Sequence record: MN047793.1 | Length of the DNA stretch: 64,000 nt | Strand: one strand, 5' to 3' | In this document: positions 1 to 64,000 of the stretch, piece after piece | Layout: every line of letters starts with the position of its first letter | Numbering within the stretch: position 1 is the first letter of the stretch | Notes under the pieces: model-generated | What the model was told of the DNA's origin: nothing | What the model saw: only the letters and a program-made list of their open reading frames with translations | Database searches by the model: none | Made by a program: the position numbers and the translations under genes

Positions 1-394
1 CATCCGTAATCGGAAGGTCGCACTTGCTCAGGAAGCTATACAGTTCGTCCACTGCACGCTTGGACGGATTCTGCATCAGGTTCTCTAGGAACGTCAGCAG
101 CGGAGCCACGTTGCCAGCTTCTTCCAATACTGCCAGAATGCGGTCGGTTAGAGCGCCATGAATCGGACGACCGTTGTACATGAGGCGTGAGCCTTCAAGG
201 GTAACCAGACCCTGAGACACCTTGACGATTTCCTTACGGATTTCTACAGCACTACGGACGGCTTCAATGTCGCCAGCAGTGATTGCAGTAATCACTAGGT
301 CGTACTGCGGAGTATTTGATGGAATAATATAATCGGTACCGTCAATAAAGACGGTCACGTTCTGTGACGATTTAATATGTGGGATATGCGGCAT
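1..394 (-). CDS. rIIB: rIIB-like protein, N-terminal part (runs off the window start; not in the ORF track)
   Basis: Manual translation from ATG at 394: MPHIPHIKSSQNVTVFIDG...FLENLMQNPSKRAVDELYSFLSKCDLPITD, a typical rIIB motif; lies directly downstream of rIIA. Confidence 0.8.
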   Translation of the reverse strand, partial: MPHIPHIKSSQNVTVFIDGTDYIIPSNTPQYDLVITAITAGDIEAVRSAVEIRKEIVKVSQGLVTLEGSRLMYNGRPIHGALTDRILAVLEEAGNVAPLLTFLENLMQNPSKRAVDELYSFLSKCDLPITD

Positions 395-452
395 TGAAAC
401 TTCCTTTATAAGTTGAAAGAATTATACAGAGTTATTTGTGTTACGTCAACAA

Positions 453-2657
453 TTACTTGTCAAAATGATTTACATATGCTGCCATGTGTACTGCTTCCGC
501 TTCTTCAAACGCGCCCCAGCTACCACGTGTCGCCGTAACCAGTAGTGGAACCTTTTCATACAGATTTTCTGAATACGTCTGAATAATCTTCAGCGCAGGA
601 TGTCCACCAACGTCATGTGACGCAATATTCATCTGATAGCTATTGACTTGAGCACGTTCCACATAATCCTTCACACGACGGTGCAGCATGCCCATACGGC
701 GAATCTTACTACGGGTTTCCAACTTATCCACCAGACTATTCAAGCGGTCCGTCACAACTCCACGCAATACAGTGTGCATCTTGAGAGCAAGAGCATACCG
801 CTTAACCTTCGGGTCTTCCAGAATTTCCTGACGCTTCTGTTGAACAAAGTCGCTCAGTTCAATCCATTTGATATTGGTCTTTGCCAACTTATCCAAATCA
901 GAAGTACGAATTGCATACAACGGAATATCATTCACCATGCCAGCCATTGTCAACTGGTAGAAGATTCCGGCGGCACCAGCATATGGCGTAGACGTGCGCT
1001 GACGTTCTACCGTCATATAAATGGCTTCGGTTACCGGGTCACCATTCTCATCTTCAAGGGCATCCAGCTTATCATATACACGTTCCCAATTTGCCACCGA
1101 ATCCAAATCATTTGAATTAGTATTGAGATATGCAGTTGGACGGGTGTAATCACGTGGGGTCGTACTCGATGCATAGACAGCCTTTGGTGCATCCGGAAGT
1201 TCACTGTCCAGAATGACTGTAATACTATTCGAACCCAAATAATTCTTAAGGCTCTTAACCAGTTGCTTATCTACCAGCACTTCCTTTGACACCGCTACTG
1301 AATACAGACGGTCCAAAGAATTGTCCAAGAAATAATGGCGCATCTTTGCAATAGGTGCTCGCACGTCATCACTACGCAATACAATTGCATACTTCGTTGT
1401 GTTGTCAGGAGTAATCAGACCCCTGGATTCCGATGAACGAGAACCAGAGAATCCAGAATTTCCATTCGGAGTATATTCAGTAATAGACGCGGCATTACGC
1501 GTACGTGTCACCGTTTGGCCGTTAACATCGGTTGAGTCATAAGATACCGTGAATTCGGGCAGAGCAACAATACTAAAGTAATATTCACCCGCAGTACTAC
1601 GCTTAGCCGGCTTCAAATCCATTTCGTTATCAATGAATTTGGAAAACATGGTGTTGGTATTGATAAAGCGAGCCTTATCATACACATTGGTGAATCGTGC
1701 TAGTTCACCCTTCAGCCACGCAATAACTTCCAAGCGAGCCGTGTCAATCTTATTCTTAATATTGAGGATGGTAAAATCGTTGTATTCCACACCCTCACGG
1801 CTAGCAGTAACACCAATATCACCAATATTAAACTTCAGATGAATACCATAAGGATTCACCACGTCCATGAATGCACGTAGCTCAGCATTCAAATGTGGCT
1901 TCACCAAATCGTAATCCATGGCATAACCTACAGGTCCCTGCACAATGTAATTACGATTACCATAGCGATTCGGTGACACATTCATAACACGAATGTTTTC
2001 CGACTCAAATGCAATGGTGCCAAAGTCTTCGAATTCAAACTTATCGCCACGCTGATAATTTTCGATAATCGGCTTGACTGGCAGGAAACGCAGCTGCTGA
2101 CGCACAGCCGTTTCAAACGAAACGAAGTCAGCTGGCTTCACACCAATCTTGACTTCCACGCCATTACCTTCATCGGTCGGCGATTCCATCATCAGCATGA
2201 TTTGCGGAATGCCATTCATGATGGCAGCGTTATAATGATACTTCGTACCATTATGATTGGAAATCACATTGAATTGGTCAGTGTAAGCGAACGGAGTCTT
2301 AGCACCCAGACCGAATGCACCAACGGCATCGTTAGACTGGTCTTTAGTAGACTCACCATACTGACAGAACACCGTTTCAACTGCTTCCGGTGACAGGCCG
2401 ACGCCAAAGTCACGGATAGACAGCCATGGTTCCATGGGGTCTGGAAGATGGATCACAAATGGACGCTCAGGAGTACCAGCCATCGTATGGCCGTCTAGTG
2501 CGTTACACGAAATTTCGCGAACGATTGAGCCTTGCTTATCCTGATATAGATTGTCCGAAAGGATGCGGAACATCTTTTCGTTATTGGCAATACCAAAGCT
2601 CATGGTTTTGCCAGCACCAGAGACAGTTACAGGAGCAGACTTGGAGCGCAGTTCCAT
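453..2657 (-). CDS. rIIA: rIIA-like protein with N-terminal GHKL/HSP90-type ATPase domain
   Basis: Motifs REISCNALD, IRDFGVGLS and GAFGLGAKTPFAYTD; probable start MELRSK at 2657 after AAGG; adjacent to rIIB. Confidence 0.85.
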   Translation of the reverse strand: MELRSKSAPVTVSGAGKTMSFGIANNEKMFRILSDNLYQDKQGSIVREISCNALDGHTMAGTPERPFVIHLPDPMEPWLSIRDFGVGLSPEAVETVFCQYGESTKDQSNDAVGAFGLGAKTPFAYTDQFNVISNHNGTKYHYNAAIMNGIPQIMLMMESPTDEGNGVEVKIGVKPADFVSFETAVRQQLRFLPVKPIIENYQRGDKFEFEDFGTIAFESENIRVMNVSPNRYGNRNYIVQGPVGYAMDYDLVKPHLNAELRAFMDVVNPYGIHLKFNIGDIGVTASREGVEYNDFTILNIKNKIDTARLEVIAWLKGELARFTNVYDKARFINTNTMFSKFIDNEMDLKPAKRSTAGEYYFSIVALPEFTVSYDSTDVNGQTVTRTRNAASITEYTPNGNSGFSGSRSSESRGLITPDNTTKYAIVLRSDDVRAPIAKMRHYFLDNSLDRLYSVAVSKEVLVDKQLVKSLKNYLGSNSITVILDSELPDAPKAVYASSTTPRDYTRPTAYLNTNSNDLDSVANWERVYDKLDALEDENGDPVTEAIYMTVERQRTSTPYAGAAGIFYQLTMAGMVNDIPLYAIRTSDLDKLAKTNIKWIELSDFVQQKRQEILEDPKVKRYALALKMHTVLRGVVTDRLNSLVDKLETRSKIRRMGMLHRRVKDYVERAQVNSYQMNIASHDVGGHPALKIIQTYSENLYEKVPLLVTATRGSWGAFEEAEAVHMAAYVNHFDK

Positions 2658-2764
2658 TGTGTGAATACCTTTATGTGTAGAAAGTACGTGAATTATAGGT
2701 AGGTCATTTCGTAATGTCAACCCCTATCCGATCATCGGTCAATAGAAGTTAACTCATACCAGCA

Positions 2765-2824
2765 ACTATAAACACTAAATTTTAATTGTCAAGACTTGAC
2801 TTATAATTTAGGTTGCTGTAAAAT
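2765..2824. promoter_or_regulatory. Back-to-back sigma70-type promoters
   Basis: Minus strand TTGACA(2787-2792)-16-TATAGT toward rIIA; plus strand TTGACT(2796-2801)-17-TAAAAT(2819-2824). Confidence 0.65.
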
Positions 2825-2856
2825 GGATGGTAGGCCGGGAGCATAGGATGCTTCAG

Positions 2857-2888
2857 CAAAAAGGCCCGGATTTCTCCAGGCCTTTTGT
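2857..2888. terminator. Bidirectional intrinsic terminator
   Basis: AAAAGGCC-loop-GGCCTTTT hairpin. Confidence 0.7.
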
Positions 2889-3048
2889 TAGTCAGTAATT
2901 ACATGCAGTAAATGCGGCGGTACTAAAGCTTGAACAGCGCGGTATGCTTCTTCGTGTCCATTGGTTTGGTCTTCAGTAGCTCCGTAGGGAATAGCAGCAA
3001 TAGCGGCTAATGCTGCTCTAATCCCATCATAATAATCACTGGACATCA

Positions 3049-3219
3049 TTAACGAATAACTTCGCCAGTTGAACGGTCCATGATGCCGTAGGCAGTCGGA
3101 GAGTTCTGGTTACGCTTGAAGTCACGAGCATCTTCACGAGTTGCGGCGTTCTTTAGAGCCTTGGCAGTACCGGTACGATTGAAGCTCTTCTTGCTGAATA
3201 CAAAATAACGAGTTGACAT
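3049..3219 (-). CDS. Small basic hypothetical protein
   Basis: ORF MSTRYFVFSKK...; in operon orientation. Confidence 0.5.
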   Translation of the reverse strand: MSTRYFVFSKKSFNRTGTAKALKNAATREDARDFKRNQNSPTAYGIMDRSTGEVIR

Positions 3220-3302
3220 GTGGTTTAATTTCCTAAGTTCTGCGGTGTTGCTGTGCAGATGGGAGAATAATACCCACATCTCGTATTCTTGTCAATACTG
3301 TT

Positions 3303-3623
3303 TCAATGAATTTTTTGTCTTTTTGATTCAGCTACCTGAGCATCAAACTCACTAGCACGAATGGCCCGACACGTTGTCATCGGCTTAGGGGTGACAAACA
3401 TATCTTTTCCAATAACAATGAACCCCTCTTTGATTTCTGGACGCTGGTTCACCTTAATGAGATATTCCGATTTGTCTTCACCCACACAGCCGAGATACCA
3501 ATCTTCTCTTCGGTTAGCAGTGTATTCATGATAATCACTCCACCACCAGACCCCAATGAATACGACTAACATGGAATAGGTGAATTTTTCACCTACACTA
3601 AAGTTACTTTGTTTAAGTTTCAT
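3303..3623 (-). CDS. Hypothetical membrane-anchored protein
   Basis: One hydrophobic segment (MLVVFIGVWWW); overlaps the thg1 stop. Confidence 0.55.
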   Translation of the reverse strand: MKLKQSNFSVGEKFTYSMLVVFIGVWWWSDYHEYTANRREDWYLGCVGEDKSEYLIKVNQRPEIKEGFIVIGKDMFVTPKPMTTCRAIRASEFDAQVAESKRQKIH

Positions 3624-4356
3624 ATTCCACTTCGGGTTCTTCTAGTTTTTCAATGTGGAGCGAAACGTAATCTCGGCTCTGACTAAACACCGGAATAAGT
3701 ACGTCAATTTCTTTTGAGATTGAATTATAAGCAAGGCCACGCTTATAATGAATAGCCAAGTCATTCCAGTTAACTGGAATATCCATTTGCATTAGCAAGT
3801 CCTGCACTTCAGCATTGTTCAGTCCATGGCACTTGGCATGGCCTAGATAGTGGGTCGCTACACTACGAATGCTGTTACGCACTGCATCATTCTGACGCCA
3901 GATAAAATAATTGACCACTTCCTCTTTCGGCAGCGTAAATGCACGGGCATCAAACATCGCTAGCGGCTGACCCTCAAACGCCTCTGCTGCCAGCTGATTG
4001 AACTTAGCGGTCGCTAACGATGCTGCTACAGAAACCATCTTCTGTAGATTGTTATCGAACCATGCATCTGTGGTTAGTGTATCGTAATCACGTAGAAGAA
4101 TGCTAATCTCATCTGACTGAGTATAGGCAAACGATGCACCCTGAATATTGTCCACCACGAATTTAGTCGTATGAGCCATGATGGAAATAAACGTGTCATC
4201 ATGCGGACGGTCAAGGCCACGGGTCCACGTATGGAATGCCTTACCATCTAGACGAATGATAACGGGAGTACGACGCATGAATTTAAAACGGTAGACGTTT
4301 TCGTAACCTTTCATGCGGTCGCCGAACGAATCTCCCTTGGGTGCAGATTTTGCCAT
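3613..4356 (-). CDS. thg1: tRNA(His) guanylyltransferase Thg1-like 3'-5' polymerase
   Basis: Motifs GDRMKGYE, IIRLDGKAFHTWT, YTQSDEISIL, FDARAF and YFIWRQNDAVRNSI. Confidence 0.92.
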   Translation of the reverse strand: MAKSAPKGDSFGDRMKGYENVYRFKFMRRTPVIIRLDGKAFHTWTRGLDRPHDDTFISIMAHTTKFVVDNIQGASFAYTQSDEISILLRDYDTLTTDAWFDNNLQKMVSVAASLATAKFNQLAAEAFEGQPLAMFDARAFTLPKEEVVNYFIWRQNDAVRNSIRSVATHYLGHAKCHGLNNAEVQDLLMQMDIPVNWNDLAIHYKRGLAYNSISKEIDVLIPVFSQSRDYVSLHIEKLEEPEVEYET

Positions 4357-4369
4357 TTGAATTTTCCGG

Positions 4370-4846
4370 TTAGGTTCGTGGATTAATATTCCACAACTCT
4401 TTCAGTCTATCATACTTCTGCTTAGACTTGTTGTATTTTTGTACTTCCCGAATGGTAACATGTGCTCGCTTCCTTTCTTCAGAAAGGAGTTCCGTCATCA
4501 CATTATCCATCCGCAACTGGGTAGGTGACCCTATGTTGTATAGAGTATGACTACCAAGCCACTTATCCTTCAATGTGAACAAAGTTAACTTGACATTTTT
4601 AGTACCATCATGGGTAAAACGAATTTGCCGTTCACCCCATGTAAAAATCACGCATTCACTGACATGCCATTTGCCATATTTACGGGCCATTACATCAGGA
4701 GCAATTTCAACTAATGTATTAAAGTTAACATCAGCTGTAGTAAATGGAATAGCATCCGCACAACAACTAAATGCTTCAACATCAGTTGGTCGGTTATAAG
4801 CAATGTACTGCAAATAATCCAGTGCTGCCAAATATAATGGACTCAT
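4370..4846 (-). CDS. Hypothetical protein
   Basis: ORF; probable start MSPLYL at 4846. Confidence 0.5.
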   Translation of the reverse strand: MSPLYLAALDYLQYIAYNRPTDVEAFSCCADAIPFTTADVNFNTLVEIAPDVMARKYGKWHVSECVIFTWGERQIRFTHDGTKNVKLTLFTLKDKWLGSHTLYNIGSPTQLRMDNVMTELLSEERKRAHVTIREVQKYNKSKQKYDRLKELWNINPRT

Positions 4847-4850
4847 CGTA

Positions 4851-5144
4851 TTACCATTGAATGTCGTAAAGCTTTGCCAGATGACTATCAATCGAGGCCT
4901 TAATATGGTCCTCAATCCGCTTGATTTCTGCCTGAATCTTTTGCTCTTCGTTCATGCTAGACGGATAGTTCGTTTCAAAATTCCACGTGGTGGAATCCCA
5001 CACAATCTCATCAGCAAAGTGAATCAGAACAGTAGTACCGTCCGTAGTACCCGTAATCATGCCAAAGCGGTTGACCGGTGTGCGCTCCTTCAACATGAAG
5101 GCAATACGCTCATTCAACTTACGGACAATATCGAACAACATCAT
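4851..5144 (-). CDS. Hypothetical protein
   Basis: ORF in a tightly packed minus-strand operon. Confidence 0.55.
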   Translation of the reverse strand: MMLFDIVRKLNERIAFMLKERTPVNRFGMITGTTDGTTVLIHFADEIVWDSTTWNFETNYPSSMNEEQKIQAEIKRIEDHIKASIDSHLAKLYDIQW

Positions 5145-5197
5145 GATTTCGTAACTCCTTGGTCTAGGGCTAAATTATAGCCCTAATTTGGTGAGAG

Positions 5198-5866
5198 TCA
5201 AGTGAGGTTGATGAATGGCCGCGTCTCACCCGGACCAATCTTGGCAGCACGGTGGTACCCATCTACCAAAAATTTACCCTGATACACAACACCAATTGGC
5301 AAATCGATATCGGCAATTTCGTAGTCATCGACCTCAAAACGCTTCACCCGAGTCATGTAGTCATTGTTATGACGCAAGTCACCTGGGTCAATCCAAATTA
5401 ATCCGAAGCCAGTAGCATCCCGTACTGCATCAATCAAATAGGAATATTCGCGAAGCAGAACAAACTTGACAATCGCCAAAGAATCCTGTTGCAACTTCAA
5501 CATGTTATCAACGTCCTCAAGAAAATCAGATTTCCCATTGAACGACACATCACCAATTTCATCACCGTAATACCCACGGGTTACATCAACGGTCCATTTG
5601 GTGGAATCGTACACCTTGTGCATACGGAACAACCGGTCAATCGCATATTTCTCCATCAGCGTAGGAACATGCTTAGGAAGCCCCCATTGCGTTGGATTCT
5701 TTCCCAAGGGAACCTTAACAATATCCACCGGGAACTCTTTGCGCGGAACCGGACCTACGACAACATTAGCGATTCGAGAACTGCGTTCATTGTCGCTACC
5801 AGTACGGTCATAGTCATACGATGGCTCAATACGCAAATATGATTTAAGAGTATGCGACTTCATCAC
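5198..5866 (-). CDS. Hypothetical protein with C-terminal ParB/Srx-like motif
   Basis: LPIGVVYQGKFLVDGYHRAAK resembles the ParB-N xxDGxHR motif. Confidence 0.5.
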   Translation of the reverse strand: MMKSHTLKSYLRIEPSYDYDRTGSDNERSSRIANVVVGPVPRKEFPVDIVKVPLGKNPTQWGLPKHVPTLMEKYAIDRLFRMHKVYDSTKWTVDVTRGYYGDEIGDVSFNGKSDFLEDVDNMLKLQQDSLAIVKFVLLREYSYLIDAVRDATGFGLIWIDPGDLRHNNDYMTRVKRFEVDDYEIADIDLPIGVVYQGKFLVDGYHRAAKIGPGETRPFINLT

Positions 5867-5879
5867 TAATACCTAAATG

Positions 5880-6167
5880 TTATTTGGTAGACTTAATCTT
5901 GCTAACCAACATATCGACAAGTTGCCAGATTCCAATACCACTACAAATGGCTAAAGAAAGAGGCCACAAGCCCGCCAATAATACAGCGAACATAACCGAC
6001 TCAAACATATCGTCAGCTTCCTCGCCAGGGTAATACCCACGGTGCTTGTATTTGTTAATATTGGATACGGTCATCCCTACCACAACACTGAAGAAAATAA
6101 TCAGCATCAACCACCAACTATTAATATAGATGGTATGAAATACGTCCAGCATTTCAGAGAATGACAT
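5880..6167 (-). CDS. Hypothetical membrane protein (two TM segments)
   Basis: Two hydrophobic stretches. Confidence 0.55.
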   Translation of the reverse strand: MSFSEMLDVFHTIYINSWWLMLIIFFSVVVGMTVSNINKYKHRGYYPGEEADDMFESVMFAVLLAGLWPLSLAICSGIGIWQLVDMLVSKIKSTK

Positions 6168-6605
6168 TAGACTAATCCATGGTTAAGTTGGTAAAGCGTA
6201 ATCCACGGCAAACTGACTCCCACCACTAATGTGAGGAAGTCACTAAACCGCTTGGGGATTCCATACACAGAAATAAGCACCACGCCAAAGACAATGCTAA
6301 TGACGAGAGATACCAATGTAGAAATTTCAGGAAGTGTGTTCATGCATTAATTATAGCACGAACTTTCGTAGTGTCAAGTAATTTTATCTAGTAGTTTCTT
6401 TATCTTACTGGTCGCCCATTATTTCCGAACCTTCATCACAGCCTTTTTACCAACATGTTCAATCAACACAAAACAGATGAATAGCATGACCAGCATGCCA
6501 ACCGCTAACCCCAAAACAAATGCGATGGTATGCGAGAACTGAAACATGGTATAGCCCCTGTATTATAGTAAGGCTATATTAACAGAGTCATTTATAATTG
6601 TCAAG

Positions 6606-6983
6606 TTAGTCTGACAAAACTGTACAGACCACTTTCTCATCAGCAACATGCTTACCCACCAGACGATTAGCTGAATTCAATGCCTGTTCGTATGTAGGAA
6701 AACTCTTGATTACCTCATGCATCAAACCACCATGTACGTCACACGTGGTCACATACACCGAAACACCAATCTTCTCATCCAAGTAAGTAACGTAATACGT
6801 ACCATCATTATTAAGAATGACATCAGCACTCTTAATCGTTGACTTACGTTGCGGTTTGGGCGGTGGTGGTGGATTAGAAGGATTAGAACCTTTCCTAACG
6901 AACTTTACTTGGGTTCTAACTTTCCCCTCAGTAAATCCATTAGTGGCACGACCAGTTAGCCAATTGAATAGACGGTTCATCAT
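6606..6983 (-). CDS. Hypothetical protein
   Basis: ORF with ATGA-type coupling to the upstream gene. Confidence 0.55.
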   Translation of the reverse strand: MMNRLFNWLTGRATNGFTEGKVRTQVKFVRKGSNPSNPPPPPKPQRKSTIKSADVILNNDGTYYVTYLDEKIGVSVYVTTCDVHGGLMHEVIKSFPTYEQALNSANRLVGKHVADEKVVCTVLSD

Positions 6984-7303
6984 TCAGCCACTTTAGCCAC
7001 AACAGCATTTCGGACAATCTCAAGACAGTTTTTAGCTGACCACTGGTCAACCGAACTATCAAACTTTGCAATAGTAATGAACTGCTCAAGGTTACGCAAA
7101 GCTACCGACAATAATGGATGTTCCTTAGCAAGCTTACTAGATGGGTGCAATGGATCAGCACCAATATAAATCGCTTCCGGAGCTTCAGGCCATTCCTTTC
7201 GTAGCGTGGCAAACTCGCCCACATTCCACAAACGAAGAAATTCCAATCCATCATCAGTTTCAAGGGCAAATTGAATTGCCGCCACACTTGCATCATTATT
7301 CAT
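6980..7303 (-). CDS. Hypothetical phage protein
   Basis: ORF coupled to its neighbours. Confidence 0.6.
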   Translation of the reverse strand: MNNDASVAAIQFALETDDGLEFLRLWNVGEFATLRKEWPEAPEAIYIGADPLHPSSKLAKEHPLLSVALRNLEQFITIAKFDSSVDQWSAKNCLEIVRNAVVAKVAE

Positions 7304-7521
7304 CAGTTATTCCTCATAGCGTTAATCATAGCATCCCACACCTTACGGGTCTGTGGGTCCAAGGTACTATATGGCTCACTTTCTGTCCATGAGCCTTCAC
7401 CATATGCAGAGCATAGCACTGTCGGCTGTGGACATGCATGCGAACCAGCAGTCACCATTTTATCTGTCGGAATAATTGGGACCAATACATAACCTTCCGG
7501 AACCGAATATAATTTATTCAT
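7303..7521 (-). CDS. Hypothetical phage protein (PEGYVLVP motif, Eaa/DUF551-like)
   Basis: VPEGYVLVPIIPTDKMVTAG motif, common in small phage proteins. Confidence 0.55.
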   Translation of the reverse strand: MNKLYSVPEGYVLVPIIPTDKMVTAGSHACPQPTVLCSAYGEGSWTESEPYSTLDPQTRKVWDAMINAMRNN

Positions 7522-7850
7522 CGGTCATTTCCTTTAGGGTATAAGGGGTCTTCTACTCCAGTGATCGCATTAATGTCCATTCGACTTAACATACTCTTCT
7601 GAGTACGTAATTCTAATACTACTTGATCCTGTAGTAACACCAATGCACCCATGACCTCATGCAAATGCTCATGAGCAATAACCTTATCTACTCCAGCAGC
7701 AATTGCTAAAGCATGTAATGCATATACTGCATTCGTACCATCTTCATAGGTAGCAGCAGCAATCGCACGGCGTAGGTCTAATGTAGCATTAGCCGTTCGT
7801 CGGATATCCTCATCCGTTACTTGTTTATTTGTATCAATGCGCTTAGACAT
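7518..7850 (-). CDS. Hypothetical protein
   Basis: Probable start MSKRID at 7850 overlapping the upstream stop. Confidence 0.55.
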   Translation of the reverse strand: MSKRIDTNKQVTDEDIRRTANATLDLRRAIAAATYEDGTNAVYALHALAIAAGVDKVIAHEHLHEVMGALVLLQDQVVLELRTQKSMLSRMDINAITGVEDPLYPKGNDR

Positions 7851-8038
7851 CACCAATTCGCCATCGCCATGAACAATAAAACCACCGTTATTACCAGCCA
7901 AATAAAGCCAAGAAACGCACGGCCCACTGGTGCCCATTGGCTAATATCAAAACTCGCAGCAGCGAATGCGCCAGCCATGTAAAAAAGCATAGCACACAAT
8001 ACCGATGCAACAACTACCGCCAATAAATTATTCTTCAT
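7850..8038 (-). CDS. Small two-TM membrane protein
   Basis: Two hydrophobic helices. Confidence 0.55.
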   Translation of the reverse strand: MKNNLLAVVVASVLCAMLFYMAGAFAAASFDISQWAPVGRAFLGFIWLVITVVLLFMAMANW

Positions 8039-8394
8039 GTCCTATCTTCCATATCAATAGCAGCACGTGGACGATTATACAAAATATTACTGTAAATCTC
8101 TTCCACCATTTCCTTCGTCACATAATTACTTGTCCGCTTCCGGTTATAATTATACATGACTTCAGTAATATAATCATCATTTAATTCACGAGGTACTACC
8201 CGATATTCCGATGGAACTTTAGGTGCACGAGATACCAAATTATTATCACTAACCGTCAAGGCCTCAGCCAAGGCCAAACAATCATCGTCAGCCGCTTCCC
8301 ATTGGTCAGGTGACCATGTAAATTTGTCCAGCGCTCCACGTAGCCAAAAGACAACATTGTCTATTAACTGACGTTCATCATGGGTAATGTTCAT
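8035..8394 (-). CDS. Hypothetical protein
   Basis: Coupled ORF. Confidence 0.55.
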   Translation of the reverse strand: MNITHDERQLIDNVVFWLRGALDKFTWSPDQWEAADDDCLALAEALTVSDNNLVSRAPKVPSEYRVVPRELNDDYITEVMYNYNRKRTSNYVTKEMVEEIYSNILYNRPRAAIDMEDRT

Positions 8395-8846
8395 GCAGTC
8401 GCCACCGAATCATCAAGACCATGCTTCAGTGCAATCTCACGAAGACCATCGGTCACCTTAGAACGCCATAACGCCACATCCGTAATGTCAAAGATATTAT
8501 TACCATCATGAACTTGCTGAAACTTCGTCAGAAATTTCAGTCGTGAGTTACACTCACCATTTTCAACCGGCTCACCATCAAGATATAGGGCACTATACAC
8601 CGTAAATATTCCTGCAATGTTCAAGATATAATTATTTTGAACACGACTACTAACCTTCTTAAGCTCATCTTCACTCATAATCAAACCGACTGCACATCGC
8701 AAACCGTTATCTCCAGAGTAAGCACACGTGTCATAACCCGAATGCATACTAGAACAACCCTGCGCAAGCAATCGCACCGAAATGGTGTCAAAAATCTCCT
8801 GCTCAGTCATCGTCTCTACAGCAAGCTTCAGTGAGGTGTCCATCAA
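8391..8846 (-). CDS. Conserved-type phage hypothetical protein
   Basis: QEIFD...LLAQG...CAYSGDNGLRCAVGLI pattern; directly downstream of a consensus promoter. Confidence 0.6.
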   Translation of the reverse strand: MMDTSLKLAVETMTEQEIFDTISVRLLAQGCSSMHSGYDTCAYSGDNGLRCAVGLIMSEDELKKVSSRVQNNYILNIAGIFTVYSALYLDGEPVENGECNSRLKFLTKFQQVHDGNNIFDITDVALWRSKVTDGLREIALKHGLDDSVATA

Positions 8847-8872
8847 ATTATATCCTATGTGTGTAGGCCTAA

Positions 8873-8901
8873 ATTATAAATGATCAGTCACAACCTGTCA
8901 A
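8873..8901 (-). promoter_or_regulatory. Consensus sigma70 early promoter
   Basis: TTGACA-17-TATAAT on the minus strand. Confidence 0.85.
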
Positions 8902-8904
8902 CTA

Positions 8905-9048
8905 CTAATTGCCTAACGACCATAGACAATACATCACACCATGACCAACACTACGACACTCATCCCACTGCCAGCGGATACACCCACCAATCAATAACAC
9001 AAAAACCAATACCCCAGCACCAATCCACAATCGCTCATACCACTTCAT
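8905..9048 (-). CDS. 47-aa membrane miniprotein (not in the ORF track)
   Basis: MKWYERLWIGAGVLVFVLLIGGCIRWQWDECRSVGHGVMYCLWSLGN; RBS GAGAGG; own promoter upstream. Confidence 0.65.
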   Translation of the reverse strand: MKWYERLWIGAGVLVFVLLIGGCIRWQWDECRSVGHGVMYCLWSLGN

Positions 9049-9073
9049 ACACGCCTCTCTTTAGTATTAGCAA

Positions 9074-9102
9074 ATTATAACCAATCGTACCATAACTGTC
9101 AA
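9074..9102 (-). promoter_or_regulatory. Consensus sigma70 early promoter
   Basis: TTGACA-17-TATAAT on the minus strand. Confidence 0.85.
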
Positions 9103-9148
9103 CTACCATCATTCCCACCCAATACCACAGACCCCCGGCCTACCTCCC

Positions 9149-9209
9149 ATTTTACACTATAATTATTTTTTGTCAACCCCTTGACAACACAACTCATTTG
9201 CGGTATGCT
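9149..9209. promoter_or_regulatory. Divergent promoter pair
   Basis: Minus TTGACA(9171-9176)-16-TAAAAT; plus TTGACA(9181-9186)-17-TATGCT(9204-9209). Confidence 0.7.
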
Positions 9210-9242
9210 CTATCTGCCTAGAGCTATACCTGAACAACCAAA

Positions 9243-9408
9243 TGTTAAATTTCCGTTATTGTTAAAATAGCGTTAGGAAATTGTTAACAAATCGTTAAAT
9301 GTTAAAATATCGTTAAGAAAAGGTTATGATTTCGTTAACTTAACACTTTCTTAACATCTCAGCCCATATGTTAAAATTTCGTTAGAGGACCAGCCCACAT
9401 GACTTAAC
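9243..9408. repeat. Helically phased GTTA iteron-like array (candidate origin or protein-binding field)
   Basis: GTTA at 9244, 9255, 9261, 9272, 9283, 9294, 9301, 9312, 9323, 9334, 9370 and 9381 (11-bp steps within groups); inverted TTAAC pair at 9340 and 9351. Confidence 0.75.
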
Positions 9409-9544
9409 ATATCCATAAGAGGGTGTCAACAGATTCCCGACAAACGGTCAGTCGTAAGGTACTGATTCCTAAAGGGTTTGTTCCACTGGGAGAAATATAT
9501 GCATTCGTTGGTGAGAACCTATACGAACTAAAATTACACATAAA

Positions 9545-9562
9545 TTCTTTAAGCTTAAAGAA
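9545..9562. repeat. Perfect 18-bp palindrome
   Basis: TTCTTTAAGCTTAAAGAA. Confidence 0.8.
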
Positions 9563-9662
9563 ATAGAAATGATATAGTTCCTATATTGATATGATATCAT
9601 AGTGATATCACAATGATCTTAAAATTATAGAAGTAGGTGTTGCAAGGTTTACGAAATATTTC

Positions 9663-9691
9663 TTGCATTTCCTGTACAAATATCTTATAAT
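9663..9691 (+). promoter_or_regulatory. Sigma70 promoter driving the paralog array
   Basis: TTGCAT-17-TATAAT, 75 nt upstream of the first array ATG. Confidence 0.75.
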
Positions 9692-9765
9692 TACTCTACT
9701 AATTTCCTGTTTCAATACCTTCTCATTCGAACTAATAAGTCCTAACGCAAGCGTTACCCTTTATT

Positions 9766-10131
9766 ATGATCACCTTACCGTCTGGTTTTGCTACTACTAT
9801 TAAGATACTTCCCAAAGAGGATGGCGATTTTTATCATGATTTGTATGTGTTGTGTAACAGTATGGATTACACCTATAGTTATCTTAAGTTTTGTTCCGTG
9901 AGTCGTATTCAGGAATGGCATTGGTGTGAGGGTGATGTGTCTATTAACATGGTTAATGGCAAGCGTGATGACGGAGTTAGCATTTACATCAATGAGCGAT
10001 TGGTTGGTATATTTGCTACTGATAGCAGGATGTATCCGAGGCTGTATCCTATTCATAACCGTCGTGTAGAGGGTGGTGATGTTTATACAGCTATGTTGGC
10101 ATTCATTAAGAAGTGGGAGATTGGGGTATGA
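9766..10131 (+). CDS. Array paralog 1 (subtype A)
   Basis: NSM..Y / QEWHWCEGD / IYINERLV / AFIKKWEIGV. Confidence 0.8.
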   Translation: MITLPSGFATTIKILPKEDGDFYHDLYVLCNSMDYTYSYLKFCSVSRIQEWHWCEGDVSINMVNGKRDDGVSIYINERLVGIFATDSRMYPRLYPIHNRRVEGGDVYTAMLAFIKKWEIGV

Positions 10132-10448
10132 CGCTACCGTCCCCTGTTAATGGCGAAATACAATTCTATGTTGGGTTGTTCTTTCATGAGTTGTATCGGT
10201 TGTTGAACTCCATGGAGCACACCTATCATTATCAGTCTAAGGAATGGATGTGGTGTGAAGGTGATAACTGTATTAACGTAGTGAGCGATAATGGTGAAAT
10301 TATCATTCACATCAATGAGAGAATAGTTGGCAGATATATGATGGGTAGTGGTACTCCTAAGTTATGGTCTCATGATTTGGTTATAGATGATGGAGATGTT
10401 CATACAGCTATGTTGGCATTCATTGATAAGTGGGGAATTGGTGTATGA
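10128..10448 (+). CDS. Array paralog 2 (A)
   Basis: ATGA overlap; EWMWCEGD, IHINERIV, FIDKWGIGV. Confidence 0.8.
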   Translation: MTLPSPVNGEIQFYVGLFFHELYRLLNSMEHTYHYQSKEWMWCEGDNCINVVSDNGEIIIHINERIVGRYMMGSGTPKLWSHDLVIDDGDVHTAMLAFIDKWGIGV

Positions 10449-10819
10449 ATCTGGCTTCGTCTATTAATGGTGACATCAACCATGATGGAGACATCTATCG
10501 TGAGTTAGTAAGATTGTTCAACTCCATGGAGCATAGATATACTCATCAATACATGTTTCAGGAATGGCATTGGAGTGCGGGTGATAACTACATTAACATA
10601 GTGAACGATTTTGGTAAAATTATTATTCACATCAATGAGAGAATAGCTGGTCGATTTACGATTGATACTGTCCGGATTCCTCATGGCATAATTGTAGAGG
10701 ATGGAGACGTTCATATAGTTGGTAGATTTACGATTGATAGTGCTGGTACTCCTAAGTGTAGTCATGACGTTCATATTGCTGTGCTGGAATTTATTGACAA
10801 GTGGGAGATTGGTGTATGA
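10445..10819 (+). CDS. Array paralog 3 (A, with internal duplication)
   Basis: ATGA overlap; GRFTID and DVHI each occur twice. Confidence 0.8.
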   Translation: MNLASSINGDINHDGDIYRELVRLFNSMEHRYTHQYMFQEWHWSAGDNYINIVNDFGKIIIHINERIAGRFTIDTVRIPHGIIVEDGDVHIVGRFTIDSAGTPKCSHDVHIAVLEFIDKWEIGV

Positions 10820-11151
10820 CGACGCTACCTTCGCCTTTTACGGGTGAGATACAATTCTATCTTGAGTTCTATCGAGTGTTGAACTCCATGGAGTACACCT
10901 ATCATTATCCTGCTCAGGAGTGGCAATGGGGTGAGGATGATGTGTCTATTAATGTGGTTAACAATCCAATTAACAATGCCATTGATAATGGGATTAGCAT
11001 TTATATCAATGAAAGGCTAGTTAGTAAATTTATAATGGATAGGCACTGGAGTCCTAAGTCTTTATGGGAAAAAGAACTTCGTGTCGTAGAGGGTGTAAGT
11101 GTTCATACTGTGTTGTTGGAATTCATTGATAAGTGGGGAATTGGTGTATGA
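10816..11151 (+). CDS. Array paralog 4 (A)
   Basis: ATGA overlap; QEWQWGED, IYINERLV, FIDKWGIGV. Confidence 0.8.
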   Translation: MTTLPSPFTGEIQFYLEFYRVLNSMEYTYHYPAQEWQWGEDDVSINVVNNPINNAIDNGISIYINERLVSKFIMDRHWSPKSLWEKELRVVEGVSVHTVLLEFIDKWGIGV

Positions 11152-11498
11152 ACGTGGTAAGTCTTTCTTTTTATATTGATGATTTCATACTTGATGAATG
11201 GTTCAAGATTCTCGCCAATTCTGAATTCACTTATATTTGGCATGGTGAAACAATCTGTTGTACTCAGGAATGGCTACGTTGTGAGGGTGATAGCTCTATT
11301 AATATTGTTAACACCCGTACGGTTACAACGAGTTTTGTTAAAATTTATGTTGATGAAGAATTGGTTGCGGAGTTTGATCATGATGCGGATCATTTCTTCG
11401 TATTAACTACTGATGGTATCTCAAAGACTCCAGTTGCGTTAGATGAGGTTCGTTCTAATGTGTTGTCATTTATTGAGAAGTATGGTGTTGGTGTATGA
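11148..11498 (+). CDS. Array paralog 5 (subtype B)
   Basis: NSEF, TQEWLRCEGDSSINIVN, IYVDEELV, EVRSNVL. Confidence 0.8.
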   Translation: MNVVSLSFYIDDFILDEWFKILANSEFTYIWHGETICCTQEWLRCEGDSSINIVNTRTVTTSFVKIYVDEELVAEFDHDADHFFVLTTDGISKTPVALDEVRSNVLSFIEKYGVGV

Positions 11499-11857
11499 AC
11501 GTTGTACATCTTATTTTTTATAATAACGATATGTTACGTAATGAGTGGTTAGGATTGCTTGGTAATTCTGAATTCATCTATGAGTGTTGTGAAGATGTAT
11601 TGAGTTATACTAGTACTCAGGAATGGCTACGTTGTGAGGGTGATAGCTCTGTTAATATTGTTAACGTTGTTAACCATCGTATTGTTCTTGGGAATACTGT
11701 GAACATTTATATTGATGAAACATTGGTGTGTCAGTTTCATCATTATGCGGGTCGTTTCGAGCTAACTGATGGTACGTCTAATAGGCAAATTGCATCAGAG
11801 GTTGTTCGTTCTAATGTGTTGGAGTTCATTAATAAGTGGAATATTGGTGTATGCTAA
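11495..11857 (+). CDS. Array paralog 6 (B)
   Basis: TQEWLRCEGDSSVNIVN, IYIDETLV, FINKWNIGVC. Confidence 0.8.
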   Translation: MNVVHLIFYNNDMLRNEWLGLLGNSEFIYECCEDVLSYTSTQEWLRCEGDSSVNIVNVVNHRIVLGNTVNIYIDETLVCQFHHYAGRFELTDGTSNRQIASEVVRSNVLEFINKWNIGVC

Positions 11858-12222
11858 CTGTTCCTGTGTATAGTCCTTTGGTTATGGGACGTATCATCTA
11901 TGATGTACCGTTCTATCGTGAGTTGAATCAGTTGCTCAACAGCATGGAGCCATATTATAATTATCATGTATATACGGATATTCACTGTTATGAGTGGTAT
12001 TGGAGTGAAGGTGATATGTCTGTTAACTTGGTTAACCTAGGTAGTGTAGTAAGCGTTTACATCAATGAGAGGCTAGTTAGTCAATTTACTATGGCTGATA
12101 CTTCCAAGAGTAATGGTACAACCAATTCTATGGCGATTTATTGTAATAATGTGTATAAAACAGTTGAACACGTTCATACTGCTGTGCTGGCATTTATTGA
12201 CAAGTGGAATATTGGTGTATGA
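11851..12222 (+). CDS. Array paralog 7 (A)
   Basis: NSME, EWYWSEGD, VYINERLV, FIDKWNIGV. Confidence 0.8.
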   Translation: MLTVPVYSPLVMGRIIYDVPFYRELNQLLNSMEPYYNYHVYTDIHCYEWYWSEGDMSVNLVNLGSVVSVYINERLVSQFTMADTSKSNGTTNSMAIYCNNVYKTVEHVHTAVLAFIDKWNIGV

Positions 12223-12611
12223 GTACTGACGTGTTTGGATATCCTTGCGTGTCTCACTATTATGATAGTGGTAATGTATTATGTGTTGAATGGTTAACGA
12301 TGCTCCCTGATGAGGAATTTGATTACATTATCACTAGACAAGCTGGTGATAATTATAGTGACACTCATACTCAAGAATGGGTTCGATGCGAAGGCGATAG
12401 CTCTATTAATATTGTTAATATCATTACTATAAATGTTGATGGTAGATTTAGTCAGGTGAAAATTTATATTGATGAAACATTGGTTGCTCAGTTTGATCAT
12501 AATGCCGGCTATTTCGGTTATGATGGTACAGGGTTAAATAAAGGTTTGTCGTTAGATGAGGTTCGATCTGAAATTCTGTCATTCATTGAGAGATGGAATA
12601 TTGGTGTATGA
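12219..12611 (+). CDS. Array paralog 8 (B)
   Basis: TQEWVRCEGDSSINIVN, IYIDETLV, FIERWNIGV. Confidence 0.8.
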   Translation: MSTDVFGYPCVSHYYDSGNVLCVEWLTMLPDEEFDYIITRQAGDNYSDTHTQEWVRCEGDSSINIVNIITINVDGRFSQVKIYIDETLVAQFDHNAGYFGYDGTGLNKGLSLDEVRSEILSFIERWNIGV

Positions 12612-12964
12612 ACGCTGAAGAGTCGGTTTTATATGGTACTCGGTTCTATCGCGAACTATATGCAATACTTAACAGTATGGACTATAAGTCGGTATATATT
12701 TCTGTCGATGACGCTGTATGCCAAGAATGGCTTTGGAATGATGATAACAATACAATTAATGTGGTTAATTTTAACCAAGATACTGAACTTCTCTTTTACA
12801 TCAATGAGAGGCTATTTGGTAGCTTTAATGACCCTTCCTATTATGACAGTAACGGTAGTAGGGCGAGAATACATCCTTGGGTTATCAAAGGTCTTTATTC
12901 AGTTAATGGGAAACTACCCGTTGCCATGATGGAATTTATTGATAAATGGGGTATTGGGGTATGA
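12608..12964 (+). CDS. Array paralog 9 (A)
   Basis: NSMDY, QEWLW, FYINERLF, FIDKWGIGV. Confidence 0.8.
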   Translation: MNAEESVLYGTRFYRELYAILNSMDYKSVYISVDDAVCQEWLWNDDNNTINVVNFNQDTELLFYINERLFGSFNDPSYYDSNGSRARIHPWVIKGLYSVNGKLPVAMMEFIDKWGIGV

Positions 12965-13314
12965 GTAGTGCTGTTCCACACTTTAGTGTTAACAGTCCAT
13001 TTACTTCTCGGTTCTTTTATGAACTGTCTAGGTTTTTTAACAGCATGGAGATGGCTTACCGAATTACCTACTATGACGGTACTTTAAACGACCCCTTCGT
13101 TACAGAATGGATATGGTGTCATGGTGATAACTCTATTAATATCGTTCATCCTAACCATGGTACTCATGTTAGCATTTACGTAAATGAAAAACTTGTTGGT
13201 AAATTTAGTCACAATGCTTTATTGTTAAAAGCTACTCATTCTGAAGGCATTCCTGTAGAAGAAGTGCATTCAGAGATGGTAGACTTCATTAAACGCTGGT
13301 GTATTTGGATATGA
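12961..13314 (+). CDS. Array paralog 10 (A)
   Basis: NSME, EWIWCHGDNSINIV, IYVNEKLV, FIKRWCIWI. Confidence 0.8.
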   Translation: MSSAVPHFSVNSPFTSRFFYELSRFFNSMEMAYRITYYDGTLNDPFVTEWIWCHGDNSINIVHPNHGTHVSIYVNEKLVGKFSHNALLLKATHSEGIPVEEVHSEMVDFIKRWCIWI

Positions 13315-13655
13315 ATGATATAAAATTTCGGTTTATTACCAATAGTGAAATGCCGTTCTTTGTACGTCAGCTTAGTAAGCTTTCTTCTGATGTTATATGG
13401 TTGATGAATTCTTCAGTCAGATGGAATGGTGACGATATTTCTGTGTCTATTGAAAAGAGCCGTGACGGTAAGCTTATGATTTATATTAATGAACAGATGG
13501 TGGCTTGTTATATTATCGGTAATTTAGTAGTCCCATCATCCTCTGATCTTTTCTATTATGAATCATTTTTTCAAATGAATGGTACACTTCAGGTACCAGC
13601 AGATAAAATGCTCAGATATTTGAATGAGTTTATGGATAATTGGGGTAGACTTTGA
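13311..13655 (+). CDS. Array paralog 11 (diverged)
   Basis: WNGDDISVSI, IYINEQMV, EFMDNWGRL. Confidence 0.75.
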   Translation: MNDIKFRFITNSEMPFFVRQLSKLSSDVIWLMNSSVRWNGDDISVSIEKSRDGKLMIYINEQMVACYIIGNLVVPSSSDLFYYESFFQMNGTLQVPADKMLRYLNEFMDNWGRL

Positions 13656-13731
13656 ATATCGAAGTCAGGGGCTAGTAAACGGTCTATAATTGTGTTATGC
13701 TACTATCCTAATAGGACATTGGGTGACCATA

Positions 13732-14100
13732 ATGATTGACATCAAAATTGAATTTAAAAATCCTTATTTTATTGCAGATTTGGCTAGATTTAACGTAGAG
13801 CTGACCACGATGCGTGAGGGTAAACCTAACACGTTGCCAGGATTTTGGTCTGTTGGGGACGATTCTGTTGAAATAATTGTGCTCGATGCCAATACTGTAT
13901 GCTTCATGATTAATGAAGAAGTTAAAGCTGTGTACTATATGGAGCCACGCGATATAGATTTACAAACACGACAGCCTATTGGAATGTTAATATCTCGTCA
14001 CCGGTTTATTGAACGCCAAGGCAATGTGTACAAACGTCATCCAGATGACCAGTACATGAATAAAGTACTGGAATTTTTGAACACGTGGAGTCGTGAATGA
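13732..14100 (+). CDS. Array paralog 12 (diverged)
   Basis: WSVGDDSVEI, FMINEEVK, EFLNTW. Confidence 0.7.
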   Translation: MIDIKIEFKNPYFIADLARFNVELTTMREGKPNTLPGFWSVGDDSVEIIVLDANTVCFMINEEVKAVYYMEPRDIDLQTRQPIGMLISRHRFIERQGNVYKRHPDDQYMNKVLEFLNTWSRE

Positions 14101-14468
14101 CATCTGGTCCAACGGTAAAAATATCGGATGATGATTCAAAACGGTTCATGGAAGAACTATTCATGTTTCATTCTAGTGGGCAATTGTATAATTATTGGTC
14201 ACTCGATAATGATTCAGTTCTTATCTGTATTCCGAATAACGTAGATGTTGTGCGGGCCAAAAATGCTGAAATTGAAATACTGGTCAATGAAACATCGATT
14301 GTGAGATTTATAGGAAGTGTGGCGTTTATCCGTGAGTTATTCCGCAATCTTAATTGTAGAATTTATGATAATGTAACATATAAAAGTAATCCAAGTAACA
14401 TGATGATTCACTCGAATGACAATTATATGAAAAAATTATCAGAATTCTTAAAACGTTGGACTCCCTAA
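14097..14468 (+). CDS. Array paralog 13 (diverged)
   Basis: WSLDNDSVLI, ILVNETSI, EFLKRW. Confidence 0.7.
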   Translation: MTSGPTVKISDDDSKRFMEELFMFHSSGQLYNYWSLDNDSVLICIPNNVDVVRAKNAEIEILVNETSIVRFIGSVAFIRELFRNLNCRIYDNVTYKSNPSNMMIHSNDNYMKKLSEFLKRWTP

Positions 14469-14469
14469 G

Positions 14470-14811
14470 ATGTATCCCGATTGTATTCCGATAGAAATCC
14501 AGTTTAAAAATAACGAATTTTTTGATGACCTGTCCTATTTTTTGATGGGCTTCTGGAGTCATGAAAATAATAGTGTAAATATCGAACTTATAGATGATTC
14601 CGTTTACACAGATACCATAATCATCTACATAAATGAAGTAAAGGTATCTACCTATTATGTATATGGTAGAAAACATCCCGGTGAGTTATTTCACCTACCA
14701 ATGACTTTAAGGGTTTATAATGGATTTGCACGACCTAACATAATTCGTGATCCTCACGTTTATTTTCAAAAGATTATTGAGTTTGTAGATAAATGGGGTG
14801 GGGCTATCTAA
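14470..14811 (+). CDS. Array paralog 14 (diverged)
   Basis: WSHENNSVNI, IYINEVKV, EFVDKWGG. Confidence 0.7.
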   Translation: MYPDCIPIEIQFKNNEFFDDLSYFLMGFWSHENNSVNIELIDDSVYTDTIIIYINEVKVSTYYVYGRKHPGELFHLPMTLRVYNGFARPNIIRDPHVYFQKIIEFVDKWGGAI

Positions 14812-15203
14812 TGAAGACATTTAGTATGAATGATATAAATGATATGCTATTTTTTAATGATTTATATTCATTTACAAAAAAGTGCTATGACAGAAACTCT
14901 CCTCGTTCTCCAGTACTTTATAATTATACGAATGGTATACAGGAATGGTCGTGGTGCAATAATTTGCACGCAGTACTCATCAGTGATGATACTACTAAAC
15001 ATCAGGCTAGTATTTATGTTGATGAATTACTTATGGGCGAGTTACAATATACAATTTCTGATAGACGCAACATAGTCGTTGACAACATTCCCCTGATTAA
15101 TACTGACGACTTTTACGATGAAATTTTGAAATTCATTAATAAATGGGATATCATACCACAATCATCTATGGATTTAGAAAATGAATTCCCCCATAAAAAT
15201 TAA
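14811..15203 (+). CDS. Array paralog 15
   Basis: QEWSWC, IYVDELLM, KFINKWDI. Confidence 0.7.
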   Translation: MKTFSMNDINDMLFFNDLYSFTKKCYDRNSPRSPVLYNYTNGIQEWSWCNNLHAVLISDDTTKHQASIYVDELLMGELQYTISDRRNIVVDNIPLINTDDFYDEILKFINKWDIIPQSSMDLENEFPHKN

Positions 15204-15528
15204 TGATAATGATAATGACCTGTTCTATGAACAACTCTATCCGTTGTTAAAAATGATGGAGTATAATTTCGACTCAACTAAATCAAGCGAAGTATTTTCA
15301 TGTTCTAACATTGATGATTCCGTTGTAATTTGTAGGGAATATTTAGCTGGTAAATACTTATTAGATGAGCTATACATTTATATAAATGAACGCCTTGTGG
15401 CGTATTACAGTTTGTATATATGTCCTACTCCATTTTATCTGGGTCCTGTGATAGTCTCGGTAGATCATGATGAATTTATGAATAATATCAATAAATTTGT
15501 GGATACCTGGGGTAGACTTGACACCTAG
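15181..15528 (+). CDS. Array paralog 16
   Basis: MMEY, IYINERLV, KFVDTWGRL. Confidence 0.7.
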   Translation: MNSPIKINDNDNDLFYEQLYPLLKMMEYNFDSTKSSEVFSCSNIDDSVVICREYLAGKYLLDELYIYINERLVAYYSLYICPTPFYLGPVIVSVDHDEFMNNINKFVDTWGRLDT

Positions 15529-15545
15529 ATGGGAAGTGATATAAT
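15518..15545 (+). promoter_or_regulatory. Internal sigma70 promoter (extended -10)
   Basis: TTGACA-16-TATAAT with TG at -15/-14; ATG only 5 nt after the -10 box. Confidence 0.7.
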
Positions 15546-15550
15546 TAGGT

Positions 15551-16111
15551 ATGAACAGGCCATTATATGATAATTTATATCAACAGATTTTATCCAAACT
15601 AAACAGTGACATCAGTAATGAGTTACTTATTGCCTCTGGTGTAATAACCCATACTACACCATACAAAAACTTCATTTTTAACAAACATCCTTACAAAAGT
15701 GTAGTTCCATTTAATAACGTACGGAATATGCACACCAGTGATACACCGTGTTATACCATTAAGACAGAAGACGCAATGGTCATGCAGTTACGGTTGCGCC
15801 GCCTTTATATGTCATTTTGCGTTAAAACTAGACTTGAATCCTATGGATTAAAATATGTTTCTTTCGCCTGCTCTCGGCAACCTAAAATTGTAGAGGCAGT
15901 AACTGATTTAAACATAAGTAATGGTGGTTCACTGGTGTTGATAGTCATCAATGAAAGTACATTTGTATTTCTAATAGATGTTGACATCACAGAATTAAAT
16001 GATGACGTTATTACAGAATCATATATTGATGATGAAGAACTATTTTCAGAATTAAATGAGTTCTTTATTGATTATACTGGATTTAACGTATCTGAAATGT
16101 TAGAGAGTTAA
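15551..16111 (+). CDS. Hypothetical protein, probable distant array member with N-terminal extension
   Basis: IVINESTFV and ELNEFFIDY echo the array motifs. Confidence 0.6.
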   Translation: MNRPLYDNLYQQILSKLNSDISNELLIASGVITHTTPYKNFIFNKHPYKSVVPFNNVRNMHTSDTPCYTIKTEDAMVMQLRLRRLYMSFCVKTRLESYGLKYVSFACSRQPKIVEAVTDLNISNGGSLVLIVINESTFVFLIDVDITELNDDVITESYIDDEELFSELNEFFIDYTGFNVSEMLES

Positions 16112-16112
16112 T

Positions 16113-16505
16113 ATGCCATATAATTTCCCTATCGCATCCAAGAGATTCATCATGACCAATGATGTCATGACTCAACTTCAGGAATATGAAGTTCAGGAAT
16201 TCTTACTTAGGATTGCTAGATTATGTGCCAGTAATCCAGATAATAAATTCAATGATGTTGTCTTCTTCCCCAGAGATAACGCAAAAATATATAGTCCTGA
16301 ATATGATACCACCACATGTTTGGTGCTAATGGATGGATATTTCAAACTGACCTTGAACGAACAGAAGTTTTCTGTGCGTATACCAAATATGTATGCTAAT
16401 ATTTTAGAATTCATAGATTCATATACAATTGTTGAAGGTTACGATGGAGAAATATTCAATCACGTAATGAAATTTATTGAAGACTACTGGATCATCAAAT
16501 CATAA
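16113..16505 (+). CDS. Hypothetical protein, probable distant array member
   Basis: LTLNEQKF and VMKFIEDYW. Confidence 0.6.
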   Translation: MPYNFPIASKRFIMTNDVMTQLQEYEVQEFLLRIARLCASNPDNKFNDVVFFPRDNAKIYSPEYDTTTCLVLMDGYFKLTLNEQKFSVRIPNMYANILEFIDSYTIVEGYDGEIFNHVMKFIEDYWIIKS

Positions 16506-16518
16506 GAAGTGCTAACGC

Positions 16519-17061
16519 ATGCGTTATAAACAATTTAACATGGTACAAGGTTCCGCTTATTCGGAATTAACACCATTACAGCAGGATTATTATGTAATGC
16601 TGGTTCGTATTCGTAAATTACTAGAATATGGACTTGGATATTCCGTTAATTTAAAAACTAGACTGCGAATAAAATCTAAAACTGGTCAAGGTCACGGGTT
16701 AGTTCAGCTATATGAAGTGACATTTTCAAATGGATTTATGATTACCTATGGCACAAACAAATCTGGCTCTTACTATTTTGAATTAGATTTTTCATGCTAC
16801 AAGTTGGTAGTGTCAAAGCTGTTCCATGGAAAGCCAGAGTTGGTTGCTTCTAGAGATTTAATGTTTAGAATCAATCATACTATCTTCTGTAAGGCTCTTG
16901 TTGATAAAACTAATGATATTGATGAGTTAGAGTTAGAATCACTACTTCAGGAGTTCTATGACGACTATATGGGGGAAGATGCGTACGGAGAGCTTATACG
17001 CAATTCCATATTGAATGACAGCCTAACTCCTGCGGAGCTACAGCGTATGACGCCATGGTGA
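16519..17061 (+). CDS. Hypothetical protein, possible distant array member
   Basis: FRINHTIF and LQEFYDDYM. Confidence 0.55.
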   Translation: MRYKQFNMVQGSAYSELTPLQQDYYVMLVRIRKLLEYGLGYSVNLKTRLRIKSKTGQGHGLVQLYEVTFSNGFMITYGTNKSGSYYFELDFSCYKLVVSKLFHGKPELVASRDLMFRINHTIFCKALVDKTNDIDELELESLLQEFYDDYMGEDAYGELIRNSILNDSLTPAELQRMTPW

Positions 17062-17113
17062 GCTTACAGAGCTTCCTATGGCGTTTTACGTACATTGATG
17101 GTATACTGCCAAA

Positions 17114-17407
17114 ATGAATTCATTTAAATTACTTATTAACTTCATTGAACAGTGTAAGTTACATTCAGGAAACGGACGTTACATTGCTACCAATGTCAAT
17201 GACATCGCTTCATTTGCTGATGTGTCTATCCCAATGGAAGTAAAGATTACCGAAAGTGGTATTAGCATTGAAAAGCCAGCAGTATCATATCTCTCTATAA
17301 ATTGGGATAGGATTCCTGAGAAATATAAACGGGAAATCGTAGACATTCTCACTGAAGACGAATTGGACAAGCAATTAGAGCGTGAGTTACGATCATTCTT
17401 TACGTAA
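17114..17407 (+). CDS. Hypothetical protein
   Basis: ORF after extended -10 TGgTATACT (17099-17107). Confidence 0.55.
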   Translation: MNSFKLLINFIEQCKLHSGNGRYIATNVNDIASFADVSIPMEVKITESGISIEKPAVSYLSINWDRIPEKYKREIVDILTEDELDKQLERELRSFFT

Positions 17408-17456
17408 TGCTTCAGCTATACCAAACAATCCCATAAACATCATCGACACACTAAGG

Positions 17457-17488
17457 AATGCTGCATTATTATATGCGGCATTTTTTAA
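17457..17488 (+). terminator. Intrinsic terminator ending the array operon
   Basis: AATGCTGCAT...ATGCGGCATT followed by a T-run. Confidence 0.6.
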
Positions 17489-17553
17489 TTCTAGCAAAGA
17501 ATAAATGAAAAGGGCTGCGGATAGCAGCCCAAATATCACTCTAAAGATTAATT

Positions 17554-18294
17554 TCATAAGTCTGAGATGATTTGGTTAAACTTTTTTCCGTCTCTAGTAC
17601 TTAGTGCTTCAAAAATTGCCTTAGCATTTTCAAGAATTGATACATTCATTTGTGGCATGATACACGATAATGAATATCTTCCACTATTTGGTCGGACAGT
17701 ATCTAAATGGTAAGTATGAAGTTTAGTTTTAATATCAGTAAAGGTGGAATCCTTATCAATGTCCAGTTTATGGATGTCCAGACTTAAAATATTTACATTA
17801 TCCAAAATACAAATTGTTACCGCATCAAATGCTCGTTTTCCATTTAAGGTTTCTACAATGTATTTTGCCCCAGCATAGTGAATAGAAGTAGTGTATAAAC
17901 TTTGTACTATAATTTCTGCACTGTCCTCATCAATGTATTCTGGAGTGTATGAATCACTCCACCTCATATTTGATAATTCAGGAACCCATCCAGTCTCTAT
18001 CGCAAGCTTACCTAATGTAGTAAGAACGTCATTCGCTTCTTTTTTAATAATGTTCTTTTTTTCTACATCAGCTGTATCTACGTAATCGTATACACCCTTA
18101 ATTACTCCCTGTATCATATCATTAAGGTCTACTACCCCATAATCCTGAAGTTCCCTAAGCTTGGCACACAACTTTGGCTTCTTCTTAGAGTTATTATGAA
18201 TATCAAACTCTAGTAATGGAAGTGGGCCTTTCTTCTTACATGACTTACGGAGTTTTTTTGGAATAGCAGGTACTTGTGGAAGCTGAGTGCTCAT
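17554..18294 (-). CDS. Hypothetical protein with basic N-terminus
   Basis: 246-aa ORF. Confidence 0.6.
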   Translation of the reverse strand: MSTQLPQVPAIPKKLRKSCKKKGPLPLLEFDIHNNSKKKPKLCAKLRELQDYGVVDLNDMIQGVIKGVYDYVDTADVEKKNIIKKEANDVLTTLGKLAIETGWVPELSNMRWSDSYTPEYIDEDSAEIIVQSLYTTSIHYAGAKYIVETLNGKRAFDAVTICILDNVNILSLDIHKLDIDKDSTFTDIKTKLHTYHLDTVRPNSGRYSLSCIMPQMNVSILENAKAIFEALSTRDGKKFNQIISDL

Positions 18295-18411
18295 ACAGTA
18301 ATAATTCTCATTGTTTGTATATGACTATAATCATACATCACTGTTGTTAAAAAGTAAAGCATTGTATTGCTAAAGATAGTGTGATACAATACAAACCATA
18401 GGAGCAACATC

Positions 18412-18699
18412 ATGACTAAACAAATCAAATTATTTAAAGAATCCCCGTCTTACGACAGTTTCAACACCTACCAACAACACATTGAAGATAGTCTACTGCC
18501 TTTCGGCTTTGGTGAATCTGCGGATGAAGTCATTTTCGAAATAAAGCGTCGCTTGTTCGCTGCATTATACCAAGAAACATTGAATAGTGGGCCGTCATTT
18601 GACGCAGAAATTCTATTCAGCAGTATCATGAGTGACTTCAATGAGACGTTTGACAATGTACTACCGTCTCTATTGACCTTACAGCGTGCAAAGCAATGA
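18412..18699 (+). CDS. Hypothetical protein
   Basis: RBS GGAG; ATGA coupling to the next gene. Confidence 0.6.
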   Translation: MTKQIKLFKESPSYDSFNTYQQHIEDSLLPFGFGESADEVIFEIKRRLFAALYQETLNSGPSFDAEILFSSIMSDFNETFDNVLPSLLTLQRAKQ

Positions 18700-18938
18700 A
18701 GTTCCTGTATACACTACTTCTTTCTCTTCCACTAACTGGATGTGCACATGAATCTAATTCTTCAGTAGTAGTCTGCACAGACCCTACCAACAATCCAGAA
18801 CTAACTCTACGCTTTCATACGGAAGACAGCGAAGTCTGGCATGGAGATGGGTATAACGTATATTTGATTACTACTGTAGACGGTAAACAAATTGCCATTA
18901 ATTCCTTTGAATTGAACAAGTATACTTGCGGCAGCTAA
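18696..18938 (+). CDS. Putative small lipoprotein
   Basis: Signal-like MKFLYTLLLSLPLTG-C lipobox. Confidence 0.55.
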   Translation: MKFLYTLLLSLPLTGCAHESNSSVVVCTDPTNNPELTLRFHTEDSEVWHGDGYNVYLITTVDGKQIAINSFELNKYTCGS

Positions 18939-18950
18939 ATCTATCGCTGG

Positions 18951-18958
18951 TATAAATA
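18951..18958 (+). promoter_or_regulatory. T4-type late promoter
   Basis: Exact TATAAATA, 28 nt before the ATG. Confidence 0.65.
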
Positions 18959-18986
18959 GATTTACATTCTGATCAAAGGAAATCTA

Positions 18987-19301
18987 ATGAAACTATCCGA
19001 CATCCGCCCCGACGTTATTAATGAATCTGATGATGAAAATAAAGACGTTAGTAAGGCACCACCTCCTGGCAAGCTAGGTGAATTCATCACTGCAAAACAG
19101 GCTGCAAAAATTCTTAAAGTAACTCCAAGCCGTGTCCGTCAATTCATTCAAGATGGTCGTCTTAAGTCATATGGCCCAGAGGTTGGTCGTCGTGACAACA
19201 TGCTGAAACTATCTGCTGTTACCAAGCTAGCTGATAAGGAGCGTCCTATTACAGGCCGTCCAGACGAAGGTAAGGGCACTTCTGAGAAGAAAGAAGACTA
19301 A
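18987..19301 (+). CDS. Excisionase/MerR-like HTH (HTH_17) DNA-binding protein
   Basis: FITAKQAAKILKVTPSRVRQFIQDGRLKS. Confidence 0.8.
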   Translation: MKLSDIRPDVINESDDENKDVSKAPPPGKLGEFITAKQAAKILKVTPSRVRQFIQDGRLKSYGPEVGRRDNMLKLSAVTKLADKERPITGRPDEGKGTSEKKED

Positions 19302-19309
19302 TACCCCAC

Positions 19310-19362
19310 GAAGACCCCAGCACTAAACGGTTTGTATCCGCCGTTTATTGTTGGGGTCTTTC
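19310..19362 (+). terminator. Long imperfect hairpin or terminator
   Basis: AAGACCCCAGCA-c-TAAACGG pairs with CCGTTTA-t-TGTTGGGGTCTT. Confidence 0.55.
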
Positions 19363-19413
19363 AATTTAGAAAATAATGTTGTAAAATATCATTCTCATAA
19401 TAGGAGACATAAA

Positions 19414-19653
19414 ATGAGTAGAGCAGTAGTTTATACCCGATCATCATGCCCGTGGTGTGTTAAAGCCAAGGAGCTTCTAACCGCACAAGGCATTTCATTT
19501 GTTGAGCACGTTATCGGTTCCCCCGAGTTTGCAGACAAAGAATCATTACAAGCCAAGTTAGGTCGCCCAGTTAACACAGTACCACAAATTGTACTTGATG
19601 GTGCATACGTTGGTGGATACACCGACCTTGCCGCTAAACTTGGTGCTGCGTAA
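19414..19653 (+). CDS. grx: Glutaredoxin
   Basis: CPWC active site, TVPQI and YVGGY; start MSRAVV after AGGAG. Confidence 0.9.
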   Translation: MSRAVVYTRSSCPWCVKAKELLTAQGISFVEHVIGSPEFADKESLQAKLGRPVNTVPQIVLDGAYVGGYTDLAAKLGAA

Positions 19654-19877
19654 TGAGCGCCGAGATTTATTCAACCCCAACATGTGGCAACTGTGTTTCA
19701 GCTAAAACTTTGCTAAAATCAAAGAATATTCCATACGTTGAATACACAATTGGTGCAGATGTAGATAAGAGTACGTTGGAAGCACGTATTGGAACTCCAA
19801 TTCGTTCAGTTCCACAGATTTTCATCAATGATGAATACGTTGGTGGACTGCAAGAGCTACGTTTTAAGATTTCCTGA
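19653..19877 (+). CDS. grx: Glutaredoxin (second copy)
   Basis: CGNC, SVPQIF and YVGG. Confidence 0.85.
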   Translation: MSAEIYSTPTCGNCVSAKTLLKSKNIPYVEYTIGADVDKSTLEARIGTPIRSVPQIFINDEYVGGLQELRFKIS

Positions 19878-19882
19878 ACCAT

Positions 19883-19909
19883 AAAGGGATGCCACCAAGC
19901 ATCCCTTTT
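19883..19909 (+). terminator. Intrinsic terminator
   Basis: AAAGGGATGC-loop-GCATCCCTTTT. Confidence 0.75.
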
Positions 19910-19971
19910 ATTTTGTAGTAATGTTGTAAAAGTTGAAGTACAATGTACTCCTACATTTAAGAGAAGCTGTC

Positions 19972-20421
19972 ATGCAATACATTAAAGGTGACATCACCAA
20001 AGAAACCGAAGGCCTAATCATACATGGCTGCAATTGTCAAGGGGTTATGGGTAGTGGCGTAGCACTGGCTATCAAGACCAAGTGGCCTGAAGCATTTGAT
20101 GCCTATCGATCACACAAACAATCTGCTAAGAATTTAGGCAAGGTACAATTTGTCAACATTGATAGCAACCTATACGTAGGGAACTGTTGGACTCAGGAGT
20201 TCTTTGGTAAAGATGGACGTGTGTATGCGGACATTGATGCGGTTAAGAAAGCACTGATTACGTGCTTTGAATTCTGCGAAGACTATGAGTTAGAATTGAA
20301 GTCACCCAAGATTGCAGCCGGACTAGCTGGCCTTGATTGGGATACACAAGTAGCTCCAATTTTTGCTTCATTAGAAGAGTGTTTCTCTGATGTAGTCGTC
20401 AAGATTTACGTGATTGACTAA
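19972..20421 (+). CDS. Macrodomain (ADP-ribose binding/hydrolase) protein
   Basis: IKGDIT, IIHGCNCQGVMGSGVALAIK and PKIAAGLAGLDW. Confidence 0.88.
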   Translation: MQYIKGDITKETEGLIIHGCNCQGVMGSGVALAIKTKWPEAFDAYRSHKQSAKNLGKVQFVNIDSNLYVGNCWTQEFFGKDGRVYADIDAVKKALITCFEFCEDYELELKSPKIAAGLAGLDWDTQVAPIFASLEECFSDVVVKIYVID

Positions 20422-20477
20422 AAAGTTGACATTTAAATATCTTTTGATACTATATACTTGCAAATAGGAATTACTTT

Positions 20478-20660
20478 ATGACATACCCACTATCAGAAAA
20501 CCCCACAAAATATCAAGTTAGAGTCTCCGGTAAACTTATCGGTGAAGTTCCATCACGTCTTGCAGCAGAAATTCTATTAGGTACACTTACTGAATCTGAA
20601 AAGTCTCAAGCTAGCATTGTTCCAGTTAGTGACTCAGGCAATCAGGTGCTTTTAGGATGA
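20478..20660 (+). CDS. Hypothetical protein
   Basis: RBS and promoter upstream; coupled to the next gene. Confidence 0.55.
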   Translation: MTYPLSENPTKYQVRVSGKLIGEVPSRLAAEILLGTLTESEKSQASIVPVSDSGNQVLLG

Positions 20661-20854
20661 GTCATACCCCATTAGAAACAGCTGCATTACTTGAAGAGAT
20701 TAAAGAAGTCGTTGACGAAGTTAATGGAATCTTTAGTGAATACGGATACGATGTTTCCGACTTTGACAGCGATGATGTAGACCTTAATACGGTTAAACGT
20801 GACGACATCAAATCAGTCGGTCACCTGATTAATAAACTAATCAGTATCTTATAA
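20657..20854 (+). CDS. Small acidic hypothetical protein
   Basis: D/E-rich 65-aa ORF. Confidence 0.55.
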   Translation: MSHTPLETAALLEEIKEVVDEVNGIFSEYGYDVSDFDSDDVDLNTVKRDDIKSVGHLINKLISIL

Positions 20855-20856
20855 TG

Positions 20857-20882
20857 AAAAAAGGAGCCAGCGGCTCCTTTTT
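20857..20882. terminator. Bidirectional terminator
   Basis: AAAAAAGGAGCC-agc-GGCTCCTTTTT between convergent genes. Confidence 0.8.
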
Positions 20883-20883
20883 C

Positions 20884-21504
20884 TTATCGGTAATACTTTT
20901 GCATCACTTCAGTATTCACACCTACGTCTAAAATGACAGGGCGCCCATCATAAAATCCCCAATTGGCGTGTCTATCAAAATCCCCAATAAGAGGGTCATA
21001 ATTTAACACAAAGTCTTGCATTGCTTGTGCTAGATCACTTTCAATGTTAATCTTTGGTTGGAATTCCCGAGTATTTCTATTTCTTAGGGTTCTTACCCAG
21101 TCCATAAGATCAGATAATTTACCACCGCAGGCTTGCTTGAAATGTGCATCGGTTACTTTACCGGCTAACTCTGTATGAATCCAAGTAGGCTGATTATTAT
21201 TTTCATCATAATCAATCATAGGAATGAATAGGTTTAGATTCTTTAAATACCAATCTTCCAGATATTGCGCCTCTACTTCATTCTGAGCCGCGCCCTTTAC
21301 ATTCTTAGCTACCTTTAAAACCGTATCTTTGCCGTTGTATGGAATGATGAAAGCAACTCGTGAACTTCCTGTACCAGCCTTCTTAGCTCGCTCCTGAGCG
21401 TATCTGACGCGCTTTGCGAAGGGTAGTCGCTCATTGAATATAGCACTATCCCAATCATCTGGGAGTGGCGCTTCCGTTAGAAATTGAGAGAATGTCATTG
21501 GCAT
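20884..21504 (-). CDS. Protein-kinase-like fold protein
   Basis: Gly loop GTGSSRVAF, VLKVA Lys, QNEVE alphaC Glu, catalytic-loop-like GDFDRHANWG, DFG-like ILDVG. Confidence 0.7.
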   Translation of the reverse strand: MPMTFSQFLTEAPLPDDWDSAIFNERLPFAKRVRYAQERAKKAGTGSSRVAFIIPYNGKDTVLKVAKNVKGAAQNEVEAQYLEDWYLKNLNLFIPMIDYDENNNQPTWIHTELAGKVTDAHFKQACGGKLSDLMDWVRTLRNRNTREFQPKINIESDLAQAMQDFVLNYDPLIGDFDRHANWGFYDGRPVILDVGVNTEVMQKYYR

Positions 21505-21509
21505 AACGA

Positions 21510-21866
21510 TTATCCTTTATACTTGTCCCAACGACCTTCACGGTGAGCATCTTTACTCGGAGATGAAGGATTTAAATTGGCTTCTGCATCAGTAATGTAT
21601 GACAATACATCTTCAACTACTCCATCAAACTTTTTACGTCTATTATCTAGCGCATTATAGAGTTTAGCACTCAACTCATCCATTTGTTCCGGGTTATTGT
21701 GGAACTGTTTAAATGCTTCTGCGAATGGACCATTAAGGAATTCACTCAATTCTTGATTAGCTTTTTGTAAGCTGTGCAGCGCTTGTGCAGCTTGACCAAC
21801 CTGAAAGTCTTCTGATAAATTCTTCTGACGAATTTGGTCAAACAATTGGTTTAAGGGTTTTGACAC
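21510..21866 (-). CDS. Hypothetical helical protein, probably late
   Basis: ATAAATA at 21888-21894; N-terminal LSE motif. Confidence 0.55.
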   Translation of the reverse strand: MSKPLNQLFDQIRQKNLSEDFQVGQAAQALHSLQKANQELSEFLNGPFAEAFKQFHNNPEQMDELSAKLYNALDNRRKKFDGVVEDVLSYITDAEANLNPSSPSKDAHREGRWDKYKG

Positions 21867-21964
21867 GGTAATTTCCTTTGTTTTACTTATTTATGTATGG
21901 TTGAACTTGACGTACCCATAAAAGTCTTGTATAATTTACAAATCAACAGACTTGGAGAACTATC

Positions 21965-22429
21965 GTGGCGAAATTTTTTGAAACTTGGCCCAAATACGTT
22001 AAAGTGCTTGGTCATCATGATACCTCAGTGTATTTGGCAAATGACAAAGACCAATTTATTGAAATTATGATATCAACTGCCCTACAATGGCTTGCTGATG
22101 GCGATTTCGGTGAAGAGGCTTGGTATGACCATGGTACATATTACGATTATTTTAAGAAGAAGATGGGTGGCATGAGTGAAGAATTCTTCACTACCAATAT
22201 CTTACCATTAACTAATGATAATCATAATATTGATGAATTAAAAAAGCAGGGTCGTTCCTTGAAAGACCTGTATAGAAAGGATAAAATAGCACTGTCTGAG
22301 CTAAAGTTTGTTAAACAGCTTAGTATCGGTGAACGTCCAAAGGGTTATATTAACTTTCTGTACCACACTCTTACCGAACATACATTAGATTATTCCCCCC
22401 GGTTTGTTGTAAGCAATTTTGATAATTAA
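21965..22429 (+). CDS. Hypothetical protein
   Basis: GTG start after GGAG; sigma70-like promoter upstream. Confidence 0.55.
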   Translation: MAKFFETWPKYVKVLGHHDTSVYLANDKDQFIEIMISTALQWLADGDFGEEAWYDHGTYYDYFKKKMGGMSEEFFTTNILPLTNDNHNIDELKKQGRSLKDLYRKDKIALSELKFVKQLSIGERPKGYINFLYHTLTEHTLDYSPRFVVSNFDN

Positions 22430-22432
22430 GGA

Positions 22433-23245
22433 TTAGTTATATTTCCAATAAAATCCTTTCCATTCTTTGTTATGTTTAAGATATTTGTGTAATGTAGTTA
22501 CTCCTACACCAAACTGACGACATACATCAGATGCTGAAGCCCACACATGTATCAATCTCCCAGATAGGTCATATTGGGCTATCTGTTTTGAATTTCTTTT
22601 ACTTAAATCAGTTCGTAATATATTATATTTTGTAACATCTTCCGTAATGTCATATTCAGTAGAATATCTCCAGTAATACCCATAAGATATTCTACGTTTA
22701 TGCTTTCTACATGCCTGATTTATATTAGCTTTATTTCCGGGTGAGCCAGTTAACATTTCTGCGGCCGATTGTGAAGACGGAAAGGTATGTTTTACAGTAT
22801 TACTTTGAGGACATATTGCCACAATTTGTTTTGCCGTGGCCTTACCTCCTGGATTATTTCGTTTTAATCGTGCAAGATGTTCGGGTGTATGTCTATATCC
22901 TGCCATTCCTTCACCACCATCAGTGTGGTTGACTAGTATCCCAGTTCCTATGTCACGTCTACCATAGAATGAAATTCTCCGTCGTTCTTCTGTAAAAGCA
23001 TCAACCTCATTTAATGATTCAAATACTATTTTGATTTCTGGGAGTTTATTTGAATCCATGATTTTCGAAATAGTGTTATACTTATGAGTTTGCTTGAACT
23101 TTCCGGATTTATAATATCGAGTATCTTTAATATGTTCAGCTAATCTACGATAGCCTTTAGTGGTTCTAGTACCCTTACCAACATAAAATATTTGATCAGT
23201 TAAAGGGTTCCATAATTCGTATACGTAAAAAATTTTGCTTGACAT
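22433..23245 (-). mobile_element. Free-standing GIY-YIG (LEM-3-like) homing endonuclease gene with NUMOD3/NUMOD1-like repeats
   Basis: FYVYEL...FYVGKG...RLAEH, NHTDGGEG and KQIAQYDLSGRLIHVWASAS; antisense to its neighbours; late promoter at 23275-23281. Confidence 0.8.
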
Positions 23246-23293
23246 AATTATTTCCTATGTTATAGTTCTATCAATATTTATGAGGATGCAGTT

Positions 23294-23803
23294 ATGAGTG
23301 ATTTTGATGACTATCAGATTTATGTTGATAGTGATGGGTGTCTCGCAGATTTTAGTGCATATGTATTGCAACATTTTGGTAAAACTCCGGAAAGTTTATC
23401 TTCTAAAGAGAAGGGTAAGTTCTGGGCATGGCTAACCTATCATGATGCTAATGTGGAAAAGTTCTTCCGCAATTTACCTAAAATGAGTGATGCGGACATC
23501 CTGATGACTTTTCTACAAGAAAAGTTTGACCATGTTAAGATTCTTACGGCATGTGGAAACACGCCAAAAGATGCAAAGGAACAGAAGATTGAATGGTATG
23601 CAGAACATTATCCCAATGTTGAATGCATTGTGGTGCGTAAGAGTCCTGATAAGGCAGAATATGCACATGCCAAGTCAATCTTGATTGATGACCGTGAAAA
23701 GTCAATTAACCCATGGCGTGCTGCTGGTGGTATTGGCATTCTGCACACTAGTGCAGAAGATACGATTGCCCAGCTAATCGCATTGATGGGAGTAGAAGGA
23801 TAA
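23294..23803 (+). CDS. HAD-family 5'(3')-deoxyribonucleotidase
   Basis: IYVDSDGCLADF and ILIDDREKSINPWRAAGGIGILH. Confidence 0.8.
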   Translation: MSDFDDYQIYVDSDGCLADFSAYVLQHFGKTPESLSSKEKGKFWAWLTYHDANVEKFFRNLPKMSDADILMTFLQEKFDHVKILTACGNTPKDAKEQKIEWYAEHYPNVECIVVRKSPDKAEYAHAKSILIDDREKSINPWRAAGGIGILHTSAEDTIAQLIALMGVEG

Positions 23804-24177
23804 TGTCTAATCCAACTCTTGGTGAAAAATCCCTGACTGGACGTGGATTCTCCATCCTTAAATTTAACGACAGTAATGGTATTGCATGTAGTATGCAAAC
23901 CAGTAGTGCTTTAGATTTCTCTCATTGCGATGAGGGTGATTATGAATGTATGTCACGCCCAATGCTATGGCTCGGTCCTGATGGTGCTAATCCTCGCATA
24001 AAAGCATGGGATGCCATGCGTATGGGTCTTCCTACAAATGGAGCTACTACTGGATGGGTAGACTATTCAATTCCTGATGAAGTTCTATTAACAACTCGCA
24101 TGCATTTACGGGTTCCTCAAGTTAAAGCACTTATCGCTGAACTACAAGAATGGCTAGAATCTGAAGGAGAAGGCTAA
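23803..24177 (+). CDS. Conserved-type phage hypothetical protein
   Basis: RGF..F.D.NG..CS.Q.SS, LWLG and RMHL..QVKALI pattern. Confidence 0.6.
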   Translation: MSNPTLGEKSLTGRGFSILKFNDSNGIACSMQTSSALDFSHCDEGDYECMSRPMLWLGPDGANPRIKAWDAMRMGLPTNGATTGWVDYSIPDEVLLTTRMHLRVPQVKALIAELQEWLESEGEG

Positions 24178-25217
24178 TGGGATGTTGGAATAAAACATGT
24201 GGTATTACTAACCTACCAATTTTTCATGGTGATGAAGTTGTAGTATTTCTATTGGTACAGTCTCCATATACTTCAGCCATGAATAGTTATTCAAGTGGGC
24301 TATGGAATCATATTCCACTTCCCATTTATGGAAAGTATAATGATTATGGTTGGATTGACCCTCATCCGGGTCAAGAGTGGAAATTAGACCTATTTAAAAA
24401 GGGTATTACAGTCGTACGTAAGGAACCTGAAAAGACTGATAGTGGATATAATCGCTATCCTAATCTAAAAGATACACCATTTGCCTCTTTTGAAGCATTA
24501 GGTAACTCAATTCATGGTGATGTGTTTGAAGTTACGGTAAATTCCTATACCAAAGGTAAGTGTAACGTTACATTGGCAGAATTTTTCATTCATAAATCAA
24601 CATTTGATGAATTGAAAACCCATCTTGAATATGACGCTGCTCATGCAAATTTAGAAGCATTTGTTCAATGGAATAATTCTAAACAAGATTCTATTGAAAA
24701 TGTAGAAGAGTTACAAAACATTATAGCAGATGGTGTAGAACGTACTGATGAGGAATATGAGGCGCTCCTACGTAGAATTACTGCGGCAATTCGCAGTATG
24801 GGTATCACCAGTGTGGCAGATACGGATTTTCATAAAACACTAAATCCAGTACCTGAATATGAGTGGAGCTACCCTGGATATGATGCTATTAATTTTTGGC
24901 ATGCTAATGGTCAGGGTTCTATGCATGGTTGGGTAACCTCTGGATTTACCCGAACTATACGTAATCCGCCTACGGCTCAAGGGGCTAGTACTTCTATTCC
25001 CCCATCTGAAATGATGGATGGTTATATTGTATTAGAATTGATGCAAAGCTTGCGCAAATCCTTTTCTCCACAATCCGGAGAAGGTTCCCAAGATGGTATT
25101 GATACAATTCACAAAGTATTTGCCGACACATATTTAAAACGTATAAAAGAATATGACGATACGTATGGATATGACGAAGAAGAAGAAGAAGAAGATATCG
25201 AAGAAGATGTTGAATGA
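24177..25217 (+). CDS. Hypothetical protein with acidic tail
   Basis: 346-aa ORF starting MGCWNKTCGIT. Confidence 0.65.
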   Translation: MGCWNKTCGITNLPIFHGDEVVVFLLVQSPYTSAMNSYSSGLWNHIPLPIYGKYNDYGWIDPHPGQEWKLDLFKKGITVVRKEPEKTDSGYNRYPNLKDTPFASFEALGNSIHGDVFEVTVNSYTKGKCNVTLAEFFIHKSTFDELKTHLEYDAAHANLEAFVQWNNSKQDSIENVEELQNIIADGVERTDEEYEALLRRITAAIRSMGITSVADTDFHKTLNPVPEYEWSYPGYDAINFWHANGQGSMHGWVTSGFTRTIRNPPTAQGASTSIPPSEMMDGYIVLELMQSLRKSFSPQSGEGSQDGIDTIHKVFADTYLKRIKEYDDTYGYDEEEEEEDIEEDVE

Positions 25218-25240
25218 AAAAGGGCCTTGCGACCCTTTTT
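25217..25240. terminator. Bidirectional terminator
   Basis: AAAAGGG-loop-CCCTTTTT. Confidence 0.6.
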
Positions 25241-25241
25241 C

Positions 25242-27428
25242 TTATACAATACGTTTAATTACTGTAACGTACCAATTACCTGCTGGCATTGTTAGTGCTG
25301 CACTGGTGACATTAGTTATTTGTATTCTTACCTGATTAGTATCTTTAACGAATGCCGAATAATTCATTCCTGTGAAATCTCCAGTTGGAGATACAAATAC
25401 TGTATCTCCAACTTCTACATCAGGAAGTTGTCCGTCAAGATTGGCACCAAACGTATAAGAAGATTTTTGGGCATCAGGATCACTCCAATTTATGGTGGGG
25501 CTGTATGCTATCATTTCTATAGGACCTTGCATAAAGCTATACGTAGAAGCAGATATCAATGTTCCGTTTGATGCAGACATTTTCACCCACCGTTCAATAT
25601 ACTGTTTATATGAAGGATTGAACAAGGTTAAACCAACTGGTAAGTTATTGTTAATAACTCTATTACCTGTTGATGCAGCATATGGAGTAGAAATAAACCC
25701 AGTGGTTCCAGCGGCTATTGAATATACGGTGTTCTCCATAGCAACAAAAAACACCACGTTTACATTAAGTACAGGGCTATCAATTATATATTTTCCAGTT
25801 CCACCTACATCAGTTAGTTTATTATGTAAAAAATCTACACGGGAAGCTGGAAAATCTCCAGATGTTATTTGTAATGCATTTGAACAACGAGAAATTAGAT
25901 TATCTTTAACTACTATATTGTTACTGGATGCCACTAAAATAGCGGCCTCCATTCTATTACCAACGCCTTGAATGATGTTGTGAGCTACCATAACATTGGA
26001 GCTTCTATTTGATACCATAATCCCATTACGTCCAAAATTTCTAATAATATTATTAGAAATATTAACGTTTGTCTGGATTTCTCCATTAACAAAATTTAAT
26101 AGTACAATAGCATCACTAGAAATATTTGTTGTAGTACTGACGTTATCAAGTACATTATCAGATATGTTAACATTAAAACAGTTGGCACGTATTAGTATTG
26201 GAGTACATGCACCATTCGATGAGGCTACTAATACATTCTCTAATATAGTTACATTATTTGCGTAGTTTATTTCAATGGCCGCATCAATAGCTTCTGTTAT
26301 ATTAAATTGATTACCTACTACGGTTAATCTATCCGCAGATAACGAAGTATCACCTAATACATATATCATATTTTGTGAAGCATATGGTAAACTATTGGTA
26401 AAGATATTATCACTAACATCAATACTTACCATGGATGTTACATACGTACTAACTCCTCCTACATAAACCCCAGGAGCATTTCCATTATCTTCTATAACAT
26501 TATTGATTATACGAATATTACTAATAGACTCATTACTTCCTGTATTTGGTCCGATAATAATTCCACCACCGGTTCGGCCTGCTGCTAATTGTTGTCCTCC
26601 CCAATTAAAAACTCGACACCACTCCATAGTAAAGTTAACAACACTACCACCTCGTAATGATAATCCGAATAGTGATTGTCCAGTATTATCTACTGTAGTT
26701 TGAACCGTAACATTTCCCTTAATTCCTATATGTGATATAGTGACATTATTCAAATCACCAACGCTCGTTAATCCATTAATTCCTGATGGGTTACTAATGT
26801 TGCTCTGTGCTAGAGTCAATACGGTATTGTACATTCCATCACCAATATAAGATTGGTTTGACTTTAATGCTATATTACCATCGATCAAATATGTTCCGGC
26901 AGGGAAGTAAATAGTTCCAGCACCATTATCTGTAATAGCTTTTTGAATGGCGGCAGTATCATTAGCTATACCATCACCAATAGCACCATAATCTAACACA
27001 CTAATTAATTCACCAAATTTTTCGGCTACAGTTCTGTTAACTGTGTTAGTATTTGGCTGTCTTATATACCCTATACTCGCTGATCCATTAGACTCTAACA
27101 AATTATCCAATACTGCATCTAATCTGTCCGCAACTAGTGTCCAATTATTAAGTATAAATTTGTACACATGATTATTTTCAGGAACTAAGGGGTCCAATAC
27201 CATCGCATAAGTATTATCTAATGCGCTGGTGTCCTGCATCATTTGTGCAACACTATTATATGTGTGTAATTTGTTTAATTGTAGATACTCAGTTCTATTA
27301 AGTAATGTTTGTGCTTGCGCATTAGACGGGCCAGAAGGGCCACCAAGCACAGGGGTGTCATTCTCTAATTGTGGTATATCGTCAAATGTAACTGTAGGTG
27401 TTAGAAAGTTTTGAAAATTGTAAGCCAT
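25242..27428 (-). CDS. Tailspike/depolymerase with pectate-lyase-3 right-handed beta-helix
   Basis: ISVLDYGAIGDGIANDTAAIQKAI...IYFPAGTYLI; many I/V/N beta-helix repeats; N-terminal VLGG..G.SN.QA..L.NRT tail-fibre anchor; ATAAATA upstream. Confidence 0.85.
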   Translation of the reverse strand: MAYNFQNFLTPTVTFDDIPQLENDTPVLGGPSGPSNAQAQTLLNRTEYLQLNKLHTYNSVAQMMQDTSALDNTYAMVLDPLVPENNHVYKFILNNWTLVADRLDAVLDNLLESNGSASIGYIRQPNTNTVNRTVAEKFGELISVLDYGAIGDGIANDTAAIQKAITDNGAGTIYFPAGTYLIDGNIALKSNQSYIGDGMYNTVLTLAQSNISNPSGINGLTSVGDLNNVTISHIGIKGNVTVQTTVDNTGQSLFGLSLRGGSVVNFTMEWCRVFNWGGQQLAAGRTGGGIIIGPNTGSNESISNIRIINNVIEDNGNAPGVYVGGVSTYVTSMVSIDVSDNIFTNSLPYASQNMIYVLGDTSLSADRLTVVGNQFNITEAIDAAIEINYANNVTILENVLVASSNGACTPILIRANCFNVNISDNVLDNVSTTTNISSDAIVLLNFVNGEIQTNVNISNNIIRNFGRNGIMVSNRSSNVMVAHNIIQGVGNRMEAAILVASSNNIVVKDNLISRCSNALQITSGDFPASRVDFLHNKLTDVGGTGKYIIDSPVLNVNVVFFVAMENTVYSIAAGTTGFISTPYAASTGNRVINNNLPVGLTLFNPSYKQYIERWVKMSASNGTLISASTYSFMQGPIEMIAYSPTINWSDPDAQKSSYTFGANLDGQLPDVEVGDTVFVSPTGDFTGMNYSAFVKDTNQVRIQITNVTSAALTMPAGNWYVTVIKRIV

Positions 27429-27456
27429 GATAATTCCTAGTTTTATTATTTATTAC

Positions 27457-29727
27457 TTAAGATATACCATCATAATTATTACTTCCATCATATAACGTAT
27501 CGCCATTATATGTTAAAGTCATTACCGATAGTGATGGAGTCGGGGTTGGCGTTGGTGTAGGTGTCGGCGTTGTAGTGTTTGATGGAGATAACGATGGCGT
27601 TGGTGTAGGTGTCACTGGAGGCGGCGTGATTCCACTACCCCAACTAATGATGTTACCGTCATTTAGTAGTGCAATAGTAAATCCATATCCAGCATCAATC
27701 GCTTTAACATTAGATAGACCAACGGGAACATTAGTCTGACCAAATTCATTGTTACCCCAGGCAACTACGGTACCATCATTCTTAAGTACAGTTACATGTA
27801 CTTTCCGATGCTGATTGTCTGGCTGACCCATTGACCCAGAACCTAGAACGACTTGCTTAACATCATTTAATCCATCAGGAGCAAGTAGCTGACCACTTGT
27901 GTTATCACCCCAAATAGTTACAGTACCATCAACCCCTAATGCAGCAGCGTTCACCCCCACAACATCAATACCCTTATAAGGTTGGTCGCGTGGCACATTT
28001 AATAGGATTGATCTAGTGGGTTCAGTGATAGATGGTTGTGGGACAATCTCTACCGTACCGTCACTTAATAAGTATAGTACTGAATCTTGAGCGCGAATCT
28101 GGAAAATTCTACCATCAAGTTCTGGTCGGTCTTTTGCTAAAATGTTACCAGTCTGCGAGTTCCATGCAACCAACGTATTATCTGTAGTAATAGCAAAACT
28201 ATTGATAACTCCAGAAGTTACGTACTTGAAATTATTACCAGCGGGTGCAACTGATGAGGAGGTATTAGACCCCCAACTGAACAGACTACCATCCTCTAAT
28301 AATGCAATAGATTGTGAACCGCCAGCTGAAACGCTCTTAGGTGGAGACGAGAAGGTGGCAGGAACATTTAATTGTCCACTTGAATTATTTCCCCAAGCAG
28401 TTATTTTCTTATCATCTAATAATGCCATTGCATGAGTAAGACCTGCAACAATACTAATATTGTTTTCTACAGGTATTGACGATTGTGTGACTGATGGTGT
28501 CGGCGTGAACGTTACCGTTGGGGTTATCGTTGGTGTACGTGTGGTTGTTGGTGTACGCGTCATGGTGGGCGTCATAGACGGCACTGGCGTTGGGGTAAAT
28601 GATGGGGGTGGTAAATCTGCAATAAAAATCTGCAAAATTTCACTAATAGCAGCATTTACGTTAAATGGCTTAGGCTCAGAGCACTCATTTAAACCATCTG
28701 ATCCGGCACCCGTTTCATACCCATATAATTTAAGAGTAGAAGTACCAGAATTAGATAGAGTACCATCTACCACAATGACAGTGTTGCCCGTAGGCACATC
28801 TAACCATGCTTGGGTAATTTTCCATTCCCCATTATTACCTTCGATTGAATCATCTTCGATCCATATTTTACGGTTTGGTACCAAACCAGTACGCAGCATG
28901 ATCGCACCATGTACTGATTCGTTAATTAATCGTGCTTGCGTTTCTGGCTCAAGAATTAAATGGGTATCTCCCCCAACAATTGAATATCCAGAGATTTGAT
29001 ATACACCGTTATTCTTGTTATTGGTATCAATCAATAATGTACCAATTGTAGTAGCTGGAAATACTCGATTTGATACTACAGTTGTTATATTGGTAATAGC
29101 ATTATGTGTAGCATTTACTACACCATAAGCACCATCATTTAATGAAGAATTTTGCAACTCGAAATTGGTTTTAGATAAGAACAGTGCAGCGTAATCGCCA
29201 GACACTGTTAATGTGTTACCAGTAATACTTAATACTGGTAGTGAATTTTTTCTAACTACCCAGAACATTTCGTGTCGGCTGAAGTAATCTGATTGATCAC
29301 CAGCGACAACAATGGTTCCTGTAGATGGAATGGACTTAATATTTAAGTAGGTATCATGTAAACGTTGCCCTTGTACCGTTATTTCTGCGGAAAGACCGTT
29401 TACATTGAGAATAGGGGCTGTTAATAGAAGGTCAGAGTTATCGAATATTAAACCAAAACCACCAATACATTCGAATAAGTCACAACAGTCTAATGCATCG
29501 AAACCACAATCGTCATCGAAGTTTAGACCGAACCCAACTCCCTTACAGAGTGGATCATTTTCCATCGCAAGTTGCAGATCAATGTGTTCTTTGATATCGA
29601 CATCGATGGATTCAGTAAAAATATACTGTTCAACAATTTCAAGAATCTTCGTATGGTACGGCTTGATATCACCAAAATATTTGATGAATGAGTCGATAGG
29701 TCGAATGATTGATGAATCGCAAGCCAT
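27457..29727 (-). CDS. Probable virion protein with RCC1/BLIP-II repeats flanked by Pro/Thr linkers
   Basis: Repeated I.AG..H..AL..DG.V.AWG.N..GQ..VP; N-terminal KPYHTKI; late promoter at 29752-29758. Confidence 0.75.
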   Translation of the reverse strand: MACDSSIIRPIDSFIKYFGDIKPYHTKILEIVEQYIFTESIDVDIKEHIDLQLAMENDPLCKGVGFGLNFDDDCGFDALDCCDLFECIGGFGLIFDNSDLLLTAPILNVNGLSAEITVQGQRLHDTYLNIKSIPSTGTIVVAGDQSDYFSRHEMFWVVRKNSLPVLSITGNTLTVSGDYAALFLSKTNFELQNSSLNDGAYGVVNATHNAITNITTVVSNRVFPATTIGTLLIDTNNKNNGVYQISGYSIVGGDTHLILEPETQARLINESVHGAIMLRTGLVPNRKIWIEDDSIEGNNGEWKITQAWLDVPTGNTVIVVDGTLSNSGTSTLKLYGYETGAGSDGLNECSEPKPFNVNAAISEILQIFIADLPPPSFTPTPVPSMTPTMTRTPTTTRTPTITPTVTFTPTPSVTQSSIPVENNISIVAGLTHAMALLDDKKITAWGNNSSGQLNVPATFSSPPKSVSAGGSQSIALLEDGSLFSWGSNTSSSVAPAGNNFKYVTSGVINSFAITTDNTLVAWNSQTGNILAKDRPELDGRIFQIRAQDSVLYLLSDGTVEIVPQPSITEPTRSILLNVPRDQPYKGIDVVGVNAAALGVDGTVTIWGDNTSGQLLAPDGLNDVKQVVLGSGSMGQPDNQHRKVHVTVLKNDGTVVAWGNNEFGQTNVPVGLSNVKAIDAGYGFTIALLNDGNIISWGSGITPPPVTPTPTPSLSPSNTTTPTPTPTPTPTPSLSVMTLTYNGDTLYDGSNNYDGIS

Positions 29728-29773
29728 TTAAGTTTCCAATATGAACTTGCTTATTTATTGCTTGGGATTTTGA

Positions 29774-30022
29774 TTATGAAATAATCTTTTTAACTTCTGA
29801 AAAAAACTTTTCAGTAAGTGAAGAACTCCCTTCAAGCTCCATTTTATTTCGACGGGCAGCATCAACCATATCAGTTAACGCAGCAAACTGTCTCTGTGAT
29901 TGTAGCATTGCTTTAACATCAGCAGATGTTACATCACTCGCATTGATTTTGATAAATGACTTATGCATAGAAAATGTCCTTGTGGATGGCTTTGTCGATG
30001 TCATGTGAATATTTATAGTCAC
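29774..30022 (-). CDS. Hypothetical protein
   Basis: ORF between the primase and virion genes. Confidence 0.45.
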   Translation of the reverse strand: MTINIHMTSTKPSTRTFSMHKSFIKINASDVTSADVKAMLQSQRQFAALTDMVDAARRNKMELEGSSSLTEKFFSEVKKIIS

Positions 30023-30084
30023 ATATTAATTATAGACTAAGTTGTTGATTAATAAACAAAAGTAAGTTTCAAAAGTGTGACGTA

Positions 30085-31119
30085 TTACACAAAACGGCAC
30101 ATCATTTTAGCTTCTTGACCAAAATATGTCTTTTTAACCAACGAATTTAGGACATGCAACTTTCCAAATTTTAGAATTCCCTCACAAATATCCTTGCTGC
30201 TTGATCCAATTTCGGGTAATGACACCCCCCATCCTTGTTCAATTACTCCTAGATCAATCAATTTACTACTGTCTGAATTACGGTCGGGTACAATTACTTT
30301 TCGTCGTGGAGACTTATTGAGTATTTCAATTTGATTAACTGTTAGGTTATTTTCCATGACTGCCACACCATCTACATGAATTGCATCCATGGCCCCCTCA
30401 AATACATATAGTGGTCTATCCAAGTTCCTATACAATTGGTCCATGTTGAAAATGATATTAGTTTTTGGAACATCCATATTGATATATTTCTTGGGGGATT
30501 TATTATCTAATGCTCTAGCCTGATAGTAAATCATTTTACCATTTTTGAAATAAGGAATAATCAATCTGCCAGCTAATGTTTTAGCAATTGCTACTTGCCG
30601 AATATCTTCATTCTTGACTATACCAGTAGACAAGTAAAATGGATATGAATCCTGAGTAAGAGCATATTTTTCACGTAAAAATTTACGGGCAGCATTAGCT
30701 ACTACATTGTCTAATGCTGCATCTGCTAAAGGATAGAAGTGTTCTGGGATATCAAAATATTGTACCGGGATGAACTTCTTCTCCGGCTTCTTAACATTAT
30801 TTGATTTGTCAGCAGACATTTTATCAGCATAAGCAACGGCGTTATATTCACGTTGCGGAATTCCAAATGCCTCAAAAATTTTACGCATATCCTTCGAAAA
30901 AGGATGCTCTCGATGTGGGTCAAAGTTACCATCAACCCCACAGTTAAAACAGTTATAGAAGGCCATATCGCCTTCAAAAATCCAACCACCACGCGGACCT
31001 TTGGTCCGCTTTCCGTCGCCGCATACCTCACAATAACAACGGCTCCACCCTTTCGGGTTAATGCCATACGAGAAGTTTACATAAGAATTTACTAAATCGG
31101 AGACTGACTTATCACTCAT
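30085..31119 (-). CDS. DNA primase (T4 gp61-like, Zn finger plus TOPRIM)
   Basis: CEVC...CFNC zinc finger, LIIPY, YYQARAL, YVFEGAMDAI and PDRN. Confidence 0.8.
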   Translation of the reverse strand: MSDKSVSDLVNSYVNFSYGINPKGWSRCYCEVCGDGKRTKGPRGGWIFEGDMAFYNCFNCGVDGNFDPHREHPFSKDMRKIFEAFGIPQREYNAVAYADKMSADKSNNVKKPEKKFIPVQYFDIPEHFYPLADAALDNVVANAARKFLREKYALTQDSYPFYLSTGIVKNEDIRQVAIAKTLAGRLIIPYFKNGKMIYYQARALDNKSPKKYINMDVPKTNIIFNMDQLYRNLDRPLYVFEGAMDAIHVDGVAVMENNLTVNQIEILNKSPRRKVIVPDRNSDSSKLIDLGVIEQGWGVSLPEIGSSSKDICEGILKFGKLHVLNSLVKKTYFGQEAKMMCRFV

Positions 31120-31136
31120 TCTCCGATTATAGCATT

Positions 31137-31847
31137 TTATTTCCTACGATTCAAGCTTGTCTTTTTTGCAGATGTGCTTTTACGTGCTTTGATCGGTGTG
31201 ACTTCCACTTCTTCCATTTCGACATCAGAGACGCTTCCTGCCACAGTCAAAGCATCACTCTCAGAGCCAAGAATTTCACGACCAGCTTTTGATAAACGTT
31301 CCTGTACTTCTTGTGAAGATAGCCATAGGTCTTTCCCTTCTAGCATATTCTCAATTTCACGCTTAGTCATCAAATCGGCATAAATGCTGTACGCCAGTTC
31401 ATCAAAATAACGCTCTGTGAATTTTACTTGTACTGCCACATCTGACCCCTTGCCCTCTACACCATGGCTGTACTTATGTACCATGAACGCACCAAATGGA
31501 TTAATGATGTGCTTGTGACCTGCAAGGAAGATAATGGTAGCTGCTGAACATGCTTCACCTTCAAGGCAAGTAATTACTGTTCCGCCACAATTTTGAATTG
31601 CATTGATGATCTGGATTGCTGTGTAAAGATTTCCACCGACACTGTTGATGTAAATGAAGATGGTATCATGCTCTTCGGCGGTCTTCAACGTATGTACTAA
31701 ATCTAAGTACTTTTCCGGGTCTCCGATAGCACCTAATAGGTAAAAATGGCTTACCGCAATCTGGACAACTTGTCTGTAGCTCGGAATCTTTTCGCTTCCC
31801 ATCTGTGGGAGTAGTAGCAGTTCGGCGTCGTCGCTATTGTTTCTCAT
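31137..31847 (-). CDS. clpP: ClpP-like serine peptidase
   Basis: IYINSVGGNL, GEACSAATIIFLAG and FMVH. Confidence 0.85.
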   Translation of the reverse strand: MRNNSDDAELLLLPQMGSEKIPSYRQVVQIAVSHFYLLGAIGDPEKYLDLVHTLKTAEEHDTIFIYINSVGGNLYTAIQIINAIQNCGGTVITCLEGEACSAATIIFLAGHKHIINPFGAFMVHKYSHGVEGKGSDVAVQVKFTERYFDELAYSIYADLMTKREIENMLEGKDLWLSSQEVQERLSKAGREILGSESDALTVAGSVSDVEMEEVEVTPIKARKSTSAKKTSLNRRK

Positions 31848-31994
31848 TAAATTGTCCTATAGTTGTCGGATTTCTCCTACACATATTTATGAGACAATTT
31901 TTCTTAAAGAAAAAGCCTAGACGTATCAAGGTCTAGGCTCTTAATTAATTATAAACTATTGATTTTATGCAAGAATTATTCCATTATAATTTCT

Positions 31995-33911
31995 TTATAG
32001 GTTATACTTATCCTTGAAGTCATCCGGTGTCATAACCGTAACTCCAAGGTCACGAGCCTTCTTGGATTTACCAGAATTACTAGAAGCATCCATAGTCAGT
32101 AGGTATGTCGTTTTCTTTGAAACACCTGACCCAATACGTCCACCACGGCGCTCGATTTCTGCCGCTAGGTCTGCATCACGAAATCCTGTCATAACTACAG
32201 TGACATCATTCAATTCTGAGGTCTTTACCACTTTAACCAATTCCAGACTGCCAGAATCCATCAATTGATTCAGTAATTCATGTGTGGGCTTTAGTCCTGC
32301 ATAAATTGGCCCTGCACTCTTAGCATCAAAACCTTCCATCATAGCAATTTGGGTAGGCGTTAACTTCCATACGTCAGCTTCTGAGACATTAGACAATAGC
32401 GCCTTGGCTTTACGAATACCAAAGCCTACTCCCATGTATTTGACTGCACCCATGAATGTCGCCAATTCCAGATTCTGTAGACGACGCTGTAGACTGTTGA
32501 AACTCTTTAGTCCATTACTACCGATTGCCTTCTCCCATTCTGCCGCCTTCAGGTCGATGATAATTAGTAGAATGTCCTCATAGCTTTCATTCCATAGCTT
32601 ATATGCATCGAACAGCTTGGACAGACTGGACTCTTTCAATAGTTCAACATTCAACTTCTCTACAAAATCGAGAACCTGCTTAAACCTTACGGTAGGATTG
32701 GTTTCTGCGTCAGCCAGAATGATTTCCACATCATTATCATTCCATACCCACTTACCAAATTTTGCTTCGTCAGGTAGGTCGGTCTTAATAGATTTAGTAA
32801 GCGTCTCAACGATATATGGAATAACTGTACCACTTTTGGTAATACGGATAGTTGCCCCAGGACCAATACCATTATCTCGAATAAATTTACCATTAAATCC
32901 CGTAGCATAAGTTACCGTTGAACCAAATAGGTCAACTGGAATAATTTCGACTCGCGGTTTTAGATAGCCAGACTTAGAAATTTCCCAAATAACACGACGG
33001 ACTTCAGCAGTAACGATAGAGCTATCATCATTCACCTTGAACTTGCATGAATGTTCTGGGTTTAGTGATACACTATTACGCTGACCAACTGCCTCACCAA
33101 TATCTTCAGCAGTAATTACAATACCGTCCAATTCATAGTCACTGTCAATACGACTCTGCTTAAGGATGTTTGTCATGTACTCATCACCAAACTTAAGCGT
33201 AACCGTAGTCTTGATGAATGGTACTACTTGAAACCCTAGTGCTTCCAGTTTTTCTAGCTGAGTACTCTTAGTCTTCTCCGCAGTTCCATTGGTTGCGACA
33301 ATCTCATAGGCAATAAAGTCAATGTCCGCAATCTGCGCATCTATCGACTCCGTACGATTCATGGTTCCTGCCACCATACCGCGTGGATTCTTGAACTTAC
33401 CCGCCCAATTATCCTTGAACGTATCATTCTTCATGATGAGTTCACCACGAATGACCATGTAATCCTCGCCAGGAATCTTCAAGGGAAGATTTTTAATCTT
33501 ACGAACATGGCGAGTGATGTCGGCACCTTCAGTACCGTTACCACGGCTGTAAGCAATTTCCAATTCCCCATTACGGTATACCAGCATATTACTAATACCG
33601 TCTAATTTGTCAGTAATGACAATTGACTTATTTAACAATGAATACTTCTGACACCATGCCAGAAACCCGCCCCCAAGGTCTACTTGGTCAAGGGAACCCA
33701 TGGTGTACGGGAGCTTAATTTTTCCACCGCGAACATCTGAGCCGATACGGGAGAAATACACATGTGATGGATTGATAGAGAACGCCCGCTTTTTAAGGCG
33801 GTCATACTCACTATCAGTCATAGTGTCAGGGGTGGTGGAATTGAAATATGCATCATCCGCCTGCGTTAACAGGTCAATGATGTCTTCGAAATCTAGAGCG
33901 GTGGATGTCAT
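31995..33911 (-). CDS. ligA: NAD-dependent DNA ligase
   Basis: YFN...D.EYD, KLDG, SRGNG.EG.DIT, IRGEL, NPRGMVAG, ELDGIV and C-terminal BRCT (VVMTGFR...GVSKKT). Confidence 0.95.
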   Translation of the reverse strand: MTSTALDFEDIIDLLTQADDAYFNSTTPDTMTDSEYDRLKKRAFSINPSHVYFSRIGSDVRGGKIKLPYTMGSLDQVDLGGGFLAWCQKYSLLNKSIVITDKLDGISNMLVYRNGELEIAYSRGNGTEGADITRHVRKIKNLPLKIPGEDYMVIRGELIMKNDTFKDNWAGKFKNPRGMVAGTMNRTESIDAQIADIDFIAYEIVATNGTAEKTKSTQLEKLEALGFQVVPFIKTTVTLKFGDEYMTNILKQSRIDSDYELDGIVITAEDIGEAVGQRNSVSLNPEHSCKFKVNDDSSIVTAEVRRVIWEISKSGYLKPRVEIIPVDLFGSTVTYATGFNGKFIRDNGIGPGATIRITKSGTVIPYIVETLTKSIKTDLPDEAKFGKWVWNDNDVEIILADAETNPTVRFKQVLDFVEKLNVELLKESSLSKLFDAYKLWNESYEDILLIIIDLKAAEWEKAIGSNGLKSFNSLQRRLQNLELATFMGAVKYMGVGFGIRKAKALLSNVSEADVWKLTPTQIAMMEGFDAKSAGPIYAGLKPTHELLNQLMDSGSLELVKVVKTSELNDVTVVMTGFRDADLAAEIERRGGRIGSGVSKKTTYLLTMDASSNSGKSKKARDLGVTVMTPDDFKDKYNL

Positions 33912-34007
33912 TTGGAAAGTTCCTTAACTATTTTTCGAATTATAACAAAAGAATGCATGGGATGCAATACCCTAATAATAAATACGATGATACCATGAGA
34001 ATTCCAA

Positions 34008-37000
34008 ATGCATAATGCTTCGTATAAATTTCAAATTGACCAGTCAGTATTCATTTTAAATAAAGATGAAGGCAGTATTCTTTCAGCCAAAATTGTTCAA
34101 TTAAATATTGATCTTTATGGTGCTACAGCCGATGATAGCCAAAAAACATATCTCGTAGTCCTTTTAACAGACACGGCGTGCACACAATGTCAAATTTTAG
34201 AATACAGTGAAGATGTTATTTACGCTACACTGTTCGAGGCTAATTTAGCATTACAAGAATATCGTGGAGAAATTCCTTCATACCAAATTTTTTATCAATT
34301 TGAACCCAACGATAACGTTTATGTGGTTGATCGTCAAGCATTTCAAGTAAATTCTGGTAAAGTTGTTACTGTAAATCTCAAGAGCTTTTTACAAAATAAT
34401 ACTATCAAAGTAAATGTAGATTATAGCGTTCTGGTTAAATCAAGTAACTCAGTGGTTTTGGTTGATGGCGATGATATCTTCGCGTCATCTTCTACTGCGT
34501 CAGGGTCCCTGTATCGTAGTCCTACTCCAACACCTACACGAACCATTACCCCAACTCCTACACAAACCCGTACACCTACAGCCAGTGTAACGGTAACACC
34601 TACACAAACACAGACAGCTACCCCAAGTGCTACTGCGGCAGTTTCGCCAACTCCTGTGGAATCTGCCACGCCAACTCCAACGGTAAGTACTACTGTGTCA
34701 GGAACACCTAGCGCCTCAGTTACACCGACACCAACCGTATCAACCACAGCATCCGTAACTCCAGATGTAACAGTAACACCGACCCCGGAAGTATCTTCTA
34801 CTCCAGCAGTAACAACAACAGTCACACCTACCGTTACTACAACAGTAACCCCATCTACTACTGTATCAGTCACACCGTCACCAACGGTTTCTGCAACTAT
34901 GGGGGTATCGGTTACACCATCTGCTACAGTAACTCCTACACCTTCAGTTTCAGAATCTGTAGGGGTTACACAAACTCCGGTGGTAACATCATCACCAACA
35001 CCAACAGTTACAGCATCTAGCACTCCAACACCTACTGCATCCAGTGGTGTAACTGTAACGCCAACTGGTACTCCAGTGGCTTCAGCAACTCCCACCCCGA
35101 CTATTAGTGCAACAGTAACTGCGACAGTTACTGCAACTCCTACTGCCTCTAACGCAAGCGTTACACCATCTGCAACGCCTACGCCTACAGTAACACCTTC
35201 TACAGTAGCGGCGGGTACTCCAGATGGCCCAGAAGCTGCACTAATTTCTCCGGCAGTAGTGTCAAGAATGTCAACATATTCTTCTCCTACTAAAATCGGA
35301 TCAATTCAACCTGCTCCAGCATGGATGACATCAGGAAACGGAATTTATTGGGGCGATCAAGTAAAGGCTTCATCACCATCATTCCCTGATCGTCGCTTTA
35401 ACTATTTCTCAACGGACCATGCTGAAGGAACTGGTGGTATTGGTATTACTGTTTGCGTTGGTGATCCATCTGTTCTTACTAACTGGAAAGTTTACGATGA
35501 TGCCGTTGATGCGGGTTGGCTAGCCGATATCCCAAATCTACCAGCTAAGGGTGGACCAATATTCACAGGATTTGGCGGTGAAGGTAATCAGTACGAAACT
35601 CCTTGCGTAAACAAAGTGGGTGGTGAATTCTTAATGACATACCAAGCAACTAATGTTCCTGGCGCTCGTAACCAAGCAACATTAATTGCAGTATCTCCAA
35701 ATGGTGTGTCCAATTGGACGGGTACACATTCCCCATTGATGCAAGTTCCGGCTAGTGAAATTATCGGTGACGGCCACCATGGCTACATGAAATGGGGTCC
35801 AAATCCATTCCCACGATCAAACGTACCATATGACTATGTTGCTTACTCATTAGTAGGCGGACAATCTCGTTCAACTCAAGCCATGTGGGGTTCAAATGCT
35901 CCAAAAACTACATGGGTGTTCTTAGGTGGTATTGGTAAAATTTCTGGTCGTGCAACTCCATCAAACCGTTTTGCTACTAACTCGGATCGTTACAAGCTTG
36001 CTGGTACAGCCATCGATGTTAAGTCATTCCGTCAAACCCGTCAGGGTTACGCTGCAATGGGTGAATTTGCTGGTGTGGGTTCTGGTGCAACTGCACGTCC
36101 TGGCGAAATGTATGAGTTCCTATTTGCTGCTGACGGTAAGACGATTATCGGTCGTCCACAACTAGTAATTCCACGTGGTGCAGCGGGTTCAATCGATAAT
36201 GGTGAAGCCGCAACTGGTTCTGTATTAACCTTCGGAAATAAGAGCATAATTATCTACAATGCAGCGAATAGCTCAAATGCTAAGGTAAGTGCTCTTGCTG
36301 TATCGCCACTAGGTAATGCTATGAACACATGGTTCAATACCCAGTCTCCAGCTATTCCTCCAGCAAGTAAGATTACTACCAAAACATTTGACTTTAAAGG
36401 TGCATCTGCATTACCTGCGGGATTAACTGCGGTCAGTGCTGGTACTACCCTACCAACACCATCATTTTCTACTGATGGGTTATCTGTAACTGTTGATGGT
36501 ACCATGGCAACCAAGGGCGAATATCATGTATTCGAAGATGAAGGCTTTGACCCATTAACCACTGAATATGTAGATATCATGATCGATGGCTGGTCAACTA
36601 CTTCTAGTGCTGCGTACCGTCACCCATACATTGGGTTTTCCACCACAAAGTCACTTCGTGCAAGCTTCACTGATGCACTATTTGTAGGTACTGGCGAAAC
36701 CACCACTGCCACCATGGGCTACCAAGCTATCGCTGCTGGTGCACAACCAGTAACTGCTGGCACAAGTGAAGACTATTGGGGCGTTGGTTATGGTACGTCA
36801 GCTTTTGGTACCATGGCATTCCCGAAGAAAATGGTAGGTGTACGTATCTATCCAAAAGATAACATCGCATATATCTTAGGCGAAGGTGGCGTTGAACAAC
36901 AAGAATTCAAAGTAAGCGGCTCAAGCATGATGACCGCGTTTGACAAAACCAAACGGTGGTATCCATTCTTCGGATTCTTAGGTACGGAAGTATCTGCGGC

Positions 37001-39581
37001 TACGGAACGTGTAGCTCGTATGACTGTTAATGTATCTGCTCCAACACGTGCTACAGATGCAGCCACATTAGGTACTGTTGCTACTAATCAAACGTCAGCA
37101 AATGTAAACGCGCCGACCAACTTCGGTGCAGTAGCAATTGGTACAGCAGCAGCAGACCGCGTAGTAGCTTTCTACATCTCAGGACGTACCACAGGAGATA
37201 TGTCACTAACCGCAAGCTTTACTCCAGATAGTGGGGCAGCTATTCCATTAACTTTAGTCAAATTACATAAGAGCACATATGATGCTCCCAACGTGACATT
37301 CATGGCCCTATTTGTAGGCGCAATTCCAACTGGTACATCCGGTACTATTGCACCAGTAGCAACCGGCCCTACAGTAGTACGTTGGGGTTGTAAGGCTGTT
37401 CCAATGTATGGTGTACAGACTCTACCAGCCGACGTAATAGATGGTTCACTAGCTGGTTTTGGTAGTGTTATCGACCTCGGCATTAACAAATTCGAAGGTG
37501 GTATTACATCTCTAGCCACAATCCATTCTACTTCAGGAGCAACGTTACATAGTCACGCGGCAGAAGAAGTTTTATTCGATAGTGTGAGCCAAGAAATTCA
37601 CATTTATCCACAATCAAATGCTGCATACCAAGTTATTGGTGTACGTGGTGTAAGTGCGTCAGCAGTATCCATGGAAAATACCAATAGTGGTGGACATGCG
37701 ACTATTATTGCATCATGGAAAAAGGTTAGTAGCCCAACTGTAACACCTACAGTTACTCCTACCGTATCAGCAACTCCGTCAGTAACTCCGACGATATCAG
37801 TCACACCAACTGGGACACCTGTAGTAACTCCAACGGTAACGAGTTCAGCAACACCGACAAGTAGTACTACTCCAACAGTATCAAGTTCTGGCACTCCTAC
37901 GGTAACGCCGACAAGTACTGGTACTCCAACGGTAACGAGTTCTACGACTCCCACCGTGACCAGCACTGGTACTCCAGTAGTAACACCGACAAGTACTCCA
38001 ACGGTTGGCGTTTCTAGTACTCCTGCTGTAACTCCAACATCAACACCAACAAGTACAGCGGTTGCAGCTTCAGCTACTCCTACAGTAACTCCAACAAGTT
38101 CCACCGTAGCAGCTTCGCCGACACCTACAGTAACGCCCACAAGTACTGTAGTGTCAGCTACGCCAACGGGTACTCCACCAGTTACTACAACGATTACACC
38201 AACCGTAACTTCTACAGCTACTCCAACGATAACGGCTACCGCCACTCCTACAAGTACTGTAGCAGCAGCTTCACCAACTCCTACACCAACGGTTACCATA
38301 ACGTCGTCCGCTAATACTAATTTAAGTCCACAAATGTTTGCGGTACGTAATGCTGCTATCAGTAATACACAAGACACCCGTGCATATTCAAATGTAGCTC
38401 AACGTTGGCAATATTTTACTGGATCAGGTGACTTAGCTGAAATTAGTGTCGTATTCAACAATTGGAGTATGAATGCTACTACTAATAGCATCTTGAACCC
38501 AGGAAATGATACTCCAATTCAAGCCTGCTCAATCGAAATTAATGGTGTTACTGCTCCAGTTACCTTTAGTGGGTCACGTACTCGTACGTTACTTAACGGT
38601 GAAGATGACGTGGTATCAGATGCAATTCCAGCATCAGCATTCGGATTATCATCAATTCCGCGTGGCAGCACAGTGTTTATTAAATTCATCTTCGCAATGG
38701 GTGCACCAAACCGTAATATGCCAATTTCCAATTTCCGACAGACTTCAGACGGTGGATACTGCATCTGGTATGACCCAGCTAGCGTCACAGTTAGTAGCGT
38801 AGATAGCCCAGGAGCTTTCACTGTTACTGGTGCTGTAAATAACACCAATTCAGTGGTTCGTCCATTCGCCTTCATGCCACGAATTGTAGGTAGATACCTC
38901 CCAGGATATGCTCCAGTATGGGTAGCCGTTGGTGACTCAATCACTCAAGGATTGAATGATACTTCTGCCAATCGTATTGGTGGTCGTGGTTGGATTGGCC
39001 GTATGTTGGCCGATTCCGATGGCGATTCTAATGGCCTATCTTACTGTAATATGGGTGTGGCTTCTGCATTGTCTATCACATCAACAAACAGTCCTCGTTT
39101 CTGGAGCGCATACAAGTATGCTACCCACGGTACCTTCATGCATGGTACCAACGACTTCGATACATCAGGCACTGGTGTTACTGTTGCGACTATGCAGACT
39201 CGTGCAACTAATGGTATCAACCAAATGCGCACAGCACCGGGTAGCCGTATTACAACCATCATGGTTGGTAAAATTATCGTTCGTACTACATCAACTGATG
39301 GTTGGAAGACAACTGCTAACCAAACATATCGTGGTACCGGATGGGCACCAGGGGCAAACATCGACCAATTCAATGCATGGCTTGACACACAAAACGGTGT
39401 GCTGTTTAATGCATTAATTCCATGGACGTTCCCACGTGACTCAAGTATTCCACAAATGTGGGGTAACGATGGCGGGGTAACAAATAACTACATGACCGCC
39501 GATGGTACACACCCAACCGCGACCGCTTACATCGGTATGGCAAACGAGGCTCGCTCAGCAAGATTGGCATTACCAGCTTAA
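34008..39581 (+). CDS. 1857-aa modular virion or fibre protein: tandem N-terminal domains, PT linker, glycosidase-like beta-propeller, beta-sandwich modules, PT linker, SGNH hydrolase
   Basis: SGNH blocks VGDSITQG, HGTNDF and DGTHP; two long T/P/S/V tracts; ATAAATA at 33978-33984. Confidence 0.75.
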   Translation: MHNASYKFQIDQSVFILNKDEGSILSAKIVQLNIDLYGATADDSQKTYLVVLLTDTACTQCQILEYSEDVIYATLFEANLALQEYRGEIPSYQIFYQFEPNDNVYVVDRQAFQVNSGKVVTVNLKSFLQNNTIKVNVDYSVLVKSSNSVVLVDGDDIFASSSTASGSLYRSPTPTPTRTITPTPTQTRTPTASVTVTPTQTQTATPSATAAVSPTPVESATPTPTVSTTVSGTPSASVTPTPTVSTTASVTPDVTVTPTPEVSSTPAVTTTVTPTVTTTVTPSTTVSVTPSPTVSATMGVSVTPSATVTPTPSVSESVGVTQTPVVTSSPTPTVTASSTPTPTASSGVTVTPTGTPVASATPTPTISATVTATVTATPTASNASVTPSATPTPTVTPSTVAAGTPDGPEAALISPAVVSRMSTYSSPTKIGSIQPAPAWMTSGNGIYWGDQVKASSPSFPDRRFNYFSTDHAEGTGGIGITVCVGDPSVLTNWKVYDDAVDAGWLADIPNLPAKGGPIFTGFGGEGNQYETPCVNKVGGEFLMTYQATNVPGARNQATLIAVSPNGVSNWTGTHSPLMQVPASEIIGDGHHGYMKWGPNPFPRSNVPYDYVAYSLVGGQSRSTQAMWGSNAPKTTWVFLGGIGKISGRATPSNRFATNSDRYKLAGTAIDVKSFRQTRQGYAAMGEFAGVGSGATARPGEMYEFLFAADGKTIIGRPQLVIPRGAAGSIDNGEAATGSVLTFGNKSIIIYNAANSSNAKVSALAVSPLGNAMNTWFNTQSPAIPPASKITTKTFDFKGASALPAGLTAVSAGTTLPTPSFSTDGLSVTVDGTMATKGEYHVFEDEGFDPLTTEYVDIMIDGWSTTSSAAYRHPYIGFSTTKSLRASFTDALFVGTGETTTATMGYQAIAAGAQPVTAGTSEDYWGVGYGTSAFGTMAFPKKMVGVRIYPKDNIAYILGEGGVEQQEFKVSGSSMMTAFDKTKRWYPFFGFLGTEVSAATERVARMTVNVSAPTRATDAATLGTVATNQTSANVNAPTNFGAVAIGTAAADRVVAFYISGRTTGDMSLTASFTPDSGAAIPLTLVKLHKSTYDAPNVTFMALFVGAIPTGTSGTIAPVATGPTVVRWGCKAVPMYGVQTLPADVIDGSLAGFGSVIDLGINKFEGGITSLATIHSTSGATLHSHAAEEVLFDSVSQEIHIYPQSNAAYQVIGVRGVSASAVSMENTNSGGHATIIASWKKVSSPTVTPTVTPTVSATPSVTPTISVTPTGTPVVTPTVTSSATPTSSTTPTVSSSGTPTVTPTSTGTPTVTSSTTPTVTSTGTPVVTPTSTPTVGVSSTPAVTPTSTPTSTAVAASATPTVTPTSSTVAASPTPTVTPTSTVVSATPTGTPPVTTTITPTVTSTATPTITATATPTSTVAAASPTPTPTVTITSSANTNLSPQMFAVRNAAISNTQDTRAYSNVAQRWQYFTGSGDLAEISVVFNNWSMNATTNSILNPGNDTPIQACSIEINGVTAPVTFSGSRTRTLLNGEDDVVSDAIPASAFGLSSIPRGSTVFIKFIFAMGAPNRNMPISNFRQTSDGGYCIWYDPASVTVSSVDSPGAFTVTGAVNNTNSVVRPFAFMPRIVGRYLPGYAPVWVAVGDSITQGLNDTSANRIGGRGWIGRMLADSDGDSNGLSYCNMGVASALSITSTNSPRFWSAYKYATHGTFMHGTNDFDTSGTGVTVATMQTRATNGINQMRTAPGSRITTIMVGKIIVRTTSTDGWKTTANQTYRGTGWAPGANIDQFNAWLDTQNGVLFNALIPWTFPRDSSIPQMWGNDGGVTNNYMTADGTHPTATAYIGMANEARSARLALPA

Positions 39582-39655
39582 TGTAATTTCTATGCGTCTT
39601 GCGTCATAATTTCTTTTACTATATACTTCCGTATCAGGAAATATTTAAAGAAATT

Positions 39656-41527
39656 ATGACCAAGACAATTGAAGCTAGATTTAAGAAGCTCACGGAAGTA
39701 GAGCATGTTCTAAAACGCCCAGGTCGCTACATTGGTGTAACCGAGCCAAAGGTGGTAGACACATATATAATTAAGAATGACGCCATAGAGTGGTGCTCTG
39801 CTGTATATAGCCCTGCGTTTCTAAAATTATTTGACGAAATCATCTCCAATTCTGCCGACTTTTCGAAGACCGCAGAGGGTAAGCATGTCAACAAGATTGA
39901 AGTAACCATTGATCGTACTAAGGGCACTATTTCAGTACTTGACAATGGTGGTATTCCTGTAGTAAAGCACACGGAATATGATCAATATGTCCCTGACATG
40001 ATCTTTGGCGAACTGCGTAGCGGTTCAAACTTTGATGATGCGGATGATTCCGTGACCACAGGTCAGAATGGTGAGGGTTCTACTCTTACTAACATATTTT
40101 CGACGGAATTTATTGTAGACACTGCTGACGGAAAAAATCGTTTCTTATGTGGGTATTACGATAATATGCACCGTAGGGATGTCCCTAAAGTCACCAAGTC
40201 TTCAAAAAATTACACTCAGATTACGTATACACCGGACTATTCCCGGCTAGGTATTACCCTAGACGATTGGCATGTCGCAATGCTAGAACGTCGGGTGTAT
40301 GAGATTGCTGCAACTAACAATCATCTGAAGGTATATCTCAACGGCACTTTGTTAAATTTCAAGACGTTTAAAGATTATGTCGCATTGTTTAACAAAAACG
40401 CTATCAGTTTTGGTAATGATCGATTCCAAGCATCAGTATTTCATAGCAAATCCGGCTTCCAGCAAATTAACTTCGTAAACAGCACCAATGTATTCCAAGG
40501 CGGAACACATGTTGATGCTCTAATGAATACAATTGTTGCTGGCGTTCGTGAGCATGTTAAGAAGAAGACCAAACAAGATATTAAACCGTCCGATATTAAG
40601 AATCATTTCTTCTTAATGGGGACATTTACGATCAATAATCCTCGTTATAATTCCCAAACTAAAGAATATCTTCAGACTGCGGTTAAGGACTTTGGTATGA
40701 GTTTAGAAGTTCCTGATAAGGTTCTTCAACAAATCATCAAGTCTGATATCGTGCAAGAAATTATCGAATGGGCAGAGAATAAGAAGGCTATTGAAGACCT
40801 TGCTGCTCTTAAGAAAAAGAACAAGGATTTGGACAAGTCTGGTACTGGCGCATTGCGGGCCATCACTAAGTATGAGTCAGCCACGTCAAAGGTTCGTAAT
40901 AAATGTGCACTATTCATCGCCGAGGGTGATTCGGCGGCTAAGGCTCTGCAATCCGCACGTGATCCAGAATTCCATGGGGTGTTTCCTCTTAAAGGTAAAC
41001 CGGTTAACGTACGTGGAATGAAAATTAAAGACCTGATTGCTAATGAAGAGTTAGAATCGTTGATGACTATCATTGGCCTACAATTTGGTGTTGAACCTAA
41101 AATATCAGACTTACGGTATAGTAGTATGATCATTTCTACTGACCAAGACCTTGACGGATTCCATTTGGCAAGTCTATTGTACAATATGTTCGTAGAACTA
41201 TGGCCCGGATTGGTTAAACAAGGATTCTTATTCAAACTTCAAACCCCAATTGTTCGTGTTACTCAAGGTAAGAAAGAGATTGAATTCTTTACTCTTGAGG
41301 AGTACTACAAATGGGAGACGAAGCAGAGCAAACACAACTACTCTACTACGTACTTGAAGGGTCTCGGTTCTAATGATACCAAATACTTTAAAGAGTATAT
41401 GTTTAAAGATGAATACAAAACTCCAATCGTATATAAAGACGCTGCGGACAAAGATGCACTAGATATTGCTTTTGATGAATCAAAAGCTGATGAACGCAAA
41501 CTATTCATTTATGGAGATAATAAATGA
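39656..41527 (+). CDS. 39: Type II topoisomerase large subunit (T4 gp39+60, GyrB-like)
   Basis: EHVLKRPGRYIG, FDEIISNSAD, GQNGEG, IAEGDSA, PLKGK, DQDLDG and YLKGLGS; promoter TTGCGT-17-TATACT upstream. Confidence 0.95.
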   Translation: MTKTIEARFKKLTEVEHVLKRPGRYIGVTEPKVVDTYIIKNDAIEWCSAVYSPAFLKLFDEIISNSADFSKTAEGKHVNKIEVTIDRTKGTISVLDNGGIPVVKHTEYDQYVPDMIFGELRSGSNFDDADDSVTTGQNGEGSTLTNIFSTEFIVDTADGKNRFLCGYYDNMHRRDVPKVTKSSKNYTQITYTPDYSRLGITLDDWHVAMLERRVYEIAATNNHLKVYLNGTLLNFKTFKDYVALFNKNAISFGNDRFQASVFHSKSGFQQINFVNSTNVFQGGTHVDALMNTIVAGVREHVKKKTKQDIKPSDIKNHFFLMGTFTINNPRYNSQTKEYLQTAVKDFGMSLEVPDKVLQQIIKSDIVQEIIEWAENKKAIEDLAALKKKNKDLDKSGTGALRAITKYESATSKVRNKCALFIAEGDSAAKALQSARDPEFHGVFPLKGKPVNVRGMKIKDLIANEELESLMTIIGLQFGVEPKISDLRYSSMIISTDQDLDGFHLASLLYNMFVELWPGLVKQGFLFKLQTPIVRVTQGKKEIEFFTLEEYYKWETKQSKHNYSTTYLKGLGSNDTKYFKEYMFKDEYKTPIVYKDAADKDALDIAFDESKADERKLFIYGDNK

Positions 41528-41799
41528 GCAAATATAAATTAGAAAATTGTGAAAAGGTATTCTCTAACAAAGAACATCTTATCAAATTACTAGATGAGTT
41601 AAAAAATGACTTTCATTCAATCTATTCGGTTGTACAAAATGATGGTGTAATCTTAGAAAATAGGGATTTAGTCACGTTACATAATTCCGCTGATACCGCA
41701 CGAATCAATATAGCTAAACTGTCAGCTCGTTTAGATGATTCAGTAGATGCTTTATGGGACCATATTGACGCATGTAAGGTACGGGTGTCCAATGAGTGA
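41524..41799 (+). CDS. Hypothetical coiled-coil protein between the topoisomerase subunits
   Basis: Overlaps both neighbours. Confidence 0.6.
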   Translation: MSKYKLENCEKVFSNKEHLIKLLDELKNDFHSIYSVVQNDGVILENRDLVTLHNSADTARINIAKLSARLDDSVDALWDHIDACKVRVSNE

Positions 41800-43114
41800 A
41801 CCGCTACGTATTAAAGACTACATTCGTAATGAATGGGCGTCATATGCTGATTATGATAACCGTCGATCACTTCCACATATCATGGATGGTCTCAAGATCA
41901 CCCAGCGTAAGGCCCTGTACACAGCTACACAGCTTCCCAAGGGTGATAAGCCAGTTCGGGTAAGCCAGTTCGCTTCGAAGGCTGCGGAGCTTACTGCGTA
42001 CCATCACGGTGAGAAGTCAATGCTTGATGCCGTAGTCAAGTTGGCACAAGACTATCCCGGCTCCAATAACTTCCCTTGGCTAGAGCGTCATGGTCAGTTT
42101 GGTTCTCGTCTATCGAATGAATCTGCTGCGGGTCGTTACATTTTTACCAAACTCCATAAAAATTGGGATACCTTTTTTCATAAAAAAGATCAAGATGTAG
42201 TTGATTATTGGGTAGATGATGGTAATCAAATTGAACCTAAATTCTTCATCCCTATCCTTCCTACTCTGCTACTTAATGGATCAAGTGGTACTGGTAATGG
42301 ATTTAAGTCTAAGATTCTCAATTACAATGTCTCTGACGTTGCTAAGGCATGCAGAGAGGTGACCAAATATGGTAAGGTTAAAACGCCACTAATTCCGCAT
42401 ATTAATGGATGGACAGGTACAATTGAAAAGGTAGATCGACAGGTTATCCTTTCAGGTACTATTGAGGTCATCCATAGCACCAAGCTTCGTATCTCAGAGT
42501 TGCCACCCAAATACGACAATGAGAAATTCAAGGCCGTCTTAAATAATCTAATTGAAAAAGACCTAATTAAGGACTACGAGAACCGCTCTACTGAAGATGC
42601 ATGGGATTGGATCATCCATCTACGTCGTACAACGACCGCATTACCCATGGATAAGTTGATGTCCATGTTTAAGCTGGTCGAAAAGACCACTGAAAATTTT
42701 GTGGGCTGGGGTATTGATGCGTCGGTACCATTAACATTTGACGGACCAGAAGCATTAGTAGAGTACTGGTGTGCTGAACGCCTCAAGTTATACCAAAAGT
42801 CAATTGACCAACAAATAGTAGACTGTAAAGCGGATATCGTCCGTGCAGACTTGAAGGCGCGATTTATTAAATGGTGTCTAAAGAATGATTTCAGAAAGCT
42901 TACACGAAAAGAATTCATTGACAATTCTGTCGCTGGCGTTAAGAGCCTCACCCCAGAAATTGCAGGAGAGTTTGTTACAATGCCAATGTACCGCATCACT
43001 ACCGATGAAGTAGACAAACTTAATGCAGATATTGATGCATTAATGGATGCTATGGATGTACTTGAACAATTAACACCAGCAACACTAATGGAACAAAATT
43101 TAAAGGGGCTATAA
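41792..43114 (+). CDS. 52: Type II topoisomerase medium subunit (T4 gp52, GyrA-like)
   Basis: RSLPHIMDGLKITQRK, YHHGE, GQFGSR and AAGRYI (catalytic Tyr). Confidence 0.95.
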   Translation: MSEPLRIKDYIRNEWASYADYDNRRSLPHIMDGLKITQRKALYTATQLPKGDKPVRVSQFASKAAELTAYHHGEKSMLDAVVKLAQDYPGSNNFPWLERHGQFGSRLSNESAAGRYIFTKLHKNWDTFFHKKDQDVVDYWVDDGNQIEPKFFIPILPTLLLNGSSGTGNGFKSKILNYNVSDVAKACREVTKYGKVKTPLIPHINGWTGTIEKVDRQVILSGTIEVIHSTKLRISELPPKYDNEKFKAVLNNLIEKDLIKDYENRSTEDAWDWIIHLRRTTTALPMDKLMSMFKLVEKTTENFVGWGIDASVPLTFDGPEALVEYWCAERLKLYQKSIDQQIVDCKADIVRADLKARFIKWCLKNDFRKLTRKEFIDNSVAGVKSLTPEIAGEFVTMPMYRITTDEVDKLNADIDALMDAMDVLEQLTPATLMEQNLKGL

Positions 43115-43123
43115 GCCCCTTTT
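43102..43123. terminator. Bidirectional terminator
   Basis: AAAGGGGCT-ata-AGCCCCTTTT. Confidence 0.75.
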
Positions 43124-43389
43124 TATTTTCCTGATATTTTATCAATCAAATTGAGTAGTTCATCTTTCTGTTCCCTATGACAATCCACACATGGAGGAGC
43201 ATCTTCGATAAGATAATTTACATCATCATATGTCATAACATATTCCTTGTATGGATATGGAGCGTTAGGGAACATATGCTCTGAGAGATGTAGTTTTAGA
43301 CTACCGTCTGTAGATACACACTTCCATACATCATTGTCAATTCTGGTAATTACACTAAATCGTAATACCCGTTTACGTAATTCGTCCAC
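43123..43389 (-). CDS. Hypothetical protein
   Basis: ORF in the minus-strand operon. Confidence 0.5.
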   Translation of the reverse strand: MDELRKRVLRFSVITRIDNDVWKCVSTDGSLKLHLSEHMFPNAPYPYKEYVMTYDDVNYLIEDAPPCVDCHREQKDELLNLIDKISGK

Positions 43390-43407
43390 TAGAGTTCTCC
43401 GACCAAA

Positions 43408-43725
43408 TTATAGAAGGTCATCTAACCCAGCTAAACTATCCCGCATTATTTCCTTATTCTTTTCATCGGTTAATGTGGCTGATGTATCCATTACACATGT
43501 GTCAGATTCCATAGGACAGCCCTCTTCCGGAAGAGCCGACAAAAACGCTGAAATAATCTGTTCAGTGTGTTTAATCTGTTCTTCCAACGTTACAATATAA
43601 TCTGATGGAATTTGTACAAATTCCGGATGATATTCCTGAAAATATGGTAATGATCCTTTAATTAATTGGCTCTGGGTCTTTAAAATTTCTAAAAACCGAT
43701 AATTATCAGACAGGTATGACATCAT
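43408..43725 (-). CDS. Hypothetical protein
   Basis: Coupled to the acb1 stop. Confidence 0.55.
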   Translation of the reverse strand: MMSYLSDNYRFLEILKTQSQLIKGSLPYFQEYHPEFVQIPSDYIVTLEEQIKHTEQIISAFLSALPEEGCPMESDTCVMDTSATLTDEKNKEIMRDSLAGLDDLL

Positions 43726-44279
43726 TTAGATTCCTTACCATCTTTGGTATCAGATGCATCTTTGGCCCAATCTAATTCAAGTGGCTGGTAGTATTCCTCT
43801 ACTACTTCGATTTTATCAACGTATTTCTTGATATCGAAATTCTTAGGAATTTGCCAATCCTTTCCTACATCATAACTAAGGGTGGCATGGATTTTATATT
43901 CATCGTAATCATATTGTGCTCCATATTCCTTGTTAAAATATTCATGACGATCCTTCATCTCTTTACAATCAAATCGTAGTACGAGTGCTCTACTACCAGT
44001 TTGGGTTGGGAATATTTCCAATTTTGTAGGAGTACCAATCCACGGCTCTTTCATCTTTCCATGTACTGTGAAGTCTTTAAATGGTTTACGACTATACACA
44101 ATGGTACAATGCATTTTCTTTCGGGTAACCTTATTATCAACTTCCAATGCTTCAGCTAAACTTTTTAGTGCATTTTGAGTTTCGGTAGAAAAATGAACAG
44201 CAATGTAGGTGCCGTCTTTACCAAGTTCCGTGATCTTAGTCTGTTTCTCTAATAAAATGTCTTTTAAATGTCTATTCAT
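43722..44279 (-). CDS. acb1: Anti-CBASS 2H phosphodiesterase Acb1 (T4 gp57B homolog)
   Basis: GTYIAVHFS, MHCTIVYSR, LVL, RHEY, YKIHATLSYDVG and YQPLELDW align by eye with T4 57B (HSTICYSR, HITLSYNVG, EPLKLDW). Confidence 0.88.
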   Translation of the reverse strand: MNRHLKDILLEKQTKITELGKDGTYIAVHFSTETQNALKSLAEALEVDNKVTRKKMHCTIVYSRKPFKDFTVHGKMKEPWIGTPTKLEIFPTQTGSRALVLRFDCKEMKDRHEYFNKEYGAQYDYDEYKIHATLSYDVGKDWQIPKNFDIKKYVDKIEVVEEYYQPLELDWAKDASDTKDGKESK

Positions 44280-44289
44280 TAATGGGTCC

Positions 44290-44820
44290 TTAAATGTTAG
44301 TAGTCCATACACGATTAACATAAACGTTAAATCGCATCTCTGGGGTATTTACTGCTTCAGTACTTTTATGTATCTCGTGAGTAGTGTTTAATTTTTTATA
44401 TGGAAAGAAGCGATCACATTCATGACTACCTGGGATCATGGTAAGATACACACAATCAGCTAAAGATAATCCTTCAGTAAAAATACGTTCACCCCCAATT
44501 AGGAATATATCGCCTTGTAAGATTTCTTTAGCAAGATCAATAGCCTCGTTGACAGACCTAGATGGTCTTACATTTTCATAAGGAATATATAAGTCATTAT
44601 CTGATGTTACAACAATACATTCACGTTTTGGTAAAAGCTTTTGCCCCTTAAAATATCCAGTTAAATCTTGATATGTGGCTTTTCCCATGATGACAGTATT
44701 ACCTTCTGTCATTTTTTGGAAGTATTTAAAATCTTCTGGATAATGCCATGGAATCGCGCCATCTTTCCCAAAACCGAAATCGCTGTCAACCGCAGCGATT
44801 ATATTAATTGATTTACTCAT
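44290..44820 (-). CDS. frd: Dihydrofolate reductase
   Basis: IIAAV, GFGKDGAIPWH.PEDF, VIMGKAT, IGGERI and CDRFFP. Confidence 0.95.
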   Translation of the reverse strand: MSKSINIIAAVDSDFGFGKDGAIPWHYPEDFKYFQKMTEGNTVIMGKATYQDLTGYFKGQKLLPKRECIVVTSDNDLYIPYENVRPSRSVNEAIDLAKEILQGDIFLIGGERIFTEGLSLADCVYLTMIPGSHECDRFFPYKKLNTTHEIHKSTEAVNTPEMRFNVYVNRVWTTNI

Positions 44821-45116
44821 TTTTCACCCCTATCAGCGTCATTATTCGCTTTACGTACACGGGTAATAAGTTGTAAAGTAGACTCCTTAGCATCTTCTGG
44901 TAATTCTTCGATAAAGAACAATTCCCGTGGGTCTACCCATTTATAGAAAATTGGATCACTTCCCGCAACACCCGTTGGTGCGATTTCTAGTATAGTCATC
45001 GTTCCTACTACTTGGTTCACCTTGCGTACGTGATAGATGTTTTTCTTTGCCGTACGGCCCGTAAGAGACCATTCTTTTCCTTCATATACGAAAGTTTTTT
45101 CATTGTCATCAGACAT
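44817..45116 (-). CDS. Hypothetical protein
   Basis: Coupled to frd. Confidence 0.55.
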   Translation of the reverse strand: MSDDNEKTFVYEGKEWSLTGRTAKKNIYHVRKVNQVVGTMTILEIAPTGVAGSDPIFYKWVDPRELFFIEELPEDAKESTLQLITRVRKANNDADRGEK

Positions 45117-45334
45117 TTAGGATACCTTTAAGATTAGAAGATAAATATTATCATATTCAGAGTTTAGTTACAAGAGAGTGCCTAGACCTGAGATACTTAA
45201 AGTAATAAACAGTTGGAACTGATGCGAAACATAAAAACTCCTGCGATCCTTCAAAACTCCACTTACCTATCAATAACTCCGTCTCTGAACATCGGTACTC
45301 TCTCCTTTACTTCGAATAAGGAGGGTAGAACTAA

Positions 45335-45363
45335 TTGACAATTCAACTTAACGTAATTACAAT
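45335..45363 (+). promoter_or_regulatory. Sigma70 promoter for phoH
   Basis: TTGACA-17-TACAAT. Confidence 0.7.
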
Positions 45364-45421
45364 TAACCCACGTTACAAAGAAACCTAAGTTTAATTTTAC
45401 GAAATATCCCAGGAGTTAACC

Positions 45422-46225
45422 ATGGCCCGTAAAAGCCAAGCCCGTAAGAGTCCAGCGCCAAAGACACGTAAGAGCAGTCAGTTTGATCAGCAATTTCTAT
45501 TTGAACAAATCAATGAAGCTGCTAAGCGTGAAGGTCCACGTATTAAGAAATGGACCACCCATGATCTGAAGAATATTAAGCCAAAGGCGGGTTCTAACTC
45601 TCAATATGAAATGTTCAAGACATTCCTTGAAGAACCCACTACACATATTGTAGCAAACGGATTCCCTGGTACCGGTAAAACATACGTATCTTTATGGTTA
45701 GCTCTTAATGGAATTCTAAATCCAGAAGCTCCCCAGGACCATATCATCATCGTTCGAAGTGCGGTTCCTGCTCGTGACATTGGATTTTTGCCGGGTACTC
45801 AAGAAGAAAAGATGGCCCCGTTTGAAGTAGCATACAAAGACATCATTCATGATCTGATTGGTCGTCCAACATCGTATGAAGACATGGTAGAAGCTGGAAA
45901 AATCAAATTCATGCCAACATCTTTCTTACGTGGTTTAACTTGGGATAATGCTATCGTCGTAGTAGACGAAATTCAGAATATGTCATGGCAAGAAATTCAT
46001 ACCATCATGACTCGTGTAGGTAAGAATACTCGTCTTCTAGTATGTGGTGATAAATCACAAAATGATCTTGCAGATAAGCGTTCTGAGGATAGTGGTTTCG
46101 ACTCTTTCCTACGTGTTGCTAATAACATGAAAAATTTTGAAGTTATTACTTTCACTAAAGAAGAGATTGTACGTTCAGGGTTTGTCAAAGAATGGATTAT
46201 TGCAAAGGAAGATTTAGGTCTTTAA
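45422..46225 (+). CDS. phoH: PhoH-family ATPase
   Basis: GFPGTGKT, IIIVRSAV, GFLPG, FLRGLTW, VDEIQN and GD..Q.DL. Confidence 0.95.
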   Translation: MARKSQARKSPAPKTRKSSQFDQQFLFEQINEAAKREGPRIKKWTTHDLKNIKPKAGSNSQYEMFKTFLEEPTTHIVANGFPGTGKTYVSLWLALNGILNPEAPQDHIIIVRSAVPARDIGFLPGTQEEKMAPFEVAYKDIIHDLIGRPTSYEDMVEAGKIKFMPTSFLRGLTWDNAIVVVDEIQNMSWQEIHTIMTRVGKNTRLLVCGDKSQNDLADKRSEDSGFDSFLRVANNMKNFEVITFTKEEIVRSGFVKEWIIAKEDLGL

Positions 46226-46228
46226 CAC

Positions 46229-46252
46229 AAAAAGGGGCTTCGGCCCCTTTTT
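46229..46252 (+). terminator. Intrinsic terminator
   Basis: AAAAAGGGGC-TTCG-GCCCCTTTTT. Confidence 0.85.
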
Positions 46253-46306
46253 GTTGCATGCAATCATTTCTACATAAATACTAGAACAACTTTCTCAAGG
46301 ATAACC

Positions 46307-46618
46307 ATGGCATCTAGTATTCTATCTCCCGGTCAAACTGCTGCAAATTCTAGTGAATTTACTGTGGGAGACACCGAAACCGTATTCATTGCGGTTTTTA
46401 CTGACACTGGTGCCAATTTACCATCCGGTCCAGTCTTAACGCTTCAACGCGCTGATATTAATGGTAATTTTATTACTGTAGCTACTGCCGGGTTTGGTCG
46501 CATCTTCTTCAGTGCTAATTGTCAGCAGTTAACAATTAATAGCCCAGGTACATATCGCGTGGCCCGCCCAGATATTAGTCCGTGGGGTGTTAATATCGGC
46601 GTTCAGCTTGGGGTATAA
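46307..46618 (+). CDS. Small beta-rich protein, probably late/virion
   Basis: ATAAATA at 46274-46280; RBS AAGGA. Confidence 0.65.
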   Translation: MASSILSPGQTAANSSEFTVGDTETVFIAVFTDTGANLPSGPVLTLQRADINGNFITVATAGFGRIFFSANCQQLTINSPGTYRVARPDISPWGVNIGVQLGV

Positions 46619-46621
46619 TTA

Positions 46622-49600
46622 GTGATCATTTATCCTTTGGTTAATAGTGTGGTAAACATTAAGGGGGTTCCGTCGTCAACTCCTACTCCACCACCGACCC
46701 CTTCAACTACACGAAGTGTAACCCCTAGTGCTTCAGTAGCACTATCACCTGTTGCTGTAACTCCAACACCGACACGTACCCCAACAAGAACTCCTGCTGT
46801 TACGGCAACACCAACACCTTCTGTAACTAGATCATCTCCTGGCGTTACATCGTCTCCTACAACAACTCCCGTAGTTAATGTGACAGCTACACCAACCGTA
46901 ACGGCAACCATTACAAGAACTTCTACCCCAGTAGTAGCATCATTAACACCGACACCTACAGCTGCGGTATCTGGAACTCCAGCGCCTACCTCTACAACCA
47001 CACCTACAATTACTCCAACAGTTTCCGGTTCTGCTATTCCAGTAACACCTACTCCAACGGTCACGCGCACTACTACGGTCACTCCTACAGTAACAGCAAC
47101 TGTAAGTAGTTCTTCTGCTTTGGCTACTGTTACCCCTACACCGTCAGTATCTACATCCGGTCCAGCATTAACGGTAACACCTACCATTACGCCCACCGTG
47201 TCTACAACAGGAACACCAGCAGTAACGTCAACTCGTACGCCAACTGCTACTGTATCTGTGACACCAAGTGTGTCGCAATCCGCACCAGTTGCTACTCCGA
47301 CTCCAACGCCAACAATTTCTACTACTCAGTCAATAGCAGTAAGTCCTACAGCGACAATTACTCCGACTCCAACGCCAACACCTACACCGAGTGGAACACC
47401 ACCAGTAACACCAACTAGAACAGCTTCACCTACTGTGACTGCGGCCGTTTCGCCAACTAGTACTGCGACCGTAACACCTACCCCATCAAGTAGTGTTCCT
47501 GCTGCTAGTGCAGATGTGACCCCAACAGTTACGCCATCTGTTACAGTAAGTATTACAGTTTCACCAACGCCAACAGTGACTATTACGCCACAAAGTACAG
47601 CAGGGCCGACGCCCAGTGTAACAGTCACTGCTAGCCGGACGCCGGCAGTGACGCCTCCAGAAACACCAGAAGGAACTCCAACGCCCACACCCACAATAAG
47701 TTTAACCCCCACCTTCACACCAACTCCAACACCATCAGATACGCCGCAAATAACTCCAACGGCTACCGTAACACTTACACCCACTCTCACAAATACGCCT
47801 TCCGTCACAGTTTCGGATACGCCAGCAGTAACCCCTACCCTCACACCAACAATAAGTCCTTCGGATACTCCAACTCCGACCGTAACAGCAACATCTTCTG
47901 TTACCCCCACACTAACCACAACGCCAACACCAACCGTAACGGCAAGTTTAACACCTACTTTTACCACTACGCCGACGCCAACAATAACTGCGAGTGTAAC
48001 ACCGACAGTAACAACAACACTTACACCCACAGTTACTACAACGTCCAGTGTAACACCTACTGTAACAACAACATTGACGCCTACCATAACTGCGTCAGTG
48101 ACGCCTACAATTACACCATCTCCTACTCCAGTAACTGATGTAGCTCCAGCAAATAGTAATGCTCGTCAAGCATCAGCCACATCTAATGGATCAGAAGATT
48201 CCGTATCTTCTACCGGAGATGATAGCGACGCTGACGGATTTATGGTGATGACGGTAAGTGATGATCCTGGCGTTCCTATGACCGTATCTGACTCAAACAA
48301 CTTGAATTGGAACATGATCAGTACCTACACATACAATGATGGTACAAATAAGGGCCGCGTTTCCGCATATTTGGCTGATGGTTTAGGGTCACTTAACCAT
48401 ACTATTACTGCTACCAGAACTGGTAGTAATTGGCCGCAAATTTATGTAATTCCATTGAAGAAAAACCGTCCGGGCTATCTGGCCGTAGATTCAATGGCAA
48501 TGGGACCACAATATCCAGATAGTCCATTTACTACAAATATTTTAACTCCTACTAGACTTAATACCTTGGCCGTTGCTGGGTTTGGTACATTAAACACTGG
48601 CGTAGGCGATGTTGGTATTAGTAATCCATTCAATTTATTGACATCATCATCTGCTGCTGGTGTCTGGGATGGTGGTGTTGCCGTAAGCCCATTAATGAAT
48701 CTATCGCCAATGATAGCCACGTTCAATACGGATACTAATCAAGTTGGTAGAGCAATGTTATTCAACCTCTATGTGTCGGACACTTCTATCCCATTATCAC
48801 CGACACCAACACCAACGATTTCATTGACGCCGACGATCACTCCAACTATATCCGTGACGCCGACAATTTCAGTGACGCCAACAAATACAGTTACTCCAAC
48901 TGTAACACGCACCATAACCGTAACACCGTCGATTACACCCACAAATACAGTTACACCAACTGTAACGACAACGGCTACTACCACTGTAACACCGTCAGTA
49001 ACACCATCAGTTACACCCACTGGTACTCCTGCGGTGACACAGACACCAACTCCCACCGTGACTGCGACCATTTCGCCATCACCGGGAGCATCAGTGACAC
49101 CTACACCATCCGTAACGGCCACTCCTGCGGTGACACAGACAACAACCCCAACCGTAACACCTACGATTTCGGTTACCCCGTCTGTGACGCCTACAATTTC
49201 CATTACGCCTACGAGAACACCAACCCCTACGGTGACACGTACAGTAACAGTAACGCCATCAGTAACACGTACAGTGACGCTCACGCCATCTAGAACTGCT
49301 ACTATAACTCCTAGTGTTACTCCGACATTGACGCGTACTCCTACAATAACCCCAACACCATCCCCATTAATTCCGGTATTGAATATTACAGGGGTTCCAT
49401 TAACTGGTAAAATCGGTGTTCCGTATAATGGTCAGTTAACTGCTTCTGGTGGTGCTGGTGGAGCATACGTATATAACCTATGGTACAACAGTTTTCCCAT
49501 CGGAATGAGTATGAATTCCTCAACAGGTGCAATTACTGGTACTCCTACATTATTGTCAGGAACTTATGAGATTGGTGTACAAGTATGTGCTAATGGATAT

Positions 49601-49639
49601 TGTGACCAAGAACTGATAACTTTAGTCATCAGTCCATAA
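46622..49639 (+). CDS. Pro/Thr-rich mucin-like protein with a central beta module and C-terminal putative Ig (He_PIG-like) domain
   Basis: Long TPT tracts; C-terminal [16 protein letters not shown]...[17 protein letters not shown]. Confidence 0.75.
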
Positions 49640-49666
49640 AAAGAAACCCGCCTAGGCGGGTTTTCT
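49638..49666. terminator. Bidirectional terminator
   Basis: AAGAAACCCGCC-ta-GGCGGGTTTTCTT. Confidence 0.75.
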
Positions 49667-49947
49667 TATCGGAGAGTGGTGTAGTCTGTCACAAAGACTT
49701 TAGTAAATCCCAATTGCTCGGCATATGTAACACCGCTCTTCAGATCACTGTTCTCCACCGTATCTGCATACAGAATAATCGTAACTTTTCGTTCGGTCTT
49801 CATCAACAAATTGGTAAAATTTTTGAGCAGTAAGTTGACAGCACCCTCAATATGTCCGTCACGGAATGAGACAGGGCTACGCATGTCAACTAGAATTGCT
49901 CCAGCATCGATCAATTTCTTCGCACGTTCCTTACTAATGGTTTTCAT
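49666..49947 (-). CDS. Rhodanese-like domain protein (apparently lacking the catalytic Cys)
   Basis: AILVDMRSPVSFRDGHIEGAVNL; IILYADT where the active-site Cys would be; RBS GGAGG. Confidence 0.8.
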   Translation of the reverse strand: MKTISKERAKKLIDAGAILVDMRSPVSFRDGHIEGAVNLLLKNFTNLLMKTERKVTIILYADTVENSDLKSGVTYAEQLGFTKVFVTDYTTLR

Positions 49948-50022
49948 ATTAAATCCTCCAAATAAAACAATCCATATGATTATCATATGGATTGATAATG
50001 TCAATCGATAACGAAATACTAT

Positions 50023-50475
50023 TTAGAGAAACATATTTCGTTCTGTACTATTTTTGTTAATTAAATCTACATTCTTTTTATATTGAGTGAAATTAGTAAA
50101 ATATGGCAGTCCCAAGGTCTCTACGAATTCTAGGAATTTGACAGTGACTAAATCCATTTGCTGAGCCTGCTTAGTTCTAGCTTCACTTTTATTGATGAAA
50201 TCTGTAATGGAATATTTTGATGAATGTACGGCAATATAACTTCCTGTTACAGCTTTCGTACAACTATAATCAATCTGTTTGACAATCGCTTTAAATACAT
50301 CATCTCGCATCTTAATAGTCACAGCCATTTGCATCTGCTCTAAACATAACATGGATGCTTCATAACTTTGATTGAAGACTAAATCTAATTCTTCAACCGT
50401 TTGTAACGTATCTTTTGGTGTGGCAAATGCAGCAGATGATGCAAGTAATAGAGCTAAAGTGATTGCCAGTTTCAT
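50023..50475 (-). CDS. Secreted or periplasmic hypothetical protein
   Basis: Signal peptide MKLAITLALLLASSAAFA. Confidence 0.6.
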   Translation of the reverse strand: MKLAITLALLLASSAAFATPKDTLQTVEELDLVFNQSYEASMLCLEQMQMAVTIKMRDDVFKAIVKQIDYSCTKAVTGSYIAVHSSKYSITDFINKSEARTKQAQQMDLVTVKFLEFVETLGLPYFTNFTQYKKNVDLINKNSTERNMFL

Positions 50476-50480
50476 GACTA

Positions 50481-51119
50481 CTAATTCTCAGGTAGATGTT
50501 CCAGTACATCGTACAGCGTTGTGATTGGCACCAATTTTTCGGACACTGGAAGGTGCTTGTTCCAAGGCTGTGTAAACAGAAGAGACTTCTGTACACGTCC
50601 AGATTTAACCATATTTAGACAGTGATCGTGACGGTCGTCAACGAACAATACGATATTTTCAATATGTCGCGTTGCTTCTTCTTTGCATTGATGCAGCGGG
50701 ACAATATTGATGCGATCATAATACACTTGATTATCTTCTAACCACTTTTGCGTCACATTGTAACCATCAGGATGCCATCCACGGGCCGTCACAAATTCAA
50801 TATTGTATCCATCCGATTTTAGTGATGAAATCACTTCTACTAAACCGTCATGCGGCTTCATTAACTGGAGAGACTGGTCCTCTATGAAAAGAGTTGATAG
50901 TTGATCCGATGTGATTCCGTAACGGTCTTTTACTCCATAGTCATCCCAATGGGTATAACAAATGGTGTCATCTCCAGTAGCACGGCGGTAAATATCACGT
51001 AGTCGTAATTTTAAATCTCCACAAGTATCATCAATATCAAAGATAATACTTTTAACGTTATTTGGCTTATCTAGTTTCGTCTCCTGATTCTGGAGTAGGT
51101 TGCTCATTGGCTTGTTCAT
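50481..51119 (-). CDS. HAD-family 5'-nucleotidase (NT5C-like)
   Basis: IIFDIDDT, FVTARG and LFVDDR. Confidence 0.8.
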   Translation of the reverse strand: MNKPMSNLLQNQETKLDKPNNVKSIIFDIDDTCGDLKLRLRDIYRRATGDDTICYTHWDDYGVKDRYGITSDQLSTLFIEDQSLQLMKPHDGLVEVISSLKSDGYNIEFVTARGWHPDGYNVTQKWLEDNQVYYDRINIVPLHQCKEEATRHIENIVLFVDDRHDHCLNMVKSGRVQKSLLFTQPWNKHLPVSEKLVPITTLYDVLEHLPEN

Positions 51120-51582
51120 CCTGTGCCTTAGAAACCGATTTGGCTTCTTTTAATGTTTCGGTAGATTGTTGCGTAGCTTCTGCAAATTTTTGACTTCTTA
51201 CAATAGTCTCAAAATATACATTGCCTTCATTTTGCATTTCTATGGCTTTAACTTTACCACGAACACCATCCATGTTGTCAAGTAGTAAATTCAATCTATC
51301 TTTATCAGATTGATTTATCATACTTGCCTGGAGTGATATCAAGTCATTCTTACCAATTCGTTCATACTTGGCTAATGCAGGAGTACAAGTGGTAACAATA
51401 GCTACTACAGTACTATTTTCATTAGTAGACATATCAATACAAGGTTTAAAATATTCTTCTAAATTATTCAGTATTTCTACGGATTTTGTATCAGCAGAAA
51501 CATTGAAAGCTGGCGGTCCGCTTTCTTTGTGACACGCCAGCAATACGATTGATAATAAGACAGTAGTTAGAATGTTACGCAT
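51067..51582 (-). CDS. Putative lipoprotein
   Basis: MRNILTTVLLSIVLLA-C lipobox. Confidence 0.6.
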   Translation of the reverse strand: MRNILTTVLLSIVLLACHKESGPPAFNVSADTKSVEILNNLEEYFKPCIDMSTNENSTVVAIVTTCTPALAKYERIGKNDLISLQASMINQSDKDRLNLLLDNMDGVRGKVKAIEMQNEGNVYFETIVRSQKFAEATQQSTETLKEAKSVSKAQDEQANEQPTPESGDETR

Positions 51583-51618
51583 AAAGGTATCCTCTCTAAC
51601 TACTACTTATAGTTTAAA

Positions 51619-52242
51619 TCACTTTTCTAGGCCAACTTCTAGGGCCGCACGTTCAGCTACAAGATCACGATTATCCGCTAAAAATGATGTAAACTTTTCC
51701 GGATATCGAATGTATAACTTATTAACTACGTTAGTAAGACCTTGATAAAAGTCCAGCTTTAGTTCGTCAGCAATGATCGCAACATACCATGCAGCATCTG
51801 AGACTTCTTCTTGAATATTAACTACGTCTACTGCTTCACCCGCAACACCCTTCTGTAGGACAGACGCAAGCTCACCAGCTTCCGTGACGAATCCGAGTAA
51901 GCCATGTAATACACGAGGATTGAGTGCGACGGGATCACCAAGTGAGTCCTCAGTAATTCCTTCATTAAGAATGCTGATGGATTCTTCTAGAATTGCAGTA
52001 TAATGGCTAGTCTTGGTCAGCAGGTTTGCTGTCTTACCATAAAAGAGTTGCTTTTTAAATCCATCAAGGATTTCTGCACTTGCAATTGATGCTGCTACTG
52101 CCGCGACGAATGCCCGAACATTAGTGTGTAGGACAAGAGAAGCATCCGGGTTAGATTCGGTACGTAGAGCATATGGCACGAAACTGTCAAATGAAGATAG
52201 ACGTTCAGTTAGTAGTGATGAGGGGGTTGAAAGATCAGACAT
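51619..52242 (-). CDS. mazG: MazG-like NTP pyrophosphohydrolase
   Basis: LHGLLGFVTEAGEL, EEVSDAAWYVA and NVVNKLYIRYPEKF. Confidence 0.8.
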   Translation of the reverse strand: MSDLSTPSSLLTERLSSFDSFVPYALRTESNPDASLVLHTNVRAFVAAVAASIASAEILDGFKKQLFYGKTANLLTKTSHYTAILEESISILNEGITEDSLGDPVALNPRVLHGLLGFVTEAGELASVLQKGVAGEAVDVVNIQEEVSDAAWYVAIIADELKLDFYQGLTNVVNKLYIRYPEKFTSFLADNRDLVAERAALEVGLEK

Positions 52243-52359
52243 TTTATTCCTTAAGTTGATTGGTACCAATTCTATCATATTTGGATACATTGTCAATATC
52301 AGGAAATAAAAAAAGCCAGTATACATACTGGCTGTGTGTATGCTAATTGTTAGTAGAAA

Positions 52360-52851
52360 TTAATTATTATGCACAAATACAATCTCATCAAACCCTTCCT
52401 CTGTGGAAGGTTCAATATAGCTTGCTTGCATAGACATAATAATTCCAGTGGAGATGTGCTTACCCGTTGCCTTAGCACGTGCACTCACCCGCTCCAAATG
52501 AATCTCAGTAGGTGCAGTGACCACCACGCAAGTCTTATAGTAGTCCTTCGGAAAACGCGAGAGAATGCCGACACGCTTCTTACGCGCCATATTAGTCTGA
52601 TTCCAAATCACACTACGACGCTGGCGAATAGCCTCATCTACCTCACAATTCATACGCTGGGTAGCTTTCTTAATTTCATCATCAAACACCTCAGAATAGG
52701 TCTTACCCTGCTCCGTTGCCGCAGCTTCAATGAAGGCATCAGTAGATGCAATGTAGTAATCGCCAGGATTATCTTTTAGCATTCTATTGATAATGAAGTC
52801 CTTCCCTGAGCCGGGAAGACCAACCATTACAATTACTTTAGGAGCAGTCAT
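52360..52851 (-). CDS. P-loop kinase (AAA_33, polynucleotide-kinase-like)
   Basis: MVGLPGSGK, STD, WNQTN...R and EEGFD. Confidence 0.8.
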   Translation of the reverse strand: MTAPKVIVMVGLPGSGKDFIINRMLKDNPGDYYIASTDAFIEAAATEQGKTYSEVFDDEIKKATQRMNCEVDEAIRQRRSVIWNQTNMARKKRVGILSRFPKDYYKTCVVVTAPTEIHLERVSARAKATGKHISTGIIMSMQASYIEPSTEEGFDEIVFVHNN

Positions 52852-52879
52852 ACAGTTTCTCAGTTAGAAAGTAAATAAA

Positions 52880-53434
52880 TTATTGATTATATCCGCGATA
52901 TGTTAATGAAATCCGAGGTCCTGAAGGGCGGTCACCCTTTGGAATTTTATGGTAGTGCGTATGCTGCATTCCCGGTTTCATAACTAATAATGAGCCATGA
53001 TTCAACGCAAACCGTTCAATATCTTCCGGTCCACCTTCAATCGGGCGAGTCCACAATTGTCGGATAGCTCCAACAGATACTACAGCAATAGGGCGGGTGT
53101 GGTCAATAGCTTCTGCATCATCTGCATGCCATCCCAAGTGTTGCTTTTCATTTTCATAGTAGTTCATAAAACATAACTCATATGATTTTAATCCCAGCAT
53201 ATTACTAATGGCAACACCAATTTCATTAACCATGGTGTCCATCGGCTTAGGAATATACGTACGCGCATGCTCTCCAGAACCGTACGTATACGGTTCATTA
53301 ACTGTGGCATAAAATAATTCACGCCTAGCTTTGGTACGCTCTTCCCAATCCAAATTAGAGAAATATGATAATGCCTTATCTGGGTTCGTTAAGAACTCAT
53401 GATAATAATCTACGGGTGCTGTCCAAGTATTCAA
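52880..53434 (-). CDS. alkB: AlkB-like 2OG-Fe(II) oxygenase
   Basis: NYY...HLGWHADD, VVSVGA.R, GSLLVM, HKIPK and RISLTYR. Confidence 0.9.
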   Translation of the reverse strand: MNTWTAPVDYYHEFLTNPDKALSYFSNLDWEERTKARRELFYATVNEPYTYGSGEHARTYIPKPMDTMVNEIGVAISNMLGLKSYELCFMNYYENEKQHLGWHADDAEAIDHTRPIAVVSVGAIRQLWTRPIEGGPEDIERFALNHGSLLVMKPGMQHTHYHKIPKGDRPSGPRISLTYRGYNQ

Positions 53435-53691
53435 TCTATATTCTCCACATCATTTATACAGATATTAATAATAGAACCACTACGGATGGGATATAGTGTT
53501 AAATATATTCCATATATTGGTGCTCCAGTTTCAAGGTCATTATAAAAATTCACTGATACTTTTTTAACAACGTGAGTACCGTTGCTATCAAGTCTCACAG
53601 TGTCACTGTTTTTATAGGTAAATGACACCTCTTGTTCCAGATATCGATCTTCTACGACATTTTTAACGGCAGTAGCGATTGTATCTTTCAT
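53431..53691 (-). CDS. Hypothetical protein
   Basis: Coupled ORF. Confidence 0.5.
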   Translation of the reverse strand: MKDTIATAVKNVVEDRYLEQEVSFTYKNSDTVRLDSNGTHVVKKVSVNFYNDLETGAPIYGIYLTLYPIRSGSIINICINDVENID

Positions 53692-53744
53692 ATATAAGTA
53701 TGGTGTTGGATGAGAGTTGATTATAGTTGGTCAAAGTCCTAATG

Positions 53745-54323
53745 TCAAGCATTAGAACCGGTCTCTCCCAATGTGTTGATGTAATCAATACGCCCAGATA
53801 CCGTAATATTATTACGTGAAGTAATCTCAATGGCTTTAATTAAAGCCGCCTTTGGCCCAATCTGGTCAACTACATTGAATTCCTGCATAGTCTCAAAAGC
53901 GACATTAGACGACACATACCCTGATCCACATGAGTCAAAATTGCTTGGCCGTTCAAATACTGCAAAATCTTCTTGTATTGAATACAATTTCTTATTGTAG
54001 ATAATTAAATAACTTCCGCCATCTTTGGAATCTTCTTTCATGAAGTTACCACTGACAAATGTTTTACGAATCTCAGGGACTACTTGCTTAATCATGTATT
54101 GATAGTCGGTCAATCCTTCAGATTTACTTGGCGGGACGAATACGTGTTCAAGTAATTGCCCCATTCTAAATGATGAAGTGTACCCAATGATCATGTCACC
54201 ATTTTTGAAAATTTTAGGATGTACATTATCTGATCGATGATGGTAGCTTACTGCGGTGCCGGCACTATCACCCGCCATATGACCAACACCATTTTTATCT
54301 ACGTACGCAATAATACATGTCAT
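53745..54323 (-). CDS. Ntn-hydrolase (HslV/proteasome-beta-like) peptidase
   Basis: N-terminal MTCIIA..., AGDS, KIF, IGYTSSFR.GQ and GSG. Confidence 0.7.
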   Translation of the reverse strand: MTCIIAYVDKNGVGHMAGDSAGTAVSYHHRSDNVHPKIFKNGDMIIGYTSSFRMGQLLEHVFVPPSKSEGLTDYQYMIKQVVPEIRKTFVSGNFMKEDSKDGGSYLIIYNKKLYSIQEDFAVFERPSNFDSCGSGYVSSNVAFETMQEFNVVDQIGPKAALIKAIEITSRNNITVSGRIDYINTLGETGSNA

Positions 54324-55027
54324 TATTTTTCACCATCTAGATCAATTACTACTAACTCTACTTCGGCTTCCTTAAACATTTCTTTTGATAGATCGATAGA
54401 CTCTTTCCATCGGCTTAAAAAGTCAGGTGTCGGCTTTTTGACAATAACCTTTTTAATTCCGGCAGAAATCATCAATCCTGCACACGTACTGCATGGAAAG
54501 TGTGTTACTGCCATGGTCGTGCCTTCTGTTGAAATGCCTAGCTTGGCACAGGTTGAAATGGCATTAGCTTCTGCGTGTTGTACCAATTTGTATTTTAACT
54601 CTCGATTATTTAACCGTTCGACAGTATCTTCGATTCCTGGCGGAAATCCATTATATGATGTAGCAATTGGATACTTACCACGAATAATAACCGCAGATAC
54701 TTTAGTGGAAGGGTCTTTACTCCACGAGTTTAACTCACCATCAGCTAGGCGTAAAAAACGGGAATCCCAATCTACTGTCGCAGACTCTACAACTTTACTA
54801 TTCAAGAAATCAATAAATTCTTTTGCTTTTTCTAAATTCTTAGAATTGTAATAGTATATTTTTGGTGTGCCACGATCATGAATGCTAATTACGACACTTA
54901 CAGTATCATTATATGGATATTGAATTTCGTCATAAACTACGTCGTATTGCGTGCTATCCAACAACTCTGTGTATCCAAAAATCACATGCGGTGGGTCATT
55001 AATTGATAATTTATTAATTTTAGTCAT
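54323..55027 (-). CDS. cd: dCMP deaminase with N-terminal extension
   Basis: SKDPSTKV, YNGFP, HAEANAI and PCSTCAG. Confidence 0.9.
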   Translation of the reverse strand: MTKINKLSINDPPHVIFGYTELLDSTQYDVVYDEIQYPYNDTVSVVISIHDRGTPKIYYYNSKNLEKAKEFIDFLNSKVVESATVDWDSRFLRLADGELNSWSKDPSTKVSAVIIRGKYPIATSYNGFPPGIEDTVERLNNRELKYKLVQHAEANAISTCAKLGISTEGTTMAVTHFPCSTCAGLMISAGIKKVIVKKPTPDFLSRWKESIDLSKEMFKEAEVELVVIDLDGEK

Positions 55028-55101
55028 AAAAAGGGTCCATATTTCTATGAACCCATTATATACAAATATTTTGTCATTGTCTATTGAAAATTGTTGAGTA
55101 C

Positions 55102-55470
55102 TCAGGCTTGATCAGTAATTCTAGCCTTTTTTGGTAATGTATCTAGACGGGGATCAGCAGGATTAGTGGGAGAATATTCGGCCATTTTGAATGCAGATCG
55201 TTGCTCTCTGGCTTTAGCAATAATATATTCCAGTCCATCAAGGGTATTATCATCTAACCAAACTTCAGTAGACAGAGGGATACCAAATGCATGCAATTCC
55301 ATTTTTAGTGTTTGAGTAGCACCATACTCATTATCCATATCGTGCAGATCGACACTAAAACTAAATCCACTATTACTAATATGAATACCAGTGCTATAGT
55401 GTGGTAATACTGTTGTATAAGATGCTTGTAATGGTTTGGGGGTTGCAGTTATTTTCATGTTATTCTCCAA
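55102..55470 (-). CDS. Hypothetical protein
   Basis: ORF with GGAG RBS. Confidence 0.5.
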   Translation of the reverse strand: MENNMKITATPKPLQASYTTVLPHYSTGIHISNSGFSFSVDLHDMDNEYGATQTLKMELHAFGIPLSTEVWLDDNTLDGLEYIIAKAREQRSAFKMAEYSPTNPADPRLDTLPKKARITDQA

Positions 55471-55524
55471 TAGAAAAGGGAAGCACTAAGCTTCCCTTTA
55501 ATGTACACCATTTAATACATTTAG

Positions 55525-56946
55525 TCAAATAGTAAATTGTGAATCTACTAGTTCACGAACTCCTTGTAAGGTAGGTACATTGAACAGGTCACCATTACGG
55601 TAAACCAGTTGTAGTACCTCTTCGTGCTTACTGGCATCTAATTCACTAATACGAATGGTGCTATATTCCCCTGTTACAATATCTCGTACTAGAGTAATAC
55701 GACCACGCTTAGAATTCTTCTTAGTGTCAGTCTTTGGCTGTTTGAAAACATCAATCTCTCGGCCATCAACTGTCGTAGAACTACACTTCATTGCTGCCTG
55801 GAGTGTATCACGGTCAATGTCTGCCTGTAGAAGTTTTCCACCCATACCAAACACAATGTTACTTGCGCTGATTTTACGTTCTTCCAAGTTAGCAAGAATC
55901 TGAGCAATACTACGCTCATTCACGCCATCACCTTGAATTACGCGTACATACGGTGGCAATACACGATAACCCTTACTATTAAGAGTCACTTCATCTGCTA
56001 GCCCATTGAGCAGCATTTCAATAACCTCTACCGGTACGACTGTCGGGTCACCACTATCCGGACGCAATACGACGCGTGCACCAGCAGCCTTAACCTTAGC
56101 AAGTAATCCACCGTTCAGCCAGATATTTTCAATGGCACCATAGGTGTCATAACTGTCGATAACACATGCGAAGATTCCACCCTTAGAATAGGTGTCAATC
56201 ATATTGTTGAATGAATCTTTCTCTCCATCGACTTCCCACGAAGTAACAGTGCTGTGCTCCATTGCGGGAATGGAAAATCCTGCAACCTTTTCGTCATAGA
56301 AACGGCGAGCCGTTAGCAATGCAGGAATGTTATCCGTTCCCTTAAAGACCGCCAAATGTGCGAGACCGCCAAGACCAGCAGCATCAGTACTACTGACTCC
56401 ACGAAAGCCAAAGTCATTCAGCATGAAGCCGATATCTTCTGACGGCGTATCTGAAGTTCGATTTAGGAAATCAGTACAAATCTCACGAATGGTGTAAGAA
56501 ATTGTACCTACCGTGGCAGGATACCACACGGCTGGAAGAATCATGGTTTCCATGAAACTAGTTAGCCAGTAACATTCTGGGTCAGTGTTTTCAACTGTTA
56601 CCAGTGCATTCTTAATCGGAATTACCAAACCTTCAGGCGCAGCCTTAATTTCAAGGGGCAGGAATCCTTTATGCTTAGTAAGAATGTAGTCCCATCCTTC
56701 ACGGTTGAATGGTTCGCCATGGGCAGTGACCAAGGCTTCCATTTCGTCAACTTCATCGACGGTGATAGGCTTTGCCAGTACATTCTGTAGGAATACTGAG
56801 AAGCCGACATTTAGGGTCTTTGTGAACTTGTCACTACCCCGAAACTCGACATATGAGAAGATGCTTTCAGTGCCTGGACGGTACTGTGCGTATTGACTGT
56901 ATTTGTAACTGTCGGCCAATAAGGCCGTATTCATTAGATTATTCAT
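55525..56946 (-). CDS. nadV: Nicotinamide phosphoribosyltransferase (NAMPT)
   Basis: ADSYKYSQ, DFGFRG, F.GTD, SIPAMEHS, IDSYD, RPDSGDP, QGDG, FGMGG and AMKCS. Confidence 0.95.
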   Translation of the reverse strand: MNNLMNTALLADSYKYSQYAQYRPGTESIFSYVEFRGSDKFTKTLNVGFSVFLQNVLAKPITVDEVDEMEALVTAHGEPFNREGWDYILTKHKGFLPLEIKAAPEGLVIPIKNALVTVENTDPECYWLTSFMETMILPAVWYPATVGTISYTIREICTDFLNRTSDTPSEDIGFMLNDFGFRGVSSTDAAGLGGLAHLAVFKGTDNIPALLTARRFYDEKVAGFSIPAMEHSTVTSWEVDGEKDSFNNMIDTYSKGGIFACVIDSYDTYGAIENIWLNGGLLAKVKAAGARVVLRPDSGDPTVVPVEVIEMLLNGLADEVTLNSKGYRVLPPYVRVIQGDGVNERSIAQILANLEERKISASNIVFGMGGKLLQADIDRDTLQAAMKCSSTTVDGREIDVFKQPKTDTKKNSKRGRITLVRDIVTGEYSTIRISELDASKHEEVLQLVYRNGDLFNVPTLQGVRELVDSQFTI

Positions 56947-56987
56947 ATCCTAAACTCCTTAGTGATATTGGATTGGTTGTTACTATA

Positions 56988-57278
56988 CTATTTAGTGTGT
57001 AGTGGGTCAAGTAGCATAACAGAGGGATACATACTATTAATATCTGCGTTGAATCTAAAATCATTATACGCCGCAGATTTTTTCCAAGGCTTATAAAAAT
57101 TTAGAAAACCTTCTTTCTTATAATAAGAATTTCCATTTTCAGTTTTATGGTGGTAGCGTTGTTGACCGTTTTTTGGGTCAACACCATTCGCATGGATTGA
57201 CCACCAAAATAATCCTTGTAGTACCCATACTAATGGATAACATGCAATTAATACAATTGCTGTCAAAATTCTTTTCAT
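56988..57278 (-). CDS. Hypothetical membrane protein
   Basis: N-terminal hydrophobic helix. Confidence 0.5.
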   Translation of the reverse strand: MKRILTAIVLIACYPLVWVLQGLFWWSIHANGVDPKNGQQRYHHKTENGNSYYKKEGFLNFYKPWKKSAAYNDFRFNADINSMYPSVMLLDPLHTK

Positions 57279-57280
57279 AA

Positions 57281-57460
57281 TTATTTAGTTTCCGGTTTAT
57301 ATCGCTCTTTACCTGTACCGTCACAGCTAGCACATGCGGGAGAATTAGTAGAATCGTATCGTCCGCTACCATTACACGCATAGCATGTCCGCTCTTTCCA
57401 TCCATATATGAATTTAAGGAAATATTTGGTACGCTCTTCTTTACGTTTTTTAAACGACAT
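57281..57460 (-). CDS. 59-aa DnaJ-type zinc-finger miniprotein (not in the ORF track)
   Basis: MSFKKRKEERTKYFLKFIYGWKERTCYACNGSGRYDSTNSPACASCDGTGKERYKPETK contains two CxxCxGxG motifs; AGGA upstream. Confidence 0.7.
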   Translation of the reverse strand: MSFKKRKEERTKYFLKFIYGWKERTCYACNGSGRYDSTNSPACASCDGTGKERYKPETK

Positions 57461-57621
57461 ACATAATCCTAAGTCTAAATTATTAACCTTATCATATCAT
57501 GGGTCAAACGCTAATACAAGAGAAAAGAACTTATCAATAATTCTTGCCCACATAGTAATACTCCATTTTCTTATATGTATCAAAGAAAACGGAGTACGTT
57601 CTATTCGATACTAGACATCTA

Positions 57622-58257
57622 CTACTCTTTAGGTGCGTACTTACGGAATTCCGTCATAAGTTCATTATGACGACTTTTCCATTTTTCGTTCAGCGTATCC
57701 CATGAAATTGTGTTGAGGTCAAGGACCCGCAATTCATCCCAAATATGATTAGCTACTCCAAAATCTACAACTTTTCCATGTTCAGCAATTTGAATACCAA
57801 ATGCTGGAATGCGAAATGAATGAAATAGACTCTTAAGACCGTTCAATTTTTGACCTCTTTCTACAGTAATTTTTTTCTTAGCCTTAACCCAACTATTACT
57901 TGCAGTGGCACTAATTTCTTTACGAAGTGTTGGTAGGTCTAAGTTGAACTTAAACATCTCAACATTCATCAGAGAGTATGACTCCAATGCAAAGATTTTA
58001 TGGTTATCTAGATGTCGTTGCCATGACTCGATGGTATGAACATGAACAGAGATATCTCCGGTCATACTATCAAATTGTTCCCCATCTTTAAAGTCTCCAA
58101 TAAAATGTGGGTCATAAACCAATTGGTAATCGTGGTCACTATAGAAAGTGTTTGTGGCGTATACTCGACTACCATAAGGATACAGTGCGATCAAGTCGCG
58201 CTCTTCCAAACCTGTAACGGTCAGAATAGTAGCCAAGTTATCTGTGATGTTGCTCAT
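57622..58257 (-). CDS. Pol-beta-superfamily nucleotidyltransferase
   Basis: LYPYGSRVYAT...SDHDY (GS-x-DxD motif). Confidence 0.75.
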   Translation of the reverse strand: MSNITDNLATILTVTGLEERDLIALYPYGSRVYATNTFYSDHDYQLVYDPHFIGDFKDGEQFDSMTGDISVHVHTIESWQRHLDNHKIFALESYSLMNVEMFKFNLDLPTLRKEISATASNSWVKAKKKITVERGQKLNGLKSLFHSFRIPAFGIQIAEHGKVVDFGVANHIWDELRVLDLNTISWDTLNEKWKSRHNELMTEFRKYAPKE

Positions 58258-58312
58258 AATGCGTCCAATTATTTAAGGATTTGGTGAATTATAGCTCACC
58301 AAATCCTTATTG

Positions 58313-59452
58313 TCAATCATCTTTTAATGGTTTATACGTTTCGTCAAACACTGATCGTTCAATACGATACACTTCTGGTACTGAATCATCATCTTTGCTG
58401 CTAATCGGAGTTGCTAAATAGTCGCCACTTTTACATAGCATCTCTTCATCCCAGCTAGCCATGAATTTGATGGTATTTCCCTTATATTCGTAAGCACGAA
58501 TTAGACCTTTAGTTTTATACTTCTTATAACTATCTGTAGGGTCTTCATCTACTTCATAACGTTCACGGAATTTAGTTTCAGAAATTACGTACATTTCACC
58601 CTTTGGACCCTTAACGACAATCTCTCCGTCCTTAACAGTCTTCTTGGTTTCATCTTCGCCATCAATAGTAGTTACGATTAGTTCTCCAGCTTTACCCTTT
58701 CGTGCATCGAAAGTACCAGTCTTCTTAAATACTGTAGTATCTTGATCCTTGAAGTCGGAAATCATTTCTTTTTGTGTCTTGATTGTCTTCTCAGATTCTT
58801 TTAGTGTAGTAACTAATCCTGCCTTCTTAGCATCAATAAATTCTCCTGCACCTAACTTGACTTTCTTTACATATTTGCTGTCAAGTTCATCGCATTGTGT
58901 AATCCATTTATCCCAATTACTATCAAGTAGTTTAATGAACGACTCTTGACTACCACGATCAGCATATCTCTTAAGATATTCCTTCTTTAAAGACTTATCT
59001 GGATATACTAGCGTAAACATCATCTCTTCTTTAAGAAGAGCATCCCGAACTACATCATGTGATGACGCCAGGATAGTATATCCATCCTCTTGTTTATCTT
59101 TGATATGTTTAATGTAATTATTTGGGAAGTCTGATTTTGGAAATGTGCTACTATCGGAATCTAATACTTTATAATCACTATCCTTTAATTCTTTGAATAA
59201 TGCCGATTTTCCGATACCAGGGAACCCGCAAATTACCTTGCCCTTAATTCCAAATGCTTGTGCAGCACCTTCATATGTGAAGGCAGGGTCGCTCATGATC
59301 TTTTGATACATTGTCATTTTTTCTAGGAAAGACTCTCTAGTCCCTCCGTAGTTTTGTTTCTGTACTTCAGTCATACCTTCCCATATTTCCTCGTGAGTAC
59401 TAGGTACTGATCCTCTATTTTTAATAGATTTGTATGCATCTCTTAAATTCAT
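58313..59452 (-). CDS. Fusion of a P-loop domain and a PGDYG-like domain
   Basis: ICGFPGIGKS, LDSDSS.F and FP.NYI.HIK; C-terminal GEMYVI...F..RYE and GDYL...Y.I....F..TY. Confidence 0.6.
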   Translation of the reverse strand: MNLRDAYKSIKNRGSVPSTHEEIWEGMTEVQKQNYGGTRESFLEKMTMYQKIMSDPAFTYEGAAQAFGIKGKVICGFPGIGKSALFKELKDSDYKVLDSDSSTFPKSDFPNNYIKHIKDKQEDGYTILASSHDVVRDALLKEEMMFTLVYPDKSLKKEYLKRYADRGSQESFIKLLDSNWDKWITQCDELDSKYVKKVKLGAGEFIDAKKAGLVTTLKESEKTIKTQKEMISDFKDQDTTVFKKTGTFDARKGKAGELIVTTIDGEDETKKTVKDGEIVVKGPKGEMYVISETKFRERYEVDEDPTDSYKKYKTKGLIRAYEYKGNTIKFMASWDEEMLCKSGDYLATPISSKDDDSVPEVYRIERSVFDETYKPLKDD

Positions 59453-59613
59453 TTAATAACTCCTGTTGTAGGTGCGTCTTTGTTCGTATCAGGCTTGATA
59501 AGTAAATCCGTATAAAGAAATTTTGTAGTATGTTCTTTACAAATCTCAGAAATAAGTTCTTTATCTATCACATAATCGTGACCATTATCTGTATCACTAA
59601 TTTTTATTCTCAT
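59449..59613 (-). CDS. Hypothetical protein
   Basis: ATGA-coupled on both sides. Confidence 0.5.
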   Translation of the reverse strand: MRIKISDTDNGHDYVIDKELISEICKEHTTKFLYTDLLIKPDTNKDAPTTGVIK

Positions 59614-60011
59614 TTTCCATACCATAAGAATGCTGGATGAATGGCACAAATTACGCCATAATCACCGTTTACATTTCCCCAATCTTCGCAATACACACGC
59701 CAGCCAAGGCTATTACTCCCATCATGGTCGTTATCTGCGAACCATCCGGTTTTTGGAAAATCAAAATTTTTAGATTCATCACTATTCAACCAATCCCATG
59801 CAAGGGTTGCTGCACTACTGTCAGACAATGGTATTGGAAATGCTGTCTGTGCTGATGACGAACTGTAGCAATACAAAATAAGGCCATTCTTTGGCGTAAT
59901 TTTCCAAAAGTTAGCTTTAGTGTTTGGTCCTGACTGCAAAAATGCCAATTTTATAGCAAGATTTAACTCTTCCCGTTTTTCGCCATTCACATTAAATACT
60001 CGATTATCCAT
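59610..60011 (-). CDS. Hypothetical phage protein
   Basis: DHDGSNSLGWRVYCEDWG motif; coupled. Confidence 0.6.
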   Translation of the reverse strand: MDNRVFNVNGEKREELNLAIKLAFLQSGPNTKANFWKITPKNGLILYCYSSSSAQTAFPIPLSDSSAATLAWDWLNSDESKNFDFPKTGWFADNDHDGSNSLGWRVYCEDWGNVNGDYGVICAIHPAFLWYGK

Positions 60012-60282
60012 TTAATACGTCTCTCCATATCTCATGCAGTTCATCACTATATCTAAAGACTTGTCGCATATCAGATAAAACCTCATCATTGGAGACTGAT
60101 TCTACAGGATTTTGCATATAATCATTAAATGCAATCGGTTCAAATAACGTTAATGTAATAGTATGTTCGTTAATAGCCGATACGTACCCGTGCAATTCAG
60201 TATCATTTCTAACCACCATTCCTACAATTACTCCAACAGTTTCCGGTGAACGCGGAAGATCATATCGTTGTACTAATTTCAT
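60004..60282 (-). CDS. Hypothetical protein
   Basis: Coupled ORF. Confidence 0.5.
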   Translation of the reverse strand: MKLVQRYDLPRSPETVGVIVGMVVRNDTELHGYVSAINEHTITLTLFEPIAFNDYMQNPVESVSNDEVLSDMRQVFRYSDELHEIWRDVLNG

Positions 60283-60349
60283 GAAAATATATTCCTTTTA
60301 TATACCGTAATAATAACAAAGGCCCGCATATGATGCAAGCCTTTGTTGG

Positions 60350-60598
60350 TCATTTATCAAATTTTAATTTAGTAGTACAGTAATCTGTCCATGTTTCCGA
60401 ATTATCTTTATCAAACTCTTTAGGATAGTAATTCGGAATATGTTGATACCCTTTAACAAAATCATCCATCTCGTCTTTGGAAGTGAACCATAGTTTACAT
60501 TTGACCCATTTCCAATTGAGGTCCCCATTAGAGGACTCCCAATTTTTAATGAAACTCATCAGTAAGTACCGTCCACCACCATAATTGGTAGTGTCCAT
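60350..60598 (-). CDS. Hypothetical protein
   Basis: Directly downstream of the NMNAT-Nudix gene. Confidence 0.5.
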   Translation of the reverse strand: MDTTNYGGGRYLLMSFIKNWESSNGDLNWKWVKCKLWFTSKDEMDDFVKGYQHIPNYYPKEFDKDNSETWTDYCTTKLKFDK

Positions 60599-60605
60599 AA
60601 TTATC

Positions 60606-61709
60606 TCAGAGAAGATTACTAAAGCGTTTAATTAAGTCCCAATGGTCTTCAAATAACTGGTCACGCATCGTATCCATAACTTCTTCTAATGGAATCCAGC
60701 GAGCAGCCGCAGCATCATCAAGTCCTTTAACTCGTGGAAGCTTTTCAGCATCATCCAGCTTGAAACCAAATGCCATGGTAACAGTTCTACCACGCTTCCC
60801 TTTGACACGACAGCGTAACGACCGGTCAGGGTGGTCAAACACTTGTTCATGAAAGATGCTACCCTTTAAGACCTTTTCAGGAATTTTAAGACCAGTTTCT
60901 TCGCGAAGTTCTCTGATAGCTCCATCAAGGAAACGTTCGTTATTATTGAGGTGACCGCCAGGAAGTGCCCACAGTCCTCTACCGGGAGACTCCTTGCGTT
61001 GAATAAGTAAAACATGTCCCGACTGAACTACAATACTATCTACTGTCAAGAAGTTTGTATTACCATATGGTACATTTTCAAACATCTTTTGGTATGCGAC
61101 CGCATCATCATATTCCGTACGAAGCTCTGCATATGCCTCAGTCTTATAAAACTCTTTCAGAAAGTTTAATGTTCCCGGAGTGACTACCTGACTAATGAAA
61201 TCCAAATATCCTTCGAAATACAGTTCACGAATTTTTGTAGCAGACAATGATGGGGCATCATCACCACCTACTTTGACTTCTCTCATGGTCAGCATATCCA
61301 TACTATTCTTGAAATAATTCAAGTAATACGTGGATTCATCCTTGTTTAATGCAATTAGGGCCGTGCGTGCATCTGGGCCAAATTCGGCCTGCGCTACATC
61401 TCGGATTAGACGGCTTACATTAGTGAACCAATCAGCATCAGAGTATAAGAAATCTTCTGCCCCCACAAATAATACCCGAGCCTGTTGCTCGACGGTAAGC
61501 GAATCAATAACCATTTGTGCACGCTCTTTCGTCGTCCACGGGTTTTTGAATGTTCTAGGGGATTGGTGGCTACCTAGCACTACTAGGACTTTGGTCCCGT
61601 ATTCTAATGCTGATAAGATGGTTTCGATGTGGCCCTTGTGTGGGCATTGTAGCCTACCAATAAAGGTAACAAGGTCGTATTGTTGTGTTGCTGTTGTGTT
61701 TGTGCTCAT
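60606..61709 (-). CDS. natV: Bifunctional NMN adenylyltransferase / ADP-ribose Nudix hydrolase (NadM-Nudix, NatV-like)
   Basis: FIGRLQCPHKGH (HxGH), NPW, SATKIR and Nudix box GGHLNNNERFLDGAIRELREETG. Confidence 0.93.
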   Translation of the reverse strand: MSTNTTATQQYDLVTFIGRLQCPHKGHIETILSALEYGTKVLVVLGSHQSPRTFKNPWTTKERAQMVIDSLTVEQQARVLFVGAEDFLYSDADWFTNVSRLIRDVAQAEFGPDARTALIALNKDESTYYLNYFKNSMDMLTMREVKVGGDDAPSLSATKIRELYFEGYLDFISQVVTPGTLNFLKEFYKTEAYAELRTEYDDAVAYQKMFENVPYGNTNFLTVDSIVVQSGHVLLIQRKESPGRGLWALPGGHLNNNERFLDGAIRELREETGLKIPEKVLKGSIFHEQVFDHPDRSLRCRVKGKRGRTVTMAFGFKLDDAEKLPRVKGLDDAAAARWIPLEEVMDTMRDQLFEDHWDLIKRFSNLL

Positions 61710-61798
61710 ATGTTCGACTCCCGAATCAATAAGTTAAAGCTTACAACTATTTAGGTATTGTGTCAAGCACTTGCATCATGCTAAGATAAATATCAATT

Positions 61799-62134
61799 AT
61801 GAACATTAATGAAATCCTCGACCTAGATGCGCCTCAAATAAAAGTAGATGTCCGAACCAAAAGTGGTAACGGGGCGTCTCGTACTCTATTACGTGTAGAT
61901 ATTGACAAGTCCAATCCACATGCTCATCTAAATCAAATAATTAAAAAGATTTCAGATAAATTTATTGATTCCGAAACTACTCTGAAAGTCATTGATACCA
62001 ATCCATTAATTTTTAATTTAATTCCACGCAACGGAATTGATTTATTTCAGTTCACGGTCAGCATCACTCCAGAACTGGAACACCTTCAGAAGGCTTTTAT
62101 GACTGCCAGAGGAATTCCAGTAGACCGTCCATAA
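61799..62134 (+). CDS. Hypothetical late protein
   Basis: ATAAATA at 61786-61792 just upstream. Confidence 0.55.
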   Translation: MNINEILDLDAPQIKVDVRTKSGNGASRTLLRVDIDKSNPHAHLNQIIKKISDKFIDSETTLKVIDTNPLIFNLIPRNGIDLFQFTVSITPELEHLQKAFMTARGIPVDRP

Positions 62135-62301
62135 GTGCATTTATTCTCTGCGATTATCAATGATTCTAACTGCTCATAACACATGGAGCACCCTTTACCG
62201 GCTCCAGTATTTTGCATTAATTCTCCAATCGTCTTGCTACCGTTGCGAATAGCTTCAGCCAAATCACTATCTGTAAGACCCATACACAAACATACGTACA
62301 T
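62086..62301 (-). CDS. bfd: Bfd-like [2Fe-2S] bacterioferritin-associated ferredoxin
   Basis: MYVCLCMGLTD...GAGKGCSMC. Confidence 0.88.
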   Translation of the reverse strand: MYVCLCMGLTDSDLAEAIRNGSKTIGELMQNTGAGKGCSMCYEQLESLIIAENKCTYGRSTGIPLAVIKAF

Positions 62302-62364
62302 AAAAAAGCCCTGAATACTCAGGGCTTAATATATAACATCTGTACGTAATGTCAAGTAGTACTG

Positions 62365-63498
62365 TTATTCTGTATCACTATGACGTTCAATGGATGCCTT
62401 TGATCCTTTCGGCCAATTATGCTTGTCATCTTTCCATTCTTGAGTACATTCGCTCTTTGTTCCAGAGAATTGAATGGTATACTTATCGGAGTCTGGAGTC
62501 TTTACTTTTAATACCCACAAGTCATCCTTTCCTTCCTTCACATACGAATTAAGCGCATTTGCTAGCCAGTTAACTAACTGTGGCGGGAAGAATGTTGTGA
62601 TAGGTGACATAAGAGTACTAAAATACACTTGTGCCTTCTTAATACCTTCAGCATCACCAGCGGCAACATTTTCTAGAATTTGGTTTAGCGCATCAACCGC
62701 ATTCTGTTTGACCCCATCATTATCAAACCCTTTATCATCATATGCGACAATAGCTGCTTCAAGTTCTTGAATGCGACTCTTAACCACAGACTTAACACTA
62801 GATGGTAGACGGATTTTAGTAGACAAATCTTTCGCCTTTGTATCGTTTTCTTTCGGAGCATTCTGATAATCTACTTCTGGTGCCTTAGTTGTAGCATCCT
62901 TTTCTAGAATCATAGCAGCGATTTGCTCAGGAGTAAGCTTAACAGATTCCTTTACTTCCTTGTCATCTTTCTTTTTAGCTTTCTTATCTGAATCATCTTC
63001 GTCAGTATCCTTCTTCTCAGACTTATCATCCTTGTCTTTTTCAGACTTATCATCCTTGTCTTTTTCAGACTTATCATCCTTGTCCTTATCGGAATCGTCG
63101 TCTTTGTCGTCTTTCTTTTCTGTCTTCTTTTCATCAGAATCTGCATCTTTATCAGACTTTTTCTCTGAATCATCTTCGTCTTCGTCAGTATCCTTCTCCG
63201 AAGATGAGTCGCCGTCCTTTTTCTTAAAAGCTTCAGGTACTTCAGGTACTTCAGCAGCCTCTTTAACCTTCTCGGCTGGTGCATCTAGTTTAGCTAGAGC
63301 AGCTTTAACAACCTTAAGTTCTTCTTCAGCGTTCTTATATTGAAATGATGAACGTGATGCTGTCAAAAGCACTGACTGTAGTGAAGTTTTTGCTTTATTA
63401 AGTTCCGCTTTGTCAGATTTCTCATATTTCTTTTCAACAGAAACCGATTCTGTAATTGGGATACCTGATAATTCTTGTAGACGTTGAGTAAAATTCAT
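62365..63498 (-). CDS. Asp/Lys-rich low-complexity protein, probable internal head or scaffold-like
   Basis: Central D/K/E/S tract; several [ILV]-x-E-[SA] motifs. Confidence 0.6.
   Translation of the reverse strand: MNFTQRLQELSGIPITESVSVEKKYEKSDKAELNKAKTSLQSVLLTASRSSFQYKNAEEELKVVKAALAKLDAPAEKVKEAAEVPEVPEAFKKKDGDSSSEKDTDEDEDDSEKKSDKDADSDEKKTEKKDDKDDDSDKDKDDKSEKDKDDKSEKDKDDKSEKKDTDEDDSDKKAKKKDDKEVKESVKLTPEQIAAMILEKDATTKAPEVDYQNAPKENDTKAKDLSTKIRLPSSVKSVVKSRIQELEAAIVAYDDKGFDNDGVKQNAVDALNQILENVAAGDAEGIKKAQVYFSTLMSPITTFFPPQLVNWLANALNSYVKEGKDDLWVLKVKTPDSDKYTIQFSGTKSECTQEWKDDKHNWPKGSKASIERHSDTE
63017..63084. repeat. 24-nt tandem repeat (about 2.8 copies) encoding KDKDDKSE
   Basis: TCAGACTTATCATCCTTGTCTTTT at 63017 and 63041, partial copy at 63065. 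Confidence 0.9.
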
Positions 63499-63508
63499 AA
63501 TTAGTTCC

Positions 63509-63844
63509 TTAAACTGTTTGTGACCAGCTGGCGTGTTGCCCTCTAGCTTCTCGTAAAGCTTTGACCGCTACTGCAATCAATTCAATGTATTGCTTCCAGC
63601 GATTTTTTAAATACGCTAAAGGTTTTGGCACTTCTAATTCAGCAAAAGCGGCGTCAACCAATTCTACTGCACTACGCCAATTCTTTTCTAAATCTTTGGC
63701 AGACTTATTTATCTCTTTCTTTAAAGCAGACATAGTATCCGCAGGAAATTCATACTGCGGATCAGTTTCTATAAACACAATCTTTTTCTTTTCCGGCTTC
63801 TTTTCTTTCTTTTCATTCAGAAGCTGTAGGAATTGAAATGTCAT
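63509..63844 (-). CDS. Hypothetical protein with capsid-targeting-like N-terminus
   Basis: MTFQFLQLLNE. Confidence 0.6.
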   Translation of the reverse strand: MTFQFLQLLNEKKEKKPEKKKIVFIETDPQYEFPADTMSALKKEINKSAKDLEKNWRSAVELVDAAFAELEVPKPLAYLKNRWKQYIELIAVAVKALREARGQHASWSQTV

Positions 63845-64000
63845 TTCTTAATTTCCTTGGATTTTACGGCATCCTTTTCTGCCTTAGCTTTGGCTTTACG
63901 ATATTCATCAATCGATTTCTTATAGAACTTATTAGATTCGACCGATTTAGATACAAGATCAGAAATCGCAATTAGATTGTCAAATAGGTTGGTTGCCTGC
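63841..64000 (-). CDS. C-terminal fragment of an ORF entering from beyond the window end
   Basis: ...SIDEYRKAKAKAEKDAVKSKEIKK*; TGA overlaps the next ATG. Confidence 0.5.
   Translation of the reverse strand, partial: QATNLFDNLIAISDLVSKSVESNKFYKKSIDEYRKAKAKAEKDAVKSKEIKK

Follow-up and report, generated by a model that had tools for sequence, protein, structure and literature searches.

A Single-Copy Array of Bipartite 17-bp Repeats as a Candidate Mark of the Right Chromosome End in the Jumbo Phage Xoo-sp13

Introduction

How does a jumbo phage with terminal repeats of 40-70 kb specify where its chromosome ends? To our knowledge, nothing is known about end definition in such phages. The question is raised here by a short non-coding field, dense in the tetranucleotide GTTA, within MN047793.1, the 309,023-bp record of the Xanthomonas oryzae jumbo phage Xoo-sp13. 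We have analysed it in a window of 64,000 bp, which matches this record at 100%; window positions correspond to record positions minus 62,000 and are used throughout unless the record is named. A first-pass annotation had considered the field iteron-like and proposed three options for its function: an origin of replication, a packaging or terminal site, or an operator for the adjacent gene array. Closely connected with these options is the situation in phage XacN1, for which the exact ends of the chromosome were established by direct sequencing, following the detection of a two-fold coverage step and restriction mapping; the paper concerned describes the terminal repeats and names no cis element, iterons or packaging signals (PMC5852040).

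The reading that we favor, tentatively, is that the field constitutes a single-copy, cis-acting array of candidate protein-binding sites, located at the right boundary of the direct terminal repeat (DTR) and marking this end for cutting or packaging. A unique, conserved and easily mutated array of 140 bp beside a mapped end would provide a handle on the recognition protein, as well as for packaging and cleavage assays; moreover, it allows one to ask whether the definition of the end is coupled with early transcription and DNA entry, as it is in T7 and T5.

Structure of the Repeat Field

The segment 9243-9408 contains 12 copies of GTTA on the plus strand (starting at 9244, 9255, 9261, 9272, 9283, 9294, 9301, 9312, 9323, 9334, 9370 and 9381), exactly where the first-pass annotation had placed them, together with five copies on the minus strand that read as TAAC and start at 9285, 9336, 9341, 9352 and 9405. 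When these 166 bp are shuffled 20,000 times with dinucleotides preserved, the plus-strand count averages 1.65 +/- 1.17 and reaches a maximum of 7, while overlapping GTTA-N7-GTTA pairs, of which the field has eight, average 0.014. This is also the stretch of 166 bp richest in GTTA within the whole window, its runner-up elsewhere having about five copies. Other clusters of 5-mers in the window lie only inside long open reading frames (ORFs) with coding tandem repeats. In two such ORFs, at 34008-39581 (1857 aa) and 46622-49639 (1005 aa), the repeats measure 24-45 bp; both ORFs belong to a region with raised G+C and strong negative GC skew.

The longer recurring unit suspected at first can be defined precisely: the field resolves into seven units of 17 bp with consensus TGTTAAAAnnTCGTTAA, each composed of two GTTA half-sites 11 bp apart, with six units in direct orientation and one inverted (table 1). 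On the minus strand the units read TTAACG-N5-TTAACA. The claim that all sites lie on one face of the DNA needs to be qualified. The 11-bp phasing is maintained within each block of two units, and there the claim stands; the successive blocks have phases of 0, 6, 2 and 5 modulo 11, and hence the sites cannot all share the same helix face.

Table 1. Features of the repeat field and its surroundings in the Xoo-sp13 window
Feature	Window position	Strand	Remarks
Unit U1	9243-9259	+	Record 71243-71259; 3 mismatches to consensus TGTTAAAAnnTCGTTAA
Unit U2	9260-9276	+	2 mismatches
Unit U3	9282-9298	+	1 mismatch
Unit U4	9300-9316	+	Perfect consensus; aligned with the first, degenerate XacN1 unit
Unit U5	9322-9338	+	End abuts the inverted unit at the conserved core GTTAACTTAAC
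Unit U6	9340-9356	-	Sole inverted unit; position and orientation kept in XacN1 and contig L020
Unit U7	9369-9385	+	1 mismatch; final complete unit; predicted DTR end about 135 bp farther on
Lone inverted half-site	9403-9409	-	TGTTAAG on the minus strand
Predicted right end of the DTR	9520-9521		From alignment to the mapped XacN1 end (65875); depth confines the step to 9155-10420
Sigma-70-like promoter, outward	9181-9209	+	TTGACA, 17 nt, TATGCT; through the field toward the DTR end
Sigma-70-like promoter, inward	9149-9176	-	TTGACA, 16 nt, TAAAAT; into the DTR
Perfect consensus sigma-70 promoter, inward	9074-9102	-	12/12; into the DTR
Second perfect consensus sigma-70 promoter, inward	8873-8901	-	12/12; into the DTR
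Two TGATATCA palindromes	9592-9610		11 bp apart; pair unique in each genome

The periodicity of AA dinucleotides in the field is unremarkable (rank about 200 among 6384 windows), and the periodicity of A-tracts, or curvature, shows nothing exceptional. Scans of the region with Rfam and for tRNA genes returned no match, and the spacer between the field and the terminus folds as a single strand no better than shuffled sequences in either Xoo-sp13 or XacN1.

Uniqueness and Conservation

All matches to the 17-bp unit with up to two mismatches are confined to the field in both the Xoo-sp13 and XacN1 genomes, while matches with three mismatches elsewhere are no commoner than those to a reversed control pattern. 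Even the loose pattern GTTA-N7-GTTA has 9 of its 15 occurrences in the 309-kb genome of Xoo-sp13 within the field. The array thus occupies a single locus per unique genome, as do the sites with which packaging proteins of other phages recognize their DNA. The R sites of lambda cosB, the hexamers of P1 pac and the pacL and pacR sites of SPP1 are all clusters of short protein-binding motifs, unique in their genome, that lie about 50-250 bp from the cut producing the mature end.

The first-pass annotation had suggested looking for synteny in related phages, and this comparison did reveal the field at the homologous place in XacN1 and in one metagenome contig, L020. XacN1 is the only phage in the collection having DNA similarity to the segment 8800-9800, which is restricted to the non-coding part and amounts to about 75% identity. 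It carries five units (four direct and one inverted) at the homologous site and none elsewhere. Common to both phages is the arrangement of a direct unit, the inverted unit, a gap of 12-13 bp and another direct unit, built around the core GTTAACTTAAC, while Xoo-sp13 has three extra units at the left and XacN1 one extra at the right, which indicates that units are gained and lost. The genes next to the field on either side show no detectable homology between the two phages, so the non-coding blocks form an island that is better conserved than its coding neighbors. Contig L020 is 97.6% identical to XacN1; no change separates the two over the 154 bp covering the field, in comparison with 43 substitutions elsewhere in 690 aligned columns, and one change is present between the field and the terminus. 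This pattern of conservation pertains to a field that is known from two independent lineages only.

Beyond these sequences, scans of IMG/VR with three conserved patterns gave no matches; the metagenome scan recovered L020 as the one contig resembling XacN1, its remaining matches being unrelated; and the scan of isolate genomes hit unrelated loci only, mostly in Bacteroidota. The distant relatives that can be reached via a flanking protein have no GTTA field, the related Stenotrophomonas jumbo phages, RAS14 and CM1, have neither motif nor cluster (their equivalent divergent junction measuring only 74 bp), and the related phage CBB, with a DTR of 22 kb, has no comparable iteron-like array at the right boundary of its repeat. 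The absence from RAS14, CM1 and CBB speaks against the reading as an end mark.

Two further observations emerged from the contigs examined. A comparison of L020 (from 11023) with L002 (from 6624) shows that the XacN1-like contig maintains 97.6% identity until the first gene of the paralog array starts, after which it is rearranged and only a block of 86.7% identity returns, 1.2 kb on; the paralog array lying just outside the repeat therefore turns over fast. In an unrelated metagenome contig of 2.5 kb (L021:1700-1800, viewed on the minus strand), three GTTAAG motifs with 11-bp spacing are followed by a cluster of GTTAAC and TTAAC within a divergent intergenic region, the flanking ORFs of which have no Pfam family.

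Position Relative to the Chromosome End

The DTR of XacN1 comprises positions 1-65875, a length of 65,875 bp, and we have confirmed its boundaries by matching the tail and head of the record to the internal copies. The XacN1 units occupy 65647-65749, and the array thus stops 126 bp short of the mapped right end, well within the few hundred base pairs expected of a pac or cos site. An equivalent proximity can be deduced for Xoo-sp13 along the following lines. Joining the end of its record to the start produces a junction that aligns exactly with the left terminus of XacN1, and its 309,023 bp resemble XacN1 minus one copy of the repeat (318,795 bp). Contig depth, a crude measure taken from the Logan contigs of the one public run with Xoo-sp13 DNA, is 2067 up to 8428 and then 2093 and 1774 up to 9155, falls to 1552 for the contig covering 9187-10447, and settles at 854-933 rightward, including a contig of 51 kb. 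The drop, about 2.4-fold between 9155 and 10420, falls in the same intergenic region as the end of XacN1. The homologous record start and this drop in depth, taken together, indicate that the DTR of Xoo-sp13 is collapsed, measures about 71.5 kb and would end near 9520. On the assumption of flat coverage, however, contig 9187-10447 has a depth that fits a step closer to 9900 than to 9520.

These results are of practical consequence, for the deposited genome of Xoo-sp13 appears to be devoid of the second repeat copy, and its virion DNA would probably measure about 380.5 kb, as judged from sequence and depth. They also bear on how the end is set. In Xoo-sp13 the step occurs at the homologous site despite a unique genome that is 9.8 kb shorter, which favors an end set by sequence over one set by the filling of the head. 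Among the three options initially proposed, it is the packaging or terminal site that gains from position, given the 126 bp separating the array from the end in XacN1 and the depth step in the same region of Xoo-sp13. Since the array is inside the repeat, every virion DNA has it at the very tip of the right end, with a second copy internally.

On the other side of the cut, the pair of TGATATCA palindromes lies 73 bp beyond the end in XacN1 and 72 bp beyond the predicted end in Xoo-sp13, so that the cut would be flanked by two conserved and unique repeat elements, the field inside and the palindromes outside. The pair could represent a dimer-of-dimers operator or else the far flank of the cut site.

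The left terminus, in contrast, has no GTTA array, and consequently the field cannot be the signal common to both cuts. A comparison of the left and right terminus regions revealed no common sequence beyond the short TTCGTT, which is the core of the second half-site. It precedes the left cut by 12-13 bp in both phages, and likewise the predicted right cut of Xoo-sp13, while in XacN1 the right cut is preceded by TCAGTT at 11 bp. This is a weak lead; its chance probability is about 0.04 after allowing for the post-hoc choice.

A Possible Mechanism of End Recognition

How might such an array act? If the field marks the end, a sequence-specific protein would bind head-to-tail along it, occupying each 17-bp unit through the two GTTA half-sites one helical turn apart, and the bound protein would then oligomerize over the five to seven units. 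The resulting complex would mark the concatemer, upon which a large terminase of T4 type would cut the right end some 125-135 bp farther downstream. On the far side of this cut, at a distance of about 72 bp, the two TGATATCA palindromes may complete the composite site as its second flank. The repeats, along with their uniqueness, conservation and distance to the mapped end of XacN1, are observed; protein binding, the connection with cutting or packaging and the exact end in Xoo-sp13 we infer.

The lineage of Xoo-sp13 and XacN1 has a capsid and terminase of T4 type, as well as recombination genes of the same type (RecA-like and SSB). Large terminases of this type normally work by a headful mechanism that is independent of sequence. 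A point against our reading is that we recognized no small terminase in Xoo-sp13, where the annotated candidate matches large-terminase families only. This protein, Xoosp13_242 ('terminase small subunit', 231 aa; L051:5245-5940 on the minus strand, record 153244-153939), retrieves exclusively large-terminase PHROGs, along their N-terminal ATPase part, and is encoded directly upstream of the large-terminase ORF. The large terminase thus appears to be split, with Xoosp13_242 as its N-terminal piece, and the small-terminase annotation would have to be corrected along with the length of the deposited genome.

A bolder proposition, which we regard as doubtful, is that the array constitutes the recognition site of a putative specificity factor converting the T4-type large terminase into a site-specific cutter. 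If true, such a system would produce the longest exact terminal repeats known (66-71 kb). TTCGTT could then be the place where the same putative factor positions the nuclease at each cut.

The general logic of an end-marking array resembles that of lambda cosB, P1 pac and SPP1 pac, and its position in XacN1 agrees with theirs, while its motif is unrelated. These phages differ also in their products, namely cohesive ends or headful series, versus the long exact terminal repeats of XacN1 and Xoo-sp13.

Parallels with the Ends of T7 and T5

The closest known parallels of the field are the heptamer arrays of T7 and Repeat Region 3 of T5, which are themselves of unsettled function. At the left end of T7, eight copies of CCTAAAG, mostly 13 bp apart, occupy positions 175-339 and adjoin the terminal repeat of 160 bp; such arrays have been linked to the processing of concatemers. 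The same end has the outward host promoter A0 and the three strong inward promoters A1-A3 within about 750 bp, and the right end of Xoo-sp13 is the mirror image of this layout, with one outward and three inward promoters (table 1). The differences are equally clear: the T7 array is outside the repeat, its elements are single heptamers and it has a sister at the opposite end, and the terminal repeat of T7 is diminutive beside the approximately 70 kb of Xoo-sp13.

Repeat Region 3 of T5 is an untranslated segment at 9194-10409, within which the left terminal repeat ends (10139). It shares with our field a non-coding and repeat-rich character, its location at the inner edge of a long DTR with early genes, and a conservation among relatives that exceeds that of the neighboring ORFs. 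Several copies of a 15-bp direct repeat are distributed within a few hundred base pairs on both sides of the repeat end. The T5 region differs by its many nested families of repeats and palindromes and its DnaA-like boxes, and it has no sequence similarity to the field, which is built from one bipartite 17-bp unit entirely inside the repeat, with one palindrome pair outside, and is devoid of DnaA boxes. The paired DnaA and DnaA-like boxes of T5, with their IRD'/IRC' layout of inverted repeats, have no counterpart in the field. The motif, the bipartite organization of the 17-bp unit, the confinement of the array to the repeat and the phage lineage in which it occurs therefore set the field apart from both T5 and T7.

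These parallels suggest another function, a signal for DNA entry, in the form either of a site for stopping or anchoring injection, similar to the proposed iss of T5, or of a site for a protein protecting the leading end. The T5 region has indeed been proposed to be an injection stop signal (Davison preprint 10.1101/866236), and its location is equivalent, at the inner border of a long terminal repeat filled with pre-early genes. Reading inward from the right tip of Xoo-sp13, one encounters the terminus, the array, the outward promoter and then three strong promoters of host type, all within about 650 bp, an order mirroring the leading end of T7. The assignment of the T5 iss is itself a hypothesis, however, and the field shares neither sequence with the T5 repeats nor their DnaA boxes. 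Moreover, Xoo-sp13 and XacN1 are not known to transfer their DNA in two steps; we consider an entry signal improbable. In terms of position alone, a function in transcription or in DNA entry would suit the array just as well, and end marking remains our preferred interpretation.

Replication Origin or Partition Site

Could the field be an origin, as its resemblance to iterons had suggested at first? According to this possibility, the units would be iterons for a phage initiator and the segment 9521-9660, with 76% A+T and 135 bp away from the field, would serve as the unwinding element. Several properties fit: the iteron origins of plasmids (Rep-iteron systems), lambda ori and T4 oriE likewise consist of several helically phased direct repeats of 17-22 bp that are unique in their genome; the locus is a node of divergent transcription where GC skew changes sign; and T7 has secondary origins near its genome ends. 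The switch in skew, however, is accounted for by the change of coding strand at this node. In contrast with iteron origins, the field has no adjacent initiator gene, and its location is tied to the genome end; the ten ORFs flanking it have no Pfam family and, among PHROGs, match those of unknown function only, nor does conservation between the two phages extend to the flanking genes. There is no DnaA-box or IHF consensus in the field either. Moreover, an origin inside the DTR would occur twice per virion genome, and the RecA-like and SSB proteins of T4 type would allow replication independent of any origin. The option of an origin has therefore found nothing specific in its support, the phase of A-tracts included, and we hold it to be unlikely. 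Helping to define or process the chromosome end is the most likely role of the array, with replication less likely.

Direct-repeat arrays with an 11-bp period are typical also of the centromeres recognized by ParR and TubR, so the field might resemble a parC- or tubC-like set of iterons that is bound by an adaptor for segregating or positioning phage DNA. The phage is lytic, encodes no tubulin or TubZ and has only sub-threshold P-loop matches to ParA, all of which renders a partition centromere scarcely credible.

Promoters and the Question of an Operator

The field is situated in a gene-free region of 920 bp, with leftward genes on one side and the rightward array of paralogous small genes on the other. 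Going downstream from the predicted start of the outward promoter, one reaches the field after about 27 bp; with respect to the inward promoter at 9176-9149, it lies 70-210 bp upstream. The latter promoter is inside the most conserved non-coding block (9127-9186), while the -35 element of the outward promoter is invariant in Xoo-sp13, XacN1 and L020. Along 8873-9209, where three promoters point leftward and one rightward, a back-to-back palindrome of -35 elements, TTGTCAACCCCTTGACA, is also invariant in these three sequences.

With an outward sigma-70-like promoter on one side of the field and the paralog array on the other, the third of the original options is conceivable. As an operator array, the field would be coated by a DNA-binding protein of phage or host that switches off or tunes the outward promoter into the paralog array, and possibly controls the strong inward early promoters too. 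The location of the field, a short distance past the outward promoter and upstream of the nearest inward one, agrees with this proposal, as does the conservation of promoter elements in all three sequences. So does the form of the repeat, because direct repeats of the type hexamer-N5-hexamer are typical of winged-helix proteins binding in tandem, for instance those of the OmpR/PhoB family, and the minus-strand reading of the units has precisely such hexamers with an 11-bp period. Further support comes from jumbo phage PA5oct, the 39-kb terminal repeats of which are rich in early genes (PMC7318152).

Against the operator speaks the restriction of the unit to one locus per genome, which implies that there is no regulon; five to seven units over 100-140 bp are, besides, excessive for a simple operator. 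Neither phage encodes a Trans_reg_C or LytTR domain, and the field does not overlap or abut a -35 element, unlike Pho boxes. On balance, we judge an operator to be rather unlikely, while giving it some weight as an alternative to the marking of the right end.

A regulatory use of similar repeats is nevertheless found elsewhere. In ten loci of Flavobacteriaceae and Bacteroidales (L035, L036, L040, L042, L044, L046, L015, L018, L024 and L049), the tandem AACTTAACATT, in which TTAAC recurs with an 11-bp period, precedes by about 40-80 bp an operon for PhoU_div (DUF47) and the PHO4 phosphate transporter. It looks like a Pho-box-type operator of Bacteroidota, and its presence upstream of these operons indicates that this type of repeat serves as a regulatory site in other organisms, a point in favor of the operator.

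Finally, a different motif of 20 bp, AAGTCCTAACGCAAGCGTTA, which includes the palindrome TAACGC/GCGTTA, is dispersed in the Xoo-sp13 genome in five copies, all on the plus strand, with counterparts in XacN1. One copy, at 9737-9756 of the window, directly precedes the first gene of the paralog array, and the others are at record positions 19010, 21747, 26365 and 78507. Its function may be that of a promoter specific to the phage, of a leader hairpin or of a processing site.

Follow-up and report, generated by a model that had tools for sequence, protein, structure and literature searches.

A tandem array of small paralogous genes in a fast-changing slot of the Xanthomonas jumbo phage Xoo-sp13: a candidate host-interaction family

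Positions 9766-17061 of the 64-kb window (the whole stretch of DNA analysed here, which originates from the Xanthomonas jumbo phage Xoo-sp13) raise the question of which purpose a long row of small, mutually related phage genes might serve. A first-pass annotation had described this locus as 16 (up to 19) tandem paralogous genes, with which ORFs, BLAST and profiles agree. The array is tentatively regarded here as a fast-evolving accessory host-interaction family, i.e., a small, acidic and soluble protein that has multiplied within one lineage, a reading which comes close to being probable without quite reaching it.

The core of the array consists of 16 paralogous genes on the plus strand (9766-15528; 106-130 aa each in ATG-start models), of which genes 1-10 share 24-54% pairwise identity (BLAST E 1e-5 to 1e-35) and carry the family motifs quoted by the first-pass annotation, which are degenerate in genes 11-16. 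Clade A comprises gene 1 (9766-10131, 121 aa, profile E=3.4e-42), gene 2 (10128-10448, 106 aa, with an ATGA overlap), gene 3 (10445-10819, 124 aa), gene 4 (10816-11151, 111 aa) and gene 7 (11851-12222, 123 aa, overlapping gene 6 by 7 nt), clade B gene 5 (11148-11498, 116 aa), gene 6 (11495-11857, 120 aa) and gene 8 (12219-12611, 130 aa). Gene 9 (12608-12964, 118 aa) is a further member and gene 10 (12961-13314, 117 aa) lies between both clades; genes 2-10 are all assigned by BLAST and profile. Membership of the remaining genes was judged with a profile from genes 1-10 alone, run against the complete set of 378 six-frame ORFs in the window. It recovered the divergent genes 15 (14811-15203, 130 aa, with a C-terminal extension; E=1.8e-11), 16 (15181-15528, 115 aa; E=4.4e-8), 14 (14470-14811, 113 aa; E=1.3e-7), 11 (13311-13655, 114 aa; E=3.9e-7) and 12 (13732-14100, 122 aa; E=7.6e-5), and no further ORF of the 378 with E < 0.04 apart from gene 13 (14097-14468, 123 aa), which as the weakest core member reached only 0.029 and is additionally tied by BLAST to genes 12 and 16 at about E=1e-3. 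For gene 12, an alternative upstream start exists, and a public gene call gives it 125 aa.

Three remote members on the same strand extend the array to 17061: gene 17 (15551-16111, 186 aa), gene 18 (16113-16505, 130 aa) and gene 19 (16519-17061, 180 aa), whose start may also be a later ATG at 16540. The 16-member profile matched gene 18 at E=0.003 and gene 17 at E=0.023, and among the window ORFs it did not match gene 19. With the profile of the sister family in the related phage XacN1, genes 18, 19 and 17 are the top three window matches (E=3.9e-4, 2.3e-3 and 8.3e-3), which makes "16, up to 19" a fair count. Gene 17 features the C-terminal helix of the XacN1 type, and gene 18 bridges both families.

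Direct DNA repeats at 317-383 nt spacing run through the array, and the deposited annotation contains most of its genes truncated or not at all, leaving fragments only. Both would fit chance ORFs in a DNA-level tandem repeat rather than real genes, an explanation that is hardly credible considering that each unit holds one long open frame, all on a single strand, that indels come in multiples of three with a protein-like pattern of conservation, and that dN/dS stays below 1 for most pairs. Moreover, the full-length array ORFs also appear in a public gene call made independently on this DNA, and the predicted folds are confident (gene 1: AF2 pLDDT 77.6, pTM 0.73). The products of genes 1-16 are acidic (pI 4.2-6.1) and devoid of hydrophobic segments.

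The genes follow one another tightly, and translation of most of them is coupled. Of the 15 junctions within genes 1-16, 10 are ATGA overlaps and the remaining five measure -7, +76, +1, -1 and -23 nt, and the RBS and start codon of each gene sit within the conserved last codons of the preceding one. The proposed ATGA coupling is thereby supported, whereas the proposed single operon is called into question by the 76-nt gap after gene 11 and by a perfect sigma-70 consensus promoter (12/12, extended -10; 15518-15545, plus strand) located 5 nt before the start codon of gene 17. Near-consensus sigma-70 sites are generally enriched in the window (19 vs 3.45 in shuffles), but the same promoter scan detected none ahead of gene 1. 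The promoter formerly suggested at 9663 does exist as hexamers at 9664-9669 and 9687-9692 with a 17-nt spacer (9664-9692, plus strand), but it satisfies 9/12 consensus positions, stays below the scan threshold and is not conserved in XacN1. As gene 1 lacks a near-consensus sigma-70 promoter, early timing is unproven, and the placement of the array in an early region is suggested by its context only.

Upstream of gene 1, a non-coding control region (9480-9765, plus strand) is conserved in XacN1 and the uncultured contig L005, with 71% mean column identity in the three-way alignment, whereas the genes downstream of it are not alignable by BLAST. By alignment, it spans the position equal to the left terminal repeat end in XacN1. 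Two adjacent 8-nt palindromes (TGATATCA, 9592-9610) represent a candidate operator, likewise conserved in XacN1 and L005; with five copies in the window vs 2.3 expected, only this conservation is telling. A palindromic 20-nt element (9737-9756, plus strand) directly 5' of the gene 1 start codon is likewise present ahead of the array's first gene in XacN1, L005 and the XacN1-like genome L008. It occurs twice in the window vs 0 expected, the second copy, which differs at 2 positions, lying where gene 19 starts (16507-16526, plus strand); folded as RNA, it showed no unusual stability. The array proteins are presumably made early, or at least controlled by the conserved palindromes.

Such a control region, together with the iteron-like repeats upstream of the array (9238-9420), where an origin-like region had been suggested before, and the nearby Clp protease and replication genes (XacN1 annotation, with orthologs in the window), invites the alternative that the paralogs are phage-internal regulators or adaptors modulating the phage's own transcription, replication at the adjoining repeats, or its Clp protease. 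The highly conserved C-terminal helix and tail of the array proteins would suit this alternative as well, but the conservation of the tail is largely explained by the RBS and start codon of the next gene overlapping there. Furthermore, the acidic pI argues against DNA binding, and ligands of such conserved partners (33-85% identity to XacN1) would be expected to be conserved themselves, yet nothing else in the region is as poorly conserved as the array. This alternative is consequently considered unlikely.

Concerning the origin of the proteins, the KW-type family (named after its C-terminal helix ending Lys-Trp) is, as far as sequence comparison can detect, restricted to this phage. Its profile matched only Xoo-sp13's own proteins among about 15 billion, returned the array ORFs of this phage alone from protein sets of 5.8 billion and 1.84 billion, and tblastn against 50,697 phage records gave Xoo-sp13 only. 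Pfam, PHROGs, NCBIfam, PADLOC and PDB offered no family match, in agreement with the previous statement that no known family is recognizable, and no likeness to known anti-defence, host-takeover or inhibitor proteins was found. The array genes are paralogs with one common predicted fold, as had been anticipated. AlphaFold arranges it as strand, helix, beta-meander, loop and helix; Foldseek provided no match to the fold of this model. An alpha/beta fold not described before is the best reading of these models, the structures of the KW and XacN1 families being predictions from shallow alignments (16 and 24 sequences).

Paralogous head or ejection proteins are common in large phages, and the array could accordingly encode virion-associated, ejected or assembly proteins. 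However, the family showed no resemblance to structural proteins, a known structural protein having been named beforehand as an identity that would overturn the proposal, and the array is surrounded by small accessory genes and well removed from the structural modules. In the XacN1 paper and its supplement, the array ORFs are mentioned in the ORF table alone and are missing from the listed virion proteins. A role in the virion is hence very improbable. Downstream of the Xoo-sp13 array lie genes for an HTH protein, glutaredoxins, a macro domain and a nucleotidase, and the phage features T4-like rIIA/rIIB, topoisomerase II and RNA ligase genes.

In XacN1, the syntenic slot is occupied by a sister array (ORF134-ORF152, nameless genes annotated as "predicted ORF"), which begins 251 bp past the XacN1 terminal repeat, whose end is at record position 65,875 (PMC5852040). 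The arrays of XacN1 and the uncultured contigs resemble that of Xoo-sp13 in their slot between a tRNA-His guanylyltransferase block and an HTH/glutaredoxin/macro block, in the upstream control region with its 20-nt palindrome, in gene size, co-orientation, coupling and rapid turnover, and in the predicted strand/helix/meander/loop/helix order with a related C-terminal helix. Nevertheless, the XacN1 motif ends Asp-Tyr (DY-type) and that of Xoo-sp13 Lys-Trp plus a 4-residue tail, the XacN1 model has one strand fewer, no BLAST similarity connects the two arrays, and copies within one phage are more alike than any XacN1/Xoo-sp13 pair. Cross-profile matches between both families are confined to the two arrays; hhalign aligned 20 columns of the C-terminal helix (E=0.003, probability only 10%), and a structural match in BFVD (TM 0.63) concerned a 128-aa protein probably from XacN1. 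Weak profile scores, predicted topology and synteny taken together suggest that KW-type and DY-type genes belong to one superfamily.

The slot is bounded on the left by the conserved control region and on the right by conserved genes, beginning with gene 20 (17114-17407, plus strand, 97 aa), which matched neither family profile and has relatives in XacN1 ORF159 (E=4.5e-4) and a gene of the phage RAS14 (E=5e-5). Between these borders, the alignments mark a turnover hot spot, the content of which is replaced much more quickly than its flanks when related phages are compared. About 3 family members occupy it in RAS14, and 18, 19 and 24 genes fill it in the XacN1-like genomes L008, XacN1 and L005, so that its content varies widely, contrary to the invariance that would have spoken against the proposal. 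Among XacN1-like genomes, flanks are 94-99% identical vs 27-91% for array genes, and Xoo-sp13 shows no BLAST similarity to XacN1 across window positions 5178-17395 and 33-85% identity outside. Turnover was measured in the slots of these relatives, the Xoo-sp13 lineage consisting of one isolate. Turnover proceeds by gain and loss of genes, by in-frame duplication within loops and by gene conversion in patches: the variable loop of gene 3 contains an in-frame 72-nt tandem duplication (copies 10643-10681 and 10715-10753, repeat family D16), and a 53-nt tract in gene 5 (11260-11312) recurs in gene 6 (11613-11665) with 98% identity.

Amino-acid replacement is fast relative to synonymous change. The median dN/dS among paralogs is 0.48, mostly < 1, with 1.04 (dS 0.36) for genes 5/6, all NG86 estimates being distorted by gene conversion and AT-rich codon bias; identical codons are used at 62-86% of shared residues vs 43-49% expected from codon usage. 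Orthologs in the sister arrays reach 0.08-0.48 vs 0.00-0.14 in the flanks. Loops give 0.51-0.79, which is not indicative of the strong purifying selection that would have weakened the proposal, and their difference from the core is not significant (Fisher p=0.19 and 0.70). The label "diversifying" is no more than suggested by a dN/dS that is raised across the whole protein instead of in the loops, and relaxed constraint alone could explain the increase. The array might accordingly reflect birth-and-death of redundant copies, in which one accessory function was duplicated for dosage or by junction recombination and drifts under relaxed constraint without new specificities. Conserved junction repeats of 40-77 nt and the conversion tract supply a ready mechanism of duplication, and identity falls off gradually from the gene 1 side to the distal genes, the newest copies presumably lying at the promoter-proximal end. 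On the other hand, all 16 frames have remained intact at 24-54% identity (random ORFs would be short at the local GC content of 31-40%), core motifs and fold are kept, the sister-array orthologs are under purifying selection, and dosage alone hardly explains the long-term keeping of many diverged copies. Redundancy is therefore possible but rather doubtful.

Several known systems invite comparison. Hyperplastic regions of the T4 superfamily place small genes of unknown function between syntenic conserved modules and differ among relatives; they are mosaics of unrelated ORFs, whereas the Xoo-sp13 slot contains one family in 16-19 copies. Poxvirus gene accordions and multigene families of eukaryotic large DNA viruses feature tandem paralogs near a genome end, with varying copy number and content, in a host-interaction context. 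The earlier comparison to an accordion fails, because the copies are old (24-54% identical) and not recent, near-identical amplicons; terminal multigene families are the closer parallel, albeit only as an analogy, since the viruses are unrelated and share no homology. Nor is the term "cassette system" supported, which implies machinery for switching or shuffling, as no arrangement of expressed and silent copies was seen and all genes are co-oriented and coupled. Immunity genes at polymorphic toxin loci (SUKH, Imm) are tandem, small, fast-diverging alpha/beta binders, and some such families have been recruited by viruses, but Pfam and NCBIfam yielded no model matching an array member at E<=0.01, and the deposited annotation shows no toxin gene adjoining the array. 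The SPO1 terminal-repeat module and the T5 pre-early genes likewise pack many small genes close to a terminal repeat, and the XacN1 terminal repeats have been likened to those of SPO1 (PMC5852040). The Xoo-sp13 array, however, lies by synteny just outside the repeat and the SPO1 module inside, the SPO1 and T5 genes do not form one paralogous family, and strong early promoters are not evident at the start of the array.

For an accessory host-interaction family, the array would fill the hyperplastic accessory slot of an XacN1-like jumbo phage, and its proteins may work by binding, with differing targets. The paralogs would bind or inhibit host factors or host defences stoichiometrically, and separate members would cover separate targets. 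Tandem copies in a fast-changing slot are a pattern that characterizes host-directed genes, a role which in Xoo-sp13 is putative.

The tandem array of paralogous small genes proposed in the first-pass annotation is real, as attested by its ORFs, profile matches and repeat periodicity. It comprises 19 consecutive plus-strand ORFs at window 9766-17061, corresponding to about 2.4% of the Xoo-sp13 record MN047793.1 (309,023 bp; source, a bacteriophage; host, X. oryzae pv. oryzae), to which window 9600-17200 is 100% identical (window coordinate = MN047793.1 coordinate - 62,000). Genes 1-16 encode proteins of 106-130 aa when ATG starts are taken, and ATGA overlaps occur at 10 of the 15 junctions among them. 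The conservation of the C-terminal tails is partly dual-coding, since the conserved last codons of each upstream array gene also contain a GGAG-like ribosome-binding site and the start codon of the gene that follows. Proteins of genes 1-10, the core of the array, share 24-54% identity. A profile of these ten, applied to the complete set of 378 six-frame ORFs in the window, recovered genes 11, 12, 14, 15 and 16 at E values from 1.8e-11 to 7.6e-5 and gene 13 at E=0.029, with E<0.5 reached by no ORF beyond the run. The 16-member profile was marginal for gene 17 (E=0.023) and gene 18 (E=0.003) and left gene 19 unmatched; the 16 (up to 19) genes originally counted are thus a fair figure. DNA repeat families with a spacing of 317-383 nt confirm the periodicity, and gene 20 is a conserved neighbour of the array outside the family. 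In the deposited annotation, all products of the region are named 'hypothetical protein', mostly as truncated fragments or with no call at the long ORFs. Most array genes in GenBank (L001 6167-13462, equivalent to window 9766-17061) start at an internal Met (e.g., 60, 66, 68, 83, 87 and 89 aa) and several are uncalled; an independent public gene call of the same DNA gives the full-length ORFs. In a publicly available assembly from the original Xoo-sp13 run, there is a break within the array, at 11621.

That the proteins belong to no known family, as initially stated, was borne out by searches of domain and structure collections, phage records and large protein sets. Pfam, PHROGs, NCBIfam and PADLOC offered a credible match for none of the 16 members, none of which reached a Pfam or NCBIfam model at E<=0.01, and the family profile found nothing by sequence in the PDB (lowest E=0.57). 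Two members served as tblastn queries for 50,697 phage records and matched Xoo-sp13 alone. The family profile gave 5 matches among 5.8 billion clustered proteins, and an exhaustive HMMER scan of 1.84 billion representatives gave 15, including 4 of the earlier 5; all 16 distinct matches from both searches (16/16) are exact substrings of the window's own array ORFs. A 51-kb public contig encoding identical proteins was rejected as a relative, because its 100% identity to the window across 12,480 bases makes it the same phage. The conserved downstream HTH protein, used as bait in viral contigs, gave a single match at 38% identity on an unrelated high-GC contig without array-like genes. Likewise, neither a second genome of the Xoo-sp13 lineage in the collections searched nor a description of the family in the literature searched was found.

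Structure prediction indicated one fold without a convincing PDB match. The AlphaFold2 model of gene 1, built with the 16-member alignment (pLDDT 77.6, pTM 0.73), features a strand, a long helix, a five-strand antiparallel meander, a 20-residue low-confidence loop and a C-terminal helix. Foldseek against the PDB returned nothing convincing for it (top match E=0.076, TM 0.25), and the best fold-based matches of the gene 1 and XacN1-type models together were at E=0.02-0.08 with TM at most 0.31. An NTF2-like or cystatin-like fold was rejected: NTF2-like entries appeared among the weak gene 1 matches at TM 0.15-0.31 and E>=0.68, the superposition TM required for membership being above about 0.5, and were absent among the matches of the XacN1-type model. 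In BFVD, one 128-aa protein was matched at TM 0.63/0.60 with probability 1.0; its accession prefix suggests an origin from the related phage XacN1, and the other significant matches are probably Xoo-sp13's own paralogs. All members are acidic (pI 4.2-6.1), and genes 1-16 encode no hydrophobic segment of membrane-helix grade. Conservation is highest in strands beta4-beta6 and the C-terminal helix, which are nearly indel-free; length variation is located in the beta2-beta3 region, the beta4 region adjoining the beta4-beta5 turn, and the beta6-to-helix loop of 18-38 residues.

A sister array was found in XacN1, which by topoisomerase II is the closest relative (72% identity), followed by the Stenotrophomonas phages CM1 and RAS14 (59%). 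Its slot, i.e., the array-bearing region between conserved flanking blocks, holds ORF134-159, all co-oriented, between a tRNA-His guanylyltransferase block and a block of HTH, glutaredoxin and macro genes. A C-terminal helix motif ending in Asp-Tyr (DY-type), as opposed to the Lys-Trp ending in Xoo-sp13 (KW-type), is common to 13 of these ORFs. The window-family profile found its top matches in XacN1 within that array (E=0.007 and 0.035), and the XacN1 profile in turn ranked genes 18, 19 and 17 and then gene 10 highest in the window; all top cross-profile matches, with E from 4e-4 to 0.035, thus fall within the two arrays. In an hhalign comparison of both types, the aligned part was confined to the 20-column C-terminal helix (E=0.003, probability 10%). 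The model of an XacN1-type member (pLDDT 84.4, pTM 0.78) shows the element order of gene 1 minus one strand and was likewise unmatched in the PDB. From this we infer that KW-type and DY-type arrays probably belong to a single superfamily that underwent separate expansion, or homogenisation, in each lineage. There is only a weak indication (E ~0.01-0.05, set of 18 sequences) that the long genes 17 and 19 are orthologous to long genes in XacN1 and RAS14. The annotated TTG start of XacN1 ORF137 (L003 20276-20617, 113 aa) is probably too late, because its metagenomic orthologs of 134-137 aa include the N-terminal helix. In XacN1-like genomes, the array is separated from the ORF159 ortholog by six extra genes (ORF153-158, L003 27591-30189), among them an FkbM-type methyltransferase; Xoo-sp13 is without counterparts at the corresponding site (window 17062-17113).

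The slot is subject to pronounced turnover. XacN1 orthologs detectable by BLAST, with 33-85% identity, occupy window 2-5177 and 17396 onward, with no BLAST similarity to XacN1 within 5178-17395. The order of the flanking genes is the same in Xoo-sp13, XacN1 and the uncultured XacN1-like contigs L005 and L008, and likewise in RAS14 in inverted orientation, where the slot contains only three genes of ~180-200 aa with a related C-terminal ending. Within the XacN1 clade, flanking genes are 94-99% identical, whereas array genes range from 27 to 91%, and the number of slot genes before the methyltransferase amounts to 18 (L008), 19 (XacN1) or 24 (L005). Gains and losses in this clade are mostly promoter-proximal. 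In the window, paralog similarity peaks in genes 1-10 and falls off toward genes 11-19, a decay which suggests that the newest copies may be the promoter-proximal ones. Traces of rearrangement include an in-frame 72-nt duplication in the loop of gene 3 and a 53-nt tract 98% identical between genes 5 and 6, whose proteins are only 50% identical. With syntenic flanks kept and content differing between related phages, the slot resembles the hyperplastic accessory regions of the T4 superfamily. As to early expression from host-type promoters, which marks such regions, consensus promoters are enriched in the window, with none before gene 1 and one before gene 17. The leftward small ORFs at 5198-8846 (minus strand), which are not mutually paralogous, are also without BLAST-detectable XacN1 counterparts, so that the hyperplastic zone spans both sides of the control region. 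In RAS14, 31 co-oriented overlapping ORFs of 70-100 aa (L004 22261-30389) on the far side of the divergent region contain paralog clusters of 5, 4, 4, 2 and 2 members by BLAST and constitute another expansion-prone zone of the phage clade. The likeness to a poxvirus gene accordion drawn in the first-pass annotation did not hold: accordion copies are recent, near-identical amplicons, whereas the core paralogs are 24-54% identical with a closest-pair dS of 0.36-1.06. Nothing supported a switching cassette either.

The array proteins are constrained but fast-evolving. Orthologs of the sister array (XacN1 versus L005) show dN/dS values of 0.08-0.48, compared with 0.00-0.14 in the flanks. Synonymous sites are unsaturated among the window paralogs, the closer pairs using identical codons at 62-86% of shared residues, where codon usage would predict 43-49%. 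For the 45 core pairs, dN/dS has a median of 0.48, and genes 5/6 reach 1.04 at dS 0.36. That the paralogs are redundant copies adrift is a somewhat unlikely explanation. Pooled per-element dN/dS peaks at the beta4-beta5 turn (~2.5) and in the long loop, a pattern from non-independent pairs that should not be over-read. Among phylogenetically independent paralog pairs, the difference between loops (0.51-0.79) and core (0.42-0.45) was not significant (Fisher p=0.19 and 0.70); positive selection on the loops was not demonstrated.

The ~300 bp preceding the first array gene show a mean column identity of 71% across Xoo-sp13, XacN1 and L005. This stretch holds two TGATATCA palindromes and, directly before the start codon, a 20-nt palindromic element which is also located at the array start in XacN1, L005 and L008 and recurs in the window before gene 19. 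The RNA stability of the palindrome before gene 1 is not unusual (z=-0.13), a conserved block upstream proved not to be a promoter-like motif repeated elsewhere in the window, and Rfam gave no match in 8800-17500. The window is enriched in near-consensus sigma-70 promoters (19 versus 3.45 in shuffles); these are co-oriented with the genes, and none precedes gene 1. The promoter previously proposed at 9664-9692 is present, but weak and not conserved. A perfect sigma-70 consensus promoter with extended -10 (15518-15545, plus strand) ends 5 nt before the start codon of gene 17, and its transcript would have no leader or almost none; the -35 hexamer of this promoter overlaps the final codons of gene 16. 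Three tandem near-perfect promoters (12/12, 12/12 and 11/12; 8873-9176, minus strand) point leftward from the divergent region, at a position conserved in XacN1 (L003 18032-18524) and L005 (1317-1810). An iteron-like unit of ~20 nt (core TGTTAAAAT..CGTTA) is present between the divergent operons (9238-9420) in at least five copies, with inverted arrangements, just inside the terminal-repeat boundary by alignment with XacN1, and a flip of the GC-skew sign coincides there with the coding-strand switch. Early expression of the array is plausible from its sequence context.

The terminal repeat of XacN1 comprises 65,875 bp and ends at 65,875, 251 bp before ORF134 (PMC5852040). The first array gene begins at 66,126, beyond the repeat end, unlike the SPO1 host-takeover module, whose genes lie inside the terminal redundancy; the Xoo-sp13 array is placed outside the repeat by alignment to XacN1 only. 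Window ~9490 aligns to XacN1 position 65,875, and the 309-kb record may lack a second, collapsed repeat copy of ~70 kb ending there, if organised like XacN1.

Among other identities, polymorphic-toxin immunity arrays (SUKH, Imm) were rejected, as no member reached a Pfam or NCBIfam model and a non-exhaustive look at the annotated neighbours showed no toxin. Virion structural proteins were disfavoured as well, in view of the missing structural homologs and of the XacN1 array ORFs, which appear in the published ORF table only and are absent from the listed virion proteins of a shallow gel-band proteome. That the proteins act as phage-internal adaptors is unlikely. Large genes at 25242-29727 and 34008-39581 encode a beta-helix protein of pectate-lyase type, an RCC1-repeat protein and a protein of 1857 aa with a GDSL lipase domain at its C-terminus. 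These are candidate enzymes of the virion or for the host surface and are unrelated to the array. No sequence or fold match to known anti-defence or defence-related families was obtained in Pfam, PHROGs, NCBIfam, PADLOC or the PDB. A role of the array as accessory host-interaction genes of a large phage is the favoured reading, with slightly less than an even chance; it is argued for by the orphan family, the syntenic hot spot by the terminal repeat, the small, acidic, soluble proteins, their rapid gain, loss and replacement and their absence from the listed XacN1 virion proteins. A more specific, and unlikely, version takes the array for an evolvable repertoire founded on a new fold. The genes would form a regulated operon with translational coupling at the boundary of the terminal repeat; new copies would be added at its promoter-proximal end, and each paralog would neutralise a different host defence or host factor. 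The terminal multigene families known from large eukaryotic DNA viruses would then have a counterpart among bacteriophages.

For biocontrol, jumbo phages that infect plant-pathogenic Xanthomonas are under consideration, and most genes of these phages are unannotated. The array is essentially missing from the deposited annotation, and judging by its models the family would add a fold without solved relatives. A comparative series is available in RAS14 (~3 members), the XacN1-like genomes (18-24 slot genes) and Xoo-sp13 (16+3). If the paralogs are only drifting duplicates, they still illustrate clearly how genes of a phage evolve by birth and death, and they caution that arrays of this kind disrupt assemblies and mislead gene callers. 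If the array is a host-interaction repertoire, it offers a compact natural example of a large phage diversifying one scaffold. Should the evolvable repertoire prove true, the KW-type and DY-type expansions, independent of each other in the two sister phages, would track their different Xanthomonas hosts.

Follow-up and report, generated by a model that had tools for sequence, protein, structure and literature searches.

Recurring gene-junction motif in a tandem array of jumbo Xanthomonas phage Xoo-sp13 is probably the conserved 3' end of duplicated genes

Tandem array and its junctions

The window, a 64,000-nt stretch of sequence record MN047793.1, derives from the jumbo Xanthomonas phage Xoo-sp13 (genome record 309 kb), to which it is 100% identical. 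Open reading frames, translations, and alignment revealed 16 small paralogous genes (g1–g16, 106–130 aa) in tandem on one strand at 9766–15528, with a gene period of approximately 350 nt, and three distant relatives (g17–g19) extend the gene run to 17061. A profile search over the entire Xoo-sp13 record returned exactly 16 places, which were g1–g16 (E-values 1e-21 to 1e-35), and these genes form a tandem-paralog array, defined as at least three adjacent homologous genes on one strand. Against this clean 16-gene array, the GenBank record has only about 13 genes, mostly truncated or missing. The array adjoins the presumed terminal-repeat boundary and lies just past it. The genes were as follows:

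9766–10131, + strand: g1, 121 aa; no Shine-Dalgarno (SD) sequence upstream
10128–10448, + strand: g2, 106 aa; mosaic, 5' part g4-like and middle g3-like
10445–10819, + strand: g3, 124 aa; internal duplication
10816–11151, + strand: g4, 111 aa
11148–11498, + strand: g5, 116 aa; subfamily B
11495–11857, + strand: g6, 120 aa; subfamily B; stop displaced by one codon (TGC, then TAA)
11851–12222, + strand: g7, 123 aa; A-type, flanked by B-type genes
12219–12611, + strand: g8, 130 aa; subfamily B
12608–12964, + strand: g9, 118 aa
12961–13314, + strand: g10, 117 aa; tail end I-W-I
13311–13655, + strand: g11, 114 aa; divergent member
13732–14100, + strand: g12, 122 aa; preceded by a 76-nt spacer
14097–14468, + strand: g13, 123 aa; overlaps g12 by ATGA
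14470–14811, + strand: g14, 113 aa
14811–15203, + strand: g15, 130 aa; overlaps g14 by 1 nt
15181–15528, + strand: g16, 115 aa; overlaps g15 by 23 nt
15551–17061, + strand: g17–g19, 186, 117, and 180 aa; distant relatives, helix motif in D-Y form

Pairwise nucleotide identity among the array copies was 44–73%, and no young copies were present (dS 0.36 or more). The paralog tree was mostly unresolved, with only the g5/g6/g8 and g2/g3 groupings resolved, so the duplication order was unreadable.

A 30-nt motif had been reported at ten gene junctions in an earlier note on this DNA. When its consensus was searched on the + strand, nine sites with 0–3 mismatches were obtained, all among those ten, and 100 dinucleotide-preserving shuffles gave 0 sites. 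The tenth site, at 13285, had 4 mismatches when counted from the sequence and is therefore a degenerate copy.

10102–10131, + strand: junction copy 1 (g1/g2), 0 mismatches
10419–10448, + strand: junction copy 2 (g2/g3), identical to copy 4
10790–10819, + strand: junction copy 3 (g3/g4), from the pattern search
11122–11151, + strand: junction copy 4 (g4/g5), identical to copy 2
11469–11498, + strand: junction copy 5 (g5/g6), 3 mismatches
11825–11854, + strand: junction copy 6 (g6/g7), 1 mismatch; stop lost, ATG retained
12193–12222, + strand: junction copy 7 (g7/g8), from the pattern search
12582–12611, + strand: junction copy 8 (g8/g9), 1 mismatch
12935–12964, + strand: junction copy 9 (g9/g10), from the pattern search
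13285–13314, + strand: junction copy 10 (g10/g11), degenerate, 4 mismatches

The reported identity of the copies at 10419 and 11122 was confirmed, and their exact match extends to 32 nt. Each copy comprises the nine last sense codons of a gene, its stop, and, overlapping this stop, the ATG that starts the following gene; the nine codons encode F-I-x-K-W-x-I-G-V, the ends of ten neighbouring genes. The described order of C-terminus, purine run, stop, and next start was thus found in each copy, except that in the copy at 11825 TGC replaces the stop and TAA follows, with the downstream ATG kept, and therefore g6 and g7 overlap by 7 nt. The SD-like purine run was only moderate in strength: the best anti-SD duplexes at the junctions (−6 to −8.8 kcal/mol) fell within the top 5–17% of background positions, and pairing was weaker at g6–g10.

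ATGA overlaps were present at 11 of the 15 junctions of the array, the other boundaries being overlaps of 7, 1, and 23 nt (one each) and spacers of 1 and 76 nt. According to the annotation and gene calls, stop/start overlaps are also frequent outside the array. The ATGA overlaps plausibly couple the translation of each gene to that of the preceding one. Classic cases of such coupling are trpB-trpA in Escherichia coli and many phage operons, with which the array shares the 4-nt overlap and a ribosome-binding stretch within the last codons of the upstream gene. Unlike in those cases, the paralogy of the genes makes the overlap recur many times, and coupling is predicted here from the sequence.

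The following elements were noted upstream of g1 and g17:

9663–9691, + strand: possible promoter (TTGCAT, 17 nt, TATAAT), seen by eye, under the scan threshold
9734–9763, + strand: leader element with palindrome, directly upstream of the g1 ATG
15518–15545, + strand: perfect sigma-70-like promoter of g17 itself, from the promoter scan

The leader element has further copies elsewhere in the Xoo-sp13 genome and is conserved in XacN1. No promoter was detected inside the junction motif, and Rfam gave no match within 8800–17500.

Protein family and the arrays of XacN1 and RAS14

In the AF2 model of g2 (pLDDT 79), five strands lie between two helices, and the motif corresponds to the end of the C-terminal helix (residues 91–101; pLDDT of the stretch approximately 91). 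Across the family, the helix-sheet-helix scaffold is constant and a loop is hypervariable. Scaffold dN/dS among the paralogs was 0.25–0.7; in the closest pairs, scaffold dN was 0.17–0.24 against a dS of 0.32–0.89, and the variable protein parts were near or above neutral. The copies are under protein-level constraint.

The array proteins had no significant match in Pfam or PHROG, nor in the Atlas feature search and the PDB sequence profile. Fold searches (PDB, BFVD, AFDB clusters, and ESM Atlas) gave nothing significant beyond the phage's own proteins, and the same proteins were the only ones retrieved by tblastn against phages and by searches of 5.8 billion proteins and, with HMMs, of 1.84 billion representatives. 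Neither IMG/VR nor the JGI metagenome contigs contained a match to the motif pattern. A p32/frataxin-like topology was set aside, as the matches were weak (E 0.3–1.4, TM below 0.4). The array family is a poorly annotated ORFan expansion, absent outside Xoo-sp13 from the protein libraries searched, and its proteins are reasonable candidates for a diversified role in host takeover or anti-defence.

A syntenic array is present in XacN1 (ORF134–149, AP018399), between a tRNA-His guanylyltransferase block and a glutaredoxin/macro-domain block, as established from flank matches and a colinear intergenic region. The XacN1 genome has been described (PMC5852040); the ORF134–149 array did not turn up in a term search of that paper. 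This array resembles the Xoo-sp13 array in its position just past the long terminal repeat end, its gene size, its one-strand layout, and the recurrence of a C-terminal helix motif at the DNA level: the homologous E-F-M-E-F-x-x-D-Y occurs ten times with 65–86% nucleotide identity. However, the XacN1 motif ends in D-Y instead of K-W and is located 3–45 nt before stops that are themselves variable, as are the spacers; the tails, spacers, or overlaps that come after it vary. The full-length similarity of the proteins is marginal: the best XacN1 match in the 26-protein set had E = 5e-4, and hhalign aligned the helix alone (E = 0.003, probability 9.8%). The syntenic RAS14 array also carries the helix motif, with different stops and spacers. 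The C-terminal pattern [ED]-F-[ILMV]-x-[DKNT]-[WY] was present in both alignments, in g17–g19, and in three RAS14 proteins, and the Xoo-sp13 family appears to be linked to XacN1 and RAS14 by this helix motif only. In both of these phages, the amino-acid motif is kept without abutting the next start.

Conservation and recombination along the gene unit

The junction had been viewed in the earlier note as a cassette boundary, but each gene unit contained four conserved blocks, all recurring at the gene period, of which the junction was one, and in XacN1 and RAS14 the helix motif is retained with different boundaries. The junction was the best conserved 10-codon window by a small margin (nucleotide identity 0.754 vs. 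0.725 for the internal block E-G-D-x-S-I-N-I-V-N), and third-position identity was 0.65 in the junction vs. 0.66 in the internal block. According to the earlier note, synonymous sites varying like the rest of the genes and a lack of rearrangements mapping to the junctions would speak against its reading. The codons for F, D, K, and G did vary among the motif copies, and the invariant ATT Ile codon of the junction was paralleled by equally invariant internal Ile columns. Synonymous codons matched in 77% in the junction vs. 61% elsewhere (73% without the ATG-forced Val), and the difference from other conserved columns was not significant (p = 0.05–0.28). Lys was encoded by AAG in seven of the eight junction Lys codons, although the array prefers AAA, and the final A of the last sense codon was invariant because the overlapping ATG forces it. 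Motif similarity followed the coding flank of the upstream gene (Mantel r = 0.46, p = 0.006) as opposed to the downstream gene (r = 0.08), and the similarities of the upstream and downstream flanks were uncorrelated across junction pairs (r = 0.10).

As for rearrangements, the only public run, available as contigs that break at the 32-nt and 38-nt exact repeats, contained no rearranged joint; with a single genome and a single data set at contig level covered, rare rearrangements would go unseen. The recombination traces that reached significance were all inside genes:

11260–11312, + strand: internal g5 block with 98% identity to 11613–11665 in g6 (p < 0.0005)
10230–10234, + strand: best supported internal breakpoint of g2 (maximum chi-squared, permutation p = 0.0004)
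10643–10781, + strand: intragenic duplication in g3, with G-R-F-T-I-D ... D-V-H-I encoded twice

At 38 nt, the longest exact repeat in the array lies within the g5/g6 block, which is likely a gene-conversion tract.

Interpretation of the junction

With a probability of about 0.8, the junction is the conserved 3'-terminal coding block of duplicated genes joined to an ATGA overlap, and not a dedicated recombination site. The motif codes for the terminal part of a C-terminal alpha-helix (F-I-[DKEN]-K-W), followed by the short tail x-I-G-V, and recurs every 350 nt or so because the gene recurs, with purifying selection on the protein keeping the copies similar. Two local constraints come on top: the last sense codon must end in A for the downstream ATG to be preserved, and the W/E/G/I/G codons make a moderate SD-like stretch. 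Together with the 4-nt ATGA, where the stop and start of successive genes have bases in common, this stretch probably couples the translation of each gene to that of the previous one. Growth of the array would have come from unequal exchange between paralogs, of the ordinary homology-dependent kind and possible at any conserved block; this, the internal position of the significant traces, and the age of the copies argue against a dedicated site at the junction. Given the conserved last codons and an ordinary ATGA overlap, the junction would be a by-product of gene duplication. Conserved gene ends and overlapping stop/start codons suffice, no new mechanism is required for the recurring motif, and the junction finding is ordinary.

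Some similarities between gene ends would also fit concerted evolution, in which occasional short-tract gene conversion between neighbours homogenises the ends in addition to protein selection. A 17-nt junction variant (17–20 nt) is common to the neighbours g6, g7, and g8 and spans two subfamilies (p = 0.007, uncorrected), the 3' end of g2 reverts to g4-like at the last informative sites, and the last informative sites of g6 are g8-like. Conversion clearly operates in the array, as in the g5/g6 tract, and a RecA-like gene is present in the genome, but this clearest tract is internal and not at a junction. Moreover, no junction identity signal was significant after correction over 45 pairs, and adjacent genes shared a variable junction codon at chance level (3 seen vs. 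about 2 expected at random order), which makes this addition unlikely.

A further reading, quite improbable, has some room in view of the g6/g7/g8 variant, the return of g2 to g4-like at its end, and the lack of correlation between flank histories: recurrent short-tract conversion or unequal exchange between neighbours would homogenise the ends, and array variants in which genes have been lost, doubled, or re-ordered at the boundaries would occur in the phage population, as an "accordion". If true, a diversifying family of host-interaction proteins would lie just past the long terminal repeat. In poxvirus genomic accordions (K3L amplification), the copies are young and near-identical. The Xoo-sp13 array is similar to these in being a tandem array from unequal recombination that is able to diversify; unlike in accordions, its copies are of old date and far diverged, and the contigs of the one run gave no sign of copy-number variation.

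It is very unlikely that the motif is kept mainly as an RNA-level signal for ribosome binding or mRNA processing of the downstream gene. A purine-rich stretch with moderate anti-SD pairing does precede each ATG, and the AAG preference and the invariant final A would be in line with such a role. Nevertheless, the pairing is only within the top 5–17% of background positions and weaker at g6–g10, no Rfam match or conserved RNA fold was found (ten 100-nt junction windows gave a consensus fold of −1.2 kcal/mol with a trivial 6-pair stem), motif similarity tracks the upstream gene, and XacN1 and RAS14 preserve the amino acids away from the next start.

The earlier note had proposed a self-contained, integron-like recombination and coupling module, in which the DNA sequence itself is selected and exchange at the junctions shuffles whole genes. 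The narrowly best conserved window, the 32-nt identity, flank histories uncorrelated as a cassette model predicts, and an A-type g7 between B-type genes with one junction variant shared by g6, g7, and g8 would all agree with it, but it is highly improbable: synonymous sites vary, third-position identity equals that of the internal block, the identity of the g2 and g4 copies does not reach significance once the 73% overall identity of these genes is taken into account (p = 0.09), the significant traces are internal, the copies are not young, the run's contigs hold no rearranged joints, and XacN1 retains the helix motif and not the boundary. The array is like integron cassettes in its layout, with one strand, apparently a single promoter, and a short element recurring at the 3' end of every gene. 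Integrons, however, have attC sites and IntI, whereas the junction element is coding sequence with no attC-like hairpin, and the noted lack of an integrase in the window holds for the whole 309-kb genome, where no tyrosine recombinase (PF00589; 14/14 control genomes score) or serine recombinase was found. Integron cargo consists of unrelated, independently acquired genes, whereas all 16 array genes are paralogs.

Another parallel is the lineage-specific expansion of tandem zinc-ribbon paralogs in Bacillus phage G, with approximately 35 copies (PMC7824862). The Xoo-sp13 family differs from it in being without a Pfam or PHROG match, and resembles it in that one small gene has many diverged copies within a single phage genome.

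Gene array and boundary repeat

The 30-nt repeat at the gene boundaries g1|g2 to g10|g11 is real as an observation, yet it is an ordinary by-product of the tandem duplication of genes within a phage operon. The window was 100% identical to Xanthomonas phage Xoo-sp13 (MN047793.1, 309 kb), and record positions were converted to window positions by subtracting 62000. Sixteen same-strand genes (g1–g16, 106–130 aa each) occupy window 9766–15528 and are alignable over their full length; their profile matched at exactly these 16 places and nowhere else in the phage record. The GenBank annotation of this stretch (record 71766–77528) has about 13 CDS, most of them shortened to start at an internal Met codon, and lacks several of the genes. 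Sixteen full-length genes are supported by the sequence, and their starts are backed by a conserved N-terminal helix, genes called independently on a Logan contig, and the structure model.

Ten sites had been listed for the repeat consensus in an earlier note. Nine were recovered by pattern search with 0–3 mismatches, while the site at 13285 was degenerate (four mismatches, counted from the sequence); the consensus gave 0 sites in 100 shuffled sequences. The copies at 10419 and 11122 were identical, as had been noted, and their exact match extends to 32 nt. Translations and boundaries also bore out the description of the repeat as a C-terminus, a stop and a start: it comprises the final nine sense codons of g1–g10 (F-I-x-K-W-x-I-G-V) and TGA, which the next ATG overlaps as ATGA. 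The ATGA overlap was present at 11 of the 15 array junctions, and 4-nt or 1-nt overlaps were common outside the array too (record annotation and gene calls). At g6|g7, the stop is changed to TGC, followed by TAA, and the downstream ATG is intact, so the constraint there falls on the start codon.

Protein-level and DNA-level conservation

The structure of g2 was modeled with AlphaFold from the alignment of the paralogs, with a mean pLDDT of 79. The predicted fold is a five-stranded sheet preceded by one helix and followed by a C-terminal helix (residues 91–101, pLDDT ~91 there), and the motif would form the end of this helix and a short tail. Across the 16 aligned proteins, F98 was invariant and W102 nearly so. 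Motif similarity between junctions tracked the coding flank of the upstream gene (Mantel r = 0.46, p = 0.006), and no tracking of the downstream gene was found (Mantel r = 0.08).

At the DNA level, the junction was only marginally special. Within each gene unit, the repeat finder returned four families of periodic repeats (the junction and the Q-E-W...V-N, I-Y-I-N-E, and N-S-M-E blocks). The junction was the top-ranked 10-codon window (nucleotide identity 0.754, amino acid identity 0.656), followed by the internal block E-G-D-x-S-I-N-I-V-N (0.725 and 0.616), and third-position identity was alike in the two (0.65 vs 0.66). The F, D, K, and both G codons differed among motif copies. The motif Ile was invariably ATT, a codon equally fixed in two of the three internal columns with conserved Ile, and the third base of the final sense codon was A in every copy because the overlapping ATG needs it. 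Synonymous codons matched in 77% of cases in the junction (73% without the forced Val) vs 61% elsewhere, and column-wise comparison with other conserved columns gave p = 0.05–0.28. Given the equal third-position identity, the varying codons, and the column test, synonymous sites of the junction vary essentially like the rest of the genes, one of the two outcomes that the earlier note had named as speaking against its reading.

Recombination and expression

That reading, in which the junction is a self-contained, integron-like recombination module, was unsupported: the significant traces were internal to genes, no conserved fold was found at the junction, and no tyrosine or serine recombinase was found in the 309-kb genome. 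A RecA-like gene is present. Exchange between paralogs has occurred. Gene g2 is a mosaic: its first ~105 nt match g4 at 80–90% identity and the middle part matches g3 at 77–87%, with the best breakpoint at 10230–10234 (maximum chi-squared, p = 0.0004). A 53-nt internal tract common to g5 and g6 is 98% identical vs 71% for the whole genes (p < 0.0005); no exact repeat in the array is longer than the one of 38 nt within this tract. In g3, the variable segment is duplicated internally. Signals at the junctions were weak: the 30/30 identity of the g2 and g4 junctions was not significant against their 73% overall identity (p = 0.09), and a variant common to g6, g7, and g8 had an uncorrected p of 0.007 among 45 pairs. 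The copies are old, as pairwise nucleotide identity was 44–73% and dS was 0.36 or more. No rearranged joint was found in the contigs of the single public run, which are unable to show rare variants and break at the two exact repeats.

The other part of the claim, translational coupling across the junctions, is plausible. Anti-SD duplexes upstream of the junction ATGs had moderate strength (−6 to −8.8 kcal/mol), with lower strength at g6–g10, so the downstream genes are likely translated by reinitiation at ATGA, by analogy with well-known coupled operons. No convincing terminator was found within the array. Promoter scanning gave the following perfect 12/12 sigma-70 consensus promoters:

8873–9209, − strand: two promoters, driving the leftward genes
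15518–15545: one promoter, directly before g17

A palindrome (CTAACGC, two A's, GCGTTAG) is part of an element that precedes g1 at window 9734–9763. This element has three further copies in the genome (record 19007, 21744, and 26362), sits 10–25 nt upstream of start codons, and is conserved ahead of the first XacN1 array gene (XacN1 66064–66119). It may act as a regulatory site or form a 5' hairpin.

Related arrays and protein function

The nearest relative, Xanthomonas phage XacN1, has syntenic flanks and a colinear intergenic region. Its array at the same place consists of 102–200-aa genes (ORF134–149, 13 aligned), and full-length homology between the two arrays was only marginal. In XacN1, E-F-M-E-F-x-x-D-Y occurs ten times (nucleotide identity 65–86%), 3–45 nt ahead of variable tails, spacers, or overlaps. 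The D-Y form of the helix motif was also found in three proteins of Stenotrophomonas phage RAS14 and in g17–g19, distant relatives that follow the array. The helix motif is retained in all of these, also where the gene boundary differs, and is thus an old protein feature. In g18 (window 16152–16505), there are two consecutive C-terminal helix motifs, I-L-E-F-I-D-S-Y and V-M-K-F-I-E-D-Y.

No family, fold, or sequence match for the array proteins was found beyond the phage itself. The scaffold is constant (dN/dS 0.25–0.7), and a hypervariable loop connects the last strand to the C-terminal helix, with loops near or above neutral. Because of this combination and the position of the array beside the terminal repeat, our best guess, at low confidence, is that the proteins form a diversified host-interaction set.

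The array starts ~245 nt beyond the point, at window ~9520, that corresponds by homology to the end of the 65,875-bp (65.9-kb) terminal repeat of XacN1. Word depth was 1552 in the Logan contig over window 9187–10447 vs 854–933 in downstream contigs. In the 309-kb record, a long terminal repeat may have been collapsed, with its end just short of the array; contig depth is not a neat fit to this. The intergenic region also has a 40-nt tandem pair, and there is a cluster of GATATCA-type repeats (together at window 9260–9338 and 9575–9625), the latter colinear with XacN1 sequence just beyond its terminal-repeat end. In RAS14 (L004 7064–14890), ~30 same-strand genes of 70–85 aa, mostly with 4-nt overlaps, occupy the region syntenic to the leftward genes and may be another tandem family.

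Follow-up and report, generated by a model that had tools for sequence, protein, structure and literature searches.

Does the Xanthomonas jumbo phage Xoo-sp13 load a kinase into its head and deliver it with the DNA into the next host? The question is raised by a locus within the 64,000-nucleotide stretch of sequence record MN047793.1 analysed here (hereafter, the window), in which a gene annotated as "hypothetical", Xoosp13_166, encodes a small protein with motifs typical of kinases, an N-terminus resembling a capsid targeting sequence and a late-type promoter in front of its operon. The first minutes of infection, before phage protein synthesis, are the time when host defences threaten phage DNA most, and proteins injected along with the DNA, classically the internal proteins and Alt of phage T4, are the sole countermeasure at this earliest stage. 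The T7 kinase has to be expressed first; a kinase made in advance would combine injection with mass phosphorylation.

The kinase operon

Xoosp13_166 is preceded by Xoosp13_167, the end of which lies 5 nt upstream of the Xoosp13_166 start codon, an ATG (Table 1). Searches of Pfam, PHROG and NCBIfam yielded no family match for Xoosp13_167. This protein is 51% identical to ORF171 of phage XacN1, which occupies the equivalent position in that genome; it is kept only in XacN1 and is not a neighbour of the kinase in the other phages compared. The hairpin downstream of Xoosp13_166 is likely a two-way terminator that ends the kinase operon; it was seen by folding, is absent from the output of a simple terminator scan, and has an equivalent in XacN1, 3' of ORF170, the counterpart of Xoosp13_166 in that phage.

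The surroundings of the operon in Xoo-sp13 are metabolic (macro domain protein, glutaredoxins, nucleotidase) rather than head genes. Comparison of the neighbourhoods in related phages revealed no conserved operon partner of the kinase family: the adjacent genes vary and encode Dps-like, SOD, GP88, gp23, UvsX, SNase, PP-loop and UvdE proteins.

Table 1. Features of the kinase operon of Xoo-sp13, with positions in the window
Feature	Position	Strand	Evidence or remark
GC-rich hairpin GGAGCC-AGC-GGCTCC with A and T runs on its flanks	20863..20877	.	folding, ~ -16 kcal/mol on either strand
Xoosp13_166, truncated protein-kinase-like enzyme, 206 aa	20884..21504	-	AF2 pLDDT 91.3; fold matches are kinases; PHROG 4301
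DVG, residues 193-195 (in ILDVG, 191-195), predicted metal-binding DFG equivalent	20920..20928	-	D193 and G195 271/271
Catalytic loop GDFDRHANWG, residues 174-183	20956..20985	-	D175 265/272 (others E), N181 262/272
E78, helix-C glutamate (QNEVE, residues 74-78), expected partner of K64	21271..21273	-	278/279; helix 69-83 of the model
K64, strand-3 ATP-anchoring lysine (VLK, residues 62-64)	21313..21315	-	279/279
Glycine-rich loop GTGSSR, residues 44-49	21358..21375	-	G44 99%, G46 and R49 100% in ~280 domains
PLPDDWD, residues 13-19, conserved domain start after the predicted cut	21448..21468	-	P13, P15 and W18 >=90% conserved
Leader MPMTFSQFLTE, residues 1-11, candidate capsid targeting sequence with an L-x-E prohead-protease site at its end	21472..21504	-
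Xoosp13_167, 118-aa helical protein, first gene of the operon	21510..21866	-	GTG start
ATAAATA, predicted T4-type late promoter element of the two-gene operon	21888..21894	-	21 nt 5' of the Xoosp13_167 GTG start

Fold and catalytic residues of Xoosp13_166

The AlphaFold2 model of Xoosp13_166 (pLDDT 91.3, pTM 0.85) contains, in the canonical order, an N-lobe of five strands plus helix C, then a hinge and a helical C-lobe that holds the catalytic loop. A Foldseek search of this model, proposed as a check in the preliminary description, was run together with VIA-align. The named matches were kinase folds, namely, protein kinases, APH, Rio, Bud32 and ArkI, with the exception of a single SAICAR synthetase. 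The best of these matches were mostly protein kinases; T7-type kinases were also represented, and Phage_T7_kinase is present in one look-alike Atlas cluster. The scores are modest (E ~1e-4, TM ~0.4, Z up to 9.1) because the kinase is truncated. The modelled fold ends 11 residues past the DVG motif, where only a helix (residues 198-205) remains, so that Xoosp13_166 appears to be a truncated kinase; the activation segment and helices F to I are missing from the model.

All the motifs that had been listed from the sequence, GTGSSR, VLK, NEVE, GDFDRHAN and ILDVG, were found in the protein. The catalytic residues were assigned from their order and from secondary structure, not from residue-level superposition, and those assigned in this way (G44/G46/R49, K64, E78, D175, N181, D193/G195) are 96-100% conserved among approximately 280 copies of the domain. 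The aspartate and the asparagine of the catalytic loop, D175 and N181, are six residues apart, one more than the canonical spacing of five. Structure prediction, the fold search and conservation within the family thus bear out the earlier proposal that the protein has a kinase fold whose catalytic core is intact, and the predicted structure confirms the assignment of Xoosp13_166 to the protein-kinase-like (PKL) fold superfamily.

Distribution of the kinase family

The family of Xoosp13_166 is confined to phages and comprises 2,286 clusters at 50% identity; despite this large size, its members are labelled hypothetical everywhere. The sole match in a PHROG scan was phrog_4301 (1.5e-14). There was no Pfam family match for Xoosp13_166, and the family is without a Pfam model. 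Sequence searches (phmmer and profile search against PDB; Pfam; NCBIfam) provided no link to a known kinase. Pkinase (PF00069) did not match Xoosp13_166 and gave only trace matches in two relatives (E 0.002-0.007). Neither PF01636 nor PF01633 matched Xoosp13_166 or its relatives, so that the resemblance to APH and choline kinases is structural only; a few relatives showed trace matches to APH_6_hur. Kinase-PolyVal (PF18762) matched nothing at E<=1 when the entire genomes of Xoo-sp13, XacN1 and Slickus01 were scanned, nor did an hmmscan of 78 members of the Xoosp13_166 family reveal it. The T7 kinase families phrog_2828 and PF27024 were not matched either, in the PHROG scan and in a copy of Pfam that may be without PF27024.

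With three family members as tblastn queries, only four cultured phages were found to carry the kinase, which makes Xoo-sp13 and XacN1 rare experimental handles.

Late promoter of the operon

The late promoter that had been proposed for the operon held up: the ATAAATA element precedes structural genes, and the genome has a gene for a gp55-like late sigma factor (phrog_234, 2e-32). The genome contains 63 copies of ATAAATA, of which about 48 are located 16-55 nt before the start of an ORF. The element is found before genes in 44% of cases, compared to 7-26% for control 7-mers, and is depleted in the window (13 observed, 26.7 expected). Genes behind it include those for the portal (PF07230) and a phrog_211 structural protein as well as the scaffold gene upstream of the major capsid gene. 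A promoter scan detected no sigma-70-like site on the operon strand upstream of the kinase operon; the sigma-70-like promoter located there serves the divergent gene alone. In related phages, ATAAATA is present at most 70 nt upstream of 31 of 78 genes of the kinase family, compared to 185 of 1535 other genes. Together, these sequence data support ATAAATA as a T4-type late promoter element from which the operon is predicted to be expressed late.

The N-terminal leader and the head machinery

In the capsid targeting sequence of T4, MKTYQEFIAE (PMC8442874), targeting depends on residues 4 and 7, and cleavage by gp21, which cuts after L/I-x-E, on residues 8 and 10 (PMC9026906). Aligned in register with this sequence, MPMTFSQFLTE has F/Y, F/F, L/I and E/E at these positions. 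Residues 1-10 are modelled with low confidence (pLDDT 53) despite the high conservation of L9 and E11, and the model does not pack the leader against the rest of the fold.

The leader recurs beyond the kinase domain. It is located at the start of 32 of 58 fusion proteins in which the first domain is not the kinase, and in related phages it was detected on 38 of 1535 unrelated neighbouring proteins (1.04 expected). GNAT, ADP-ribosyltransferase and DUF6934 are among the unrelated domains that follow it in related phages, and some unrelated proteins with the leader are encoded next to the prohead protease gene. In Alishewanella phage Slickus01, the kinase gene is the last of nine consecutive genes, all with an MKIDxLYESLLxE-like start, one of which encodes an ART-PolyVal ADP-ribosyltransferase; in another case, a relative of the kinase is itself fused to ART-PolyVal. 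The identity between leaders is nearly equal within a phage (0.565) and between phages (0.508), the sampled loci belonging mostly to one clade.

The end of the leader also behaves as a part of the domain. L/I-x-E lies directly before the internal kinase domain in 46 of the 58 fusions, and the PLPDDWD motif occurs alike with N-terminal and internal domains. The retention of the hydrophobic-L/I-x-E residues at internal kinase domains implies that the leader end is part of the domain boundary rather than a free tag alone; these residues may form a structural edge of the domain, besides or in place of a signal. The capsid-targeting-like N-terminus initially proposed is thus supported by the match at four key positions and by the portability of the leader, with the caveat on its L/I-x-E end.

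Within Xoo-sp13, a strict leader pattern matched one of 448 proteins (0.1 expected from shuffles), and the strict [RK]-type pattern matched none; a loose pattern, with 26 matches among the 448 proteins against a background of 2.4%, is too unspecific. Apart from the kinase, only one protein, Xoosp13_285, matched the leader patterns used, at its annotated start; the portability of the leader is weak in Xoo-sp13 itself.

Machinery that could handle such a leader is encoded by the phage. Xoo-sp13 has T4-type homologues of gp21, gp23 and gp20 (profile matches PF03420, 3e-23; PF07068, 1e-101; PF07230, 2e-96), the prohead protease being Xoosp13_275. Both gp23 and a gp21-type protease are likewise encoded by XacN1 and the Alishewanella phage, and by 13 of 14 large kinase-carrying genomes from IMG/VR, including all nine complete ones.

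Leader-bearing proteins in S-CREM2 virions

The relation between the leader and packaging can be examined in the T4-like cyanophage S-CREM2, for which a list of virion proteins detected by mass spectrometry has been published. The strict leader is present in four of the 206 ORFs of this phage, encoding a SAM hydrolase, gp13, an APH-like kinase and a cytidylyltransferase. All four are on the virion list (Fisher p = 0.003; PMC10665884), an association in which only the fourth match and the lack of false positives are independent, since three of the four leaders were already known when the strict pattern was drawn up. Together with the late promoter, the leader singles out four non-structural proteins of the virion, including all three classed as regulatory (PMC10665884), and the promoter layout of the leader genes is the same as that at the Xoo-sp13 kinase. 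The authors of that study did not remark on the leader (PMC10665884). With the loose pattern and alternative starts, there was no significant association with S-CREM2 virion proteins (p = 0.14).

A close parallel is S-CREM2 gp14, which has a kinase fold, a leader (KRFDAFLTE) and a position as the second gene behind ATAAATA, and was detected in virions. However, unlike Xoosp13_166, it is a protein of 755 aa that is APH/choline-kinase-like, with no sequence relation to the Xoosp13_166 family. Virion-associated kinases have been reported also in S-CRM01, S-TIM5 and S-CBWM1 (PMC10665884). In a virion study of XacN1, which was limited to gel bands, ORF170 is not mentioned in the paper or the supplement. 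Taken together, the data on the leader indirectly support its interpretation as a capsid targeting sequence in Xoosp13_166.

Proposed function and alternatives

Predicted late expression combined with a candidate T4-type head-loading tag suggests that the kinase is probably injected with the DNA into the next host. We lean, with somewhat better than even confidence, towards a truncated kinase that is made late, packaged by means of its leader, cleaved by gp21, injected, and phosphorylates host targets. Transcription would start late from ATAAATA, read by the gp55-like sigma factor. The leader would bring the kinase into the scaffold core of the T4-like prohead, where the gp21-type protease would cleave behind L-T-E11. 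The product, a kinase of about 22.5 kDa with a predicted mildly acidic character (pI ~6), would start at A12 (APLPDDWD...) and remain in the head. The N-lobe and minimal C-lobe are expected to form an active kinase. When the next cell is infected, the kinase would arrive together with the DNA and phosphorylate its host targets, most likely proteins, ahead of all phage gene expression. That the protein is packaged and cut in Xoo-sp13, is active as a kinase and has host substrates is what we infer; the role in disarming host defences envisaged in the preliminary description is conceivable.

Alternatively, the protein might be a late cytoplasmic kinase that is not packaged and acts in the producing cell, on assembly proteins or host factors, with an N-terminus that is simply the first helix or a domain boundary; we consider this rather unlikely. 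Many T4 late-promoter genes encode no virion component, and the neighbours of Xoosp13_166 are metabolic genes. The segment hydrophobic-L/I-x-E-(A/M)-PLPxDWD is kept even when internal, as expected of a domain feature, but the leader stays at the extreme N-terminus of fusions whatever their first domain is, and it is unpacked against the fold in the model. Although the strict [RK]-type pattern fails to match any Xoo-sp13 protein, the leader is shared with many unrelated proteins, some of them flanking the prohead protease gene, and in S-CREM2 it marks only proteins detected in virions.

Other readings concern the activity itself. A kinase of small molecules or nucleic acids, packaged or not, that would resemble APH and choline kinases or the RNA 2'-kinase ArkI seems to us improbable, too. 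The model is without the activation segment and helices F to I, the peptide binders of classical kinases, and APH(4), APH(2'') and ArkI are found among the fold matches with similar scores, yet the best matches are mostly protein kinases; likewise, the trace APH_6_hur matches of a few relatives contrast with the lack of any APH or choline-kinase match in Pfam. Bifunctional AAC-APH resistance enzymes resemble a GNAT-kinase fusion, and the GNAT fusion in this family recalls them. In polyvalent proteins, however, the partners ART-PolyVal and GNAT are read as protein modifiers (PMC5512222), and the literature regards both the T7 kinase and the truncated kinases found in polyvalent proteins as protein kinases (PMC5512222, PMC13645617). 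A catalytically dead kinase fold, serving as a binder or as a structural protein inside the head, would fit the non-canonical spacing in the catalytic loop and the truncated C-lobe, but is very hard to reconcile with the 96-100% conservation of the ATP-binding and phosphotransfer residues across a very diverse family, which is unlike that of pseudokinases.

A possible modular cargo of T4-like phages

If the injected-kinase interpretation is extended, T4-like phages at large might carry modular, leader-tagged enzyme cargoes, with L/I-x-E in front of each module and the mini-kinase among the most widespread, injected to act on host proteins by phosphorylation ahead of phage transcription; we rate the prospects of this generalisation at slightly less than even. 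The set of modules would comprise the mini-kinase, ADP-ribosyltransferases, GNAT acetyltransferases, DUF6934 proteins, SAM hydrolase and cytidylyltransferase. Given an L/I-x-E site before each module, these could be encoded singly, in arrays, or fused into 'mini-polyvalent' proteins that are cut apart in the head. Should this be the case, the leader alone would predict injected effectors across thousands of uncultured phages; combined with the late promoter, it offers a simple, testable rule to find packaged effectors in T4-like genomes.

Relation to known systems

The T4 proteins IPI, IPII, IPIII and Alt share with Xoosp13_166 a leader of about 10 residues and a late promoter, and Xoo-sp13 encodes the corresponding gp21, gp22-like, gp23 and gp20 proteins. 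As in T4, where Alt is a packaged protein of this kind, the leader in relatives of Xoo-sp13 is common to unrelated cargo, including an ADP-ribosyltransferase. In contrast, T4 packages no kinase, whereas the cargo here is a kinase for which packaging and cleavage are predicted; the internal proteins of T4 are basic, unlike the mildly acidic mature Xoosp13_166; and only in the latter is the leader end fused to the edge of a conserved domain, PLPxDWD.

Kinase-PolyVal (PF18762) has also lost the C-terminal subdomain while keeping the catalytic residues, and has similar links to ART and GNAT domains (PMC5512222); the polyvalent proteins that contain it are thought to be injected with the invading DNA (Iyer et al. 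2017, PMC5512222). These kinases are, however, parts of giant multidomain proteins in elements of Verrucomicrobia and Bacteroidetes, whereas the family of Xoosp13_166 is mainly stand-alone and found in T4-like phages.

The T7 kinase gp0.7 (T7K), another phage kinase with an atypical, compact domain, has in recent work been found to overcome many defences through mass phosphorylation (PMC13645617). T7K is made early, is not packaged, and includes a C-terminal shut-off/DNA-binding domain, in contrast to Xoosp13_166 with its late-type promoter; the DFG equivalent is DPV in T7K and D-V-G in Xoosp13_166, and the two belong to different families (phrog_2828 and phrog_4301, respectively). Finally, Bud32/PRPK, Rio and ArkI resemble Xoosp13_166 in their small size, reduced C-lobe and structural scores (Z 7.3-8.0) but have no sequence relation to it; these are cellular proteins, related to ribosomes or tRNA, whereas the Xoosp13_166 family is phage-confined.

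A truncated kinase fold with a conserved active site

The window matches exactly the genome of Xanthomonas phage Xoo-sp13 (MN047793.1), a 309-kb jumbo myovirus. The gene of interest, Xoosp13_166, is the second of a two-gene minus-strand unit that opens with Xoosp13_167 (intergenic gap, 5 nt) and is shut off from the convergent gene by a hairpin. In the related Xanthomonas phage XacN1, the ATAAATA element, ORF171, ORF170 and the hairpin occur in the same order.

Features of the kinase operon and of the loci compared with it (window position = genome position minus 62,000)
Feature	Position	Strand	Remarks
Tandem glutaredoxin genes (two) and macro-domain gene	window 19348-20421	+	macro domain: Appr-1-p processing
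Hairpin	window 20863-20877		GC-rich, flanked by A and T runs; about -16 kcal/mol on either strand
Xoosp13_166	window 20884-21504	-	206 aa, annotated hypothetical
Xoosp13_167	window 21510-21866	-	118 aa, annotated hypothetical
ATAAATA of the operon	window 21888-21894	-	21 nt upstream of the first start codon
Sigma-70-type promoter	window 21907-21935	+	TTGACG-17-TATAAT, 11/12
Divergent gene	window 21965-22429
ORF of 270 aa	window 22433-23245	-	ATAAATA at 23275-23281 (-), 29 nt upstream
All 13 window ATAAATA sites, minus strand	15017, 21894, 23281, 27453, 29758, 30016, 31890, 63712	-
All 13 window ATAAATA sites, plus strand	18952, 33978, 45141, 46274, 61786	+
Xoosp13_166 model, N-terminal strands	residues 41-45, 49-56, 59-66
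Xoosp13_166 model, helix C	residues 69-83
Xoosp13_166 model, next strands	residues 96-99, 108-112		followed by three helices
Xoosp13_166 model, loop	residues 173-181		followed by strands 182-185, 188-191
Xoosp13_166 model, DVG	residues 193-195		followed by final helix 198-205
Xoosp13_285	L117:17615-18664 (genome 194414-195463, outside the window)	-	349 aa, ATAAATA 22 nt upstream
Xoosp13_274	L117:3114-3599	+	161 aa, ATAAATA upstream
Four small leader ORFs	L037, about 14956-17956	-	IMGVR_UViG_3300040801_002079
Slickus01 nine-gene array	L003:7-6609		OQ508957.1

The kinase motifs that the preliminary description had picked out in Xoosp13_166 are all present where it had placed them, and the elements of the AlphaFold2 model (pLDDT 91.3, pTM 0.85; 39 homologues in the alignment) follow the canonical kinase order. 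Foldseek, one of the checks proposed there, matched the model to protein kinases, APH, Rio, Bud32 and ArkI among PDB, Swiss-Prot and viral models (E about 1e-4, TM about 0.4). An exhaustive VIA-align search returned the same kinase-type folds (Z up to 9.1), with the exception of one SAICAR synthetase row, and ESM Atlas matches concur. The scores stay this modest because the protein falls short of a normal kinase domain by about one third, having neither activation segment nor helices F to I. No sequence match was detected in Pfam, NCBIfam or PDB; the sole family match is PHROG 4301, of unknown function.

Across about 280 copies of the domain, G46, R49, K64, D193 and G195 are invariant (100%), G44 and E78 are conserved in 99% or more, D175 in 97% (the remainder being E) and N181 in 96%; the catalytic roles of these residues were assigned from their order and secondary structure rather than from residue-level superposition. 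The D175-N181 spacing exceeds the usual five residues by one. This pattern of conservation argues for an active enzyme rather than a pseudokinase, and we consider it very probable that Xoosp13_166 is catalytically active.

A very large viral kinase family

The family to which Xoosp13_166 belongs is very large, comprising 2,286 clusters at 50% identity (full HMMER scan, E<=1e-3), and is newly recognized here. Its ESM Atlas clusters are 96-100% viral. Cultured carriers number only four, namely two Alishewanella phages plus Xoo-sp13 and XacN1, and a search of 185,579 prokaryote species genomes found the family in two short MAG contigs only, L106 (JBKJTP010000088.1, 16 kb) and L107 (JAAYNW010000092.1, 26 kb), both from metagenome bins and probably mis-binned phage DNA. 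Assignment to Kinase-PolyVal, the truncated kinase of polyvalent proteins, was ruled out (no match at E<=1), as was membership of the T7 kinase family, by a PHROG scan.

Within 80 IMG/VR loci (L025-L104), 23 contain paralogues, amounting to 49 extra copies. The domain is in some cases fused to GNAT, DUF6934, ART-PolyVal or, in tandem, a further kinase; multi-domain forms, such as DUF6934-GNAT-kinase and tandem kinases, have L/I-x-E at the domain junctions. In P0253, the kinase is combined with a tail protein resembling T4 gp15, which may reflect a gene-call read-through.

Probable late transcription of the kinase operon

The late ATAAATA promoter noted previously for this operon is a real element that also precedes structural genes, in a genome with a gene for a gp55-like late sigma factor (phrog_234, 2e-32). 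The heptamer is rarer than expected in the window (13 copies vs 26.7), and about 48 of its 63 genomic copies lie 16-55 nt upstream of an ORF start (ORFs of 45 aa or more); under a strict ribosome-site filter, it precedes ORFs at 44%, compared with 7-26% for eight control 7-mers. Among the genes that it precedes are a phrog_211 structural gene, that of the T4-type portal (PF07230, 2e-96) and the scaffold gene that lies before the major capsid gene. In related phages, ATAAATA occurs within 70 nt upstream of 31 of 78 kinase-family genes but only 185 of 1535 other genes. A scan of the region upstream revealed no sigma-70-type promoter serving the operon; the near-consensus one in that region faces away from it. 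The siting of ATAAATA, the sigma factor and the lack of a sigma-70 site together support late transcription well, and Xoosp13_166 is likely to be expressed late.

The sigma-70-type promoter drives the divergent gene, so that the 98-nt intergenic region holds early-type and late-type promoters back to back. About nine of the 13 window ATAAATA sites have a ribosome-binding site and start codon 15-45 nt downstream, and some precede two large genes, Xoosp13_173 and Xoosp13_174 (728 and 756 aa). These sites likely map late transcription units amid many early-type genes. The 270-aa ORF with its own ATAAATA has an N-terminal sequence (YVYELWNP...IFYVGKG) that, by eye, resembles that of a GIY-YIG homing endonuclease.

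A candidate capsid targeting leader

The capsid targeting sequence of T4 is MKTYQEFIAE (PMC8442874), in which, according to mutational analysis, residues 4 and 7 govern targeting and residues 8 and 10 cleavage by gp21, which cuts after L/I-x-E (PMC9026906). The proposed resemblance of the Xoosp13_166 N-terminus (leader MPMTFSQFLTE) holds position by position: counted back from the glutamate, F, F, L and E of Xoo-sp13 correspond to Y, F, I and E of T4, and alanine comes next in both. Xoo-sp13 encodes T4-type head proteins, a gp21-type protease (PF03420, 3e-23), gp23 (1e-101) and gp20. Protease and gp23 are also present in XacN1 and the Alishewanella phage, and the same machinery in 13 of 14 large kinase-carrying IMG/VR genomes, including all nine complete ones. 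The leader is not packed on the modelled fold and has low pLDDT (53, residues 1-10), even though conservation of L9 and E11 reaches 90% or more.

A published virion proteome offers a comparison. The T4-like cyanophage S-CREM2 has 52 virion proteins (PMC10665884), and we ran a strict leader pattern on the gene starts of its genome (OR473000.1; L105, L108-L116). Four of 206 ORFs matched: gp6 (SAM hydrolase, MKDFDSFLEE), gp13 (hypothetical, MKDLHSFLTE), gp14 (APH-like kinase, KRFDAFLTE) and ORF154 (cytidylyltransferase, MKNFSSFLTE). Every one of them was detected in virions by mass spectrometry (one-sided Fisher p = 0.003), although the pattern was written after three of these leaders were known, the independent part being the fourth match and the 0/156 non-virion ORFs; a looser pattern was not significant against the virion proteins. 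All are non-structural and take in every protein that the authors class as regulatory (PMC10665884). Three of the four have ATAAATA directly upstream, and S-CREM2 also encodes a gp21-type protease. Like Xoosp13_166, the gp14 kinase is the second gene behind an ATAAATA promoter. It has no sequence kinship with the Xoo-sp13 kinase family. Kinase packaging by T4-like cyanophages was already known, as was the targeting mechanism of T4; the S-CREM2 authors mention no targeting sequence, shared leader or ATAAATA promoters (PMC10665884).

Four observations show that the leader works as a movable signal rather than as a mere part of the kinase: its occurrence in fusions, in unrelated neighbours and in a gene array, and its flexibility in the model. 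Among fusion proteins with a non-kinase first domain, 32 of 58 start with M[RK]..[ED]F[IL].E, such as MRANEFITE before DUF6934 or GNAT. The leader also heads 38 of 1535 unrelated neighbour proteins, against 1.04 expected from shuffling, among them small ones encoded on either side of a prohead protease gene. In Alishewanella phage vB_AspM_Slickus01, nine consecutive co-oriented genes all start with MKIDxLYESLLxE-like sequences; some are separated by ATAAATA elements, and the kinase is the ninth and last; one encodes an ART-PolyVal ADP-ribosyltransferase, recalling T4 Alt. The array looks like a series of effectors that each carry a capsid targeting tag. L/I-x-E also lies directly ahead of 46 of the 58 internal kinase domains and ahead of GNAT modules, which fits prohead-protease sites between modules; equally, its retention before internal domains means that this short stretch belongs to the domain boundary. 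We favor packaging of Xoosp13_166 via its leader, with fair confidence; the entire chain, including cleavage and injection but leaving substrate class aside, we rate slightly better than even.

In L037, four small unrelated leader ORFs (MKLSDILTE, MKLNDILLE, MKLNDILVE, MKRTFIEFLTE) flank a prohead protease gene; the ORFs are less than 5 kb from the kinase gene, and their layout recalls how T4 arranges its genes for prohead core and internal proteins. The only further Xoo-sp13 protein fitting the leader patterns used is Xoosp13_285 (MRLLQFLSEA at the annotated start), a second candidate packaged protein. Xoosp13_274, acidic and proline-rich, adjoins the prohead protease gene and starts with a looser match (MKIQSILNE); from where it lies and how it starts, it may be an internal protein or a component of the prohead core. 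Family matches were sought for both and none was found.

Substrate class and role

The elements absent from Xoosp13_166 are the peptide-binding ones of the C-lobe, and APH and ArkI score level with protein kinases as fold matches. Host proteins seem the likelier target, given that the domain keeps company with ART and GNAT and that Kinase-PolyVal (PMC5512222) and the T7 kinase (PMC13645617) serve as precedents. What the preliminary description observed, namely the motifs, the leader resemblance and the ATAAATA element, is confirmed, and its reading, a kinase delivered with the DNA to disarm host defences, is supported in part; we put forward the anti-defence purpose as a hypothesis only. More broadly, the leader signature may mark injected effectors in general.

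The glutaredoxin and macro-domain block just downstream of the kinase, on the opposite strand, is syntenic in XacN1. Macro domains can reverse ADP-ribosylation, and this gene may be relevant to host-phage conflict.
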